Source: Octopus bimaculoides | Lineage: Eukaryota | NCBI RefSeq assembly: GCF_001194135.2 | Contig: NC_068992.1 | Span: 2,811,312 to 2,875,311 of the forward strand | DNA length: 64,000 bases | Direction of reading: 5' to 3' | Shown here: positions 1-64,000 of the stretch, one piece after another | How the letters are laid out: each line of letters opens with the position of its first letter | Position numbering within the stretch: the stretch's first letter is position 1 | Notes under the pieces: generated by a model | Databases searched by the model: none | Told to the model about the DNA's origin: nothing | Seen by the model: the letters and a program-made list of their open reading frames with translations, nothing else | Program-made: the position numbers and the translations under genes

Positions 1-14
1 GATGATGATGATAG

Positions 15-45
<31 letters not shown>

Positions 46-415
46 CACATATATATATATATATATATACAAATGTATGTATGTGCATATATGTATGTAT
101 ATATACATATATATATATGCATGTATGTGCGTGTGTATATATGTGTATATATGTGTGTGTATATATATATATATATGTGTGTGTGTTACACGGCCTGCAT
201 ATCTGTAAATATATAGCATAGCATATTGAGAACAATGATGAGGTTGATGAAGATGGTAGTGGCGGTGGTGGTAGTGGTGGTGGCGGCGGTGTTGCCGGAG
301 GTGGTTTTTTTAAAGGTGGAGAGGAGAATTGACCATGTTCAAGTACCTCATAACTGTGCTGGAAATAAATTCAGCAAACTCATTCATAAGCACACATTAA
401 CATGCACTGATAGTG

Positions 416-456
<41 letters not shown>

Positions 457-567
457 TATAAGTATATAATTACATACACATATAATTATACACACATGTG
501 AACACCATAACATGCTCACACACACACGCACACACATTCAAATTCTTATACACTCAAACAAATATGA

Positions 568-616
<49 letters not shown>

Positions 617-680
617 TGTATATACAGATTTATAAACAGACTATAATTATACAAAACGAAGCATATGAGGACGTCTACAC

Positions 681-715
<35 letters not shown>

Positions 716-1089
716 TCTGTCTCACAAGAGGCTGGTTCCATAATCGGCCATTTATATTCCTCCAGTGTAGGTAGACCCACTTTTTGCAGCAATAATTTAA
801 ATGCTACACTTTCATAGGAAATGACATAGATTTGATCACTGATCGATAATTTGTCTCAAACTGTTCTCATAAATATAGATATTGTGTGAAGATTGGAATA
901 AAATTGTCTTCTCCGACTTTCCCTCCTCCTCCTCTTCTCCATCCACCCACCCACCCATTCTTTCCTTCTGCTTTTCTTCTCTCTAACTGGCCATTTATCT
1001 GTACAATGCTTTGTCTATATAACTTTCCCCTCTCTCACTCTCACTCCCTCTCTATTTCTCTCTCATTACATGTGTTTGTTTTGTGTATG

Positions 1090-1127
<38 letters not shown>

Positions 1128-1134
<7 letters not shown>

Positions 1135-1280
1135 CTTTGTGGAAGGGCACCCAGCAGCAAAAACATAGCCAAAACAGACACAGAAGTCTGGTGCAGGCTC
1201 CAGCCTGGCCAGCTCTTGTCAAACCCTCCTACCCATGCCAGCATGGAAGGCAGACGTTAAACAATGATGATGATGATATA
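1128..1280 (+). mobile_element. RTE-type 3' end with (GAT)n tail
   Basis: gaagggcacccagc..cccatgccagcatggaaggcagacgttaaacaatgatgatg; similar + copies at about 4152-4272, 22530-22650 and 23900-24215. Confidence 0.8.
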
Positions 1281-1281
1281 T

Positions 1282-1312
<31 letters not shown>

Positions 1313-2788
1313 GTTCAAATGTACAGAAACAAAAGGCAGAGACAGGTGTGGGGTGGGGACAACAAGCAGGGGTATTAGTTTGATGCTCAGGTAAAAAAGT
1401 GGAAAAGTCTTTGATGTTTCAAGCTTCTGCTCTTCAGCAGAAAGGGATGAGAGGGAAAAAAACTGAGAGAGAAAAAAACTGTTGGTCATTAATGGTAGGG
1501 GGGAGTTGAGTGTGTATCTGTGAGTCTGTGTCTGGATGTGTGTGTTGATGGGGATGTGGGTCTCTGTGTTTGTGTCTGTGTCTAGGTGTGTGTGTGTGTG
1601 TGTAAAAATATTTCATCCAATTGAGACTGGAACATCCAGAAATAAGAAAATCTAAAGCAAATAATTAAAAGAACACATTTGTTTGTTCCTTCAACGTGTT
1701 AATTTTAGTTTGTTGCTGACAGTTTAGCAGTAGAAACAGACATACAGACACACAGACAGACAGACACACATAGAAATACACAGAGACACACACACACACA
1801 CACACAGACTCATACACAGAGATCCACACACTCATCAACACACACACATCCAGACACAGACTCACAGATGCATGCACCCCTATACAGATACACACAACAC
1901 ACACACACACACACACACACAGATACACACAACCACACACAACACACAGACACACAGACTCACAACAGAGAGTTAGAGGGATGTAAACACACCAACATCA
2001 GTTGTCAAGCAATGGTAGGTGGACAAACACAGATGCAAAGATATATATGTATATATATGAAATGGGCTTCTTTCAGTTTCCATCTACCAAATCCACTCAA
2101 ACGGCTTTGGTCAGCTTGAGGCTATAGTAGAAGATACTTGCCCAGGGTGTCACATAATGAGACTGAACCCAGAACTATATGTTTGGGAAGCAGGCTTCTT
2201 ACCACTCAGCTAACTTGGAAGAACCTTCTCAAACAAATGAGATCTAGAAGGATGTATTGAAATGGACCTCAGTCTGCTAGAAACAGAAGCCAAATCTCTC
2301 TTAATTCACATTCTGTCATTTTAAACAAGGAAGACCACATTGGATCACATAGCTGAAGGTGTACTGTCTAAAAATATGATGGGGGCCATGATTGGAACCC
2401 CATTGGTTGTAGGACTTCTTGGTAGTATTGACTTGGGATTAAATAACACCACCAAATGCTATCCATCTGCAGCTTGCTCCTTTCAATGTACAAAATATAG
2501 TCATAAATGGGAGAGAGCGCATGAAAGACAAGCATTATCTGATATGCATTAAGGTCCCAGGAAGCTGTGACAATAGAACGGTTTCAAATCCCTGGTGAAG
2601 CTGTTTCATATAACCTACAAGTTCTTGAGAGAGGAATGAATATCACAAATGTATGCTATTTTGAGTTAGTTGATCCTCTGGATACAGCAGCAGCAGGTCA
2701 TGCCAAATGTTATAATCCAGGCGTTCCACAATAAATATTTCCAGAAAATCTGACTAAATCTGATAAAGATTTCCATAATAATAATGAT

Positions 2789-2940
2789 GATCCTTTCTAC
2801 TATAAGCACAAGGCTGGACATTTTGGGGAGGGTGACTAGTCAATTACATCGACCCCAGTACTCAACGGTACTTATTTCATCAACCTCTAAAGGATGAAAG
2901 GCAAAGTCGACCTCTGCAGAATTTCTACTCAGAACATTAG
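2789..2940 (-). mobile_element. tRNA-derived SINE family B
   Basis: Shared gatgaaaggcaaagtcgacc..gaattt..ctcagaac core (reverse complement of B-box GAGTTCAAATTC). Confidence 0.8.
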
Positions 2941-3772
2941 GAGTGCTTGAATGCTTGAATGGGGCTTTTTTCGTGCTGCCCACTTGGGTGCCAGACAGGT
3001 GGCACTGACACCAACCATGCTCGAATGGTTCTCTTTACATGCCACCAGCACGGGTGCGAGTCAGGCGGCACTCGCATCAACTATGATTATGATTTTGCTT
3101 GACTCAACAGGTCTTCTCAACCACAGCATATTGCCCAACGACTGAAGGGTGCTTTTGAATGGGTCGGTCATGTGAGACTGGAATCGGCCACGGCTACGAT
3201 CTTGATTATGCTTCACAGTTCACTGACCACATATTTATTACCTGACCATTGCAGCAGATAAAGCAAAGTCTTGACTTACTATTTAACAATAATTAATCCA
3301 TAAATTTTAAAATTCCATCTTTTGTAATGAATTATTAATTACTACTCATATATTGCTAGTGCATCATTTACTGATGAAAATCAGAAGGAATCGAGTAAGA
3401 TTTAAACTTTAGAATTAATATATGCTCCCACACTACTCCAAAAATATCTCAGATGTCTCGACAATAATTCAAATTCTTGACATCTTATAGCAGTTTTCTT
3501 AAAGCTGGACAACTTTTGCAGCAGTTCATCATTCTGAAGCTATTATCTCTCTTTCAGGTCACTCAGTCATTAACTTTCTGTGAATAAATGGGGACTGGGT
3601 CTTGTATGGGGAGAATTCAAGAAAGGCACTTGAGTTAACTCTTGAAAGATAGAGTCTGGTCTACTTCAACACTGAACAATATTTTGAGAAGATACAATCA
3701 AAGTGTCATTATTTAAAATTTCAATAAAATTATTCAAATCTCCTTAGACATACAAAAGGAGTATAATGTGTG

Positions 3773-3817
<45 letters not shown>

Positions 3818-4113
3818 NNNNNNNNNNNNNNNNNNNNNNNNNNNNNNNNNNNNNNNNNNNNNNNNNNNNNNNNNNNNNNNNNNNNNNNNNNNNNNNNNNN
3901 NNNNNNNNNNNNNNNNNNNNNNNNNNNNNNNNNNNNNNNNNNNNNNNNNNNNNNNNNNNNNNNNNNNNNNNNNNNNNNNNNNNNNNNNNNNNNNNNNNNN
4001 NNNNNNNNNNNNNNNNNNNNNNNNNNNNNNNNNNNNNNNNNNNNNNNNNNNNNNNNNNNNNNNNNNNNNNNNNNNNNNNNNNNNNNNNNNNNNNNNNNNN
4101 NNNNNNNNNNNNN

Positions 4114-4152
<39 letters not shown>

Positions 4153-4829
4153 TGTAAAGTGGCCAGCATTAGGAAGGGCATCCAGCTGTAGAAATCGTGC
4201 CAAAACAGACAATGGAACCTGCTGTGGATCCTAGCCTGGAAAACAGACATTAAATGATGATGATGATGATCTATGTTATGGTTTTGCCCCAGGTCAGATA
4301 TCATCAAGCAATTCCCAGATTAAAAGATAGTCAAACCATAACCAGCATATCTGATCTTCAGCAAATTCTGGACCACATTCTCCAATGTAACCTTTCTTCA
4401 TGACAGGTATGATGTGGTCAGGAGGAGAGTTGGCTGCTATTTCTATCATGTCAAATGATCATATAGAAACTTCCTCGTCTATTGATGGATTGTGATGGTT
4501 GGCAGAGTGGTCGTAACTATTTTCGTTGCGCTTGTTTTACATATGAAGTTCATCCCTGAAAAGAAATGTAGAAACGTTATTATTTATACACACTCAGTGT
4601 GAAGTCATGTGGAGAATAAAGAAAGCGAATGTAAACATTGCTACATGTCAGGAACGAGATGCCATCACCACTCTCCGGAGTCATTTAGTGCAAGCATGGA
4701 AGCAGAGGGAGCCACCAGTGTGGCAGCTAACTCTTGGCTATGACACAAATTTATCACTTGAATGGTTCCACGCTTGCACAACAACAACACCAACACCAAC
4801 AACTGCAACAATAGCAACAAGTTAGAGAC

Positions 4830-4907
4830 CATGTAGGAGTAGCACCACTACCACCACTACAATACTGTAGACGGTGGGGGGGGGGTCTTAGTGTTAAATA
4901 CTCAAGG

Positions 4908-4945
<38 letters not shown>

Positions 4946-5350
4946 TCTATCTATCTATTACTACTACAACTACTACTATCCATTACTACTACTACCAGTA
5001 CTGCTGCTGCTGCTGTGGTTACTACTACTACTATTGATGATGATGATGATGTGGTTAGTACTACTACTACTATTTATTGCTACTACTACCACTATTATTC
5101 ATTACTGTTACTACTACTACTAATACTACTACAACCACTACTACTACTACCGCTGCTGCTGCTACTACTACCACTACTGCTTCTGTGGTTACTACTACTA
5201 CCACTATTGTCCATTACTGTCACTACTACTATCTATTTCTACTACTATCCACTACTACTACTACTACTACTACTGCTGGTGTGGTTACTACTACTTCTAC
5301 TACCACAATGTCTTTCATACTAAGGTGGTGGTGGTGGTGGTGGTGGTTTG
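4830..5350. repeat. Compound (ACT)n/(GCT)n/(GGT)n trinucleotide array
   Basis: Direct reading. Confidence 0.9.
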
Positions 5351-7083
5351 ATGGAGAATATTCCACCTTGTCATTTTAAATTCACACACAACACACTCAC
5401 ACACACCAATGTAGTCCTACATCTACTTGTGAACATTACAACTGCATTATAACAAGTTCGACTTCCTTTTGCAACTTGTAGCCACCAACAGACTGTTTAA
5501 ATGCATTGTGATCCTACTTCTTTCTTTCCTTCTTTCTCTTTTCTTTTTTCTTTTTTTTTTTGTTTCTAATGTGATCTATCTGTTATCAACTAAAGATTGC
5601 TTCCAGTTCGATAGTTTGTGGTGTATATGTTTGTGTGTGTGTCTGTGTGTTTGTGTGTGTGCGTGAGAGAGAGAGAAAGAGCATGTGCATGTATACATGT
5701 ATATGTGCATGCGCATAACTGCAACATCTATAGTAACAGCAACAGTTGCAGCACTAGTATGCCTTTAAAAGGAATTACTTTCTGCTTGGGTAAACCTGCA
5801 CAATTAGGCAGCCATTTGGATAACAAAGCAATTGAAGAATGATTCTAACTGAGCTTTGAATACCAATTTTTTTTTAATCAATATTTCTTTTTCCTCACAT
5901 TTCTTCTTTTTTTTTTCTACTTCTGATTATTATTGTTATTATTATTTTATTTCATTTTTTCTTTTTAAATAATTTTTTTTTTCCCCATCGTCGTTCTAAC
6001 AAAGAGGTCGTCTTCAAGAATCTCAAGAACACTGAATTGTATTTTTACTGCAAATATAAAACAAAACACACTTGAAGTGTAAAAAAAACCACCATCGTCG
6101 TCGTCATTGTCATCATCATCATCATTAGTCTTATTATTGTGTTTAAAACAAAGGGCCATCTATGTTGGCGCTCAATGAAAAAATAACTTTTAACCCTTAT
6201 TACATCATAGAAAAGTAATTCGTTTTCTGTTCTTCCTTTGCTAACTGAAGGCTTTCATATTGTTTGATTATTTCAAGTTGAAGAAAGGTTTTCTTCAGGT
6301 AATTGTTTAGTATATTTTTGGTAAATATCTATTGTGATATTTATGTGTGTTGCTAGATGGCTGACTCTAAACTATCCAGACGGGGTGCTCACCATCTTGA
6401 TGGTTGCTGTGACTTGAATAACATCAACAAACATGAAAAATTCGAAATTATTCTTTTTTAGGAATGGCCACCGGCTATGAGTAGCAGTACTATTACAGCA
6501 GAATATTGCAGTGAAACAGGGGATGGGTTGAGCAGGGCGGTGGAGACAAACGAAAGACAAGAAACTGTCTAGAACTGTAAGAGAAGGAAAAGAAGTGGAA
6601 ACTAAAAATTAAACCCAAAGAAAGTACAAAGAAGAGGCTGAAAGTCCTTCATGAAGAGATTCCCACTGCCACAAAGTGTCTGAACTTTATGGTAATTCAA
6701 TGGGACAACTTAAGCAGACAAGGTATGACTACAAGCCATCATCAGGCATGAGATAATTGGTGATGATTTAATCATCAACGGCTGAAAAATGATGACTCAG
6801 AGGATGCAGAGATCATCATGGTTTGGATAAAATTAAAAGTAGAAGGCAGAAAGGGTTAAGGACACCCTCTACTACTAAGCTGACCGTTGTATCAATAGAT
6901 TGCCTTTATTTATGTCCTGTACCAAGTATTGGTTTAAAATTTTGATAGAAGGTCATCAACTTTAGGGAAAGGGAACAAGTCAATTAAACCTCAGCAGAAT
7001 TTGGACTCAAAATATGAAGGGGGATGAAATGTTGCTAAGCGTTTCATCAATCTTTATAAATTCATTTATTATTATTATTATTA

Positions 7084-7116
<33 letters not shown>

Positions 7117-8058
7117 GGCAAAAACTTCAATAATAACCCCCAAAATTATGTAATTAATATTCCACCCTAAAAAAAACCAATATCAGCAGTGGGACCCAAC
7201 AGCATATGCTGGTTTACCTCTGCCGCATTATGCAGGTTCCGTACTCCTTTGAGCAACATCCAAATTCTCTCATCCATACACAAACATTCTCCAAGCTTTC
7301 CCATCATTTACAAACTCTCCTGCCTCTCTCATAATCATAAATTACTAAAAAACATTTGCCTAATATATTTTAATTGAAACTTTTTTTAAAATATATATAT
7401 ATCTTTCCTTTATTGGTATTGCCTGGTCGGTGCCAAACTCATGGTTATATAATAATTTTAGCTTCAAAAAATATAATACATTTAAGAGGTGAAAGAATAA
7501 GCAGTAGAAGAGAAAAGAAAAACAAAAAAAAAGAGAAAAACAAGAGGAAAAACTTTTAAAGGAATCAAGCATGGAAATATCTCTCTAATTATGTCTATCA
7601 TTTTTTTAATATTTTATTCATTTATTTTTATATATATTATTGTTTGTTGTTTTTTGTTGTTGTTATCATTATTACTGGTCACTCCCAATAACAACAACAG
7701 TAATACTAATAATGGCAATAATTACAAAATAATACTGCTAATAGTTATGTAAATAGTGTGTGTGCGTGTGTGTGTGTCGACTGTATATGTTATTTTAAGC
7801 TAACAGTCTAATTGGTCCATTTTTGGCAATAAACCAGAACTACTCTAATTGTGGTATTGATGGAATCTAGGTTGGTACCCTGTCTCTCTCACTCTCTCCC
7901 TCTCTCTCGCTCAATCTCTCTCTCTTTCCTACACACTTACTCACACACACAATCTTGTTTTTACTTATTTTTTTGAAGACTTGTTTTCAGATTCTAGATC
8001 ATTCTTCTCAGATCTATCTATCTATATATGTATATCTATGAATGTATTTATCTATCTA

Positions 8059-8094
<36 letters not shown>

Positions 8095-8194
8095 AGCTAG
8101 CTATCCACCTACATGTATGTATGTGTGTGTGCATGTATTTGTATGTGTATGTATGTTATGTAGGCATGTGTGTGTGTGTGTATTTATAAACACT

Positions 8195-8430
8195 GGTGCA
8201 AGCATGTGATGTTTTTGGAGGATGATTACTGCATAAGAAAGTGTCAAGTGCTCCAAATTAGTGGAACCTGTGGAAGAGGGAGGCCAAGGTAGACTTGGGA
8301 TGAAGTGGTGAAGACAGACCTGAAGGTGATGCATCTCAGAGAAAATAAAAGCACTGTATTGATTGATGCAGTGCTGCAGAACACTGAACCATTAAGAGGA
8401 AAATGTATGTCGAAAGGAGGATAGCACCAG
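8195..8430 (+). mobile_element. RTE-type LINE 3' ORF remnant
   Basis: Translates to EDDYCIRKCQVLQISGTCGRGRPR*TWDEVVKTDLKVMHL, matching the RTE C-terminal GRGRPRKTW motif. Confidence 0.75.
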
Positions 8431-10044
8431 AGGCTGGGAGTTATGTGTCCATGTGTGTGTCCATGTGTGTGTCCGTGTGTGTGTGTGTGTGTGTGTGTGT
8501 GATGAGTGCGTGTGTGTTCTCTTCTCTTTCTCATCATCATCATCATCATCATCATTATTTAACATCTGTTTTCCAATCTGGCATGGGTTGGACAGCTTGA
8601 TAGGAATTGGTAAGGTCAAGGGCCATACCAGGTTCCATCTGTTTTGGCTTGGTTTCTACAGCTGGATGCTCTTCCTAATACCAACCACTCCACAAAGTGC
8701 AACTTATTTCTACAACTGAGTGAAGTAGAGCGATGTGAAATAAATTGTCTTGCTCAAGAACACAACAGCCCCGTCCGGGAATTGAACTTGCAGCCCATGG
8801 TTGTAAGCCCAATGCTCTTACCACTGACCTGTGAGCCTTCACTCAGAATATACAGCTTGTGCCAAGCTGCATCGGCCCCTTTGCCTTTCCCTTGGACATC
8901 AGTGGCATGGAGAGGAGGAGCTGGTTTGCATGGGTGACCACTGGTTTTCCACAAAACACCCTTACCTGGACTTGTGCTTCAGAGGGGAACTTTCTAGATG
9001 CAATCCTATGGAGATTTGTGACCAAAGCGGGGTCCTAAAAAAACAATTGAGTTGACAGAGTTATTAGAGCTTCAGAGAGAATTTTTTTCCTGTGGTTGGG
9101 CAGGAAGCTTTTTACCACACACCCACATTCATATATATATAATTTAAATGAAAATAATTCTTTAAAAAGTCACTCAGAATGGCCAGTGAGATGTGCCTGA
9201 ACAGAAACAAAGACAAATAAAGATATATTAAATGCTGCACAACATGAATTGCTGACTTTTTGAAATTGTTTCTGCTTCCAGAGAAAATAAAATAATTGTC
9301 TGGTAGCAACTGGAATCGAATCTAAATGAAAATCTGAGATAATCTCAACAAGGAGAATTTTCCAGAATTGGCTTTCCATGAAAGGAAATGCAGTTCGATT
9401 GACTGAGAACAAGACAACAATGATAGACACATGTTTCTGCCTCAATAGGCATTAACAGCACAGCAGTTGTCCTACCTTGTCTCCACCAGATGGTGTAGTT
9501 AGACATATACATAAAAAAGCTTTGTATTATCTAAACAAATTTGGTGCAGCCAAATAGCTTGTATGCTAATAGCAATTGCCTAATATCTTCTTTGTTTTAT
9601 CCTGTCTTGTCACACTTCTACTGAATAAAATCAACTTCACACATCTGAATAAGTTCATGTACTGTCAACCACATTGAATAATTTTTATATACATACACCA
9701 CAACTAGTTTCTGAGACTTTGGTCTACTTTATTATAGTTTCAATATTAATAAATGTAAGAAGTGGCAGATCGGTAAATGCTGAACAAAACGCCTTAAGTA
9801 ATGTTCCAAGTTCAAACCATGTTCAGCTCGACTTGACCTTTCATTTTTCCACAGTTGTTAAAATTAGCATCAATCAAGTAATAAGGTCAATTTAATCAAA
9901 TGTTCCTTCCTCTAAACTTTATCCAATGCCAATATTAGAAATCAACCGTAATCAACATATATCCTAAATTTCCTTTTTCAATTTCTTCATATCTTTCATT
10001 CTCACTCACTTCTCTCTCTCTATCTCTCTTTCTCTCTCTCTCTA

Positions 10045-10076
<32 letters not shown>

Positions 10077-10610
10077 TCTTTCTCTCTCTCTCCTCCCTCT
10101 TTCTCCTCTCTTTTATTAATTCTCTTCCTACCTCTCTATCAAATAATATTCATATAGTGATAGATTTTATGTACGACAATCTGCATATATTTAAATTCAT
10201 TCATTTATAATATTCAATAATAATATTCTATACTTGTGTTATATATGTGTGGGGGGAAGGGTGTTTGGGAGTGTGGTGGGGTATGTTTGTATAAAGTGTA
10301 TGAGCATGTCTGTTAATATTCCTAAAAGTAAGGTGGTGCAGTAGCAGAATCGTTTGCAAACCAGACAAAATCCGGGCAAGGTTGTTTGTGGAAGACCAAC
10401 AGTCGCCAATGCATCCTAGCCTCCCCTCTGCACCGATGTTATCCAAGGGAAATGCAAAGAGGCCGATACAGCTTGGCACCCGTGATGAGTTAACTGGAGC
10501 AATGTGAAATAAAGTGTCTTGCTCAAGAACACAACACACAGCCCAGTCCAATTATTAGGGTTTAAAAATTGAAGTCAAGGCAAGACTCATATACACACAC
10601 ACACACTCAC

Positions 10611-10643
<33 letters not shown>

Positions 10644-10646
<3 letters not shown>

Positions 10647-10838
10647 CTTTATTGCCTACAGGGGGCTAAACATAAAGGGGACAAACAAAGACAGACAAAG
10701 GGTTTAAGTCGATTACATCGACCTCAGTGCATAGCTGGTACTTATTTAATCAACCCCAAAAGGATGAAAGGCAAAGTCGACCTTGGCAGAGTTTGAACTC
10801 AGAACATAACGGCAAACGAAATACCGCTAAGCATTTTG

Positions 10839-10840
<2 letters not shown>
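10644..10840 (-). mobile_element. SINE family B
   Basis: Same core, flanked by (TA)n. Confidence 0.85.
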
Positions 10841-10880
<40 letters not shown>

Positions 10881-10964
10881 TAAACGATGATGATGATGAT
10901 GATATATACATTCCTCATTAAATTAAGAATCAATGACAAACAAAGATTCTGTAAATAATAATCA

Positions 10965-11170
10965 TTAGCTTTAAGCTCATAAGCATTCACCATGTTTTGG
11001 CCATAGAAAATAGTCTAATATTGGAGCATGTAAGCCCTTGAAAGAAAGAAAAAAAGGGTATTAGAATGAGTACTAATACCCATTTTTTCCCCAACAAGGG
11101 CTTATGTGTCCCAATATTAGACTATTTTTTATAGCCAGTACATGGTGAATGTTTATAAGCTTAAAGCTAA
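10965..11170. mobile_element. Foldback (whole-length palindromic) MITE-like element
   Basis: Arms of about 98 nt are reverse complements (ttagctttaagctcataagcattcaccatg...gggtattag / ctaataccc...catggtgaatgtttataagcttaaagctaa) around an 8-nt loop; TA at both ends. Confidence 0.8.
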
Positions 11171-11367
11171 TATTTATTGTTTACAGAATATATGGCTCTT
11201 ACAAAAGTAGCCTTAATTTTTTTTAGGTCGTTCGATTTTCCTCAATTGATCAATGTACCAATTGAGTAAATTATCAATGATGTACCAATGATGACCATTG
11301 GAAACAGATGTGAGCTAAATTTGGTCTAATAAAGGAAAGATATGCAGTGACCATTATTTGTATTTCA

Positions 11368-11424
<57 letters not shown>

Positions 11425-13659
11425 CACACACTACAAACCCAGTCTTCAGAGTGTTCAAAACTTTGAAAACTGAAGTGGAATAATTAATCCGCTTTACATA
11501 AAATATTTTGTTGGTTTTATTTATTTTGTATTTAAACTGTGGAGGAAAGAGCAAAAATAAGTAAAATAAAAATGACAAAAAAGACAAAGATATCGTTAAG
11601 TATGACAATCAAATATGTTTCGTGAAGAGAAAAGGAAGTTGTTTGTAATGTTGTGAAGCTTAAAACGATGTTCTGCTTGTTCTTTTCTTTCTTTACGTGT
11701 TTTCCTCTGAAAATGTTTCTTCAAGTAAAAATATTCCTAACAAATATAACACCTGAATTATTAGCAACACCCAACATCTAAAATGAAGCCTATCGAAGTA
11801 AATGTGGAAAGAAAACATGAGGTTTCTTCTTTGTTTATGTTTTCAGATTGAGTCAAGTTTCATTGCTGCATCCCATTTTTTGCTTCGAGTTCTTTGTTTT
11901 ATTTACAGAGATTTTATTTACTTGGATTTTTTAATTTTAAAATCGCAACTTAAAACTTTTGTAACAATAACGGCAATTTAATTCTTCTCTGCAATTACAT
12001 TAGATTGTTTTATGAACTCAGTAATTCTATGCAATATTTTATTTTGAACACTTTTTTTCTCCTCCAATCTATTATTCTTTCAAAGTGACAGCAACCATTT
12101 AAATCACAAACACATCCTGCATTGGCACTCATTACACCACACACACACATTGAAATGTGATTATTGAGAGTCGATGACTCTCAGAAGAAGATTTTACTTT
12201 GGCAAACTATCTTTCAGTGACTGATACTCCACAGTCCTACATCCAGCACCAAGCTATACCTTCTCCATGTCTGATATCAAATCCATAACAGACTTCACTG
12301 GTCAAGTATTCTTTATTTTTCCAGCCCCAAATCTACTTTGTCTTTAAAGCATTTCTTAATGGCTTATTATGTTTGACATCACAACTTACTATGTATTTTT
12401 CCCTTGATTAGAAATATTCTTCCTCGCTTCGTCTGACAGAGGATATTCATGAAGTCAAGAAGGCAACTGGATATTGACAGTCGTCATTATATATGTGTAG
12501 CAAGAGCTGTTAACATTTCTTTTATTTGGTTAGAAATATTTTTTGTTCTTTTGTTCTTTTTCTATATTCTTCTGCTCTGTGACATTGACATTTGGATTAC
12601 ATAAGCTTTGTGAAATCATCTAAGGATTTGTAATAATTCTTTATCAACTTTCTCTATTCCTTTGTGGATTAATGCCAAAATTGCTTCTATCTGATAATAC
12701 ATAGTAAATAGTGAAATATAATGATGGCATTACCATTTCAAAGAATGAATAATGAGAAAGAAATTGCTGTATGAATTCTTATCATAAAATCAACACTAGA
12801 AATCCGTTAACTACAAATTAGGTCTCAGAAGCATGGCATCGGAACATAATATAATCCAGAATCATCTCGAACTGATGCTGTGTTCTAATCTTTGCAAATG
12901 GTTAAACAAATAAATACATTTGTTTACGAAGTAGACTCAAGAAATGCATTGTTCTTCATTTCCTCATTATCAACCAAACCACAATTCCTACCATCATCAG
13001 GTTTGTTGGTACCAACAATATGTCTTCTGATACATGAGTTGTTGGTGCCAACAGTGTCAGCATCAATATGTCTTCTAATCCTACCAGAAGACTTCCAAAC
13101 TCTTCATTCAGTTATAAAGTTTATCTGATTTATTCAAGATGTTAGTGGAGGAAATGTTTGCAATTTGAGAAAGAGTTTTTGCCCCATATTCCTGAGTATG
13201 CCATCTTTGTATGATAACACAGGTAAGTTCACGTGGAGCTCACCTGCCTTATGATATAGATAACATACTTATCAGATTTCCCAGATAGAGGTCTTATGAC
13301 ATACATCAGTCATAAGTCTTCTGAAGAGAAAACATCTTCTGCACTTTATTCAATTACATTTTTTCTGTTTTCTAAATCTATTATCTATGTTAAGTTATAT
13401 GAACTTTTATACCAAAGTTTTCTGTTAAGTTCTTTGTGTTGTATATAAAACTAGCTATGAGGTAAGAACAAACATATTTTTTTCTATGCAATGTATCAGT
13501 CATTAGCATTTTCTGCCTTTGCTTTTGACTTATGTCATAGCCCCAAATAATTCATAATTTTATGCATATTTGTTGAGCACTTTTGGTAAAAACTGTATTT
13601 GTAAGAGTAATTATGGAATGTCTTGTGCAGAACATATGTGTATATGTACGTATACATAC

Positions 13660-13697
<38 letters not shown>

Positions 13698-13904
13698 ATA
13701 TATACCTACATATGTGTGTGTATGTGTGGATATATATGAATATTTGTAAGGGAAAATATTTCTCATGAAATTGCATTATACTGCCAGCCATTTCAAGATA
13801 TAACTGAAGAGAACTTGAAGCGTAAAGTAAAAATCGGCAACAGCTTGGACTAAGCTCAGCCACATATTTTTATCTAAACATGAAACTTACATTGTTGTCT
13901 CCTT

Positions 13905-14085
13905 TGAAATACAGGTACAACAGAAACAGGAAGGAAGAGTGAGAGAAAGTTGTGGCGAAAGAGTATACAGCAGGGTTTGCCACTACCCCCTGCTGGAGCC
14001 TTGTGGAGCTTTTAGGTATTTTTGCTCAATAAACACTCACAACGTCCGGTCTGGGAATCGAAACCACGATCCTATGACCGCAATA
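13905..14085 (-). mobile_element. SINE family C, partial
   Basis: tttgaaatacaggtacaacagaaacagg..gggaatcgaaacc. Confidence 0.8.
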
Positions 14086-14896
14086 TATATATATGATGGG
14101 CTTCTTTCAGTTTCCTTCTACCAAATCTACCCACAAAGCTTTTGTTGGCCTGAGACTATAGTTGGAGACACTTGCTCAAGGTGCCACACAGTGGAACTGA
14201 ACCTGAAAGCATGTAGTTGAGAAGCAAGCTTCTTACCACACAGCTACACTAGTGCTTAATCAAAAATATTATCAGTGGAATATGTGAATGTATTAACATT
14301 TTTGAAGGCTGGAGTAACAAGAAATTTAAAGGGTGACTATGAAATAACAATAACAATTATTTTCAGTGGATTTTTTGACATAAAAATATAAATGCTGTCA
14401 CAATTAATCATTTCAAGACTATCTATAGAAACACGATAAATTTTTCAGAAAAAACCAAAAAGCTTTAAAATGATTAATTCAAAGAATCTGTTTGCGCATA
14501 GTACATGCTAGGCACCTCCCACTTCCTTTCCAACCCCTTGAGCACATATGCCATCTGATTAGAAATAAGCAAATAAATCATTTTGAGATTTAACCACTAG
14601 GAAATAGATCTAAGTTAAATTTCTATGACTTAGCTATTTATAAGTTATATAATGATGATGACGATGATGTCAATGGTGATGAATTCCAGCCCACAGTTCT
14701 AATGATTGATCAATGGATCAGAATGATCCTGTCTTCAAGTTTCATGTCAATTATATCTTCTGGTTAAAAGCCATTTTCCAAAAGTACCAGTTGCATACTG
14801 GGGTTCAATGTAACTTATCTCCTCCCCTAAACTTGCTAGTCTTGTGGCAAAATTCTAAACTATTGTTAATACAATCCTTCACAGAATGATAAAATA

Positions 14897-15111
14897 TTCT
14901 TTTCTACTCTAGACACAAGGCCTGAAATTTTGGGGGAGGGGGCCAGTCGATTAAATCGACCCCAGTACACAACTGGTACTTAAATTATATACCTTGAAAG
15001 GGTGAAAGGCAAAGTCGACCTCAGCGGAACTTGAACCCAGAACATAAAGACAGACGAAATAACAATAAGTATTTCGCCCGGCGTGCTAATGTTTCTGCCA
15101 GCTTTCCACCT
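14897..15111 (-). mobile_element. SINE family B, near full length
   Basis: A-box and B-box head plus core and tail. Confidence 0.85.
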
Positions 15112-15349
15112 TAAAATGGTAAAATATTGCCTTTTTGTTTCTTACTTTTTATTTACTGAGTTCAAAGAAGAGTGATGTCCTCTACCCTAGCCCTACCCCT
15201 TCCAAGCGAATGAGGTTGCAGGGTTTAATGTCTGGTGTGAACACCTGCATGTCTCTGTGGGGAGAAACAGGGAATGCAGGAATAGGGTTGAAGGATTATG
15301 GGATATACTTAGCTTAGAGGTGTTTATGGTTAAAGTATAGGAAGAATGA

Positions 15350-15990
15350 CATCATCATCATCATCATCGTTTAACGTCTGCTTTCCATGCTGGCATGGGT
15401 TGGACGATTTGACTGATGACTGGCAAGCCAGAAGTCTGCACCAGGCTCCAATCTGATCTGGCAGAGTTTCTACAGCTGGATGCCCTTCCTAACACCTACT
15501 CCAAGAATGTAGTGGGTGCTTTTTACATGCCACCAGTATGAAGGCCAGTCAGGTGGCACTGGAAACGGCCATGCTTGAATGGTGCTTTTTTTTACATGCC
15601 ACTGACACAAGACCAGTCTGGCAGCACTGGCATTGGCCACAACAATGACTTCACTTGACTCAACAGGTCTTCGTAAGCACAGTTTATCGCCCAATGATTG
15701 AACGGTACTCTTAAATGGGCCGGTTATGCTACACTGGCATAGGCCGTGGTTACAGTCTCACTTGACTTGCCGAGTCTTCTCAAGTACAGTATATCTCCAA
15801 AGGTCTCGGTCGCTCATCATTGCCTTGGAAGGCCAAACATTCGAAGGTCGTGCTCTACCACCTCGTCCCAGGTCTTCCTGGGTCTACCTCTTCCAAAGGT
15901 TCCCTCTACTGTTAGGGTGTGACACTTTTACACACAGCTGTCCTCATCCATAGGCAACACATGACCATACCAGTGCAGTCATTGCTCTTT
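15350..15990 (-). mobile_element. 5'-truncated RTE-type LINE with 3' UTR and (GAT)n tail
   Basis: Minus strand encodes approximately DEDSCV..CHTLTVEGTFGRGRPRKTWDEVVEHDLRMFGL, then the shared 3' end CCCATGCCAGCATGGAAAGCAGACGTTAAAC(GAT)n. Confidence 0.85.
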
Positions 15991-16730
15991 CAGAAAAACA
16001 GGCGCAGTGAAAAGTAGACCATAACCATAACAGAAACAACTGAAGCACCAGAGAGATAGTGGGAGGGGATTCAGTACTATGGTGGCAGTAGCAAGTCAGA
16101 GAGTAAAGCTTTACCAGACAATCAGTTCACCGTCTTCTGTTGCTTTGTTGTTTTTGTTTTTTTTATTTGTTTGCAGTCTAAAATAATGAGGACAAAATTG
16201 TTGCTTTGTAGTAAATTCTCAAGTGTTCAGAAGTGAATGTAATTCATGGTTCTGAAGAGAAAAATTTAGCGATTTTTATGCCAAGTTAGTTCTGTTATAG
16301 AGTTGTTTACCGTAAAAGAGCATTGTGTTTCCCTTGAGTCTGTAGTTAACAATGACTTGCTACTGGGGACCAGGTGTTGCCTCATCATTAGAGGATATTT
16401 TCAAGATCTTATTCATGAAGAAGAAGGTGTGTCCATTTTGTTGGATGAGGCATTTGTATAAAAACTGATTGGAAAGCAAAGGTTGATAGAAATACGTGGT
16501 GCTGGAAATAACAATTGAGTTGATCATTAATGTAGAGATGGAAGATAAAATAAGAGACTTTGTATTATAACAATTCTGAGCTGAAGGATAAAAATACCAG
16601 CAAAGAGTGTCAAATCAATTGACTTTATACTTCCCTCTCTTCAAGTCTAATATTTTGCCAAATATAAATCAGTTATGATGATGATGATGATGATGATAAA
16701 AATGATGACAATAATAATAATAATAATAAT

Positions 16731-16935
16731 GGTTTCAAATTTTGCCACAAGGGTAGCAATTCTGAGGGAGGGGATGAGTCGATCACATCAACCCCAGTAC
16801 ATAACTGGTACTTAATTTATCGACCCCTAAAGGATGAAAGTTGACCTCAGTGGAAATTGAACTCAGACATAGCAACGGGCAAAATACCACTAAGCATTTT
16901 GTCCAGCATGCTAACGATTCTGCCAGCTCACCACC

Positions 16936-16974
<39 letters not shown>

Positions 16975-17194
16975 GTTTCAAATTTTACCACACAGGCAGC
17001 TATTTTGGGGGAGGGGATAAGTCGATTACATCGACTCCAGTGTTCAACTGGTACTTGATTTATCGACCCCCCCCCCAAAAAAGGACCAAAGGCAAAGTAG
17101 ACTACGGCAGAATTTGAACTCAGAACATAAAGACAGACATAATGCTGCAAAGCATTTTTGCCTGACGCGCTAAAGTTTCTGCCAGCTCCTTGCC
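16731..17194 (-). mobile_element. Two tandem SINE family B copies separated by (AAT)n
   Basis: Copies at 16731-16936 and 16974-17194, each with an (ATT)n tail in element orientation. Confidence 0.85.
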
Positions 17195-17649
17195 ATGATG
17201 ATGATGATGATGATGATGATTATTATTATGATTATTATTATTATGATTATTATCATTATTATTATTATTATTTGTGATTTTTTTTTTGTTCTGGAGAGCT
17301 TGAGCATATAGTCTAAGTTTTATTTTCTCTCCTCACATTAGAGGATAGTTATTAAATTTCAGTAAATTTGTGCTGGGAATTGTAATCCAAGTTGTATTTG
17401 ATTCCCTTGCAGTTTAAGTTTGCACTTTGCCAAGAGGCTAAACGGAGGGTCATCTTACAATGTTAAGAGTTATGTTTTGAGGTGAAAGAGAAACATCAAC
17501 TCAAAGAGTCTCTGGGGATAATCTTCAGACATCCAATTTCTGCTAGATGTTCACCAATAATGTCTGTAAGAAACATTACAGACACATTCTACTAAAGAGA
17601 AGAAAGTCAATAGCAATGGAGGAAGCTTTCTGTTTCTCTTCTCGACTTT

Positions 17650-17885
17650 TATTTTCTCACTCTGTTGTTATTGATGTTGTCGTCGGTGTTCTTCCTCGTC
17701 CTCCTCCTCTTGTTGTTGCTCTTGTTGATGATGATGATGCTCCCCCTCCACCCTCCTCTTGTTGTTGCTGCCCTTCTTGACGACATTCGACGTCGTCCTC
17801 TTCCTGTTGTTGTTGTTGCTGCTGCAGCCATTGTTCTTCTTTCAGCTGCTGCTGCTGCTGTTGTCGTTGTTTCTACTGCTGCTTA
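17650..17885. repeat. Compound (GTT)/(GCT)/(CCT)/(GAT) array
   Basis: Direct reading. Confidence 0.85.
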
Positions 17886-19059
17886 GGTCCAGATCAGCCA
17901 TTGATCTTATATTGATCCAATCTTTGACCAAAGTTCTTTCCAGCTGTGTCTTTCCTTTCTTTTCGTTAGTATTCCTCTAACCACATTACCACCTGAGTCC
18001 CTTACACTTTTTAAGATGCCACACTATGAATCAAACACTTGGCTGTTATTTCCAATTGAGCGAGTGACCATATAGGGACACCACCATTAACTGTCTGTTA
18101 TTGCTGTTACTGTGGTAACCATTTTGATGGAAAAGATAAGAACTGAACCAAAGCCTTTTTACGTGGTTCCTTTTTTTTTTTCAGTCAAGTGTAAATCTGT
18201 TTATGCTGTATTATCTATCACAGAATGTAATATATTCTAATATTTCTATATTGAATGGTTGAACTGTTCTTATATGGGTTTATTCTTCTGATCTGACTCT
18301 GCGTTCAGCTAGAAATATTCTTAGAATGCTGCTAAGATGCTATTATGACTTAGGGTGAATTCCTCACTTAGCAAAATGAATAAATAAAAATGCAACAGGA
18401 CTAGAATTAACTTTATTTCACCACCAAATCCAAGTGATTGAAAACCCCACCCCAGTACATTATTTCCTTTTTTTTATATGGAAAACTGTTTTTCTTTTTG
18501 CATATTACATCATTTTTACCAACATTATCTTTCTTTCATCAATTTCCATCTCTTCTGACTTATTTCTCATTTTTATCTCTATTTGGCTTCCTTGTCAATT
18601 TTCTTATATATTCTTTAGTATAAAAATAAAAAGAATTCCTTTCAGTTAGATAACACGAGGATGACTTGAAGAGAAAAAGATGATGGAGGCACCAGGATGG
18701 GCAAGTGAAGGCAGCAGAAGTATGCGTAGAGACAGTGATTGAGGTGAAAGAGTGGTGAAGAGTGATGGAGATTAATGGAAGTGAACAATGGTAACTGTAG
18801 GTGCTGGGCATTAAGAACAAGCGGATCTGAGAAACGGGAATGATGATTGGCAGTATAGAAGAGGGAATGATAACAACTGCCACCAGACACTGCTAACCCC
18901 GTTATGAATTTCACCAGAATAATGGAATGACTAGAAGAGATGATGTGTGGGTGGAGAGGGGGTATGATATTGAGGTGAGTGACTGGGAGATAAGACAGTA
19001 TCAATCAGGTTGGGTAGGGTGTAGCGGGGGCTAAACTTGGAAGAACATTTTGGGCGAGA

Positions 19060-19590
19060 GGTCCAAATTATACATCCCCCTCACACACACACAACCAAAT
19101 TGTACACCCCTCACACACACCCAAATTGTACACCCCACACATACGCACCCAAATTGTACATCCCCACACACCCAAATTGTAAACTCCACACACACATGCA
19201 AACTGTACATCCCCACACACACCTAAACTGTACATCCCCACACACACCTAAACTGTACATCCCACACACACACCCAAATGTGTACACTCAACACACACAC
19301 ACCCAAATGTGTACATACCCACACAACTTACATATACACACCCCCTCACACATTTCACACTGCCACACACACCTCACATACACACACACACACACACATA
19401 CACACATCTCACACATGCACACACACAAACACGCACATGCACACACACATGCACAAACACACCCTCACACACTTCATACCCCCACACACATTACACACAC
19501 ATACCTCTCACGTCACACACACACATGTGTACACACAAGCATAAACGTGCATACAAACACACGTGTGCACACACACACACACATGCATAT
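19060..19590. repeat. About 24-28-bp minisatellite (caaattgtacatccccacacacac-like, about 10 units) grading into degenerate (CA)n
   Basis: Repeated caaattgtaca/aaactgtaca/aaatgtgtaca anchors at 19060-19320. Confidence 0.85.
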
Positions 19591-21494
19591 GCACCTCCTG
19601 GTTTCCATCTGGGGTGTTTGCATCTGTTGTTGATGGCCCTAAATCATAACGATGTTGAAAGAGAACATTTTTGTTTTTAATGATTTTCTGACAAGGATTT
19701 CTTGTATTGCCTGAAGGTTGAAATGCAAAGTCGATTAAGTATCTCAAGCATAAGGATTCATTTGCATAAGGATTCATTTGCAAGTGCCATGAAGCAATGG
19801 TCAAGGCCTCCCCTGCCCTTTATTTGGATTATTTAAATTATAACAGTAATAACATTGAAAATATGCGTAATCATTCTCCGCCGCCTCCTCATCATCATCA
19901 TCATCATTTAATGTCCGTTTTCCATGCTGGCATGGATTGGATGTTTTGACAGGAGCTGACCAGCTGAAGGGCTGTCCAGGCTCTCTGTCTGTTTTGGCAT
20001 GGTTTCTACAGCTGGATGCTCCTCTCAATCCCAGCCACTTTACAGAATGTACTGGATGCTTTGACACAGCACCGGCAAGGGTGCTTATTACATGGCACCA
20101 GCACCTACAAGGCTGTGAGATTAGAGACGCTCAGCTGGAGAGGGTTGCAGGGGACAAGCCTGTATGCAAGGACAACCATGCTTTAACTTAGCTTGATGTG
20201 GCTTTTCAAGTGCAGCAAACCACCAGGTGTCTCAGTTCCCCTCTGTGAATCCCAACGTCTGCAGGTCCTTTCTCATCACTTTATCCCCTGTCTTCTTAGG
20301 TCTACTCCTTCCACATGTTCCCTCTGCAATTATAATATAAATATTATTCAAACTGAAGCATTGGCTGAAATCACATTAAGATTGTGGTTCTACTGATGAT
20401 CCCCAGTAAGATTGAAACATTTAAATATGTTTCTCCCATATTTGCTAATACAATAAAAATATTGCTTCCATTTAATATAATCTTCTATATTCCAATGGGT
20501 TTCGTAAGCATATTTTTGCATTTTTAATGTTTTTAATACAAGGTTTTCACTAAATTAACTTCAATTTCGTTATTCTGAATTAATTATATTTGCTTAGTTT
20601 CCCCTGTTTTTAAATGTTTGTCTTGCTTAAGTTTGCATATTAAGTTGTTGTTGAATTTAACTGCTGTTGGTTTTCACAGTTAATTAGCTACACTTAATCT
20701 AAATGGTGGAAAAGTGACGTGAGATTAGTGTCTGGTAAACTGTCACCGATGCATATGAAAGTAACGAGCTGTGCATACAATCCTGTGCACAACATAGCAA
20801 CAGCTATGTATATATAAATATATGTATATATAAATATATGCATGTACAGATACACATGCATATCAAGTGGGGAAAAATCTAACAGGACAATGTGAGTAAT
20901 TTACATGTGTGCATATGTGTTCATTTATCAATGTACAACTTATAGAATCGTATAAATTGTATATAAATTAGAACAAGTGCATTTTTATAAATTATTTTAT
21001 GCTTAAATTTACAACAAATCGTTGTTGAATATAATAAACTCCATCAAAAATAAAATATAATATAGATTTTAATTATTCTTTATTGTAATACAAAATTTAA
21101 GTCATTATAACTATGTAAATGATATTTAGGATTATGAATGGTTTATGGTGGGGGGATGAGGCAAACTATATACAGGAGTGCAGTTTGTGAGGAGTGGTGG
21201 GTAGCAGTGATTTCAGTAATAGAATCAGCATGCAGAGACAGGTAACAAAACCCTTCTTGAGTCATGCTGTCTCATGAGGAATGGTTTCCCGATTTCCATG
21301 GCATATATATCCCCCTCCCCCACCTGGATTGTAAGGTTGCTCATTTTTGCTGACTGAATGGACTGCAGCAACATGAAATGAAGTGTTTTGCACAAGAACA
21401 GGATGCATTGCCCGGACCAGGATTCGAAACCATGATCTTACGATCACGAGTCCAATACTCAAACAAACTAAGCCACGTGCCTCTTCATGCAGAT

Positions 21495-21840
21495 GCAGGA
21501 TCCCCCAGGGATCAGTTCTCAGCCTTCCCTTGTTTATTGTAGTATTCCAAGCTATGATAGAAGAGTTGAAAACTGGCTGTTCATAGGGGTTCTTTTAATA
21601 AAATCGGTTGAAAATTTAGAGAAGAAATTCCAGACATGGGAACAAAACCTAGAATTGTTGAGTCCTAAAGTTACACTAAATAGAAAAGATGACAGGATTT
21701 TGACATACCCCAGGAAGTGATTGTGTTTGCCACAGAGAGAAAGGAGGAGAGAGAAACTCCATGTGGTGATCCTAGTGTAAACAAAAGGATAACAAGAGGT
21801 GTTGTAGGTTTACAAGTAAGTTAACACCTCAGGTAGTTTT
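21495..21840 (+). mobile_element. RTE-type LINE reverse transcriptase remnant
   Basis: IPQGSVLSLPLFIVVFQAMIEELKTGCS (RT PQGSVLSP motif), frameshift, then SVENLEKKFQTWEQNLE; the YADD segment is deleted. Confidence 0.8.
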
Positions 21841-23526
21841 CATAAGTGACAGGTGTGCACAGGGTCCTCTTCTCTCCCCATCCACTTCTATCATATCCTA
21901 AAGCCTTTCTTTCTCACTGCATTCCACTGCTCCTCTCCCTCTCCCCACCCCCTCTCTCTTTCTCTCTGTCCTCTCCCCTCAGTGGGTCTACTGCTTTATC
22001 TCTCTCTCCCTCCCCTCTCTCTCTCAGATTTACTTCTGAGGCACTCCCACCTCTGTTTTTTACTTTCTCCATCATCCAGCATCATTTCTATCTCCTTTTC
22101 ATGCATCCCCTCCAACACCACCACCACCTGCCCATATTCACCCCTATAGCATAAGATAGGCCTGGAGCCACTACCCCCCCCACACACACACACACACACC
22201 ACCACTATCATTTTTATCACTCTAGCTTTCTCTTGTTCTCACTAACCCTTGACACTACTCCTTCCCTTCCCATTTGCCCCTTCCCTTCCATTGACCTCTT
22301 CCCTCAACACTGTCTCCTCTCTTACTCTCCCCTTTACCATTCCCTCACAACAATTAATCTCTTCCTCCAGTCACTCTTTAACTTCTCTCAAAACTCACCT
22401 AAACATCATTCTCTTTCCTCCAGTCTCCCTTTTAACTCATGTAGGTTTTTCACTCTTGTGAGACACATCTTATTAACGCTGGGGCTACAAAAAAAAAACA
22501 AAAAAAAAATCTCTGTAATGCAGTCGGTGTTAGAAAGGGAATTTTTACCAAAACTAAGATGTTGGAGAAAGACATACTTCTTCAATTTGCCAGATCCTGT
22601 TGAATACTCTAACCCATGCCAGCATTGAAAGCATACATAGAATGATGTACATAACTTGGTGGTGGTGATGGCGGCAGTGGCAGCTGTTGTTATTATTGTG
22701 GGGTGGTGGTTGTAGTCTTCGTCGTGGTGGTCATCGTTGTGGCCCAGGTGGCAGTCGCAGTATCAAGAGTGATGGTGACAAGGATAACTGTTAACGCAGT
22801 AAATGGCAAATAAATGTAACTGAGGTAGTAAAATTATTGGAGAAGGTAGTTTCAGAATTAAACCAGCTCCAGTCATTTGTCTCTAAAATATTAACGTTAG
22901 TGAAAAGAAATTCAAATATATTTGTGATAACTGAGTCAGTAAATAGAATACTTTACAGTGCCTGATTAGGTTTTTCACTGAAAAACAGAAATTAATTCCA
23001 CTGAAATTTTATCACTTATCTAAATATATTACTTTTCTGTCAGTCTTCTTAAAATGAATATTTATTTTATGGAATCTGAAGGAGATGGCTTACAAGTTCC
23101 AATCTTGTCTCATTGCATTTCACCTTTCAACTGAGCAAAGTCTGTAGATTACATACCAGTAATTCCCAAGGTTCATATCAACTGTTTTTATCTCCATACA
23201 TTTTATTGGAAGTAACATACATCTGAAAATCAACTCAATACATCTGAGAAAATTATTTTATTTTTATTTAGCAAACAAATAGTTTCAGAGAAAATTGCAA
23301 ATTCCTGCTGTAGGCACAGGTGTGACTATATGGTAAGGAGCTTGCTTGCCAACCTCATGGTTCAACTACATACGACATTGCACCATTCAGGAACCAGAAA
23401 TAGGAATCAAGTTTCAAGACAAACATCAGTTGGGCAGAGTTATAACCTGTTAAAGAACTGAATGATTCATTTTTTAATTCATTGCTTTAGAGCATATAAG
23501 AAATAGTTATGATTTATATATGTATA

Positions 23527-23790
23527 TAGGTGCAGGAGTGGCTGTGTGGTAAGAAGCTTGCTTCCCAACCACGTGATCCTGGGTTCAGTCCCACTACATG
23601 GCACCTTGGGCAAGTGTCTTCTACTATAGCCTCGGGCTGACCAAAGCCTTGTGAGTTGATTTGTTAGACGGAAACTGAAAAAAGCCTGTCATATGTGTGT
23701 GTGTATGTTTGTGTTTCTGTGTTTGTCCCCCCACCATCGCTTGACAACCGTGGTGCTCCAGCATGGCCAGAGTCCAATGACTGAAACAAA
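23527..23790 (+). mobile_element. tRNA-derived SINE family A, near full length
   Basis: gtggctgtgtggtaagaagcttgcttcccaaccac..GGGTTCAGTCCC..ggcaagtgtcttctactatagc; related copies at about 2040-2212(-), 14090-14250(-), 41995-42140(-) and 48830-48965(-). Confidence 0.85.
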
Positions 23791-25275
23791 TATAAGCAAA
23801 AAATATACATATATATCAGGAGAGAGCTAAAAGGAAAGTTAGAACCTAACCTCTCATCACGTGGGATAAGGCTACCTCCTCCAGTGCCTTCCTTCACAAA
23901 AGATCTTTCTATTGTGAGTTTCTTGGTGACCCGGCCAGTGCTGGAGCCATGTAAAATGCTTCTACTCTGCACTGTAAAGTGGTTGACATTAAAAAAGGCA
24001 TCCAGCTGTAAAAGCCATGCTAAAATAGGCCTTGTCAGTACTGATGCCACATAAAAAGCACCCAGGCCACCACTCACATAAGGTGAGTGGCACTAGTAGA
24101 GTATTCAGCCATAAAAGTCATGCCAAGACAGACAGTAAAGCTTGGTGTGGTCCTCTGGCTTGTGCCAGATGGTGATGACAATGACAACGATGATGATGAT
24201 GATGATGATGATGATGATACACACACACACACATGTTACCATCATCATAATTTAACACCTATTTTCCAAATTGGCATGGTTCGCACAGTTTCACATGATC
24301 TGATGAACGATAAGATTGCAATGAGTTCCAATGTCAGCTTTGGTATGCTTTCAACACCTTTTGCCTTTGTATGTGTGTGTGTTTGTGTTAATTTTGTTTT
24401 CATAGTTTTTCTGTGAAATTCCTTATGCTGACAGCAAAAATGTGAACTAAAAGATTATCTTGTATTCCTGGATACCACCATACAAACTTCCAAGTCTCTT
24501 TGGTTGTAACTTAATGACAGTACGTCCCTTGCAGACAATTAGATCAATTCCAATCTTTTTTTCTTCTCTCTTTTTCTTATTAGTTCTTTGACATTGGAAA
24601 CCAAAGTCAAATTATGACTGAAAATGCCTTACACATATGGAAATTAAACTGTGATTGCTGAAGTTTCCTAAAGTACAAATTTCTTTCAGTGTCCAAATAT
24701 GTGTGTGCATGTGCGTGCATACGTGTGCATGTGTGTGTGCATGCGTGCATATGTGTGTGTGTGAATCAGTTATAAGTGGGAATCGTTCAACTTTTCATAC
24801 AACTCTCATACAATCCTTTGTCTGCCTTAATGCAAAATAATAATAAATGGTTTTATTAAATCTGCTAAAAGAACATTATCATCTACATCACCAATGTTCT
24901 CTTCTTCAGAGCCACCATATCAACTGCCAATACCATCGTCTTCAACATCATCATCACCATCCTACCATCATCATCATTATCATCATCATCATTTTTTTTC
25001 TAGCTGATTCCATTACTTTTATTCATTCATTCTTCAATCTTGTCATTCTGATTTCCGTTAGATATTATTTAATTATCAGTTTGGATGCTTGCCAATCTTC
25101 CATTATATATTCTGCACTATTTACGTTGAGTTCTTGGTGATGTTGTACACTATTTCTCTTTCTTTATCGAGTAAATGGTCATTAGAAACAGTACTAGTTG
25201 TTGATGCAAGGAGATGAAGTAGCTTGGTCAGATCTGCACACCTTTATAGATAAGACAATGTAAAATCATGATGTG

Positions 25276-25307
<32 letters not shown>

Positions 25308-25460
25308 NNNNNNNNNNNNNNNNNNNNNNNNNNNNNNNNNNNNNNNNNNNNNNNNNNNNNNNNNNNNNNNNNNNNNNNNNNNNNNNNNNNNNNNNNNNNN
25401 NNNNNNNNNNNNNNNNNNNNNNNNNNNNNNNNNNNNNNNNNNNNNNNNNNNNNNNNNNNN

Positions 25461-25600
25461 CCACGTGTTCCTTTCTGTCGAAGAGCATAGGCTCGAAATG
25501 TAAAAGACTTTCTCACCTTCCCGAGCATTAAACTAATACACCTGCTTGTTGTTATTACACCTGTCTTCATCTTTTGTTTTTCTGTAAATTTCAACTATAT
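25461..25600 (+). mobile_element. Penelope-like terminal fragment
   Basis: GTCGAAGAGCATAGGCTCGAAATGT resembles the GAAGA..N..CGAAACGT end signature; lies next to a gap and (TA)n. Confidence 0.45.
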
Positions 25601-26344
25601 ATATATGTACATACATACATATCATCATCATCATCATTGTTTAACGTCTGTTTTCCATGCTGGCATGGGTTGGATGGTTCGACTGGGGTCTGGGAAGCCA
25701 GGAGGCTGCACCAGGTCCTAATCTGATATGGTAGTGTTTCTACAGCTGGATGCCCTTCCTAACACCAACCACTCTGAGAGTGTAGTGGGTGCTTTTTACA
25801 TGCCACCAGCACAGGGGCCAGAGGAGCTGGCATCGACTATGATCAGATGGAGCTTTTTCCCCATAGTCATTCAGTGTTTAAAGACTAGGTTTTTAGATGC
25901 TTTTTTCAAGATTCCTATATTGTTTTTCACACATTGAACTGTGTAAAAGTGTTAAAGAAACAGACCCAGGTGATCCCCACAAAAAATTCAACTGAAGCAA
26001 AATCTTTTCATAAACCTTTAAAATATTTCTGTGGATCCCCAACTTAATATTTTGTCTTCTGGAGCAAATGAAATGAAGTGGTTTTGCTCAAGAACAGAAT
26101 GGATCGCCCAGTCTGAAGATTGAAACCACAATCTTATGGTCGGGAATCCAACACCCTAACCACTAGGTGATGCCCCTCCACTTGTGGTACTCATTTTTAC
26201 AGCTGAGTGAACTGGAGCAACATAAAGTGAAGTTTTTTCCTCAAGAACACAATGCATCACCCAGTCCAGGAATCGAAACCACAGTCTTACAATCGAGAGT
26301 CCAACACCCTAAACACCAAGCCAGCCACACACCTCCACTATCAG

Positions 26345-26536
26345 GCTTAGATATATTACCTGTCTTATGTTCAAACTGACCAGATCAGGTTTCTTGCACC
26401 TACACTACAATATCATTCTAAAAATTATTGATCACGTCATCAAAATCTCAGACCTATGAGATATTTTATAATTAATTCAAAGCAATGTGAATGAATAAGC
26501 ATTACATTTGACAGAAAAATCTGAATGCTTAAAGGG
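26345..26536. mobile_element. piggyBac-like MITE, second family (left end lost)
   Basis: Shared ttatgttcaaactg..cagatc core; ends aatctgaatgcttaaaGGG|TTAA. Confidence 0.65.
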
Positions 26537-26759
26537 TTAAGCATTTACACCAAGAAATGCCAAAACAGTATAAGGAAGCAGAATATGAAACATAATTGCA
26601 GAAGAAAAGGTAGGGAAGAATTGTTTAATTCCCATTGTTTTGGGGTAGCCCCGTATTAATCTAAAGATAAGGTATAAAAATATTGAAGCTTTTATACACT
26701 GGAAATTATGCAAGTTTTATGAAATACTAACAAAAAGAAATGTTATAAGTATACACTAG

Positions 26760-27200
26760 AAATGGTCTTGGAGAATGGTACAATGGCTATATATATCAGG
26801 TATGCCAATTCACTCAGAGACTAAGGTGAAATGAGAAGATACTGTTGTGATGGACCATCAGGACAGGAAGCATTTCGTTTCTGATAGCTTTATCAATCCT
26901 GACAGATGATACTGTATCTCTAAAAGGTATGGAGAAACTATAAAAATATAATATAAAGATGTGGAACTGGAAATAAGCAGAATGTGACAACTAAACATTA
27001 AAAACAACCCCTGTGTTATTATTAATAATGATGATGATGATGATGATGATGATAATAGTAATAGGTGCCTAAGGAATGGTTAAAAATTATGCAGACAAAT
27101 GCCTCACCAAAACCCCAGGACTTCTATATTGACAATGTTCAGAAAAATGGTAACGCAAGGCTATATTACACAGAATACCGTCAATACAATAGGAAATGTG
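26760..27200 (+). mobile_element. R4/Dong/NeSL-like non-LTR retrotransposon remnant (restriction-like endonuclease domain)
   Basis: YKDVELEISRM*QL...TPV(II)[microsatellite]IGA*GMVKNYADKCL resembles the REL motif KYxDLxxEIxRMW...PVVIGALG. Confidence 0.6.
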
Positions 27201-27863
27201 CAGGAAAAAGAAAGCTACACACGCCCAAGGCAGGCAGAGAGAGAGAGGGAGAGGGAGCTATACTGGGTTTTCAGTGAAAGAATGCAAGTAAAACTAAGAC
27301 TCCTGAAATATCTCTTATTAGAAAACATCATCATCACTCTCATCATTGTTGGCAAAGGCATAATAATAATAATGATGACAATGATGATGATGACGATGAT
27401 GACGATGATGATGTTGAGGGGTGTAGCTGGAGATGATAGTGTAAATGAGAACAATAGTGATGATGTGAAATGTAACCGTACCAGACACTGAATAAGTATA
27501 CTATTGATATATTGGTTACTAAAGTTTGTCTCATACTTTCTTATGTTATCTTTCCAGTCAGTGCAACTATGTCAATTTATATAACCACATCGTAATATTT
27601 ATAGGGCTGAAGGCTATGAAACTTTGTCTGAAATAAACACAGAGAAATATGGGTGAATGTGTGTGTGTAGTGTTTTATGTGTGAGTGTATGTGTGTGTGT
27701 GAGCATAATGTTATATATGTGCCATCATAAATGATTTAGCAGCCATTTTTCCATGCATACATAAGCCAGACAGAATTTGATGAGGCAAATTTTCTAAAGC
27801 CAGGTGCCCTTTCTGTCACCACTTCAAATCTATTTCCAAACAAGAAGTAATACTACCCCATTG

Positions 27864-27903
<40 letters not shown>

Positions 27904-28119
27904 CGTATTTTAACATGTATAAGGAACCCTTTTTTGTCAACAAAAATGAGTTTTGTTTAAAAAATATAGTAAAGAAGAATTGCAGTTTATGACGATGAAT
28001 TGTGTCTTAAGACTATTCCTGGCTTTTTATATTCTTGCAAACTGTCTGTCATTTAAATTCTAACATTGGTTTTGATACAAATTTAATTCCACATTTTTTT
28101 AGACTTTAAAATTGTAGCA

Positions 28120-28495
28120 CCCCATTGGTTACAACGACGAGGGTTCCAGTTGAACCAATCAATGGAACAGCCTGCTCGTGAAATTAACGTGCAAGTGGAT
28201 GAGTACTCCGCAGACACGTATACCCTTATCGTAGTTCTCGGGGAGATTCAGCGTGACACAGAGTGTAACAAGGTTAGCCCTTTGAAATACAGGTACAACA
28301 GCAACAGGAAGTGAGACAAAGTTGTGGTGAAAGAATACAGCACAGTTTGCCACCGCTCACCCTGCTGCAGCCTCGTGGAGATTTAGGTGTTTTCGCTCAA
28401 TAAACACACACACAACACCTGGTCCGGCAATCAAAATTGCAATCCTATGACCACGTGTCCGTTGCCCTAACCGCTGGGCCATTGCACCTCCACTT
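28120..28495 (-). mobile_element. tRNA-derived SINE family C, near full length
   Basis: Co-linear with 43875-44260 and 13905-14085; tRNA-like head at the high-coordinate end. Confidence 0.85.
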
Positions 28496-30674
28496 ACAGA
28501 ATTTACTGATAGCTTGTCATGCTTTTTGTTGTTATTTTCTTATTTGTGTTAAAACAGCAACTGCATCTTAGTTTAATTGGTTTTCCTTGAAAGGAACCAT
28601 ATCACTTCCATATAAATTCAAATTCTCTAAAACCTAATATAATATAATTTTATCTAAACAAATTTACCTGCACGTCCACACAAGTCTATCTAAAGATTAC
28701 AATTTCACAGGCCTTACATTCCATTATAATTTACAAATAATCTTTTATATTCAATGACATTGAATGAATGCCTGGAAGTTGTAGGGAACCTTTGTAACAT
28801 ATTTTAAACTGATTTCCATAATCTACATTGCCAATGTTGTTGCAATAAAGAACCATTATTTCTTGAAAGTTAGCAGGATACATTCACTTCTTTACGTTCA
28901 ATATACGTGACTATTTATCACACTTATAAAGGACAAGTCATTATAACAATGAGTTCTCTCAACTAACTAAATGGTCGTGTTTGTTGGGGAAAAGGCTGTG
29001 TTTATTTGAATTGATCTTAGCATTATATTTACTACTATTTCTTTTATTGAGTACCAGAGGTCATCTGAGAGGTAGAGTTGACTTTTGTAAGATTAGATTG
29101 CATAGTGTAACACAATGAAGTTAAATAATGCTTGCCACTCTTAACTCAATAACAATATTTTACATTTGTATAAGAATATCTTAGTTGATTTAATTAGCTC
29201 TAGTACACAAGTGGTGATTATATTATTGACCGAAATGGTTGAAAAGCACAGCCGGCTCCTGATGGAATATTGAGTGAAATTGCCAGGAAGTGAACTGATT
29301 GTTGAGACATATTTAATCCAACATTCCTCTACTTTAACACTTTACTCAACCGTAATAAAAATTATATAATTATAAATAATATATTTATTACACAAAGACA
29401 ATTCTGTTTAAGTTAGCTATTATCTCCAGCCAGAATAATTATTTAATTAATACAGACAGATTATTTGCTTTGAGAATCTCTACTAGAGAGGATGGATTTT
29501 ATTTCATGTTTCAAGACTCTTTGAATTAATAGCCACAAATTGCATTGTCGAATCAGGAATTGAAAATTTGAATAGCAAGAAATTCTCCACTGTTTATACC
29601 CGTAAGAAGAAATATCTTTCATTGTCAATGCCATATTGCTTCACAAAATACATTTCCTAACTGAATCGTTATGTCACATTTTAAGTAAGAAAGATGTGTA
29701 TTAAGACATGTAGGTCTAGTCTTTAGTCATGGACTTCCTTTTAACTGTAAAGCGGGGCTGGAATTATTTTCTATCACAGTATGATTATTTGGGTGTTCCT
29801 CTGGGTTTTTTGTCATGAATTGCCAGCAGAGAGGAGTGTGTCAGGTCATACACTGCGTATATTTCAGATGCAAAAACAAGAATGCGAGGCACAAGAAGCC
29901 AGCGCCATCTTGTATGAGACCTCACTGGTAGCCATTACCATGTCCGAGAGAGGAGCGAGGTCTCACCTGCAACCATTTGCCATGCATGAGACGACAGCAA
30001 GACTCATCAGCAATGACTATTTTAGCAGAATTAAGACATTCTCTCTCTTTCTTTGACACAGAGCTGGGCAGCTGGGAGCTGTCCAGAATCCAATTGTTTG
30101 TTGTGGCATGGTTTCTATGGCTGGATGCCCTTCCTGACACCAACCACATAACAGAGTGTGTTGGGTGCCTTTTATGTGCCACCAGTGCAGATGCTTTCAC
30201 ACAGCACCAGCTTGGGTGCGTTTACGCAGCACTGGCACATGTGTTTACATAGCGCTGGCATAGGTGATTTCATTGTGGCACCAACACCTGAAAGGACAAA
30301 CCTGTATGTGTGGAAGGCAGCGATTTTGCTTAGTTTGACATATTTATCAAGTACAGCAAATTGCTACACCTGGTCTGTTGTCATTTTCCCAGAGAGGCCC
30401 AGTGTCTGAAGATCCTTTCTTATGACTTCATCCCAGAGATAAACCAATTGAAAAACAGAGAGAGATAAATCTAAAACATGTTTATTTCTAAAGATTAATA
30501 AACCCCACCCACCAGCCCACTCTCTTCTCCATGCAATTATTTTCTGTATCTTCTGGGTTGTCTCTCAGTAATTAAATTGTATCTCTGATCTTTGCTTTCT
30601 AACTAAATTCAATGACAGCAAATTTAATGTTTTATCCAAAAAAAACCTTAAGGAAGTAACTGCAATAGGCAGAC

Positions 30675-30832
30675 ACACACACAATGTACACATTACACAC
30701 ACATATAGAATATATGTACACACACACACACACACACACACAATGTACACACACATATAGAATACATGTACACACACACACACACATACACACACAATGT
30801 ACACACACATATAGAATACATGTACAATGTAC
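30675..30832. repeat. About 50-bp tandem repeat, 3 units (caatgtacacacacatatagaatacatgta + (CA)n)
   Basis: Direct reading. Confidence 0.85.
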
Positions 30833-30834
30833 AC

Positions 30835-31035
30835 AGAGGGGACAAACAAGGACAGACAAAGGGATTAACTCGATTACATCGACCCCAGTTTGTAACTGGT
30901 ACTTTATTTATCGATCCCGAAAGGATGAAAGGCAAAGTCGAGCTCGGCGGAATTTGAACTCAGAACATAACGGCAGACGAAATACCGCTAAGCATTTCAC
31001 CCGGCATGCTAACGTTTCTGCCATCTTGCCACCTT
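30835..31035 (-). mobile_element. SINE family B (young, CpGs retained)
   Basis: gtcgagctcggcggaatttgaactcagaac..ccggcatgctaacgtttctgcc. Confidence 0.85.
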
Positions 31036-31364
31036 CCACGATGTGTAAATATTGAATGTTTAGCTTTCTGTCAGATCTTTACATATGCAATTATCAAGGT
31101 TTTTTGTTTTTGTTTTTGTAAAAGAAATTATTATTTAACTATTTTCTCTGTATTTGATTGATTTTAATTGAATTTCTTCATATATTTTCCCCATGTAAAT
31201 ATCTTCAGGAATTAAAATATTTGTAAATATTGCAAGAACCACTCTATTATAACTGAATATTCTTCCCAACATAGACTCAGAATAGCCAAATGGATAAACT
31301 GCTAGATTTCTTCCCCAAGATTTCCGTAATATTTCATTGTAACTACTTCATGGTAAACAAAACA

Positions 31365-31578
31365 TTGGTTTCAAATTTGGCACAAGAGCGGCAAGTTTGG
31401 GGGAGGGGTTAAGTTATTATATCGATCCCAGTGCTCAAGTGGAACTTAATTTATTGACCCCGAAAGGATGAAAGGTATAGTCGACCTCAGTGGAATTTGA
31501 ACTCAGAACATAAAGACAGATGGAATGTCATAAAGCATTTTCCCTAGCATGCTAACGATTCTGCCAGCTTGCCATCTT
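31365..31578 (-). mobile_element. SINE family B
   Basis: Same head and core. Confidence 0.85.
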
Positions 31579-31672
31579 GAATAATAAGAATCTAATTACT
31601 AATTACTAATTACTAATTACTAAATTCCATCTAACGTTCAAATTCCTTGAATTACCTCATTAAAATGTTTAA

Positions 31673-31902
31673 CCCTTTAGCATTTAAAGGTCATATCCGA
31701 CCCAAATATTCTATTTGTTTTATGCTCAAACTGGCCAAATCCATCCTCTTAAATGGTAGGTTTGGGAAGCTGGATTTGTAATTCTAAAAATAAACAATCA
31801 CACCATTGAAATCCCAAAACTAAGAGATAATGTATGTTTAATTCAAAACAATATGAAGGCATAATCATTGCATTTGGCAGAGAAATATAAACACTAAATG
31901 GG
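31673..31902. mobile_element. piggyBac-like MITE, second family
   Basis: TTAA|CCCTTTAGCATTTAAA left end, degenerate right end; interior shared with 26345-26536 and 58000-58212. Confidence 0.7.
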
Positions 31903-32129
31903 TAAATACCAGTAAATACTTCTTATAGGTTTGTATTTTATCCCTTAAAAGAGTCCCATTTACCACTTCTATAAACTACTGAACTTTAGAAAACAGTTGC
32001 TTTCATCTAAATATTAATTTCTAGTGTAAAATGTCAAAAGCTTAAGGTTAGTGGCTGGTAGCATAACATTAACAGTTTTCTTTTTTTGTTGTTTTTTTCT
32101 CAAGGACTCTTGATTCTTGAGTGAACTGA

Positions 32130-32930
32130 CTTTACTGAGGAATCAACACAGTCTCCAGGCTGCTTTCCAGGAAATTATATTTTTTTGTACTCTTAGCAAA
32201 TACACATTTCACAGATTGGCACACGGCCACAAAGTTTATTGAGAGGTATAGAGTCAATATAATTAATCTCAATATTTTATTAACCATGGAGAGATTATAC
32301 AAGTGAAACATCATTGAGACAAAATGGAGAAGTTGAAGTATATCAGAGCCATATTTGCAAAGTAGTGGGAAGTAGGAGGTTGAAATAGATGCTAGAATTA
32401 CAGGTACCACAGCTTCAACATTCAATCAGCAGAAGAAGGAATTGGTGGTTTGGTTTTTTTTGTTCCTATCCTCATCTAAGGTCATGAACTTCGGGCAATT
32501 AACTGAAAGAATAGTTGAAATGGCTTCCTCTGAAGGATAACGATCCTTGACTGGATAGCTCAGAGGGAGATCAGGGGGTCTTTCCAGGTCAAGCTGCTAT
32601 TTTGAGAGGTCACATTTCTGGTGTCACAAACATATGGTTAGAATGTCACGGGAAAGGATCACAAATTTAATTCTTCAAACTGAGTTTCCTGCCAGGAGAT
32701 TAAGGAATAGACCAGAAAAAAGATGGTTGGGTAATATCCGTAGACTCAGTTGGTCATACTTGGAAATCTAACCAGAAGGTGTAATGAGAAGGGTTGCTTC
32801 TGATAGGACCCTATGGAGGAGATGTTTGGGGATTCTAATTCAACAATCTTTCTAGGAATGGTGGGCATCAAAAGTAAATGGATGGATGAGAGCATAAAAG
32901 AATATAAAAGATTCAAACTGAATATTGGTT
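32130..32930 (+). mobile_element. Decayed RTE/L2-like LINE, RT C-terminal region
   Basis: Fragments KMEKLKYIRAIF, EIDARITGTTASTFNQ and HMVRMSRERITNLILQTEFPARRLRNRPEKRWLGNI, with stops and frameshifts. Confidence 0.65.
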
Positions 32931-32934
32931 TCAA

Positions 32935-33132
32935 TTGGTTTCAAATTTTGACGTAAGGCTGCAATTTGGCAGGAGGGAGGTACGTCAATTACATTAACCC
33001 CTGTGTTCAACTGGTACTTATTTTATTAACCCTGAAAGGGACAAAAAGCAAAGTTGGCCTTGACAGCATTTGAACCCAGAATATAAAGACAGACGAAATA
33101 CTGCTAAGCATTTTGCCTGAGTCTACCACCTT
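32935..33132 (-). mobile_element. SINE family B, about 640 bp upstream of the Ig exon
   Basis: Diverged core. Confidence 0.75.
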
Positions 33133-33767
33133 GTTCAAACTAAATATTATGAACGCTGTTTATTCAATACTCAATCGTTTCTTCCGCATCCTCATGCTAA
33201 TCTTACCCAATGTTAATTCTCACTTTTAAATGGATTAGCAGTATTAACAATAGTATTGTATGGCCATGCTGTCTATTTATTTCTCTCCCTCTCCCTCCCT
33301 CCCTCCTTCCCTCAACCTCCTACCTCGCCCCTCTCTCTCTCCCTTTTGCTGTCTTTCGTATTTACACCCACACACTTCTTTCAATCTCATTCTCTCCCTT
33401 TGCTTGTGTGTGTATTCCCAAAGATAACAAATGTCAACCCAGCCATAAGATTTGAACTCCTGACCAAAATAACGTCATCCTGCCATTTTTAGAGTTGTTT
33501 CCTTTTCAGTCAAGAGAAGAATTCTGTTAAAGAAGTGTAATGAAAATACTTCTAAATTGTATTATTTGAATTTCCTACCAACATTTTAAAACTCTATTAT
33601 TATGTTTTAGGGGTGTTTTTCTCATCAATATTTCCAATAAAACGATAGACTGAACAGGAAAATTAAGAAATTGCTTTCTTTTGTTTTTTTTTATTTTGCT
33701 GTTGTTGTTGTTTTTTGCTTTTTTTCTTTTCTTTATCTTTTCTAAACTGTGTTCATTCTGTTAACAG

Positions 33768-33981
33768 GTTTCGTGGTTGAAAAAGTCTCCAAAACAACAC
33801 CCACTTACAGTTGGTACCTACACATTTATAGAAGACGCTAATATATCTGTGGTGCATAACAATCAAACACACGAGTGGAATTTGCTCATTAAAGACGTTC
33901 AAATCTCCCATTCAGGGGTGTATGAGTGCCAAGTTAGTTCCTCTAATAAACTATCTCGTTTGGTACGACTAACAGTGAAAG
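33768..33981 (+). CDS. Internal coding exon of a Dpr / zig-8-like immunoglobulin-superfamily cell-surface protein (C strand to G strand of a V-type Ig domain)
   Basis: Long pyrimidine tract + aacag acceptor (phase 0) and G|gtaagc donor (phase 1). Open 71-aa frame VSWLKKSPKQHPLTVGTYTFIEDANISVVHNNQTHEWNLLIKDVQISHSGVYECQVSSSNKLSRLVRLTVK with Dpr-type motifs VSW, H-x-LTVG-x-x-T-F, WNLLIK and G-x-YECQVS. Family-level call only. Confidence 0.9.
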
Positions 33982-34388
33982 GTAAGCTGTTGTTAATGTT
34001 ACTGCGTCCTGTCTTTTGTTTATTTCCTTCCAGCAGTGGAGATTAACTGTTAAATCATTTCAAATCACCCAGGTGCATCCAGGTGAAACATAAGCTGGGA
34101 AATTAGAATGTACATGTAATGCAATACATTGTTAACTAAAATTGTATAAGAATATAAATATTGAATGGCCGGCCGTCTATTTCTTTCTCTCTCTCTCCCT
34201 CCTTTCCTCTCTCTATTCTTTTCTGTCTTTCCTATTTACACAACACTTTTCTTTCTATCTCGTTCTCTCTCTTTGATTATGTGTGTGGATGAGTGTGTGT
34301 ATGCATGTATATGTCTATATATGTATATTTTTATATATGCACGTACATGTACACATTCAAGTTTGAATATGTATGTATCCATGAGTGA

Positions 34389-34429
<41 letters not shown>

Positions 34430-34439
34430 NNNNNNNNNN

Positions 34440-34480
<41 letters not shown>

Positions 34481-34564
34481 TACGCACATTTATGCACATA
34501 CATGCAGTCATAGACATACAAGTACACAGGCAAGCATGAATGTATATATATATATATATGTATG

Positions 34565-34600
<36 letters not shown>

Positions 34601-37600
34601 GACACATGTACATATATATGTATATATACATACATATTTACTCACATATACACACACACGCACATACATTTATGCACATACATGCAGTCATATACATATA
34701 AGTACATATGCAAGTATGAATGTATATGTGTATGTATGCATATATATATATATATACATATATATATATGTATGTATAGCAATATAAAAATGTATGTATA
34801 TATATATACATATATAGATAGATACATACATACATAAATACTTAAACATACATGTACATATGTATGTGTATATACATATATTTACACACACACACACACA
34901 CAGACTCTCCTATTGAAAGAATTTTTGCTAACTTAAGGAAGTGTTTATTTTACTCTGCTGCATTCAACACAAACCGTTTGGCTTTCAGGCCAAGCGCCAT
35001 CTCTTCCTGCCAACTTTCCACTCGCAGAACAGAGAAACATCTCCATCATTGTTATTTGTTACTCTTTTTCACTCCTTCTCTTCTTGTTCTTGCTGTTGTT
35101 GTCGTTGCTGTTCAATATTCTAAATTAGTGAAGCATGCTTCCCTATTTGTTTCTGCTACTGTATTGCAACTTCGCATTATTTCGATGTTCTTCATTATTA
35201 ATATCAACCAAAAGTTATTTTATGATGATTGTGTAATAAATAAATAAATCTAATTAATCCGATGTATTGTAATCAGCAATATCCGTCAACCAGGGATTTT
35301 TGTTGTTCACATCAAGTAAGGATCTCCGTAATCTACCCCACCCCCATTGTAGGATTTGATCACAATATTGCTGTAGGACTGGAATGGGCTTTAATAAATA
35401 TTATATATTGTGCTCTCACTGCTATAAACAGTGGATTCTCCTATGGAGCTTCTGTATTAGTTACTTGGACTACTAGAAACAGCAGTCCAGTTCCCCTTAC
35501 CATTTTCAAAATAACATCTAAGTAGACCTTGTATCGGGCAGTATTTGATAGGGGCTATCAGAGAAGAGAAGACCAAAAGAAAGACATGAGAAAGAAAAAA
35601 ACAAGAGCAGATGGTCGTTGCTAGAATGCTTGTGATCAAAGTCTATCCATTCAGATGGGCCTGGGGTTAAACAACAACGATGTCATCGTCATCATTGTTT
35701 AATGGCTGTTTTCCATGCTGGCATGAGTTGGATGGTTTGGCAGGAGTTGGCCAGCCAGAGAACTGTCCAGGCTCCAATTGTCTGTTTGGCACGGTTTCTA
35801 AGGGTGGATGCCCCTTCTTATGTCAAACAACAACAACTTATTTATAATGAGCCAAAATTCAATCTTCTATGGAGTTGCTTCATCTGCAAGAAATAGCAAG
35901 TAAATCTCAATCAATTCACATCCTACCCTCTTAAGAAGGTAAAAAAAAGTGCACAAATATAAAGTGAGAAAAGATGGGAGAATTGGTCACCTGTGGAACT
36001 TCTGGAGAACCAACTTCAGTAACATCATATTTATAACCCAACAAGCTCAGAAAATTCTGAAATGTTACTCGTGTTAGAAATAGTACCCCAATGTCCCTGA
36101 TATCATAACGACCTTACAAAACATAGGGACAAACACATTGGATGATGTAATTCTAGGCTGTTGAAAAAGACAACAGAATAGTCAAGTGAAGATGAACTGC
36201 ACAACAACAACTCACAACTGAACAAAACCCAATTGTTCTGAGTTCGGTGCTCCAGCATGGCCACAGTCAAATGGCTGAAACAAGTAAAAGAGTAAAAGAG
36301 TTCAGACTCACCACTGTTGTTGCTTATTTTATACAAACCATTCCCACTGGTAGGTTATTGGAGGCACATAGCTTAGTGGTGAGGGTGTTGGACTCATGAT
36401 CGTAAGATTGTGGTTTCAATTCCTGGACCGGGCGGTATCTTGTGTTCTAGGTGCTATTTATGTGGCACCAGCACAGGAGCTTTTTACATGGCACCATCAT
36501 GAGTGCTTTTTTTATGTGGCACCAGCGGATAGTGGTGGACTGGGTCAAAATATATTGGTTGCCAGGAGACTAAGGGGGCCCACCCACAAATACAAGGGGA
36601 CCCATCCGCAATTACAATGCTATAATTTAATTTCTTTTTTTTTTTTTTTTGTTAAAAGTATTCTTTTCAGCTGCCTACAAACACAACCAGGCTGAAATAA
36701 TTAATGGCATTCTCCCAGGAGTGAATAAAAATTCTCAAACTTGAAGGGATAGGCCCCTTAGATACTAACATGGGCTCCCATATATGGATTCTAATGGTGC
36801 AGGAGCCCACTTGCCATCGGACAAGCTGGCAAACCAGCCAGTCTGCCACTGCCAGCTGAAATGCTTAATATGTGGTGCTAACATGGATGTTTTATACAAG
36901 GATTAAATTAAAGCTAACATCATTTCTTTATTTTTTATTGACTGCTTTTATAAGAAATGTCAGTGAGCCATCTTGATAAATAGTTGAGAGCCATCTCTCT
37001 GGGATAGGATGCCAGTCTCTCAAAGAATCAGAACAAAATTTCTTTATCAACAAAATCCTTTCATTTTTTTTACAAGTAATATTAGTAATTTTAAATAATT
37101 TTAATGAATTAAAATTTTTGTCCCACTACATCTTGTATGTTAGCACCAATGTATACATATAACTAGGGGGGGGGGAAGCAGGGTCATTGAGAATGAAATG
37201 TCTTTGTGAGGAACAAAGAACATTGCCAGTGTTGAGATATGAAGCAAGAGTCATTTATTTGGTAGTCAAGCATTCTAACATGTTGCTTAGCTATTAGTCT
37301 TTTCCCTCAGATTAATGTCTCAAGACCACAATATTGCTATTCAAAATTAATATGTGGTATTGAGCAGGCAGCAATATTTTATATCATCTATTTGTGATTG
37401 TTCTACTTCACAATGGAGTTTTAGTAGATAATAGTGGCAGCAGCAGACAACGATAAATTTGAGAAGAATAGAAAAAAAAAAACATTTATATTCAATGTAG
37501 AAACGTTTTTGTTGTATTTTTTTCAATATTTCATAGAATATCTTTTTCAGTTATTAATTGGAAATCAATAGAATGTGTTTAATGAAAATAGAAATAGGGA

Positions 37601-38174
37601 ACAATTCTCATAAATAATAATATTGATTTTTTTTTTGTTTTTACTATTGGCATAAGGCCTTAAATTTCTAGGTGAGGAGATATTGAAGGCTGCAATGTTT
37701 ATGGCATCACGAAAGGTATTAGAAATAGAAGTGATGTAAAATAGCTACAACTGAGGAGCAAAAATTTCTTGATTTCCTGCAAATATATATCTACATTCTT
37801 CATTTTCTGCTTCACCACAGCAAGTCTTTGAGATATGAGCAGAAATATTCTGTGTCTTAGAAGTCGGATTATTTAAAGAAAGGAAAAAGATATTTTGTGA
37901 TGCCCATATCTTTAACAATCATATTAAGAATAGAACTGAAGGAAAATGGCTGGTACAAGAATTCCAGACACAGATTGTGGATTTGGATCATTCAGTTGAA
38001 TGATTCAGTGTAATATTTATCTAAATATTACATTAATCAACATCTTGGGAATAAGAATATTAAATTTTGTGAATAATTATCAGAATCCCTTTTCTCCATT
38101 CACAACTGGCAGACCATGTTTTTAATGATCCTTTTTTAGTTGGAAGGGTTTCAAAACCTAGACCATTCAGATTT

Positions 38175-38365
<191 letters not shown>

Positions 38366-39419
38366 ACTAAATGGTTTCCAATATGTCTTAATGTCGGTGA
38401 AAATCGAAACATTTTAATGTTCCTGCTTCCCTCATATTTCAGTAACTATTGATTCGAAATATAGCAAATTACAATTAAAATTTTAATGATACAGCTGGAG
38501 TCTAACAAATGTTTAATCCCTGTAGATTTGTGTTAGAAGTGGGAATAGTTGAGTAGAGAAGATATTAAAAAAAGAAAACATGGTTATAGACCAACAGTTT
38601 GTAATGATTTATTTTATGATAAAAGGTTGCATGTTATACAGCTGTGAAAGTGACAAGTCATGCAACCATTGAGAACAACAACAACAACATTGGTTGTTAC
38701 ATGTTCAGAGCTGCTGCAGGTTTTTTATTATTTTTTGGGGGGGAGCAGAAGACATCCTTCTTCTTCATTGCCTCTTCTCACCTAGCTACAGGAATTGGTA
38801 CCTAATCAAGTCAAACCGATACCCTACCCCATGGGATGGTTTATATTTCAAAAATTTAATACCAGAAAATTGCTTATTACAGAAAACCTCATGATCTGAC
38901 AGTGTCTAATTGGTCCTACCTGCACTAAAACCATTACCAGGGTACATAGATGTTTGGAATTGTAACCAAATCACTCTCAAATTGCATTCTGCTAACCTTA
39001 AAGGAGAAGGAAGATATTCTGTAAAATTCTTGGTGTACAATGCCTGAAAAATGAGATGGGATGTTTTTCACTGGTTATGTGCCCTGACAACATGAATTTA
39101 GCTACAACAAGAACAGCTAGTACAGGTGAACAGAAGTATTTGGACAACAGAAAGAGTATAACCCAAGTGCAGAGTGTGCACTTGTACCAACTAAAATTTT
39201 GTGGAGGCGCAAAATTTAATATCACGCCCCTACTTACATTTCTTAGGCTTAGAAAACAGTTTTCAAAGGCGGATAGGCATTGACAGCTAGCAAGCCATGC
39301 TACTCCAGACTGATAATGAGCAATGACTCTGAAACTAGTCTCTGGATGCTGGCTTTGCTGAGTGAAGGTGCTTGTCTTCACTTTGAAGACATAAGGACAC
39401 AGGAAATGTGTCAAGAACA

Positions 39420-39840
39420 ATAGGAGGACTACACTAGGTTCCAATCTGATTTGGCAGAGTTTCTACAGCTGGATGCCCTTCCTAACGCCAACTGCTTTGA
39501 GAGTGTAGTGGGTGCTTTTACGTGCCACCGGCACGAAGGCCAGTCAGGCGGTACTGGCAATGGCCATGCTCAAAATGGTGCATTTTACATGCTACCTGCA
39601 CAGGAGCCAGTCCAGCGGCACTGGCAACGATCTCACTCAAATGTTTTTTCACGTGCCACTGGCATAAGTGCCAGTAAGATGACGCTGGTAATGATCAAGC
39701 TCAAATGGTGCTATTTACGTGCCACTGGCATGGAGGCCAGACAGCTACTCTGGCAATGATCACGCTTGGACGGTGCTCTTAGCGCTCCACTGGTACAGGG
39801 GCCATCACGATTTCGGTTTCACTTGCCCCAGCAGGTCATC
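39420..39840 (-). mobile_element. RTE-type 3' UTR fragment with internal subrepeats
   Basis: tttctacagctggatgcccttcctaac..gtgggtgcttttacgtgccac; similar - copies at about 2955-3225, 8522-8700, 19890-20290, 25620-25845, 30060-30430 and 35680-35830. Confidence 0.8.
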
Positions 39841-41143
39841 AGATAAGTGAGGGCTTGATCTATCTCAAACAGATTGCAACCACCAGTTTACACACCATAG
39901 ATCAGTTCAATTAAAGATGATCTGTTGGTACATCTGAGCTAAATATTTCTCCTTAAAATCTCTTCAGAACATAGGAGATATATTGTGAATTATGGACTGG
40001 AACTGTAAATTTCTCATTTATGAAATCTTAACTTTATTTCCAATTTTCTATTTATTACATGATATTTTTGGAATAGAGACAATATAATTCTAGAATTATA
40101 TCATTTTCTGTTATTTCTTCAAGACTTTGCTTAGATTAGATATATTGATAAATGCCTCATTGTTTCTGACATTTCAAGTTTGCAAATTATTATTATAGAC
40201 AAGCTGCTCAGTTTGCTGACAAAGTTGATTGCAAGAACGGAAGCTACCAATAAGTCTAACATTATACCATTTGAAATCCATAATTAGTATGTTAATTAGA
40301 GGAAAATATCTTATATCACAATACTAATTTTGATTATCTAAATTCTATTGTTAGCATCTTGCCTTAAGATTTAGAAATTAAAAACTTGAATAGCTACCAT
40401 TTTAAAGAGGTCTAGAGTTTATTAATACAGGTTTAACTGTTATATATCATAATCTAATTGGCGAGATATATGTCAGTGCTCTTACAATACATTTTAGTTG
40501 ACTCTCATGGATAAGCATCAATTAATTATCAACTTAATGAGTAGGTTAGTCAGGTGACTTTTTTTATGTACTTAGTATACATAATAAAATGCCAAAGTTA
40601 ATATAAAATGTTCGAAGTATCTTCTCTGTGGCTGTAAGGTTTTCATTTCAATAGAAGAACAGAACAAAGAAATTATGACTGGATTTTACAGGTACACACA
40701 GAGTGTATGTGTATGTGTGTGTATATTCAACATGTATGCATTATAATGGGTTCTTACAAGTATCTATACGTGTGCATGTGTGCTTACTGAAGTGTTCCCA
40801 TATGATGCATGTTAAAACCTGTTCAATACATGCATTCATTCAGTCATGTACAAGAAAAAAAAAATCGAATGCACCTCACAAAAAAAAAAAAAAAGGGAAG
40901 GAAGATATTAATAAGTCTAAGAACCAAACAATTGCAGCATCAAGTAATGAGTTTCTGACAACAGTTAACGAGTGCAAAACAGAGATGGTAATCAGTTTTT
41001 CAAGGTGATTACCAGGTGCAGAAGTGAGAATTTTTGCTGAGTTTCGAGTTTACTTGGTACAACAATATGATTATCAGTTGGTTTTGAAGTAGAAAATGGC
41101 AACAGTGCAGGGAAGTTACTGCAGTAGGACATGGGCCAATCAC

Positions 41144-41201
<58 letters not shown>

Positions 41202-41306
41202 NNNNNNNNNNNNNNNNNNNNNNNNNNNNNNNNNNNNNNNNNNNNNNNNNNNNNNNNNNNNNNNNNNNCACACACTCACACACACACACACACACTCACA
41301 CACACA

Positions 41307-41343
<37 letters not shown>

Positions 41344-43080
41344 AACAGACATTTATAGACAGACACACATCACACATACAGATGCAACACAAACTTACAC
41401 ACATACATACATTTTTGAAGAGATGAAATGGCTCAATGAATACCGCTTTGAATTAGCACTGTATTGGTTTTGAGCTGAAGAGCAGAGCAAATATCTTGTT
41501 TACACCTGCCTCACATTACCAAGATGTCAGAATAGAAAGGGGCACCAAACTTTCTGAGAAAAAGTCAGTAAAGTTGATCACTTCTGATTCCTGAATAATT
41601 TTATTGATTTTCAAACAACTTTGAAAATAGAAATAATATATTTCTAAATCTCTCGGAGAGATTTATGGCTGTAGCAGAGCACAATAAAGTGATAGTATGT
41701 TGTCAACTTAATGTGATAGTCCCATAAAAGGGAGATGTGTCAAGTGTTTCCTAGGGCTAAATAACAGTAGTATTCTTCCCTTTTATGGGACTGTCACAGT
41801 TATGGGACATATAGAGATACAGCATATGCATACATATGTGTGTATATACATATATACATATGTATGTACGTATGTATATACATACATGCATGCATGGAGG
41901 GAGGGAGGATAGCTAGAGAGAGATAGACAGACAGGTAGATAGATAGATAGATAGGCATACACACATGTACGCACACATATTTATATGACAGACCTGTACA
42001 TGGTTTCCATCTACCAAATTCCTGTCAGAATCTATTGATTAACTTGGGTCTGTTATAGTAGGCAGTTGCTCAAAGCACCACACACTACGATTGAACCTGC
42101 AACCAGTTACAAAGAGAACCTCTCAATCACACAGCTACTCTTTTGGTGGTTTGGTATTAGAAACATTTTCATACCAAATAAAACTTTAACTGCAGTTAAA
42201 CAAAAGTCTGTTTGGAGGAAGAATCAATAGGAATACAACAGGGGGCAATCGAATGACAGGGGGCAATCGAATGACATAGCCTTGTCATCAACATGGTAAC
42301 GTATAGTATCTATAGTTTTTTTTTTTTTTGTCATAGTTTATTTCTTCGTCTCTATTCAGAAGAGTTGAAGAAATAATATCAGGTACCGTTATCTAGTTTG
42401 GAAATAATGGAAAGTTACACAAGTTATAATTATTTGTGTCTAGATTTCCAAAACTATTTTCCATACTTTGATATTTTTAACAAGTCATTTAATCTCAACA
42501 TCATTGATTTGGTTTGTTCTTTCAATTCATTCCATCATCTCAATTCCTACCGTTTGTTGTTGTTGTTGTTATCGGTTTACCTTTGTTACCAATTCCATTC
42601 CATTGTTTAAACTTTTATTTTTTTCTTTCATTGTTTATATGAGTGTCTTTTCACTTGTACTGTTCTGTCAATGACGATCAAACAACCTGCTAGAAACAGC
42701 TTCCAAACCACTCTGAAATCACATCCTGTTGAGGATTATCTTAGATCATGTAGTCCAACACATAAAACAACAGGATTGTCATGGTTGGAATACTTTGGGT
42801 CAAAGGTCTGCTTGGTCAGGTTTAACCTATGGTAACTACTTGTCTAATAATGCTATCTGGCTATTGTTATTCAAAGATCATAAAGCTCCAAGTTCAGTTG
42901 TTTTGGAGATCAACAAATCACAATGAATTTTATATTTAGATTCCACAAACATTTTCTAATCATGTTCTGATCAAGATCTTTCCAATATTGAAAATTCTCC
43001 TAAACTAAAGAGAATTAATTTCATCAACTCATCCAATACAATAACTCTAATCTATCTCATCAATTATGAAAGGTTTATAC

Positions 43081-43487
43081 CAGGCCACGTGTCATCAGTA
43101 ATTACTCAGGGTAGGCAATTGGGGACCTTTATATAGTAAAACACACAAAAATAAGCGAAACATAGGCAATGCAACTGAGTTGGAGACAGATTTACTTCTG
43201 CCTTTTTAGCACATAAAGAAAATGGTGTTGTAGGTGTGGACGCAGCTCCTTTACTACAGCAGTACTATGTGTAGCTTGAATACTGAGATTGAAAAGCAGG
43301 GGCAAATTATACCTACTTAATCTACAAAAAAATAAAATATTTTGTATTTTATGCAGAGTAATCAGACTAACCTTCCTAATTTTATTGAATTAGGTGCATA
43401 TCTTGCCATAAAAGGAAATGTTGCTATCAATCTATTTTATTCAGGGTAGGCACTACCTACCTTGCCTACTTGGGTGGCACATCCCTG
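43081..43487. mobile_element. hAT-type non-autonomous element
   Basis: Ends CAGGCCACGTGTCA / GGTGGCACATCCCTG; 8-bp TSD GTTTATAC / GTTTATAT. Confidence 0.65.
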
Positions 43488-43874
43488 GTTTATATCCACT
43501 ATGGTGCTAGTTGTATACACCCAGGCTGTATAAATATATGCGTATATATTGTGAAGTGTTCCTATATATTTAATCTGTTTCTCGGCTGATTATCGTTACT
43601 CTAGCTTGTAGACATTCATGATAGCCATCAGTAACTAAAAATAAAAAGCTAAAATGATTCTTTTTTAGCATTTTTATCTTCATGTTCTAAACAAAATACT
43701 TACCCCGCCCCACAACCATTTACATTTTTATACTTTTTTCAATTATTAAAATAGTGAAGAGATTTAATTGATCCACTGTTTAAAGAGAATTTAAATGAAG
43801 AGGTATGTGGCGAGGACTTGATAGACAGAAAGAGAGAGAGAGCGAAAGAAAGTAAGAACATGTGGTCACTGTCA

Positions 43875-44260
43875 TGTGGCACTCCATCGCTTACGACGTC
43901 GAGGGTTCCAGTTGATCTGATCAACGGAACAGCCTGCTCGTGAAACTAGCGTGCAAGTGGCTGAGCACTCCACAGACATGTGTACCCTTAACATAGTTCT
44001 TGGGGAGATTCAGCGTGACACAGAATGGGACAAGGCTGGCTTCTTTGAAATACAGGCACAAGAGAAACAGGAAGTAAGAGTGAGAGAAGGTTGTGGTGAA
44101 AGAGTACAGCAGGGTTCACCACCCCTTCCTGCCAGAGCCTCATGGAGCTTTAGGTGTTTTAGCTCAATAATCACTCACAACGCCCGGTCTAGGAATCGAA
44201 GCCACGATCCTGAGACTGCTAATCCGCTGCCTTAACCACTGGGCCATTGTGCCTCCTCTA
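43875..44260 (-). mobile_element. SINE family C, near full length
   Basis: acgacgtcgagggttccagttgatc..ggaatcgaagcc..ccactgggccattgtgcctcc. Confidence 0.85.
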
Positions 44261-45682
44261 CTCTCATGTACACATAAACACAGAGCATTGACTAGTTTAG
44301 TCAGTAATGTCACAGAATTAGTAGCCATGAAGCTCCAGTCAAAAGCACTTAGTTTATTAATATATCCATTAATACATAGAGAATAGTGAATACTAAGAAG
44401 GTTATATAATGCAACCTAGAGCTTATGAATTAGTTGTGTATAACAATTTATCTGTAGTGCTGCTTTAAAATGAGTTTGGTTAGTGAGACCATGCTGGCTT
44501 AACAAGTCAGACATAATGATTTTGAAGTCAGTCGGGACTGGTTCAGCTTCAGCAGAGTTTGAAGCATGTGAATTCTCTCCATCAGACTGTTTATATTCTT
44601 GTTAATATTCAGCTGATCATGTAGATTTGCCAATTATTGCACGTGGAAAATTGCATTACTCAGAGCCAGGTGTATATATATGCGTGTGTGTGTGTGTGTG
44701 TGTATTAATTAATTCTATAAACAAATATTTCTAGTTTTCATCTAAAACAACCAGCAATTGTTTTCTAACCTCAATAACCCCAGTGTTATTCTAGACAATA
44801 GAGAGATATATATTTATATATTCTTATATAAAAACTAATTAATTCATAAGTTCTGTGCAGTCTCTCGGAGATATGGTCCCAAAATAACTTCAGAACAAGG
44901 GAAACTAGATCTCATAGAGAATAAGAGTGTGTGTATATGTGTGTGTGAATGAATGAGTAAGTGTGTGTATTCATATATAGATACACTGATATATATAATC
45001 ATATATATACCTATATACTTATATGTGTAGTGTGTTCAGTTGACTCTCTCCATCTCTGAGCTGCATCTTAGGCCTGCCATACTTCATCCTTAACACCACT
45101 GCTATCTGCTATCATTCTCAGCATCCTCATATATTTGATATCAAATGTCCTCTACACACTTTTGTGACTCCACTTACTTTAGCCATCCTCATATACCTCT
45201 GACCTCCATCTCTGCCACTGTTCATCACCCTCCCCTCCCACTTCCTGAGATACTTTCATCTCTCTCACCTCCTCCTTCTCCTCTATACTGATATCTACCA
45301 CTCTTTTCCATCATTCACTACATCCACCAATTTCTAACCATCTGTCGCTCTCCTCCCACATTCTTATAAAATTACCCACCAACTCTCAATATTTTCTCTT
45401 ATATTCACCTTCTTGTACCTTGAGAGTATACTCTGGCACCTTGTCACCACCATCTTTATCTCCCTTCCAGCTACTTTCATCCACTCTGATATAATGCAGT
45501 GTGGCTTAGTATCTCTTTTTTCTTTTTTTTGATGAGTAGTTCAATTACTATAGTTATGTCATGAAAAAAATTTGCTATCATCAGGTTATTTGAAACATAG
45601 GTAGGAAGAGAAAATTTAAACCAACCCACTTTGCTAAGCCATTAGCAATGTGAGCACTAGGTGTGTATATATATATATATAT

Positions 45683-46682
45683 NNNNNNNNNNNNNNNNNN
45701 NNNNNNNNNNNNNNNNNNNNNNNNNNNNNNNNNNNNNNNNNNNNNNNNNNNNNNNNNNNNNNNNNNNNNNNNNNNNNNNNNNNNNNNNNNNNNNNNNNNN
45801 NNNNNNNNNNNNNNNNNNNNNNNNNNNNNNNNNNNNNNNNNNNNNNNNNNNNNNNNNNNNNNNNNNNNNNNNNNNNNNNNNNNNNNNNNNNNNNNNNNNN
45901 NNNNNNNNNNNNNNNNNNNNNNNNNNNNNNNNNNNNNNNNNNNNNNNNNNNNNNNNNNNNNNNNNNNNNNNNNNNNNNNNNNNNNNNNNNNNNNNNNNNN
46001 NNNNNNNNNNNNNNNNNNNNNNNNNNNNNNNNNNNNNNNNNNNNNNNNNNNNNNNNNNNNNNNNNNNNNNNNNNNNNNNNNNNNNNNNNNNNNNNNNNNN
46101 NNNNNNNNNNNNNNNNNNNNNNNNNNNNNNNNNNNNNNNNNNNNNNNNNNNNNNNNNNNNNNNNNNNNNNNNNNNNNNNNNNNNNNNNNNNNNNNNNNNN
46201 NNNNNNNNNNNNNNNNNNNNNNNNNNNNNNNNNNNNNNNNNNNNNNNNNNNNNNNNNNNNNNNNNNNNNNNNNNNNNNNNNNNNNNNNNNNNNNNNNNNN
46301 NNNNNNNNNNNNNNNNNNNNNNNNNNNNNNNNNNNNNNNNNNNNNNNNNNNNNNNNNNNNNNNNNNNNNNNNNNNNNNNNNNNNNNNNNNNNNNNNNNNN
46401 NNNNNNNNNNNNNNNNNNNNNNNNNNNNNNNNNNNNNNNNNNNNNNNNNNNNNNNNNNNNNNNNNNNNNNNNNNNNNNNNNNNNNNNNNNNNNNNNNNNN
46501 NNNNNNNNNNNNNNNNNNNNNNNNNNNNNNNNNNNNNNNNNNNNNNNNNNNNNNNNNNNNNNNNNNNNNNNNNNNNNNNNNNNNNNNNNNNNNNNNNNNN
46601 NNNNNNNNNNNNNNNNNNNNNNNNNNNNNNNNNNNNNNNNNNNNNNNNNNNNNNNNNNNNNNNNNNNNNNNNNNNNNNNNNN
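45683..46682. other. Assembly gap (1000 N); other gaps at 3818-4113, 25308-25460, 34430-34439, 41202-41268 and 59224-59241
   Basis: N runs flanked by simple repeats. Confidence 0.99.
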
Positions 46683-46713
<31 letters not shown>

Positions 46714-47997
46714 CATACATATATATGTATGTGCATGCACACAGTATTGTACAGTTGATATTTATGTCTATGATCTCCTGGATAAATTTAGCCTGAGTGG
46801 CACAGTGTGCCTCTCCCTTAGAGTTAAATGTATGTATGTGGTTATGCGATAGGAAAATTAGGCTTGGATGCTGTTGTAGCTGTGTAATATTGTCTATTAT
46901 TACATAGCAGTGAAGAAGCATCCTAACATGTAGATATGCATCTTGAATCGAGTCATAATGAGTAATCTCTTAAAATTTCAGTGGGAGACTACAAACACGT
47001 CATGGCTAATTATTGTGTTGGGATTGCTCAGTGTTTGGAATATGCTGTTGTATTCTGATTGGTTAGGCATCGGTGAGATACAGTTGTTAATGCTACATTT
47101 CTGCAGAGAGCAAGGAAGAAACATTGTAGCTGTATTCTATACCAGAGTTAATTCTATACCATTGTTTGAGTTTATTTTGTCTATTTCTGTAGATTGCTAA
47201 AATTGATTGTCATAGACTCAGGTGTGCTTGAACCATTAAAAAGTTTCTTTTGCAGTCAATGTGGTCCTGAGTTCAATTTTGTTGCTTTTCTCATAGAGAA
47301 GTCACCTATCTCTTAGACGTTTGAGACTACAACTTGATAGACAGAAACTGTGTGAAGCCAAATGCACACAGTCTCATCAGCTACTCTCTTACTGATTCTA
47401 CCTGGGAATTTTTTTGAGGGTACATGCATGTGTGGAATACTCAACCACTTTATAATTCATGAACTGGCAGTTCAGTTGATTGAAATACTTCTACCCAAAT
47501 ATATTGGCAGATCCATCATCAATAAAATTGATTTCTTATAAACTGGAAATATATCTGTGGCTTTGTACAAGTATATCATCTAATGAACTTATGGGAAACT
47601 ATTTTATTTAATTATAAAAATTAGTCATATATTTATCAATTAGATAATTAAGAGAGTTACTGTTAAGTAGGACTTTCTTTTATTTTAATTAATTCCACAG
47701 CTAAATTTCGGCTGCTGACTTATTCGTTCATTAAAACATCTGAGATGATGTGAGTAGAGTATGTTACTTAAGAGAAACAAAAACTGCTTAATATCTAGAA
47801 GGTGGTCTTTTATGAAGATGATGTTGAATGAACTTTCATCTTAATTCTTGCCTTTGATATTAAATACAATCTATATTTATTAATGAAATGAGATGTGTCT
47901 ACATCTACAACTTACATATTAAACAAACTGTAATTATTTCTCCCCACCATATTCAACAGTACATACATGAACTTCAGTACTGAATATATTATTAAAC

Positions 47998-48115
47998 AGG
48001 TGGGCATATGGCATAGTGGTTAAAAGTGTGGGCTACTAACCCCAAGATTCTTGTTCGATTCCAGGCAGTGAGCTGAATAATAACAATAACAATAATAATA
48101 ATAATAACATCATCA
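47998..48115 (+). mobile_element. Short tRNA-headed SINE (family D) with (AAT)n tail
   Basis: TGGCATAGTGGTT A-box, gggctactaacccc arm, GTTCGATTCC B-box; no acceptor stem or CCA. Confidence 0.7.
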
Positions 48116-48314
48116 AAGACAGTAGTTATGGAGCTATTGCAGATTTCCCTATTTTTTCCTATTTGTCTCTGATGACAGAATAACCCATACTCAGGGATAT
48201 CCCAGAAACAGCTGTAAGACTTTGACTTTTTTTCCAATAATAGTAATGTGTATGACCTGAGGTGTTTGCCTTAATGTTTGTTGCAATTATATATATATAT
48301 ATATATTAAAACAA

Positions 48315-48420
48315 ACGGGTATATTGGTGTAGTGGTTAAGAATGTGGGCTACTAACCCCAAGATTCTGAGTTCAATTCCAGGCAGTGACCTGAATAATAA
48401 CACAATAGAGAATAATAAAA
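48315..48420 (+). mobile_element. Short tRNA-headed SINE (family D), second copy
   Basis: TGGTGTAGTGGTT..gggctactaaccccaagattctGAGTTCAATTCCaggcagtgacc. Confidence 0.7.
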
Positions 48421-48429
48421 CATCCAGAC

Positions 48430-48760
48430 AGATAGACAATACAAAAGTGTACAGGAAAAACAACAATTGGAGGGACAGGAAAAAAAGGACAGGTCATTCA
48501 TGGCCTTCTTTCTTCAGTCAAGTTACCAGATGTCCTTACAGTTTCGGGCAGTTACACTTGAGACTGTTCGATCTGGTTGCCCACCAAAAAATTTAAGCTA
48601 AGAGCCTTAGACTTTTTAGAAGAAAGCTAGTGAATGTGTACAACAACAAAGACAAAAAACAGAAAACATGGTACACAATTACAAATAACAAAAATATAAC
48701 AACAGGTGTCTTTCGACTGAAGATAAATCAAATTGATCTGGAGTGTATAAAATGAAAGCC
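48430..48760 (-). mobile_element. Penelope-like fragment
   Basis: Contains CTGAAGAAAGAAGGCC and CCGAAACTGT on the minus strand; weak signature only. Confidence 0.3.
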
Positions 48761-49674
48761 TTAAGGCAGGAACATAGGAGATGGACATAAGAGGTGTTGG
48801 TGGTCAGCAGGCAGACCAAGAAAGAAAGATATATATACAACAGGCTTCATCCAGTTTCTGTCTGAGGCTATTGTAGAAGACACTTGCCCAAAGTGCCACA
48901 TAATGGGACTGAACCCAGACCCATGTAGTAGGGAAGCAAGCTTCTTACTCCACAACCACACCTGCACATATCAGTAGATTTTTGTTTCATTTAGCCTACT
49001 AAAGGTATATGTATTTCCTAGTTGTCTGGCTAATAATAGGAAAGGCTTCTCAACTTAAAAACAAAAAAGAACACAAAACTATTGCTCTGAAAATATGCAT
49101 ATTTAAATTAAAAAAAAAAATAAACATCTGTGGCATAATTGATGTAAAACAGTAAAAAAAAAAACAAACAAAAACAATAGGTTTTATAATTAACAAAGTG
49201 ACTTTATTATTTATTAATGGCATCAGGTTCATCATGAATGAGTTTTTTTTTTTTTTATAAACTACCTTTATTTATATTCTATGAATATTTATAAATATTA
49301 CTGAAAATAATTACATATTAATATAATTTACATATAGACTTACAGAGGTATTTCATGCATGATCGGGCTACCAACTTTGCCAAACATTCTTTAGCACCCC
49401 CACCCACAACACATGAATATTTCATCTCTTTCTGAATCAATAAACTGTACATGAAGGCAGTTAGAACTGATATTATTTCATACATATATATAAGAGAGAG
49501 AGAGTAAACCCCCACCCCCTGCTACACACACACACACATACACATTCCGTCTTATATTCATTCTGGTTGTCACATAGGCTTTTGTAATTAACTTACCTTA
49601 TTGCTGCTGTCTGCTGTGATGGAGCAGGTTCAGTGAGTTTATTTGAGAAAGTACCACATGCGTAGGAGTTGTCG

Positions 49675-49767
49675 CATGTATATATATATACAATCACACA
49701 CACATACATATACACACATATATAGAGAGAGAGATATAGATAGATATATATAGATTTATAAATATAA

Positions 49768-49816
<49 letters not shown>

Positions 49817-50119
49817 TGTAGAAATAAATATATATATATAGATATAGGTAGATATGGATTATAAACTGATATATATATACACACATATATATATATACAC
49901 ACATATATATATATATATATAAATATATATATATATACATATATATATTCACTTCCATGTTTTTGTTTTTAATGTTCTTGTATTTCATTTTCTTCACGTT
50001 TTTTGACGTCCTGTACCCATATATGCATATATATATATACACACACATATATATACATACATATATATGTATACACATACATATATATATATGTATATAT
50101 TCATACATATATATATACA

Positions 50120-50182
<63 letters not shown>

Positions 50183-50300
50183 GCTTATATATATATGAAA
50201 GGGAGGGAGAGAGAGATACAAAAATAGATATAGATATAGATATATATATATAGGCAGATAGATACATATAGACAAACAGACAGGTATGTATGTATGTATG
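49675..50300. repeat. Long degenerate (TA)n/(CA)n array; similar arrays at 1-185 and 34300-34880
   Basis: Direct reading. Confidence 0.9.
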
Positions 50301-50705
50301 TATTGTGTGTTTGAAGTGGTGTACAGATATTGTATATTAAAAAGAAGGGGGCAGTCAGGGTTTTAGATAATTCTTTACTTGCACTTTTGTTCATTCAATG
50401 GAACTCTTCAAGATATAATGTAGAGAAAATTTCTTCTGCCTTTTATACAAATCGAAAAGAGGATGTTTTCTTTTGTTCAGAAGAGGAGAAAATTTTGCTT
50501 TTTGGAGAAAGGGAGAAAGGTAGGAAGAAGAACAAGAAAGGGAGTGAAAGAAAAGAGAAGAGGAAGAGAGACGGGGAGAAAGAGGCTGCTTTTCAATTAT
50601 ATTGAATCGATGTGGTCAATCCATTGAAATTTCTTTACAATTCAAGATGTCATTCTTGATTCAGTCGTTGTTTTCAAAAGCATTTCTTTCTCCTCTTCTC
50701 TCATT

Positions 50706-50737
<32 letters not shown>

Positions 50738-51299
50738 GTATATGTGTGTGTGTGTGTATGTATGTATATGTAGTGGTTCTTATATGGAGTATAAAATATC
50801 TGTCAATGCAAAAGTTTTCATCAATGTCCAGTTGCATTCTAGTAAAATGTTTCTCTAATGTTCAATTTGATTGTGTTTACTTGCTCAAAATATGACAGCT
50901 GTTGATCATCCCTACACACTAATGAGGGGTTAATGAGGCAATTATTATTGCTGCAAATATTTGAGTAACATGTGCTACAAAAAACTGCATCGCTTTTGTT
51001 AATATTGGTTTGTTTGTTTTTTTCTAAGCATTTGTTTAAATAATGATGTTTTGCAAAGTCTGTCATTCAAAGGTAAACATCTTGGCCACAGCTCCATGCC
51101 TGCCATCTAACCCTCACCCAACTACTATCGTTTTTTTTTTTTACGTAGATCTAGTTCTGTTTTCCTTCTTTTCTTTTCCCTCAATCCTTTCTTTTTCTCT
51201 CACTCTTTCTCCCTTTTCCAGTCTCTTTGTTCTGCTGACTTATCTCTGTCAAATCTTTGAAAGTGATCAATGTCGTCCCTTTCACTCATTAATATTACA

Positions 51300-54200
51300 C
51301 TTAGGTTTACGTGTGGTATTGTTTTCAGAGCTAGGTTAGTCAGTAAACGCTATAAATCTGTAATTAAGGCACTAACCGAAGCGGGGATACCTCAGAGTTT
51401 AGTTTTCACCATCGGATTTAACGGTAAATTGTAGTTAAAGAACAGTAAAAGGAATATGTGAAAATACGTTGTCCTAGTTTTATAAGTAAATTTGTTGATA
51501 TTGTTTACAGTCGCAAAATTTTAAATAAAACTTTAAAAATAAAGAAATTCATTTTATTTAACGTAATTATAGGATGTGGTCTGAGGTAAGATCAGAAAAC
51601 GAAGCGTTAATTTTATTTCAATAAATTATATAGCATTTAAGGTAGACAATAGAAAGGTCGAAAGTACACAACGGGCGTACATCGCATCGGTCATTCAGTG
51701 GACCTTAACTTAACCCTAGGTCACACACACATAAAGTTCCTGATACCCTTAGAAACGGAATAAACCACAATTGAAAAGTCCTCAATACCTCAACACAATA
51801 CGTGTCGTGTTATTCTTACAGAACTTCAGATATAAATATCGAAAGGTAATATTTATCCTTTCTTAAACGTGGATGTTCTGTCGGAACAAAATTTACTGTG
51901 GTAGATATCATGAGAAAAATTCTCATACTGGCTTTTTGGTGCAAAATGCAATTCACAGAGAAGTCAATGCAAGAGTTCTCCCATGGTGCTAACTACCACA
52001 GTAAAAGTTTGTTCTAATAGAACATCCACGTTTAAATGGGATAGATATTATTCTGTAACATTTTTGGCTCATACACCAGAATCACTATCATTAAGTGACG
52101 CACTATTGTGTCTATGGGTGTGTGTGTATTTTAAGAATTTACTATTTGCCAATGTTATACCAATTTCCAACGGCACCAAAAAACAACATGAAACTTGTAA
52201 AGTTAAGCCGCAAAACAAATCAAGTAAACTTCTCCTAAGATGAGTAACAACAATAATAACAACAAAATGAGTTGAGTGGAGTCGACAGAGAGAAAATAGC
52301 AGCGCCTTCGGTTTTAGGCTGCTGTTTCTGTCGACACGGCAACGTCATCATTAGCAGACTGGAAGAGAGAGAGAGAGAGAGAGTGAGTGAGAGAGGGAGG
52401 GAGACGGAGAGCCATCTGCTTTTAAACCTCCTCCCCCACCACAGAGAGAGAAAGAGAGACAGACAGAGAAAGTGAAAAAAAGAAACAAAGATAACACCAT
52501 TCCACAACACGAATAATATTTATGTGGGATGGTAAATATACACAAATATATGTGTACGTGTACGTTAGAGTGTCGTCGTTATTGACGGCAACCCACATAA
52601 AGAGTATTATTGAATATGTATAAATAGACTTATATTTATTTACACATGCACATACGCATTTTTATACACACACACGTATGCATATGTGAGTGCATGTGTG
52701 GTTCTGTGTGTGAGTGTACATTTATATATATCTAATTATATAAATATATATATATTTAGATGAACAGTTTTCAGTGGTTTTTCTGCCTTAGGACGACGAC
52801 GGAGTTCCCGTCATGGGTCCTGTGTGAGGGAGGAAAACACCAAGTGGGTTACAGAACCAAATTAACGACACAAAGTTGTAGTATCCCACTTTATGTTTGT
52901 TAGTTTCAAAGTTTGTGGGTGACAACGACCAATGTGAAAAGAAAGGGTTGAGAAGAAATTAGTATTTAACGATGGAGAAAACAAAGATTTTGCCAGTGCC
53001 CGCTTGTTGTCAACATGTTCTGATAATCGCTTCTTTGTTTTCTCTTGCAGATGGAGTATCTAAACCATGTAAGTATTACTTTTTCTTTCTTTTTTTTCTT
53101 TCTACATTTATGGATATCTTTAAAAAAAGATTAACAAACTTTGACTATATTCAACTTATTTTGTAATTGTTTTTTTGTCTGCGAAAGGCGGTGAGTTATT
53201 GGTGTTGGTAATAGAGATGGGTGGTTAATTAATGTTTCATATTAACTTGCTTTGCTAATGACAATAGTGTTGATGTGATAAAAATAAAAAAAGTACCGTT
53301 ATTTATTTATTTATTATTATTATATTTTTTTGTGAGTTGTTATCTGAAAGCTCTGTAAACGGAAGGTGGAAGTAAGGAAACGGTTGGTGGCTATCTCCGT
53401 TCCTACATTCGTCTTCAACAACTTCCTTCTCTCTCTCTCAAATATCCATACATCAACAGCTCGCCGAGTCTATCGATAAATCTAACAATTATAGTCTACA
53501 ATAATAACAGTAACGTGAACTGGGATAATGTTTCTAGAAACGAGAAAGCAAACTCTGTGTGTGTAAATTCAGAATACACGTTCCTGTAGATAGATACAGG
53601 CTGTTCAGGGGATTAGGAAAATGTTGACGGAATAGAAGATGAGACGGTATGGTTAACAATAATAATAATAATAATGTGTGTGTGCATGCAAAGAGATTGT
53701 TAAATCTGGTGGTGGGGGTCAACGAAAACGAATAAGCAAGAAAGAATATAAATAACTGGTCGTCCTAAGAATAAATATATAAATTAGGTCAAAAAACAAG
53801 AACTCTACATAATCATCTCCCGTTTAAAATTACTTTTTCTTTTCACATCAGAAAACCTAAGTTTGAGTAGAATTTTAAACTTTAAAAAAGTATTTTCCTC
53901 GCGAATAAACTTATATTTTGTCTGTGTCTGCAGCTTTGGATTGCACCAAAATGACAATCCAATCAAAAGCCTATTAATAGAAAGATTAGTTCCCCATGCA
54001 TTAATAATACATTTTCACATTACCATCTGTGTACTTGTATATGAATCTCACTGACGTAACTTGTTAGCAGCATGTTTACACATGTGGTCGCTCGGCCTGC
54101 TGAAAATAGTAGCCAAATCACATTCAAATTGTACCCTAGCATCTTGAAGAAAAAGAACACAATAAAATAATACAGGACTATTTCGATGCGGCGTAGAAGT

Positions 54201-54300
54201 AAAATACAAAACGGTCACAGTGACTACGTCGCTGATCATAAGTCTCTTTGGTGGGGGCTATTCCGGGGTTAGACAGCAACGGGTATTAATTTCAGATTGT
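51300..54300. promoter_or_regulatory. CpG-enriched, TE-free block (promoter-like or constrained regulatory region)
   Basis: Hand count of 22 CpG in 51301-52000 versus 5 in 56401-57100. No recognisable SINE or LINE for about 3 kb. GA-rich tract at 52360-52470. Confidence 0.45.
53051..53068 (+). CDS. Candidate 18-nt microexon (DGVSKP in phase 1-1, or MEYLNH if read from its ATG)
   Basis: ttctttgttttctcttgcag|ATGGAGTATCTAAACCAT|gtaagta. Branch-like ctgat at 53020-53024, U-rich tract after the donor, length divisible by 3, no stop when joined to the phase-1 donor at 33981. Confidence 0.55.
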
Positions 54301-54684
54301 ATAGTAGTAGTAGTAGTTATAGTAGCTTGTCAGTAGTACTAGGAGTTAATGGTGATGTATAATGATACTTAGAAGTCTTCACTTGATGCTGTCTTATCAG
54401 GTTTCTCCTGTTGTTGATATAATATTTCCAGCCCGTCTCTGCGTTAAGTACTCAGTCATACAGGTATGCATTGATACATAAACACATCTACTTTGGCAAG
54501 ACACACGTATTTATTCTAATTAATTGTTTAACTCTGCAATTCACCACTACATGAGAATTACCCGGGTACAACTCAACAAATCGTGTGCATTAAATTGCCT
54601 CAGTATTTAACTGATCCTGGGAGAATGGAGTGCATAGAAGACCCTTTAGTCTGTCTCTCAACTGATTCTGCTGATCATAATTGT

Positions 54685-54845
54685 TTATAACAAGGGCACA
54701 AGGTCTGATATTAGGGGTAGGACAGCCTATTACATCTACCCCTGCACTTGACTAATTTTTTATTTTTAATGATCCTGGAAGGATGAAAAGCAAACTTGAC
54801 TTTGGCAGGATTTCAAACTCACAATGCGAAGAACTGGAACAAATA
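54685..54845 (-). mobile_element. SINE family B, diverged
   Basis: ggatgaaaagcaaacttgactttggcaggatttcaaactc. Confidence 0.7.
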
Positions 54846-54919
54846 GCAGAAAGGTTGTGGCTGGTGTTTTGTCAAGTCTGCAGATCCACATTAATATTAA
54901 CAAGCTTATCGTGCCAACC

Positions 54920-55015
54920 AAAATAGTGGTATTTTATCTGTCATCAAGTTCTGAGCTCAAATTCCATCAAAGTCGACTTTGCCTTGTTCTGGATCAATAA
55001 AATAAATACCAGTTC
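54920..55015 (+). mobile_element. SINE family B, the only sense-strand copy
   Basis: gttctgagctcaaattccatcaaagtcgactttgcc..aaataccag. Confidence 0.7.
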
Positions 55016-55156
55016 CAGTTCTTGAAGTAGCACAATTGATCGTTATATAATAGCAATTGGTTCTACTTGGGCTGATATACTCCTAAGGCACAAGCCAATG
55101 AGGAGTCCCCAGGGTAGTTATTTGAACTAATAGCAGATTTTAAATCTTTACATTAA

Positions 55157-55377
55157 CCCTTTGATACCAATCCACCTGAAACTGCCTCTGGCTCTGTGGT
55201 ACAAATGTCTTGTTTTCAAAAGTTCTGAATTAAAATCTTCCACCAAACCTTAGTCACAATTTGTATTCCTAACACTAGCTGAATGGTAACTAAGTTATTT
55301 TACTAAATTCTTTGTTATATTTAAAATAAATTGAAAGAAACACAGAGCATCTCAACAGAAATATGGTAACAAAAGGG
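55157..55377. mobile_element. piggyBac-like MITE with intact TTAA TSD
   Basis: TTAA|CCCTTTGATACCA ... TGGTAACAAAAGGG|TTAA (TSDs 55153-55156 and 55378-55381). Confidence 0.8.
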
Positions 55378-55544
55378 TTAAAATAGCTTTTAAGATTTCT
55401 TTTTCATTGTTTAGTCAGACAAAAGGGTTGTGCTACAGGCCCTCAGAGATTGGTTGGAGAGGGAAAAAGTTCTTCTCCAACCACAAACCTGGCATGAACA
55501 CTTGTAGGTGAGGGGATCCTTCATAAGATACCCCAGAACCAAAT

Positions 55545-55800
55545 GACAATATATCGCCGAATAGGCCACAGTGGGATTTGAGCTCAGAATGCAAAGAGCC
55601 AGCACATAAGGCATTCTGTCCAGTACTCTAATGATTCCTCTAGTCCACTGCTCTAGACTGGTACTTTATTTTTTGTCCCAGAAAGATGAATGTTCAAGTT
55701 GATCCCAATGAGATTTGAACTCACAACGCAAAGTTTTGGAATAAACACCACAAGGTATTTCATGTGATGCTCTAACTACTCTGCCAGTCACCTCTCCGCC
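55545..55800 (-). mobile_element. Two diverged SINE family B heads in tandem
   Basis: gatttgagctcagaatgc and gatttgaactcacaacgc. Confidence 0.6.
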
Positions 55801-55961
55801 AGCACTCACACAAATTGATTCTACTTGTGTTGATTTACTTCTGAGACACAAATCAATGAGGATTCTTCTTTGGGGTTATCTGAAGTAACAGCCAAATCTC
55901 CTTTAGCAACATTTTGCTATTTTTTTTTTTTAATGACATTATCTAAAGTAGATTATGTATA

Positions 55962-56174
55962 AGAGAGTGCTGAAAAGTTCCTGGCTTTAAGGGTGTCGTG
56001 AAAGGCCTGGTTGGAGGCTCAACCTCCCAAGTTCTTTTACAGGGCTTAGAAAAACCAAAGGGCCACTGCAATCAGTGTGTGAATCTGAGAGGGAAATATG
56101 TTGAATAAAATCATAATTAACTAATCCTCTTGTATTGTCTTCTATTCAAAGCCAGGAACTTTTCAGCATCGCTT
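55962..56174 (+). mobile_element. Mariner-derived MITE
   Basis: TIRs GAGAGTGCTGAAAAGTTCCTGGCTTT / AAAGCCAGGAACTTTTCAGCATCGC. Interior resembles a mariner transposase C-terminus (KAWLEAQPPKFF..GLEK..GHCNQCVNLRGKYVE*). Confidence 0.8.
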
Positions 56175-57999
56175 TGTGTTATACTTTAGGGGGATTATAT
56201 CTTTGGCCGTAGGTTCATTGGATCTCAGCTGGGTTAAGGTCAAAACAAGAATTCTTTATTCAAAAACGATATCTTCATGCTTTGACCCCAGGGTTTATTT
56301 AGCAAAATCTCTGTATGGTTAGATGATAGGGGACAGGCAAATGTTTTGCATAGATTCTAATTTAATTGAGGTCTTTGATAAGAATTACCAGCTTAGCAAA
56401 TCTTACAAGTGCCAATATTTTCCATTTTGAGTTCTTTACTACACACACATTTTGGCAATAAGGGAAGAATTTTTGTAGCTTTAACTTTCTACTTCACTAT
56501 TGTTATCGTTTACTTTTTATATTTTTTTATTTATTATATGTCTAATAATTTTTTGGGGAAACTAATCAACAGAATGGTTACTTCAAATGATTTCTTTTTG
56601 CTTTCTTATTTGAATCTCGTAAACTTCATGTGTCTGTGTCTATATGTGTGTGGATTTCTGTCTAAAAACTGATTTAGTATTTTGTCGGTTGTTTTGTTGT
56701 TGTTTACTCTATAAGTTTGCCATAATTAATGAAATTCACAATATTTTTAGTTCCAATCTTTTATAATTGTATATAATTGGATGTCTAGGCTGTTGTCATA
56801 ATGGTTATATCACACCAACATTCTCCTAGTGACTTAAAGCACTCAAGATTAATGGATGAACTCCACCACCCAAAAACATCAAAAACATCTGTTTACTTTG
56901 TTATATAATATATTGATAATGTGTTGATATTCAAATCTCTTTTCTTTTATCCTTCTGTATCATTTCTGTAATGATTAAAAGAAAAGTATGCATCCGTTAA
57001 AAGCTTCTCATTATTTTCTACCTTCTTAGTTCTACATTCAAATACAGCTGAGTTCGGTTCCTTTCCTTTTAAATTTTTCAGGCTGTATGATATAATATCA
57101 CTCGTAGCTATTCAAGAATAAGATTTAAGCAACTATTCTTATAGATTCAGGATTAATTTTGAACAATGGGCCTTTATTTTTTGTGTGCTTTTTTCTAAGA
57201 TTCTTCAGCTCAATCTAATTTAATCTGTCTACAGTGAGCAATTTTCTCCATGACTAGATACAATAAATGGCTTTCTTACAGGTTCAAATGGGCCCCAAGC
57301 ACATTTGAACTGGTGATAAACCTTGTATTTATACGCATCACTGCTTAGCACTGCCACCCTCTAATTTAATGTGTTGCCAACTATAAATAGATTTTATTAC
57401 TGATAGAGCCGAATATCACTGAAGAGTATCCGTTACTTTCTTGAATTGATTTGAAGACAATTCTCATTACCATCAATAACATCAGTTATGAAAATTTTGT
57501 CATTTAGAACTAGAGTTGTCTCTTTTGCTTGTAGTGTTTGGATTTTAGAGAAAGTTTCTGTCTCTTTTTGCTGAATTTTAAGCACAGCCCAGAGAGCGAC
57601 TGTGCCTATTAAGTGAATAGAAATCTCACCTAATCAAAATTTTTCATCTGATAGACCCTACTCTGTGTGTAATTAATAATACCTCAGCAATTAATGTAGG
57701 CTCTCTTGTTAAATTCTGCTGTTAATTTTTGTTTTCATCTGTCCTGATGAAGCAGTGAATAATTCCTGTTATGGTACACAGCCTCAGAAATGTTAAACTT
57801 TGAACCTTTTTTGCTGTTACTTTTGAGGATTTTAGAGAAAAATTACTCGTTGTAGAGGACAGAGTATAAAGTAACTCGATGAGTCTCATAAGTAGAGAAA
57901 TCAAGTAACTGGCAAGATGAAGTGGTGAACTGGTTTTGGTTCTCATTTTTACATACATGACATCATTAATGACTTTGCCAAAGAATTTCTTGCTTGTAT

Positions 58000-58212
58000 T
58001 AATGTATTTAAACAGGCCCTATCCAGCCAAGATATTCTGTTTTATGTTCAAACTGGACACATCTGGCCTCTCACACCTACCCTACAATGTCATCCTAAGA
58101 ATAAACAACCATACCATCGAAATCTCAAAGCTACAAGATAATGCATGATTAATTGAAAACAATGTGAATAGATAAGCATTGCATATAACAAAGTAGTCTG
58201 AACGCTAAAGGG
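58000..58212. mobile_element. piggyBac-like MITE, second family
   Basis: Shared core; ends ctgaacgctaaaGGG|TTAA. Confidence 0.7.
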
Positions 58213-59149
58213 TTAATGTTTTACTCGTGACCAAAACAATAAATGGTGAAAATATTCCAGTGTAGCCACATTTAGAGAGAATTGTAGCAAGTGAACACCA
58301 GGAATGTATGTACTTTTCTTCTGACAGAATTAGACCAATATTGAAGAATGTTGTCTACTTATTGAAATTTGATTAATATAATCACATACCTAAATCTATG
58401 GACTGGCTGAAATGGGCTAATTACCTTCCAGTGTTTACTGTCTCTCAATATTCTCCTACCAAATTCTGCCCACACCAACTTTTATGCATTTATAATATTA
58501 TTCTACTTACTTGAACAAATAAAATGTTGTACTAATGTTAATGAAATCTTCTTAATCTCTCTCGCATATTTATAAGCTGTGTTGATTGATATGAGAAATC
58601 AATATCATTTCGTACCTACCTCTGTCTTCGGCCTCAAAGAGAGTACATCAATTCTTGCTTTAGAATATATTTTGTTCTCTATAAATACAGAATGAGAATT
58701 TCTATTACAATGTCATCAACGTCCATCTAAACTGAGGACTGCAATTTACCCAAACCATAGCAGAATCCCTCAATTAACCAAAGGTGTATACTATGACAGG
58801 TTTACCTCAATCAGTCTAGTTTTTCTCAATACTGTTTTGAGAAGTATCAAGTAATGAATTACACAATTTATTCAAGCTGCATCTTCCTAAGACAAAAACA
58901 TACACACAGCTAATCAAAAAAAGTCTATGTGGTAGCCTGCAAGACAAAGCAGTGAAAGTTTTTCAGACATTCATCCTACCATCTTAAAGGATATTTGCAC
59001 AAAGTGTTAAAAAATCAAATAACAAATTTCCAATGAAGCAAGTTGCACACCACAACAATGACCATGTAGATGTCTGGAGAGGGGCAACTGTTCCTCTGTT
59101 TCTGAAAACTTCTATAGTTTCATCCCAACTGCTTACTGTTGACTTAGAG

Positions 59150-59460
59150 TAGTGGTTCCCAAGCTTTTTCAGGGTGCCACTCGTTTGGTTCTAAGGCCAC
59201 ATTCCTAATTCCCCCCCCCCCCCNNNNNNNNNNNNNNNNNNGCCAACTCACCATCGCAAACCATTTTCTGCAGCAAATTCAAATCAACAGTATTTCACCA
59301 AAAAAAAAAACTTAGCCTAATTAACCCTTTGTTTTTTTTTTTTCATCCATTGCCCCATTTTGGTCACCCCATTGTCGCCCCATTTTCTTCAATGCACTCT
59401 GGATCTTTCCACCCCCACCCCCCAGAGGGTTGGCGGTACCACCCACTTTGGGAACCACTG
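59150..59460. mobile_element. hAT-Charlie-type MITE
   Basis: TIRs TAGTGGTTCCCAA / TTGGGAACCACTG; perfect 8-bp TSD ACTTAGAG at 59142-59149 and 59461-59468 with central TA. Confidence 0.85.
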
Positions 59461-62099
59461 ACTTAGAGTATGCAGACTAAATGAGTTTTTGCTTAGAGAT
59501 CATTACCATCATCATCATTGTTGTCATCCTTTTAACATCTCTGTTGGCATGAATTCGATGGATTCACAGCCGCACACATTACCATTCTTTAAGGCCATTT
59601 GTCATCATCATTGTCATCATCATCATTATCATGTAATTAGTTGAGACCAATATTCATAGAACTCCACTCACAACTTTCTTAGTCTTCCTCATATGGCACA
59701 TTTCTCACCAAACAACTCTTTATGTCTTCTTGATGGCATTCCTTCAAGAAGGCTTATCCCTCTTCTGCTCTCTTGTAGAGCCTGAAGGGAGACAGAGGTG
59801 GGAGGAAGTCTTGAAATGATTATCAAATATTTAATGGAGACTGTTTGCTACTCCCACTCCATATAAGCCATTTATTTGAGAACCACAATCTATACCCCTG
59901 AAACCACATTCTCTCCACACATGATCTTAGTTATTTCTCATGCACTTTTCATGTAGCTTAAATTCACATTCACATCAAGCTTTCGTAAATGTTTCACTTT
60001 TGGTTTCCAACTTTCACAGTCATGCGATATCATGTTCGTTATGCATATTTCAAGCAAGTTACCTTTTCCCCACAAAAACAGAAGAAGAAAACTGTCCTCT
60101 GGAGAGTTAACAACTCCTTATCTTCTTCCCCTCCCACTAGTATTTATTGATAGTCATAAAGTGTGTTCCTTGAGGAGAGGGAAATTGTGAGATTTTAGTC
60201 TGAGAACGAGATTTTTCAGATTCTATTCTTGGAAGATATTTGATCAAACTGTGGGAGCTGCTACCTGTAACTGGATGCCCATTCTAACTGCTACTTTCTT
60301 ACCATGTTGCTGCTTTCTGTTTTCAATCATGAGAGGTTAAAACAATCATTAGTAATTCATTAAAAAAATATTATCTTTTCCTTTTGAAAACCGCAATTCA
60401 ACTGACGAATGTTATAGTTCTGCTATTTTATATATCTTATTTTGTCAGTAAATTATATTTTCTCCAAACAAAATGGAATTAGCAATCAGAAGCAAAATGA
60501 TTGCCATTGTTATGGTAATCATTTTGTTGGAATAAGTAGCATTCTTTCCTCAGCAAAGTAATCTGTTTGTATAAGGCGATGAGATATAGATCTTTTTTAA
60601 AAAGAAAAATCTTTTATTAAGTCATAGGGAAAGCCCCTTTTAGCTAATTACAATCTTTGATTCACCATTGAGGGGGGAAAAAGTAAAACAAATAAAAATA
60701 AATAGATGGAGAGCTTTTTGTTTTATACAGTGCTGAGATATATCTTACTTAAGCAGAGAAGGCAAACAAAAAGTTTATAAATAAAATATAATAAAATAAA
60801 AAGAGAAAAAAGTCTGTGTATGCAGAGTGTATTATTTGCCATGTTATGGATAACGATATGCAATCAGATTTGAAGAAGCTGGTTTTGTTATCACGCAATC
60901 TTTTCAAATGTTCAGTTTCTCTGCAAGCTTGAAAAGAAAAATGACTGAAGTTAATCTCTGCTTCTTTGTTGCCATGCATGCTGCAGCACAATGCTGCACA
61001 ATGCCAGTCATGTGCACAACATTGATATAACTTCAGCATCGGGTTGACATTCTTTGTATTTCTGTTTTCATCTTGGTTTTTTTTTGTTTTTGTTTCTTCA
61101 TGTACCATGATTTTTATTGATAACTTAGATAATTTTGTAACCACATGCATGATTGTTCATACGCTGAATGCATGTAACGTGACCATATTTCTTTGTAATG
61201 TGGCAGTAAGGCAAAGTTACTCCATCTAATTGGTTTTCTATTGACTATGAGGAAGATGATAGTATTTCCAATTAAAAGATAGAAGTAACATTAGGAAGAC
61301 AATCAGGTTAACTACATATGAAGTTCTTTTTCAAGGAAATCATTCTACTTAGCAGAAGTTTTCTGAGGAAATTTGCTAAACATAAGTTCCATACTCTTTT
61401 ATATAAGACTTGGCTTAAAATCTGTTCTTTGAATTCTACTTTGATGTTTTTCTATGGTTTATATTTCCTGATTATCTTTAGATAAATATCCTTGAAATGA
61501 AGTCAAAGCTAAATGTGTAATTCTATATTTCCACTCACCCAGAAGGTTAGTGTCTTGTATAAATATGGAATTTAACTTCTCTGTTAAATCAGTCTTTTTT
61601 TACTGAAATAAATAAACATTTTCCATGAACTCTTGAAATTCTTTGGTAATTGTGGGGTTTCGATAATAAGAGATTCTTGTCTGTTTTTCACCTTTGTTGT
61701 TGTTTAACCCCGACCCACCCGACCTGTGAAGCACACTTTTGATCAGATATTCTGATTATAACAATTCTAGCTCTTCACAGACACAGACATACTTTGACCC
61801 AGAATACTTTATCTAATACATCCTTCCATTTTGTAGAAACTTTAAAATATGTGAAACTTGGTTGCTATTTCTAGCAAGCCAAACAATTACATAGAGGCAC
61901 CACACTTGTTTGACACTTTGCCAAGTGAATTCAGTTTTAAATCTTGATTCACTTCTAAAGAGGTGACTACACACGTCTGTGTGTGTGTGTGTGTGATTGA
62001 ACTCCTGAATCTATATTTGAAAAATAGTTTCTGGAACAACAACTTTTCACTAACCCAAGACATTAAGGTTAGTTTGTATTGAATTCTTAGACGTCTGTA

Positions 62100-62390
62100 A
62101 GTTCCCTTTTAACAGAACATTATTATTTACATTATTTACATTTGACGGATATTTGTCCTCATCTTGTTGTTCGTTAACAGAACGTTTTGGCTGATGTATT
62201 CTCCAGCCTTCATCCAACCCCAAGATTCCGAGTTTGATTCCAGGCAGTGACCTGATTAATGGTAATGATAATAACATCAGAAAAATATCTCAGGAATGTG
62301 GACCCAGGTTCAAAATTCCCTCAGGACAAATATTCATCAAATGTAAATAATGTAAACAATGTACATAATTCCTCATCTCTCAAATATAGA
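62100..62390. mobile_element. Family D SINE fragment with Penelope-like tail, partly duplicated in inverted orientation
   Basis: aggacaaatat..tcaaatgtaaataatgtaaa is present on both strands (about 62122-62160 and 62323-62362); GATGAAGGCTGG..AGCCAAAACGTT lies on the minus strand. Confidence 0.6.
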
Positions 62391-62451
62391 ACTGCAGAAC
62401 ATTATTATGTCTTTCTGAAGATTTTTTTAATAATTTATCTCTATAATTATT

Positions 62452-62640
62452 GGTTTCCAATTTTGGGCACAAGGCTAGCAAGTTTAGAGAAGGGGCTAAG
62501 TCAATAACATTGACCCCAGCGCACAACTGGTACTGATTTTATTGACCTCTGAAAGGGATGAAAGGCAAAGTCAACCATTGCAGAATTTGAACTCAGAACA
62601 TAAAGACAGACGAAATTCTGCTAAGCATTTTACCTGAGCG
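62452..62640 (-). mobile_element. SINE family B
   Basis: Same core. Confidence 0.8.
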
Positions 62641-63227
62641 TACATGGTGGTGCTCCAGCATAGCCACAGCTGCCTGGCTGAAACGAGTAAAAGCTTACCA
62701 CCTGAGTTATGTCTATAATTATTGAGCTTCATACGATTGAAGTAAAACCTATTTTCGCTCATAATAGTTTTACTTGTATGAAATACAGTTATACTTTGCA
62801 ACCATTTCCACTGAGAAAAATCTTCAAAATTTCTGTTTTGTTCTGTGATTCCAGTGAAAGTCTCCAAACTTGTTGCATTTCAGATATTTCTTCATTTTAA
62901 ATGCTCAGTATTTACAGACTCTATTGTTTGCTGTAGCTTGTTCTCCAAAGTCGAATGGCAACTATTCATGTTGATTTTTCCAATTATTACAATCCAATAC
63001 CGATATAGCCGACCTCCTCTTTTCAGGTTTTCACTTCTGTCTGCTGGTTCTAAAATTACATGATGTAAAGAGCTCAAACAGAGGTCAATGCATTTGATGT
63101 CAATTGGGTAATCTTCAAAACTTCATTGTCCAAATTTCCTATTTCCTCAGAACAATTGTTCTGAGTGATATTAAATACAGAATACACAGCAGTAGTAGCC
63201 GTTGGTTTTGTACAGTGGCTATCAACT

Positions 63228-63580
63228 GGGGTGAAGATGCATGGCTCAGTGGTTAGACCGTCGGGCTCACAATCATGAGGTAGTGAGTTTGATTCCTGGA
63301 CTGGACTATGTTGTGTTCTTGAGCAAGACACTTTATTTCATGTTGCTCCAGTTCACTCAGCTGTAGAAATGAGTTGTGACGTCACAGGTGCCAAGCTGTA
63401 TCATCCTTTGCCTTTCTCTTGAATGACACTGGTGGTGTGGCGAGGGGAAACTGGTATGCTTGGGTGACTGCTGGTCTTCCATAAACAACCTTGCCCTGAC
63501 TTGTGCCTCGGAGGCGAACTTTCTAAGTACAATCCCATGGTCAGTCATGACCAAAGGATGTCCTTCTCTATTAACTGGGG
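63228..63580 (+). mobile_element. tRNA-headed SINE related to family C (different core)
   Basis: TGGCTCAGTGGTT..GAGTTTGATTCC..cttgagcaagacactttatttca; related pieces at about 8700-8830(-), 8835-9040(+), 10365-10552(-), 21270-21490(-), 26060-26340(-, two heads) and 36358-36450(+). Confidence 0.8.
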
Positions 63581-63687
63581 TCCATAGAAGATTTTGATGT
63601 TAACCTTTATCTGCAATAAATTGGTTAAACTTTAACAATACACAAAATATTTTAATTCTTTATACAATTTTTAATAATATTTAATTA

Positions 63688-64000
63688 TCTATAATAATAA
63701 ATGGCAAGTTTGTGTGTTTGTGAATTTGTTACTTTAACTCCGCTGAGATTATCCAACAGACCTTGATGAAACTTGACACGTGCATGGGACTTATGCCTAT
63801 ACGGTCACTTATACTCTTGGAATTTTTAAAAAATCGATTTTTAATCAGCATCGATTTTTCAAAAATTGTAAAATTTCGGCATTTTTCGCCGTAGCCATCA
63901 TGACATCAATTTGAGGAAAAACGCCGCATGGCATTTGCTTAGACATGTCTTCTCTTACATACAGACTTTTGAATTTTACACACACACACACACACACACA
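63688..64000 (+). mobile_element. Probable non-autonomous Helitron 5' portion (runs off the window)
   Basis: A|TCTATAATAATAAA start, then gtttgtgtgtttgt and gatgaaacttgacac; CpG-rich relative to the flank. The 3' hairpin and CTRR end are not visible. Confidence 0.5.

What the first reader, a model, noticed from the sequence alone, without database searches (positions are those of the whole stretch)
53051..53068. Candidate 18-nt linker microexon of a Dpr-like Ig protein
Seen: a near-ideal acceptor (pyrimidine tract, ttgcag, branch-like ctgat 27 nt upstream), a consensus gtaagt donor and a U-rich downstream tract enclose 18 nt. Spliced to the phase-1 donor of the Ig exon it reads VRLTVK-DGVSKP and exits in phase 1, so inclusion or skipping both keep the frame. 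Known: Dpr/DIP/IgLON proteins have a short Ig1-Ig2 linker, and mini-exons in LAR-family receptor phosphatases (meA/meB) tune Ig spacing and ligand choice. Inference: a 6-residue switchable linker could diversify neuronal recognition in this family, which I do not know to be described in cephalopods.
Basis: partly seen in the sequence, partly recalled or inferred. Interest (0 to 1): 0.75.

Follow-up and report, generated by a model that had tools for sequence, protein, structure and literature searches.

The report
Real, already-annotated 18-nt linker microexon
The 18 bases are a genuine tiny exon that encodes the six-residue hinge between the first two immunoglobulin domains of an octopus Dpr-like cell-surface protein, but it is already in public gene models and looks always included rather than switchable.

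Summary
Window 53051-53068 (+) is ATGGAGTATCTAAACCAT. It has a ctgat branch candidate at -27, a 17-nt pyrimidine tract, a tTGCAG acceptor and a GTAAGT donor. Joined to the phase-1 Ig exon 33768-33981 it reads VRLTVK-DGVSKP.

It is a real exon. The RefSeq protein XP_036363964.1 (Octopus sinensis) matches both window exons exactly and reads ...VRLTVKDGVSKPSVHISG.... Models from O. bimaculoides, O. vulgaris and Argonauta hians (DGVSMP) contain it too. Spliced RNA-seq contigs from two distantly related cephalopods carry ...CAAAG|ATGGAGTGTCTAAACCAT|CTGTTC....

An AlphaFold2 model puts DGVSKP exactly in the coil between the last strand of Ig1 and the first strand of Ig2. Sequence and fold searches place Ig1-Ig2 closest to Drosophila Dpr2/Dpr4.

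"Switchable" is not supported. All 10 orthologous sequences that span the Ig1-Ig2 junction include the exon and none skips it. The segment is the family's canonical linker. A gastropod homologue encodes it as its own 30-nt phase 1-1 exon. A bivalve homologue has it fused to the Ig2 exon.

A switchable linker does exist in the cephalopod paralogue (+27/30 nt).

Two transcripts retain the upstream intron end. They are probably splicing intermediates and less likely an internal first exon.

The parts
33768..33981 (+). Exon for the second half of Ig1 (VSWLKK...VRLTVK plus 1 nt, so it ends in phase 1) of the Dpr-like gene
   Evidence: Read. Pfam V-set E 1.8e-6. PDB best hits are Drosophila Dpr4/6/2/10. 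100% identical to residues 46-116 of XP_036363964.1. tblastn with the Argonauta orthologue gives 94% identity.
33982..53050 (+). Intron of 19,069 nt between the Ig1 exon and the microexon
   Evidence: Follows from the two exon boundaries. No other Ig-like exon lies in it.
52918..53079 (+). Conserved block around the microexon (at least 130 nt upstream, the exon, and about 11 nt downstream)
   Evidence: Alignment to the genomic contig L007 from a related octopus shows 2 mismatches in about 115 nt over 52960-53075, against about 80% identity elsewhere along 52908-54530. In the distant cephalopod only the last 44 intronic nt plus the exon still align.
52972..53050 (+). In-frame ATG-initiated reading frame that runs through the acceptor (MEKTKILPVPACCQHVLIIASLFSLA|D). 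It is a possible signal-peptide-coding internal first exon, but more probably just intron.
   Evidence: Window translation. The equivalent frame MVGKSQPF.FHQIWQHLLIILSLFFLA|DGVSKP is present in two RNA-seq contigs, L002 and L009, which keep this part of the intron while the downstream junction is spliced.
53020..53024 (+). Branch-point candidate ctgat (A at 53023, 27 nt before the G of the AG)
   Evidence: Read. It is retained as ttgat in the distant cephalopod transcript L002.
53030..53050 (+). Polypyrimidine tract (53030-53046, 16 of 17 pyrimidines), UGC (53046-53048) and acceptor AG (53049-53050)
   Evidence: Read. The acceptor score is among the 11 best of 3,555 AG sites on the + strand.
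53051..53068 (+). 18-nt microexon ATGGAGTATCTAAACCAT, phase 1 to phase 1, encoding (D)GVSKP(S), the Ig1-Ig2 linker
   Evidence: Present in proteins from O. sinensis, O. bimaculoides, O. vulgaris and A. hians. Spliced mRNA contigs L003-L006 carry ATGGAGTGTCTAAACCAT between the Ig1 and Ig2 exons. AlphaFold2 coil 117-122 is exactly DGVSKP.
53069..53074 (+). Consensus donor gtaagt, followed by a T-rich tract to about 53104
   Evidence: Read. The donor score is among the 32 best of 3,464 GT sites.
53069..64000 (+). Start of the downstream intron (more than 10.9 kb). The Ig2 exon lies beyond the window.
   Evidence: tblastn with the orthologue and a D.G.Y.C scan find no Ig2 or Ig3 exon in the window. 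The O. sinensis gene spans about 340 kb.

Best explanation
Window 53051-53068 is a genuine, apparently constitutive, 18-nt phase 1-1 microexon of a cephalopod Dpr-like gene. The gene encodes three Ig domains and a hydrophobic C-terminal tail. In O. sinensis it is annotated as 'hemicentin-1', XP_036363964.1.

The exon encodes exactly the six-residue hinge (DGVSKP) between the last strand of Ig1 and the first strand of Ig2. It lies alone inside at least 30 kb of intron, 19 kb downstream of the Ig1 exon and more than 10.9 kb upstream of the Ig2 exon.

Inference: its recognition depends on unusually strong, conserved signals. These are the branch site, a long pyrimidine tract, the UGCAG acceptor, the GTAAGT donor and a conserved upstream intronic block.

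Inference from partially spliced contigs: the downstream intron is removed first.

The separately encoded linker exon is an old feature of mollusc Dpr-like genes, not a cephalopod-specific regulated insert.
For: - Same-species annotation: P0152 (XP_036363964.1, O. sinensis) is 100% identical to both window exons and reads VRLTVKDGVSKPSVHISG.
- Other annotations: O. bimaculoides XP_052828202.1 and the older UPI00071DA123, O. vulgaris CAI9730866.1, and A. hians GAB1606071.1 (DGVSMP) all include it.
- Transcripts: intron-free RNA-seq contigs L003-L006 show ...gtcaaag|ATGGAGTGTCTAAACCAT|ctgttcac. They come from a cephalopod equally distant (68-71% identity) from Octopus and Argonauta. Five distinct proteins from this lineage that span the junction (P0153, P0218, P0219, P0221, P0222) include it.
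- Structure: in the AlphaFold2 model (mean pLDDT 84) strand 107-116, coil 117-122 (DGVSKP) and strand 123-128 follow one another.
- Canonical linker: it aligns gap-free to Drosophila Dpr2 and with a 2-residue gap to Dpr4. All 40 homologues aligned have a linker at this position.
- Age: the gastropod homologue P0159 encodes its linker as a separate 30-nt phase 1-1 exon that also ends ...AAACCA. The paralogue isoform P0023 keeps its linker while skipping Ig2, so the linker is its own exon there too.
- Conservation of flanks.
- Splicing order: L002 and L009 retain the upstream intron end but are spliced downstream. That is the 'downstream intron first' pattern reported for most SRRM4-dependent microexons (PMC10250204).
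Against: - 'Constitutive' rests on the absence of a skipping isoform among assembled contigs and gene models. It does not rest on junction counts from tissues, so a minor or tissue-restricted skipped form would be missed.
- No RNA-seq contig from an Octopus species itself was found for this gene. Support within the genus is the RefSeq/GenBank models only.
- The strongly conserved upstream intronic block and the UGC next to the acceptor are features also seen at regulated neural microexons.
Confidence: 0.78

Rival explanations
1. It is a regulated, switchable cassette microexon. Inclusion or skipping of DGVSKP would change Ig1-Ig2 spacing and tune partner recognition in neurons.
For: - Length 18 nt, frame-preserving, strong donor, UGC adjacent to the AG, and conserved intronic flanks all resemble neural microexons (PMC10250204).
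- The paralogue does have alternative linker lengths: +27 nt in five RNA-seq contigs and +30 nt between O. bimaculoides isoforms X1 and X2.
Against: - None of the 10 orthologous sequences that span the Ig1-Ig2 junction skips the exon.
- RefSeq lists a single isoform for this gene in O. sinensis and O. bimaculoides, whereas it lists several for the paralogue.
- The acceptor is strong, not weak as is typical of SRRM4-dependent microexons (PMC10250204).
- Skipping would remove the whole canonical hinge and leave Ig1 strand G abutting Ig2 strand A.
Confidence: 0.12
2. The exon has a dual use. An internal promoter in the 19-kb intron would produce a transcript whose first exon runs through the acceptor. 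The pyrimidine tract would then encode the hydrophobic core of a signal peptide (MEKTKILPVPACCQHVLIIASLFSLA|DGVSKP), giving a secreted or anchored isoform that lacks Ig1.
For: - Two contigs from different sequencing runs (L002 from SRR8281669, L009 from SRR30931884) have this structure. Each has a complete downstream coding sequence and an ATG-initiated, signal-peptide-like frame.
- The window has an in-frame ATG at a similar distance, -79 against -82 nt.
- At least 130 nt upstream are about 98% conserved in a related octopus.
Against: - The 5' ends of L002 and L009 differ (478 against 343 nt upstream), and the L002 leader carries 3 upstream ATGs.
- Beyond -44 nt nothing aligns between the distant species and the window.
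- The N-terminal residues of the putative peptide are not conserved. A pyrimidine tract read in this frame is hydrophobic by composition.
- By a rough estimate from codon frequencies (not run as a test), an in-frame ATG in open stretches this short is expected in about 40-50% of cases.
- No such isoform exists in any octopod annotation or octopus contig.
- Downstream-first splicing intermediates explain the contigs.
Confidence: 0.08
3. It is a chance pseudo-exon: strong splice-like motifs in a T-rich intron that are not used.
For: 6% of random sequences with the window's composition contain an equally strong pair.
Against: Exact agreement with annotated proteins in four species and with spliced mRNA contigs in two further cephalopods.
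Confidence: 0.02

Closest known systems
Drosophila Dpr proteins (Dpr2/Dpr4; Wirin family of Cheng et al. 2019, PMC6525511)
   Same: Ig1-Ig2 give the best PDB sequence hits (E 1e-25 and 1e-24) and the best fold hits. Ig1 superposes on Dpr6/Dpr10 Ig1 at 0.8-0.9 A with 39-42% identity. The hinge length equals that of Dpr2. An expansion of Dprs in molluscs is published.
   Different: The cephalopod protein has a third Ig domain, which is the DIP/IgLON-type architecture. Other mollusc homologues have two. No binding data or phylogeny were obtained here.
Neural (SRRM4/eMIC-dependent) microexons
   Same: 18 nt, frame-preserving, GTAAGT donor, UGC beside the 3' splice site, conserved intronic flanks, and partially spliced RNAs with the downstream intron removed first.
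   Different: No evidence of alternative or neural-specific inclusion. The 3' splice site is strong rather than weak.
LAR-family receptor phosphatase mini-exons meA/meB (PTPdelta/PTPsigma). This rests on my own knowledge; the only result here is that PTPdelta Ig1-3 structures appear among the fold hits.
   Same: A very short exon that contributes residues at or near an inter-Ig junction of a neuronal IgSF receptor.
   Different: meA/meB are alternatively included and change ligand choice. This exon appears constitutive and encodes the whole canonical hinge.
Linker mini-exon of the cephalopod paralogue (O. sinensis XP_036363767/769; O. bimaculoides XP_052828063/064)
   Same: Same position and same phase. 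The linker DS(T/A)..SHS is a separate exon, because it is kept when Ig2 is skipped in P0023.
   Different: The paralogue has documented alternative forms of the linker, +27 or +30 nt. This gene does not.

Membership tests
Dpr subfamily of Wirins (Dpr/DIP/IgLON) | Ig1 (and Ig2) sequence and fold closest to Dpr rather than to DIP or IgLON | tested here: met
   phmmer against PDB gives Dpr4 1e-25 and Dpr2 1e-24, against DIP-theta 4e-15 and neurotrimin 1.2e-14. Foldseek ranks Dpr2 and Dpr4 first.
Dpr subfamily of Wirins (Dpr/DIP/IgLON) | Two-Ig ectodomain | tested here: not met
   The AlphaFold2 model and the alignment show three Ig domains in the cephalopod proteins. An Ig3-skipping transcript (P0219) and the 2-Ig mollusc homologues do have the Dpr architecture.
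Dpr subfamily of Wirins (Dpr/DIP/IgLON) | GPI anchor or C-terminal hydrophobic signal | tested here: inconclusive
   There is a hydrophobic C-terminal tail, predicted as a helix over residues 364-388. No GPI predictor was available.
Dpr subfamily of Wirins (Dpr/DIP/IgLON) | Placement inside the Dpr clade in a phylogeny; binding to a DIP-like partner | not tested
   Only best-hit logic was used. Binding cannot be tested with these tools.
Neural SRRM4/eMIC-dependent microexons | Length 3-27 nt and frame-preserving | tested here: met
   18 nt, phase 1 to phase 1.
Neural SRRM4/eMIC-dependent microexons | Alternative, neuron-enriched inclusion | not testable with these tools
   No read-level RNA-seq was available. 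Indirectly, all 10 orthologous sequences that span the junction include the exon.
Neural SRRM4/eMIC-dependent microexons | UGC motif near the 3' splice site, strong 5' splice site and weak 3' splice site | tested here: inconclusive
   UGC at -5 to -3 and a GTAAGT donor are present. The acceptor, however, is among the strongest in the window.
Alternatively included inter-Ig mini-exons (meA/meB type) | Lies at an inter-Ig junction | tested here: met
   Coil 117-122 between Ig1 strand G and Ig2 strand A.
Alternatively included inter-Ig mini-exons (meA/meB type) | Both plus and minus isoforms exist | tested here: not met
   No minus isoform was found in the protein collection. The paralogue does have two linker lengths.

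The most novel reading that the evidence does not exclude
The linker exon is not purely constitutive. One possibility is that it is skipped in a restricted cell population. The other is that the conserved block just upstream (52918-53050) is an internal promoter and first exon, so that the acceptor's pyrimidine tract doubles as signal-peptide coding sequence and yields an Ig1-less isoform of a Dpr-like receptor. The recurrent contigs L002 and L009 would be that isoform. Together with the paralogue's +27/30-nt linker forms, this would make separately encoded hinge exons a general device for diversifying mollusc Dpr-like receptors.
Probability: 0.15. Interest if true: 0.55.

Novelty: already known. 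Interest (0 to 1): 0.27.

Why it matters
The finding shows that a bare-sequence reading can pinpoint a real 18-nt exon lost in more than 30 kb of intron. The exon itself, however, is already part of the RefSeq/GenBank models of four octopod species and behaves as an ordinary constitutive exon.

The modest added value is comparative. In mollusc Dpr-like genes the Ig1-Ig2 hinge is encoded by its own phase 1-1 mini-exon: 18 nt here, 24 nt in the paralogue and 30 nt in a gastropod. In one bivalve gene it is fused to the Ig2 exon. The hinge length varies between genes, and in the paralogue it also varies between isoforms.

That arrangement offers an easy route to change inter-domain spacing in an expanded family of presumed neuronal recognition molecules. 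It is worth testing with read-level RNA-seq.

Tried and rejected
- The word-indexed protein search with the Ig exon alone found only one short paralogous fragment, P0001 on L001, a 792-nt ENA contig. The exhaustive HMMER search was needed to reach the orthologues.
- Regex and tblastn scans for the remaining exons (Ig1 first half, Ig2, Ig3) found none in the window. The flanking introns therefore exceed 33.7 kb upstream and 10.9 kb downstream, unless an exon is hidden in the N gaps.
- Self-BLAST of 52500-53600 matched only microsatellites, so the exon region is not part of a repeat within the window.
- Genomic DNA of the O. sinensis and A. hians loci could not be fetched. The genes span about 340 kb and 135 kb.
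- P0167 was not on record.
- A literature search for the SRA run numbers gave nothing, so the species of the RNA-seq and genomic Logan contigs are unidentified. From identities they are inferred to be an outgroup to Octopus plus Argonauta.
- A sensitive alignment of the L002 leader to 3 kb upstream of the exon found no similarity beyond -44 nt.
- Rfam and tRNA scans of the window were empty.
- Papers on Dpr/IgLON and on microexons mention cephalopods only in passing. None describes this exon.
Full report
**1. The observation**

The sequence at 52980-53110 reads ...caacatgttctgataatcgcttctttgttttctcttgcag|ATGGAGTATCTAAACCAT|gtaagtattactttttctttcttttttttctttct. The 18-nt segment is 53051-53068. 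The candidate branch site ctgat is at 53020-53024, with its A 27 nt before the G of the AG. The pyrimidine tract is 53030-53046. A UGC sits directly before the AG, and the donor is the consensus GTAAGT.

The upstream Ig exon is 33768-33981, with acceptor ttaacag and donor aaag|gtaagc. It translates VSWLKKSPKQHPLTVGTYTFIEDANISVVHNNQTHEWNLLIKDVQISHSGVYECQVSSSNKLSRLVRLTVK and leaves one base. Splicing to 53051 therefore gives G|AT GGA GTA TCT AAA CCA T| = DGVSKP, entering and leaving in phase 1.

**2. Is it more than chance?**

I scored sites with a rough splice-site weight matrix written from general knowledge of metazoan consensus frequencies. The acceptor is among the 11 best of 3,555 AG sites and the donor among the 32 best of 3,464 GT sites on the + strand. 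The pair is the single best pair enclosing 3-30 nt on either strand of the window.

In 300 first-order Markov simulations of the window, 6% had an equally strong pair. Only 2.3% had one that was also a multiple of three and open in phase 1. That is suggestive, but in a genome of gigabases it would not be enough by itself.

**3. Decisive external evidence**

An exhaustive HMMER search with the Ig exon found an Argonauta hians protein (P0003, GAB1606071.1) that reads ...LVQLTVK-DGVSMP-SVHISGTGY.... A search with that protein returned XP_036363964.1 of Octopus sinensis (P0152, named 'hemicentin-1'). P0152 is 100% identical to both window exons and reads ...VRLTVKDGVSKPSVHISGTGYVENT....

Members of the same 90% cluster carry the same six residues. 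They are:
- O. bimaculoides XP_052828202.1;
- an older O. bimaculoides model, UPI00071DA123;
- O. vulgaris CAI9730866.1.

The window is therefore from one of these Octopus species or a very close relative. The exon is already in public annotation.

Independent transcript evidence comes from RNA-seq assemblies. Contigs L003-L006 hold an uninterrupted 397-codon reading frame, so they are spliced mRNA. They show ...ctaacagtcaaag|ATGGAGTGTCTAAACCAT|ctgttcacatcagc.... That is 17 of 18 nt identical to the window, and the one change is synonymous.

The source species is unidentified. Its protein is 68% identical to Octopus and 71% to Argonauta, which are 81% identical to each other. It is therefore an outgroup to both, and I infer it is probably a decapodiform. 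A second, related species (P0218) also has DGVSKP.

**4. What the six residues are**

Full-length P0152 matches Drosophila Dpr4 and Dpr2 across Ig1-Ig2 at E 1e-25 and 1e-24. This is well ahead of DIPs and IgLONs (the exon alone).

An AlphaFold2 model built on 41 homologues has mean pLDDT 84. It has three Ig domains and a hydrophobic C-terminal helix. Strand 107-116 ends at K116, coil 117-122 is exactly DGVSKP, and strand 123-128 is SVHISG. Foldseek ranks Dpr2 and Dpr4 Ig1-Ig2 first. Ig1 superposes on Dpr6/Dpr10 Ig1 at 0.8-0.9 A.

'Linker microexon of a Dpr-like Ig protein' is therefore an accurate description. One qualification applies: the cephalopod protein has three Ig domains, whereas Dprs and the other mollusc homologues have two.

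**5. Is it switchable?**

The hinge is not an extra insert. In the HMMER alignment it pairs without a gap with the Dpr2 hinge, and with a two-residue gap with Dpr4. All 40 aligned homologues have a linker at this position, although it varies in sequence and length.

Ten orthologous sequences span the Ig1-Ig2 junction: five gene-model proteins from four octopod species and five distinct RNA-seq-derived proteins from the two other cephalopods. All of them include the exon. No form joining LTVK to (A)VHISG appears among the hits or the cluster members.

RefSeq lists one isoform for this gene in O. sinensis and O. bimaculoides, while it lists several for the paralogue. The exon therefore appears constitutive. 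This is negative evidence from assemblies and models, not junction counts, so a rare or cell-type-restricted skipped form is not excluded.

**6. How old is it?**

In the bivalve Dreissena polymorpha homologue P0171, the Ig1 exon boundaries are the same (…GTKT|VVW…LTVI|). The linker DSKAEAM, however, is continuous with the Ig2 exon, with acceptor tattcag|ATTCAAAAGCAG.

In the gastropod Plakobranchus ocellatus homologue P0159, the linker (E)STEYKHFKP is a separate 30-nt exon, ccgcag|AATCAACAGAATACAAACACTTTAAACCAG|gtaggt. It has the same phases and also ends in ...AAACCA.

In the cephalopod paralogue, isoform P0023 keeps the linker DSTSSTHS while skipping Ig2, so the linker is a separate exon there as well.

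A separately encoded hinge mini-exon is thus shared by gastropod and cephalopod family members. It was either lost or never present in the bivalve gene examined. These genes are homologues, not proven orthologues.

**7. Flanking conservation and the odd transcripts**

A genomic contig from a related octopus (L007) is about 81% identical to window 52908-54530 overall. Over 52960-53075 it has only 2 mismatches in about 115 nt. Conservation extends at least 130 nt upstream and fades about 11 nt past the donor. Against the distant cephalopod, only the last 44 intronic nt (branch site, pyrimidine tract, acceptor) and the exon align.

Two RNA-seq contigs from different runs, L002 and L009, retain 478 and 343 nt of the upstream intron while being correctly spliced from the microexon donor onward. 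Gene callers translated them as MVGKSQPF.FHQIWQHLLIILSLFFLA-DGVSKP... (P0154, P0220). The window has an analogous frame, MEKTKILPVPACCQHVLIIASLFSLA-DGVSKP, from the ATG at 52972.

This could be an internal first exon with a signal peptide. Several points argue against that:
- the two 5' ends differ;
- the L002 leader has three upstream ATGs;
- the N-terminal residues are not conserved;
- a pyrimidine tract read in this frame is hydrophobic by composition;
- no octopus model or contig shows it.

The simpler reading is partially processed RNA in which the downstream intron was removed first. That order is reported for most SRRM4-dependent microexons (PMC10250204). I rate the internal-first-exon idea at about 8%.

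**8.

In the paralogue, O. bimaculoides isoforms X1 and X2 (XP_052828063 and XP_052828064) differ by 10 residues in the same hinge: LRVKD[SSSPNAGSSD]STSSTHSD.

In the distant cephalopod, three contigs from three runs carry a 27-nt segment that two other contigs from two other runs lack...GTAAAAG|ATCCCCTTCCAAATGCCAGTCTTTCAG|ATTCTGCAGCAACGTCTCACTCAG|ATATAACG.... Whether this is a cassette exon or an alternative 3' splice site cannot be decided without genomic DNA. The paralogue is not in the window.

**9. Verdict**

It is not supported on what the exon does (a switch) or on novelty, because the exon is already annotated in four species. Published work already reports Dpr/DIP expansion in molluscs (PMC6525511). 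I found no paper on this exon.

Interest is low to moderate. It is an ordinary constitutive microexon with a tidy structural role. There is a small residual chance of regulated use, and there is a more interesting alternative hinge in the neighbouring paralogue.

Noticed in passing
Not in the window: paralogue transcripts L011-L015 (linker region); proteins P0225/P0226, P0155/P0229: The paralogous Dpr-like gene has two forms of the same Ig1-Ig2 hinge. They differ by 27 nt in RNA-seq contigs from five runs and by 30 nt between O. bimaculoides RefSeq isoforms X1 and X2. It is undecided whether this is a cassette exon or an alternative 3' splice site.
   Followed up: partly
L002 1-478 and L009 1-343; window 52972-53050: Two transcripts retain the 3' end of the upstream intron but are spliced downstream of the microexon. 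The retained part gives an ATG-initiated, signal-peptide-like frame that is also open in the window. They are either splicing intermediates or an internal first exon.
   Followed up: partly
Proteins P0219 (orthologue) and P0023 (paralogue): Whole-domain skipping isoforms exist. P0219 lacks Ig3 (VHVLNTY|ANDNTSTSH), which gives a two-Ig, Dpr-type protein. P0023 lacks Ig2 but keeps the linker.
   Followed up: no
L016 27219-27248 (Plakobranchus) and L010 10313 (Dreissena): The hinge is a separate 30-nt phase 1-1 exon in a gastropod homologue but is fused to the Ig2 exon in a bivalve homologue. The split of Ig1 into two exons at ...GTKT|V.W... is shared by both homologues, and the boundaries of the Ig1 second-half exon match those of the window exon.
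   Followed up: yes
Proteins P0223 vs P0156 (O. sinensis paralogue isoforms X1 and X2): A second 9-residue difference (DDKTFPLSP) lies in the stalk after Ig3. It suggests another small alternative segment in the paralogue.
   Followed up: no
window 14900-15053, 30870-30976, 31379-31519, 2794-2935, 62454-62609: These are copies of one interspersed repeat (68-72% identical) that also ends contig L007. The window is otherwise full of TA/CA microsatellites and has 1,544 N in gaps at about 3.8-4.1 kb, 45.7-46.7 kb and 59.2 kb.
   Followed up: no
L001 (ENA metagenome contig ERZ27250227 k141_598370, 792 nt): A metagenome assembly contains a cephalopod-like paralogous Ig1 exon that reads into a CA-repeat intron. 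Host DNA is therefore present in that metagenome.
   Followed up: no
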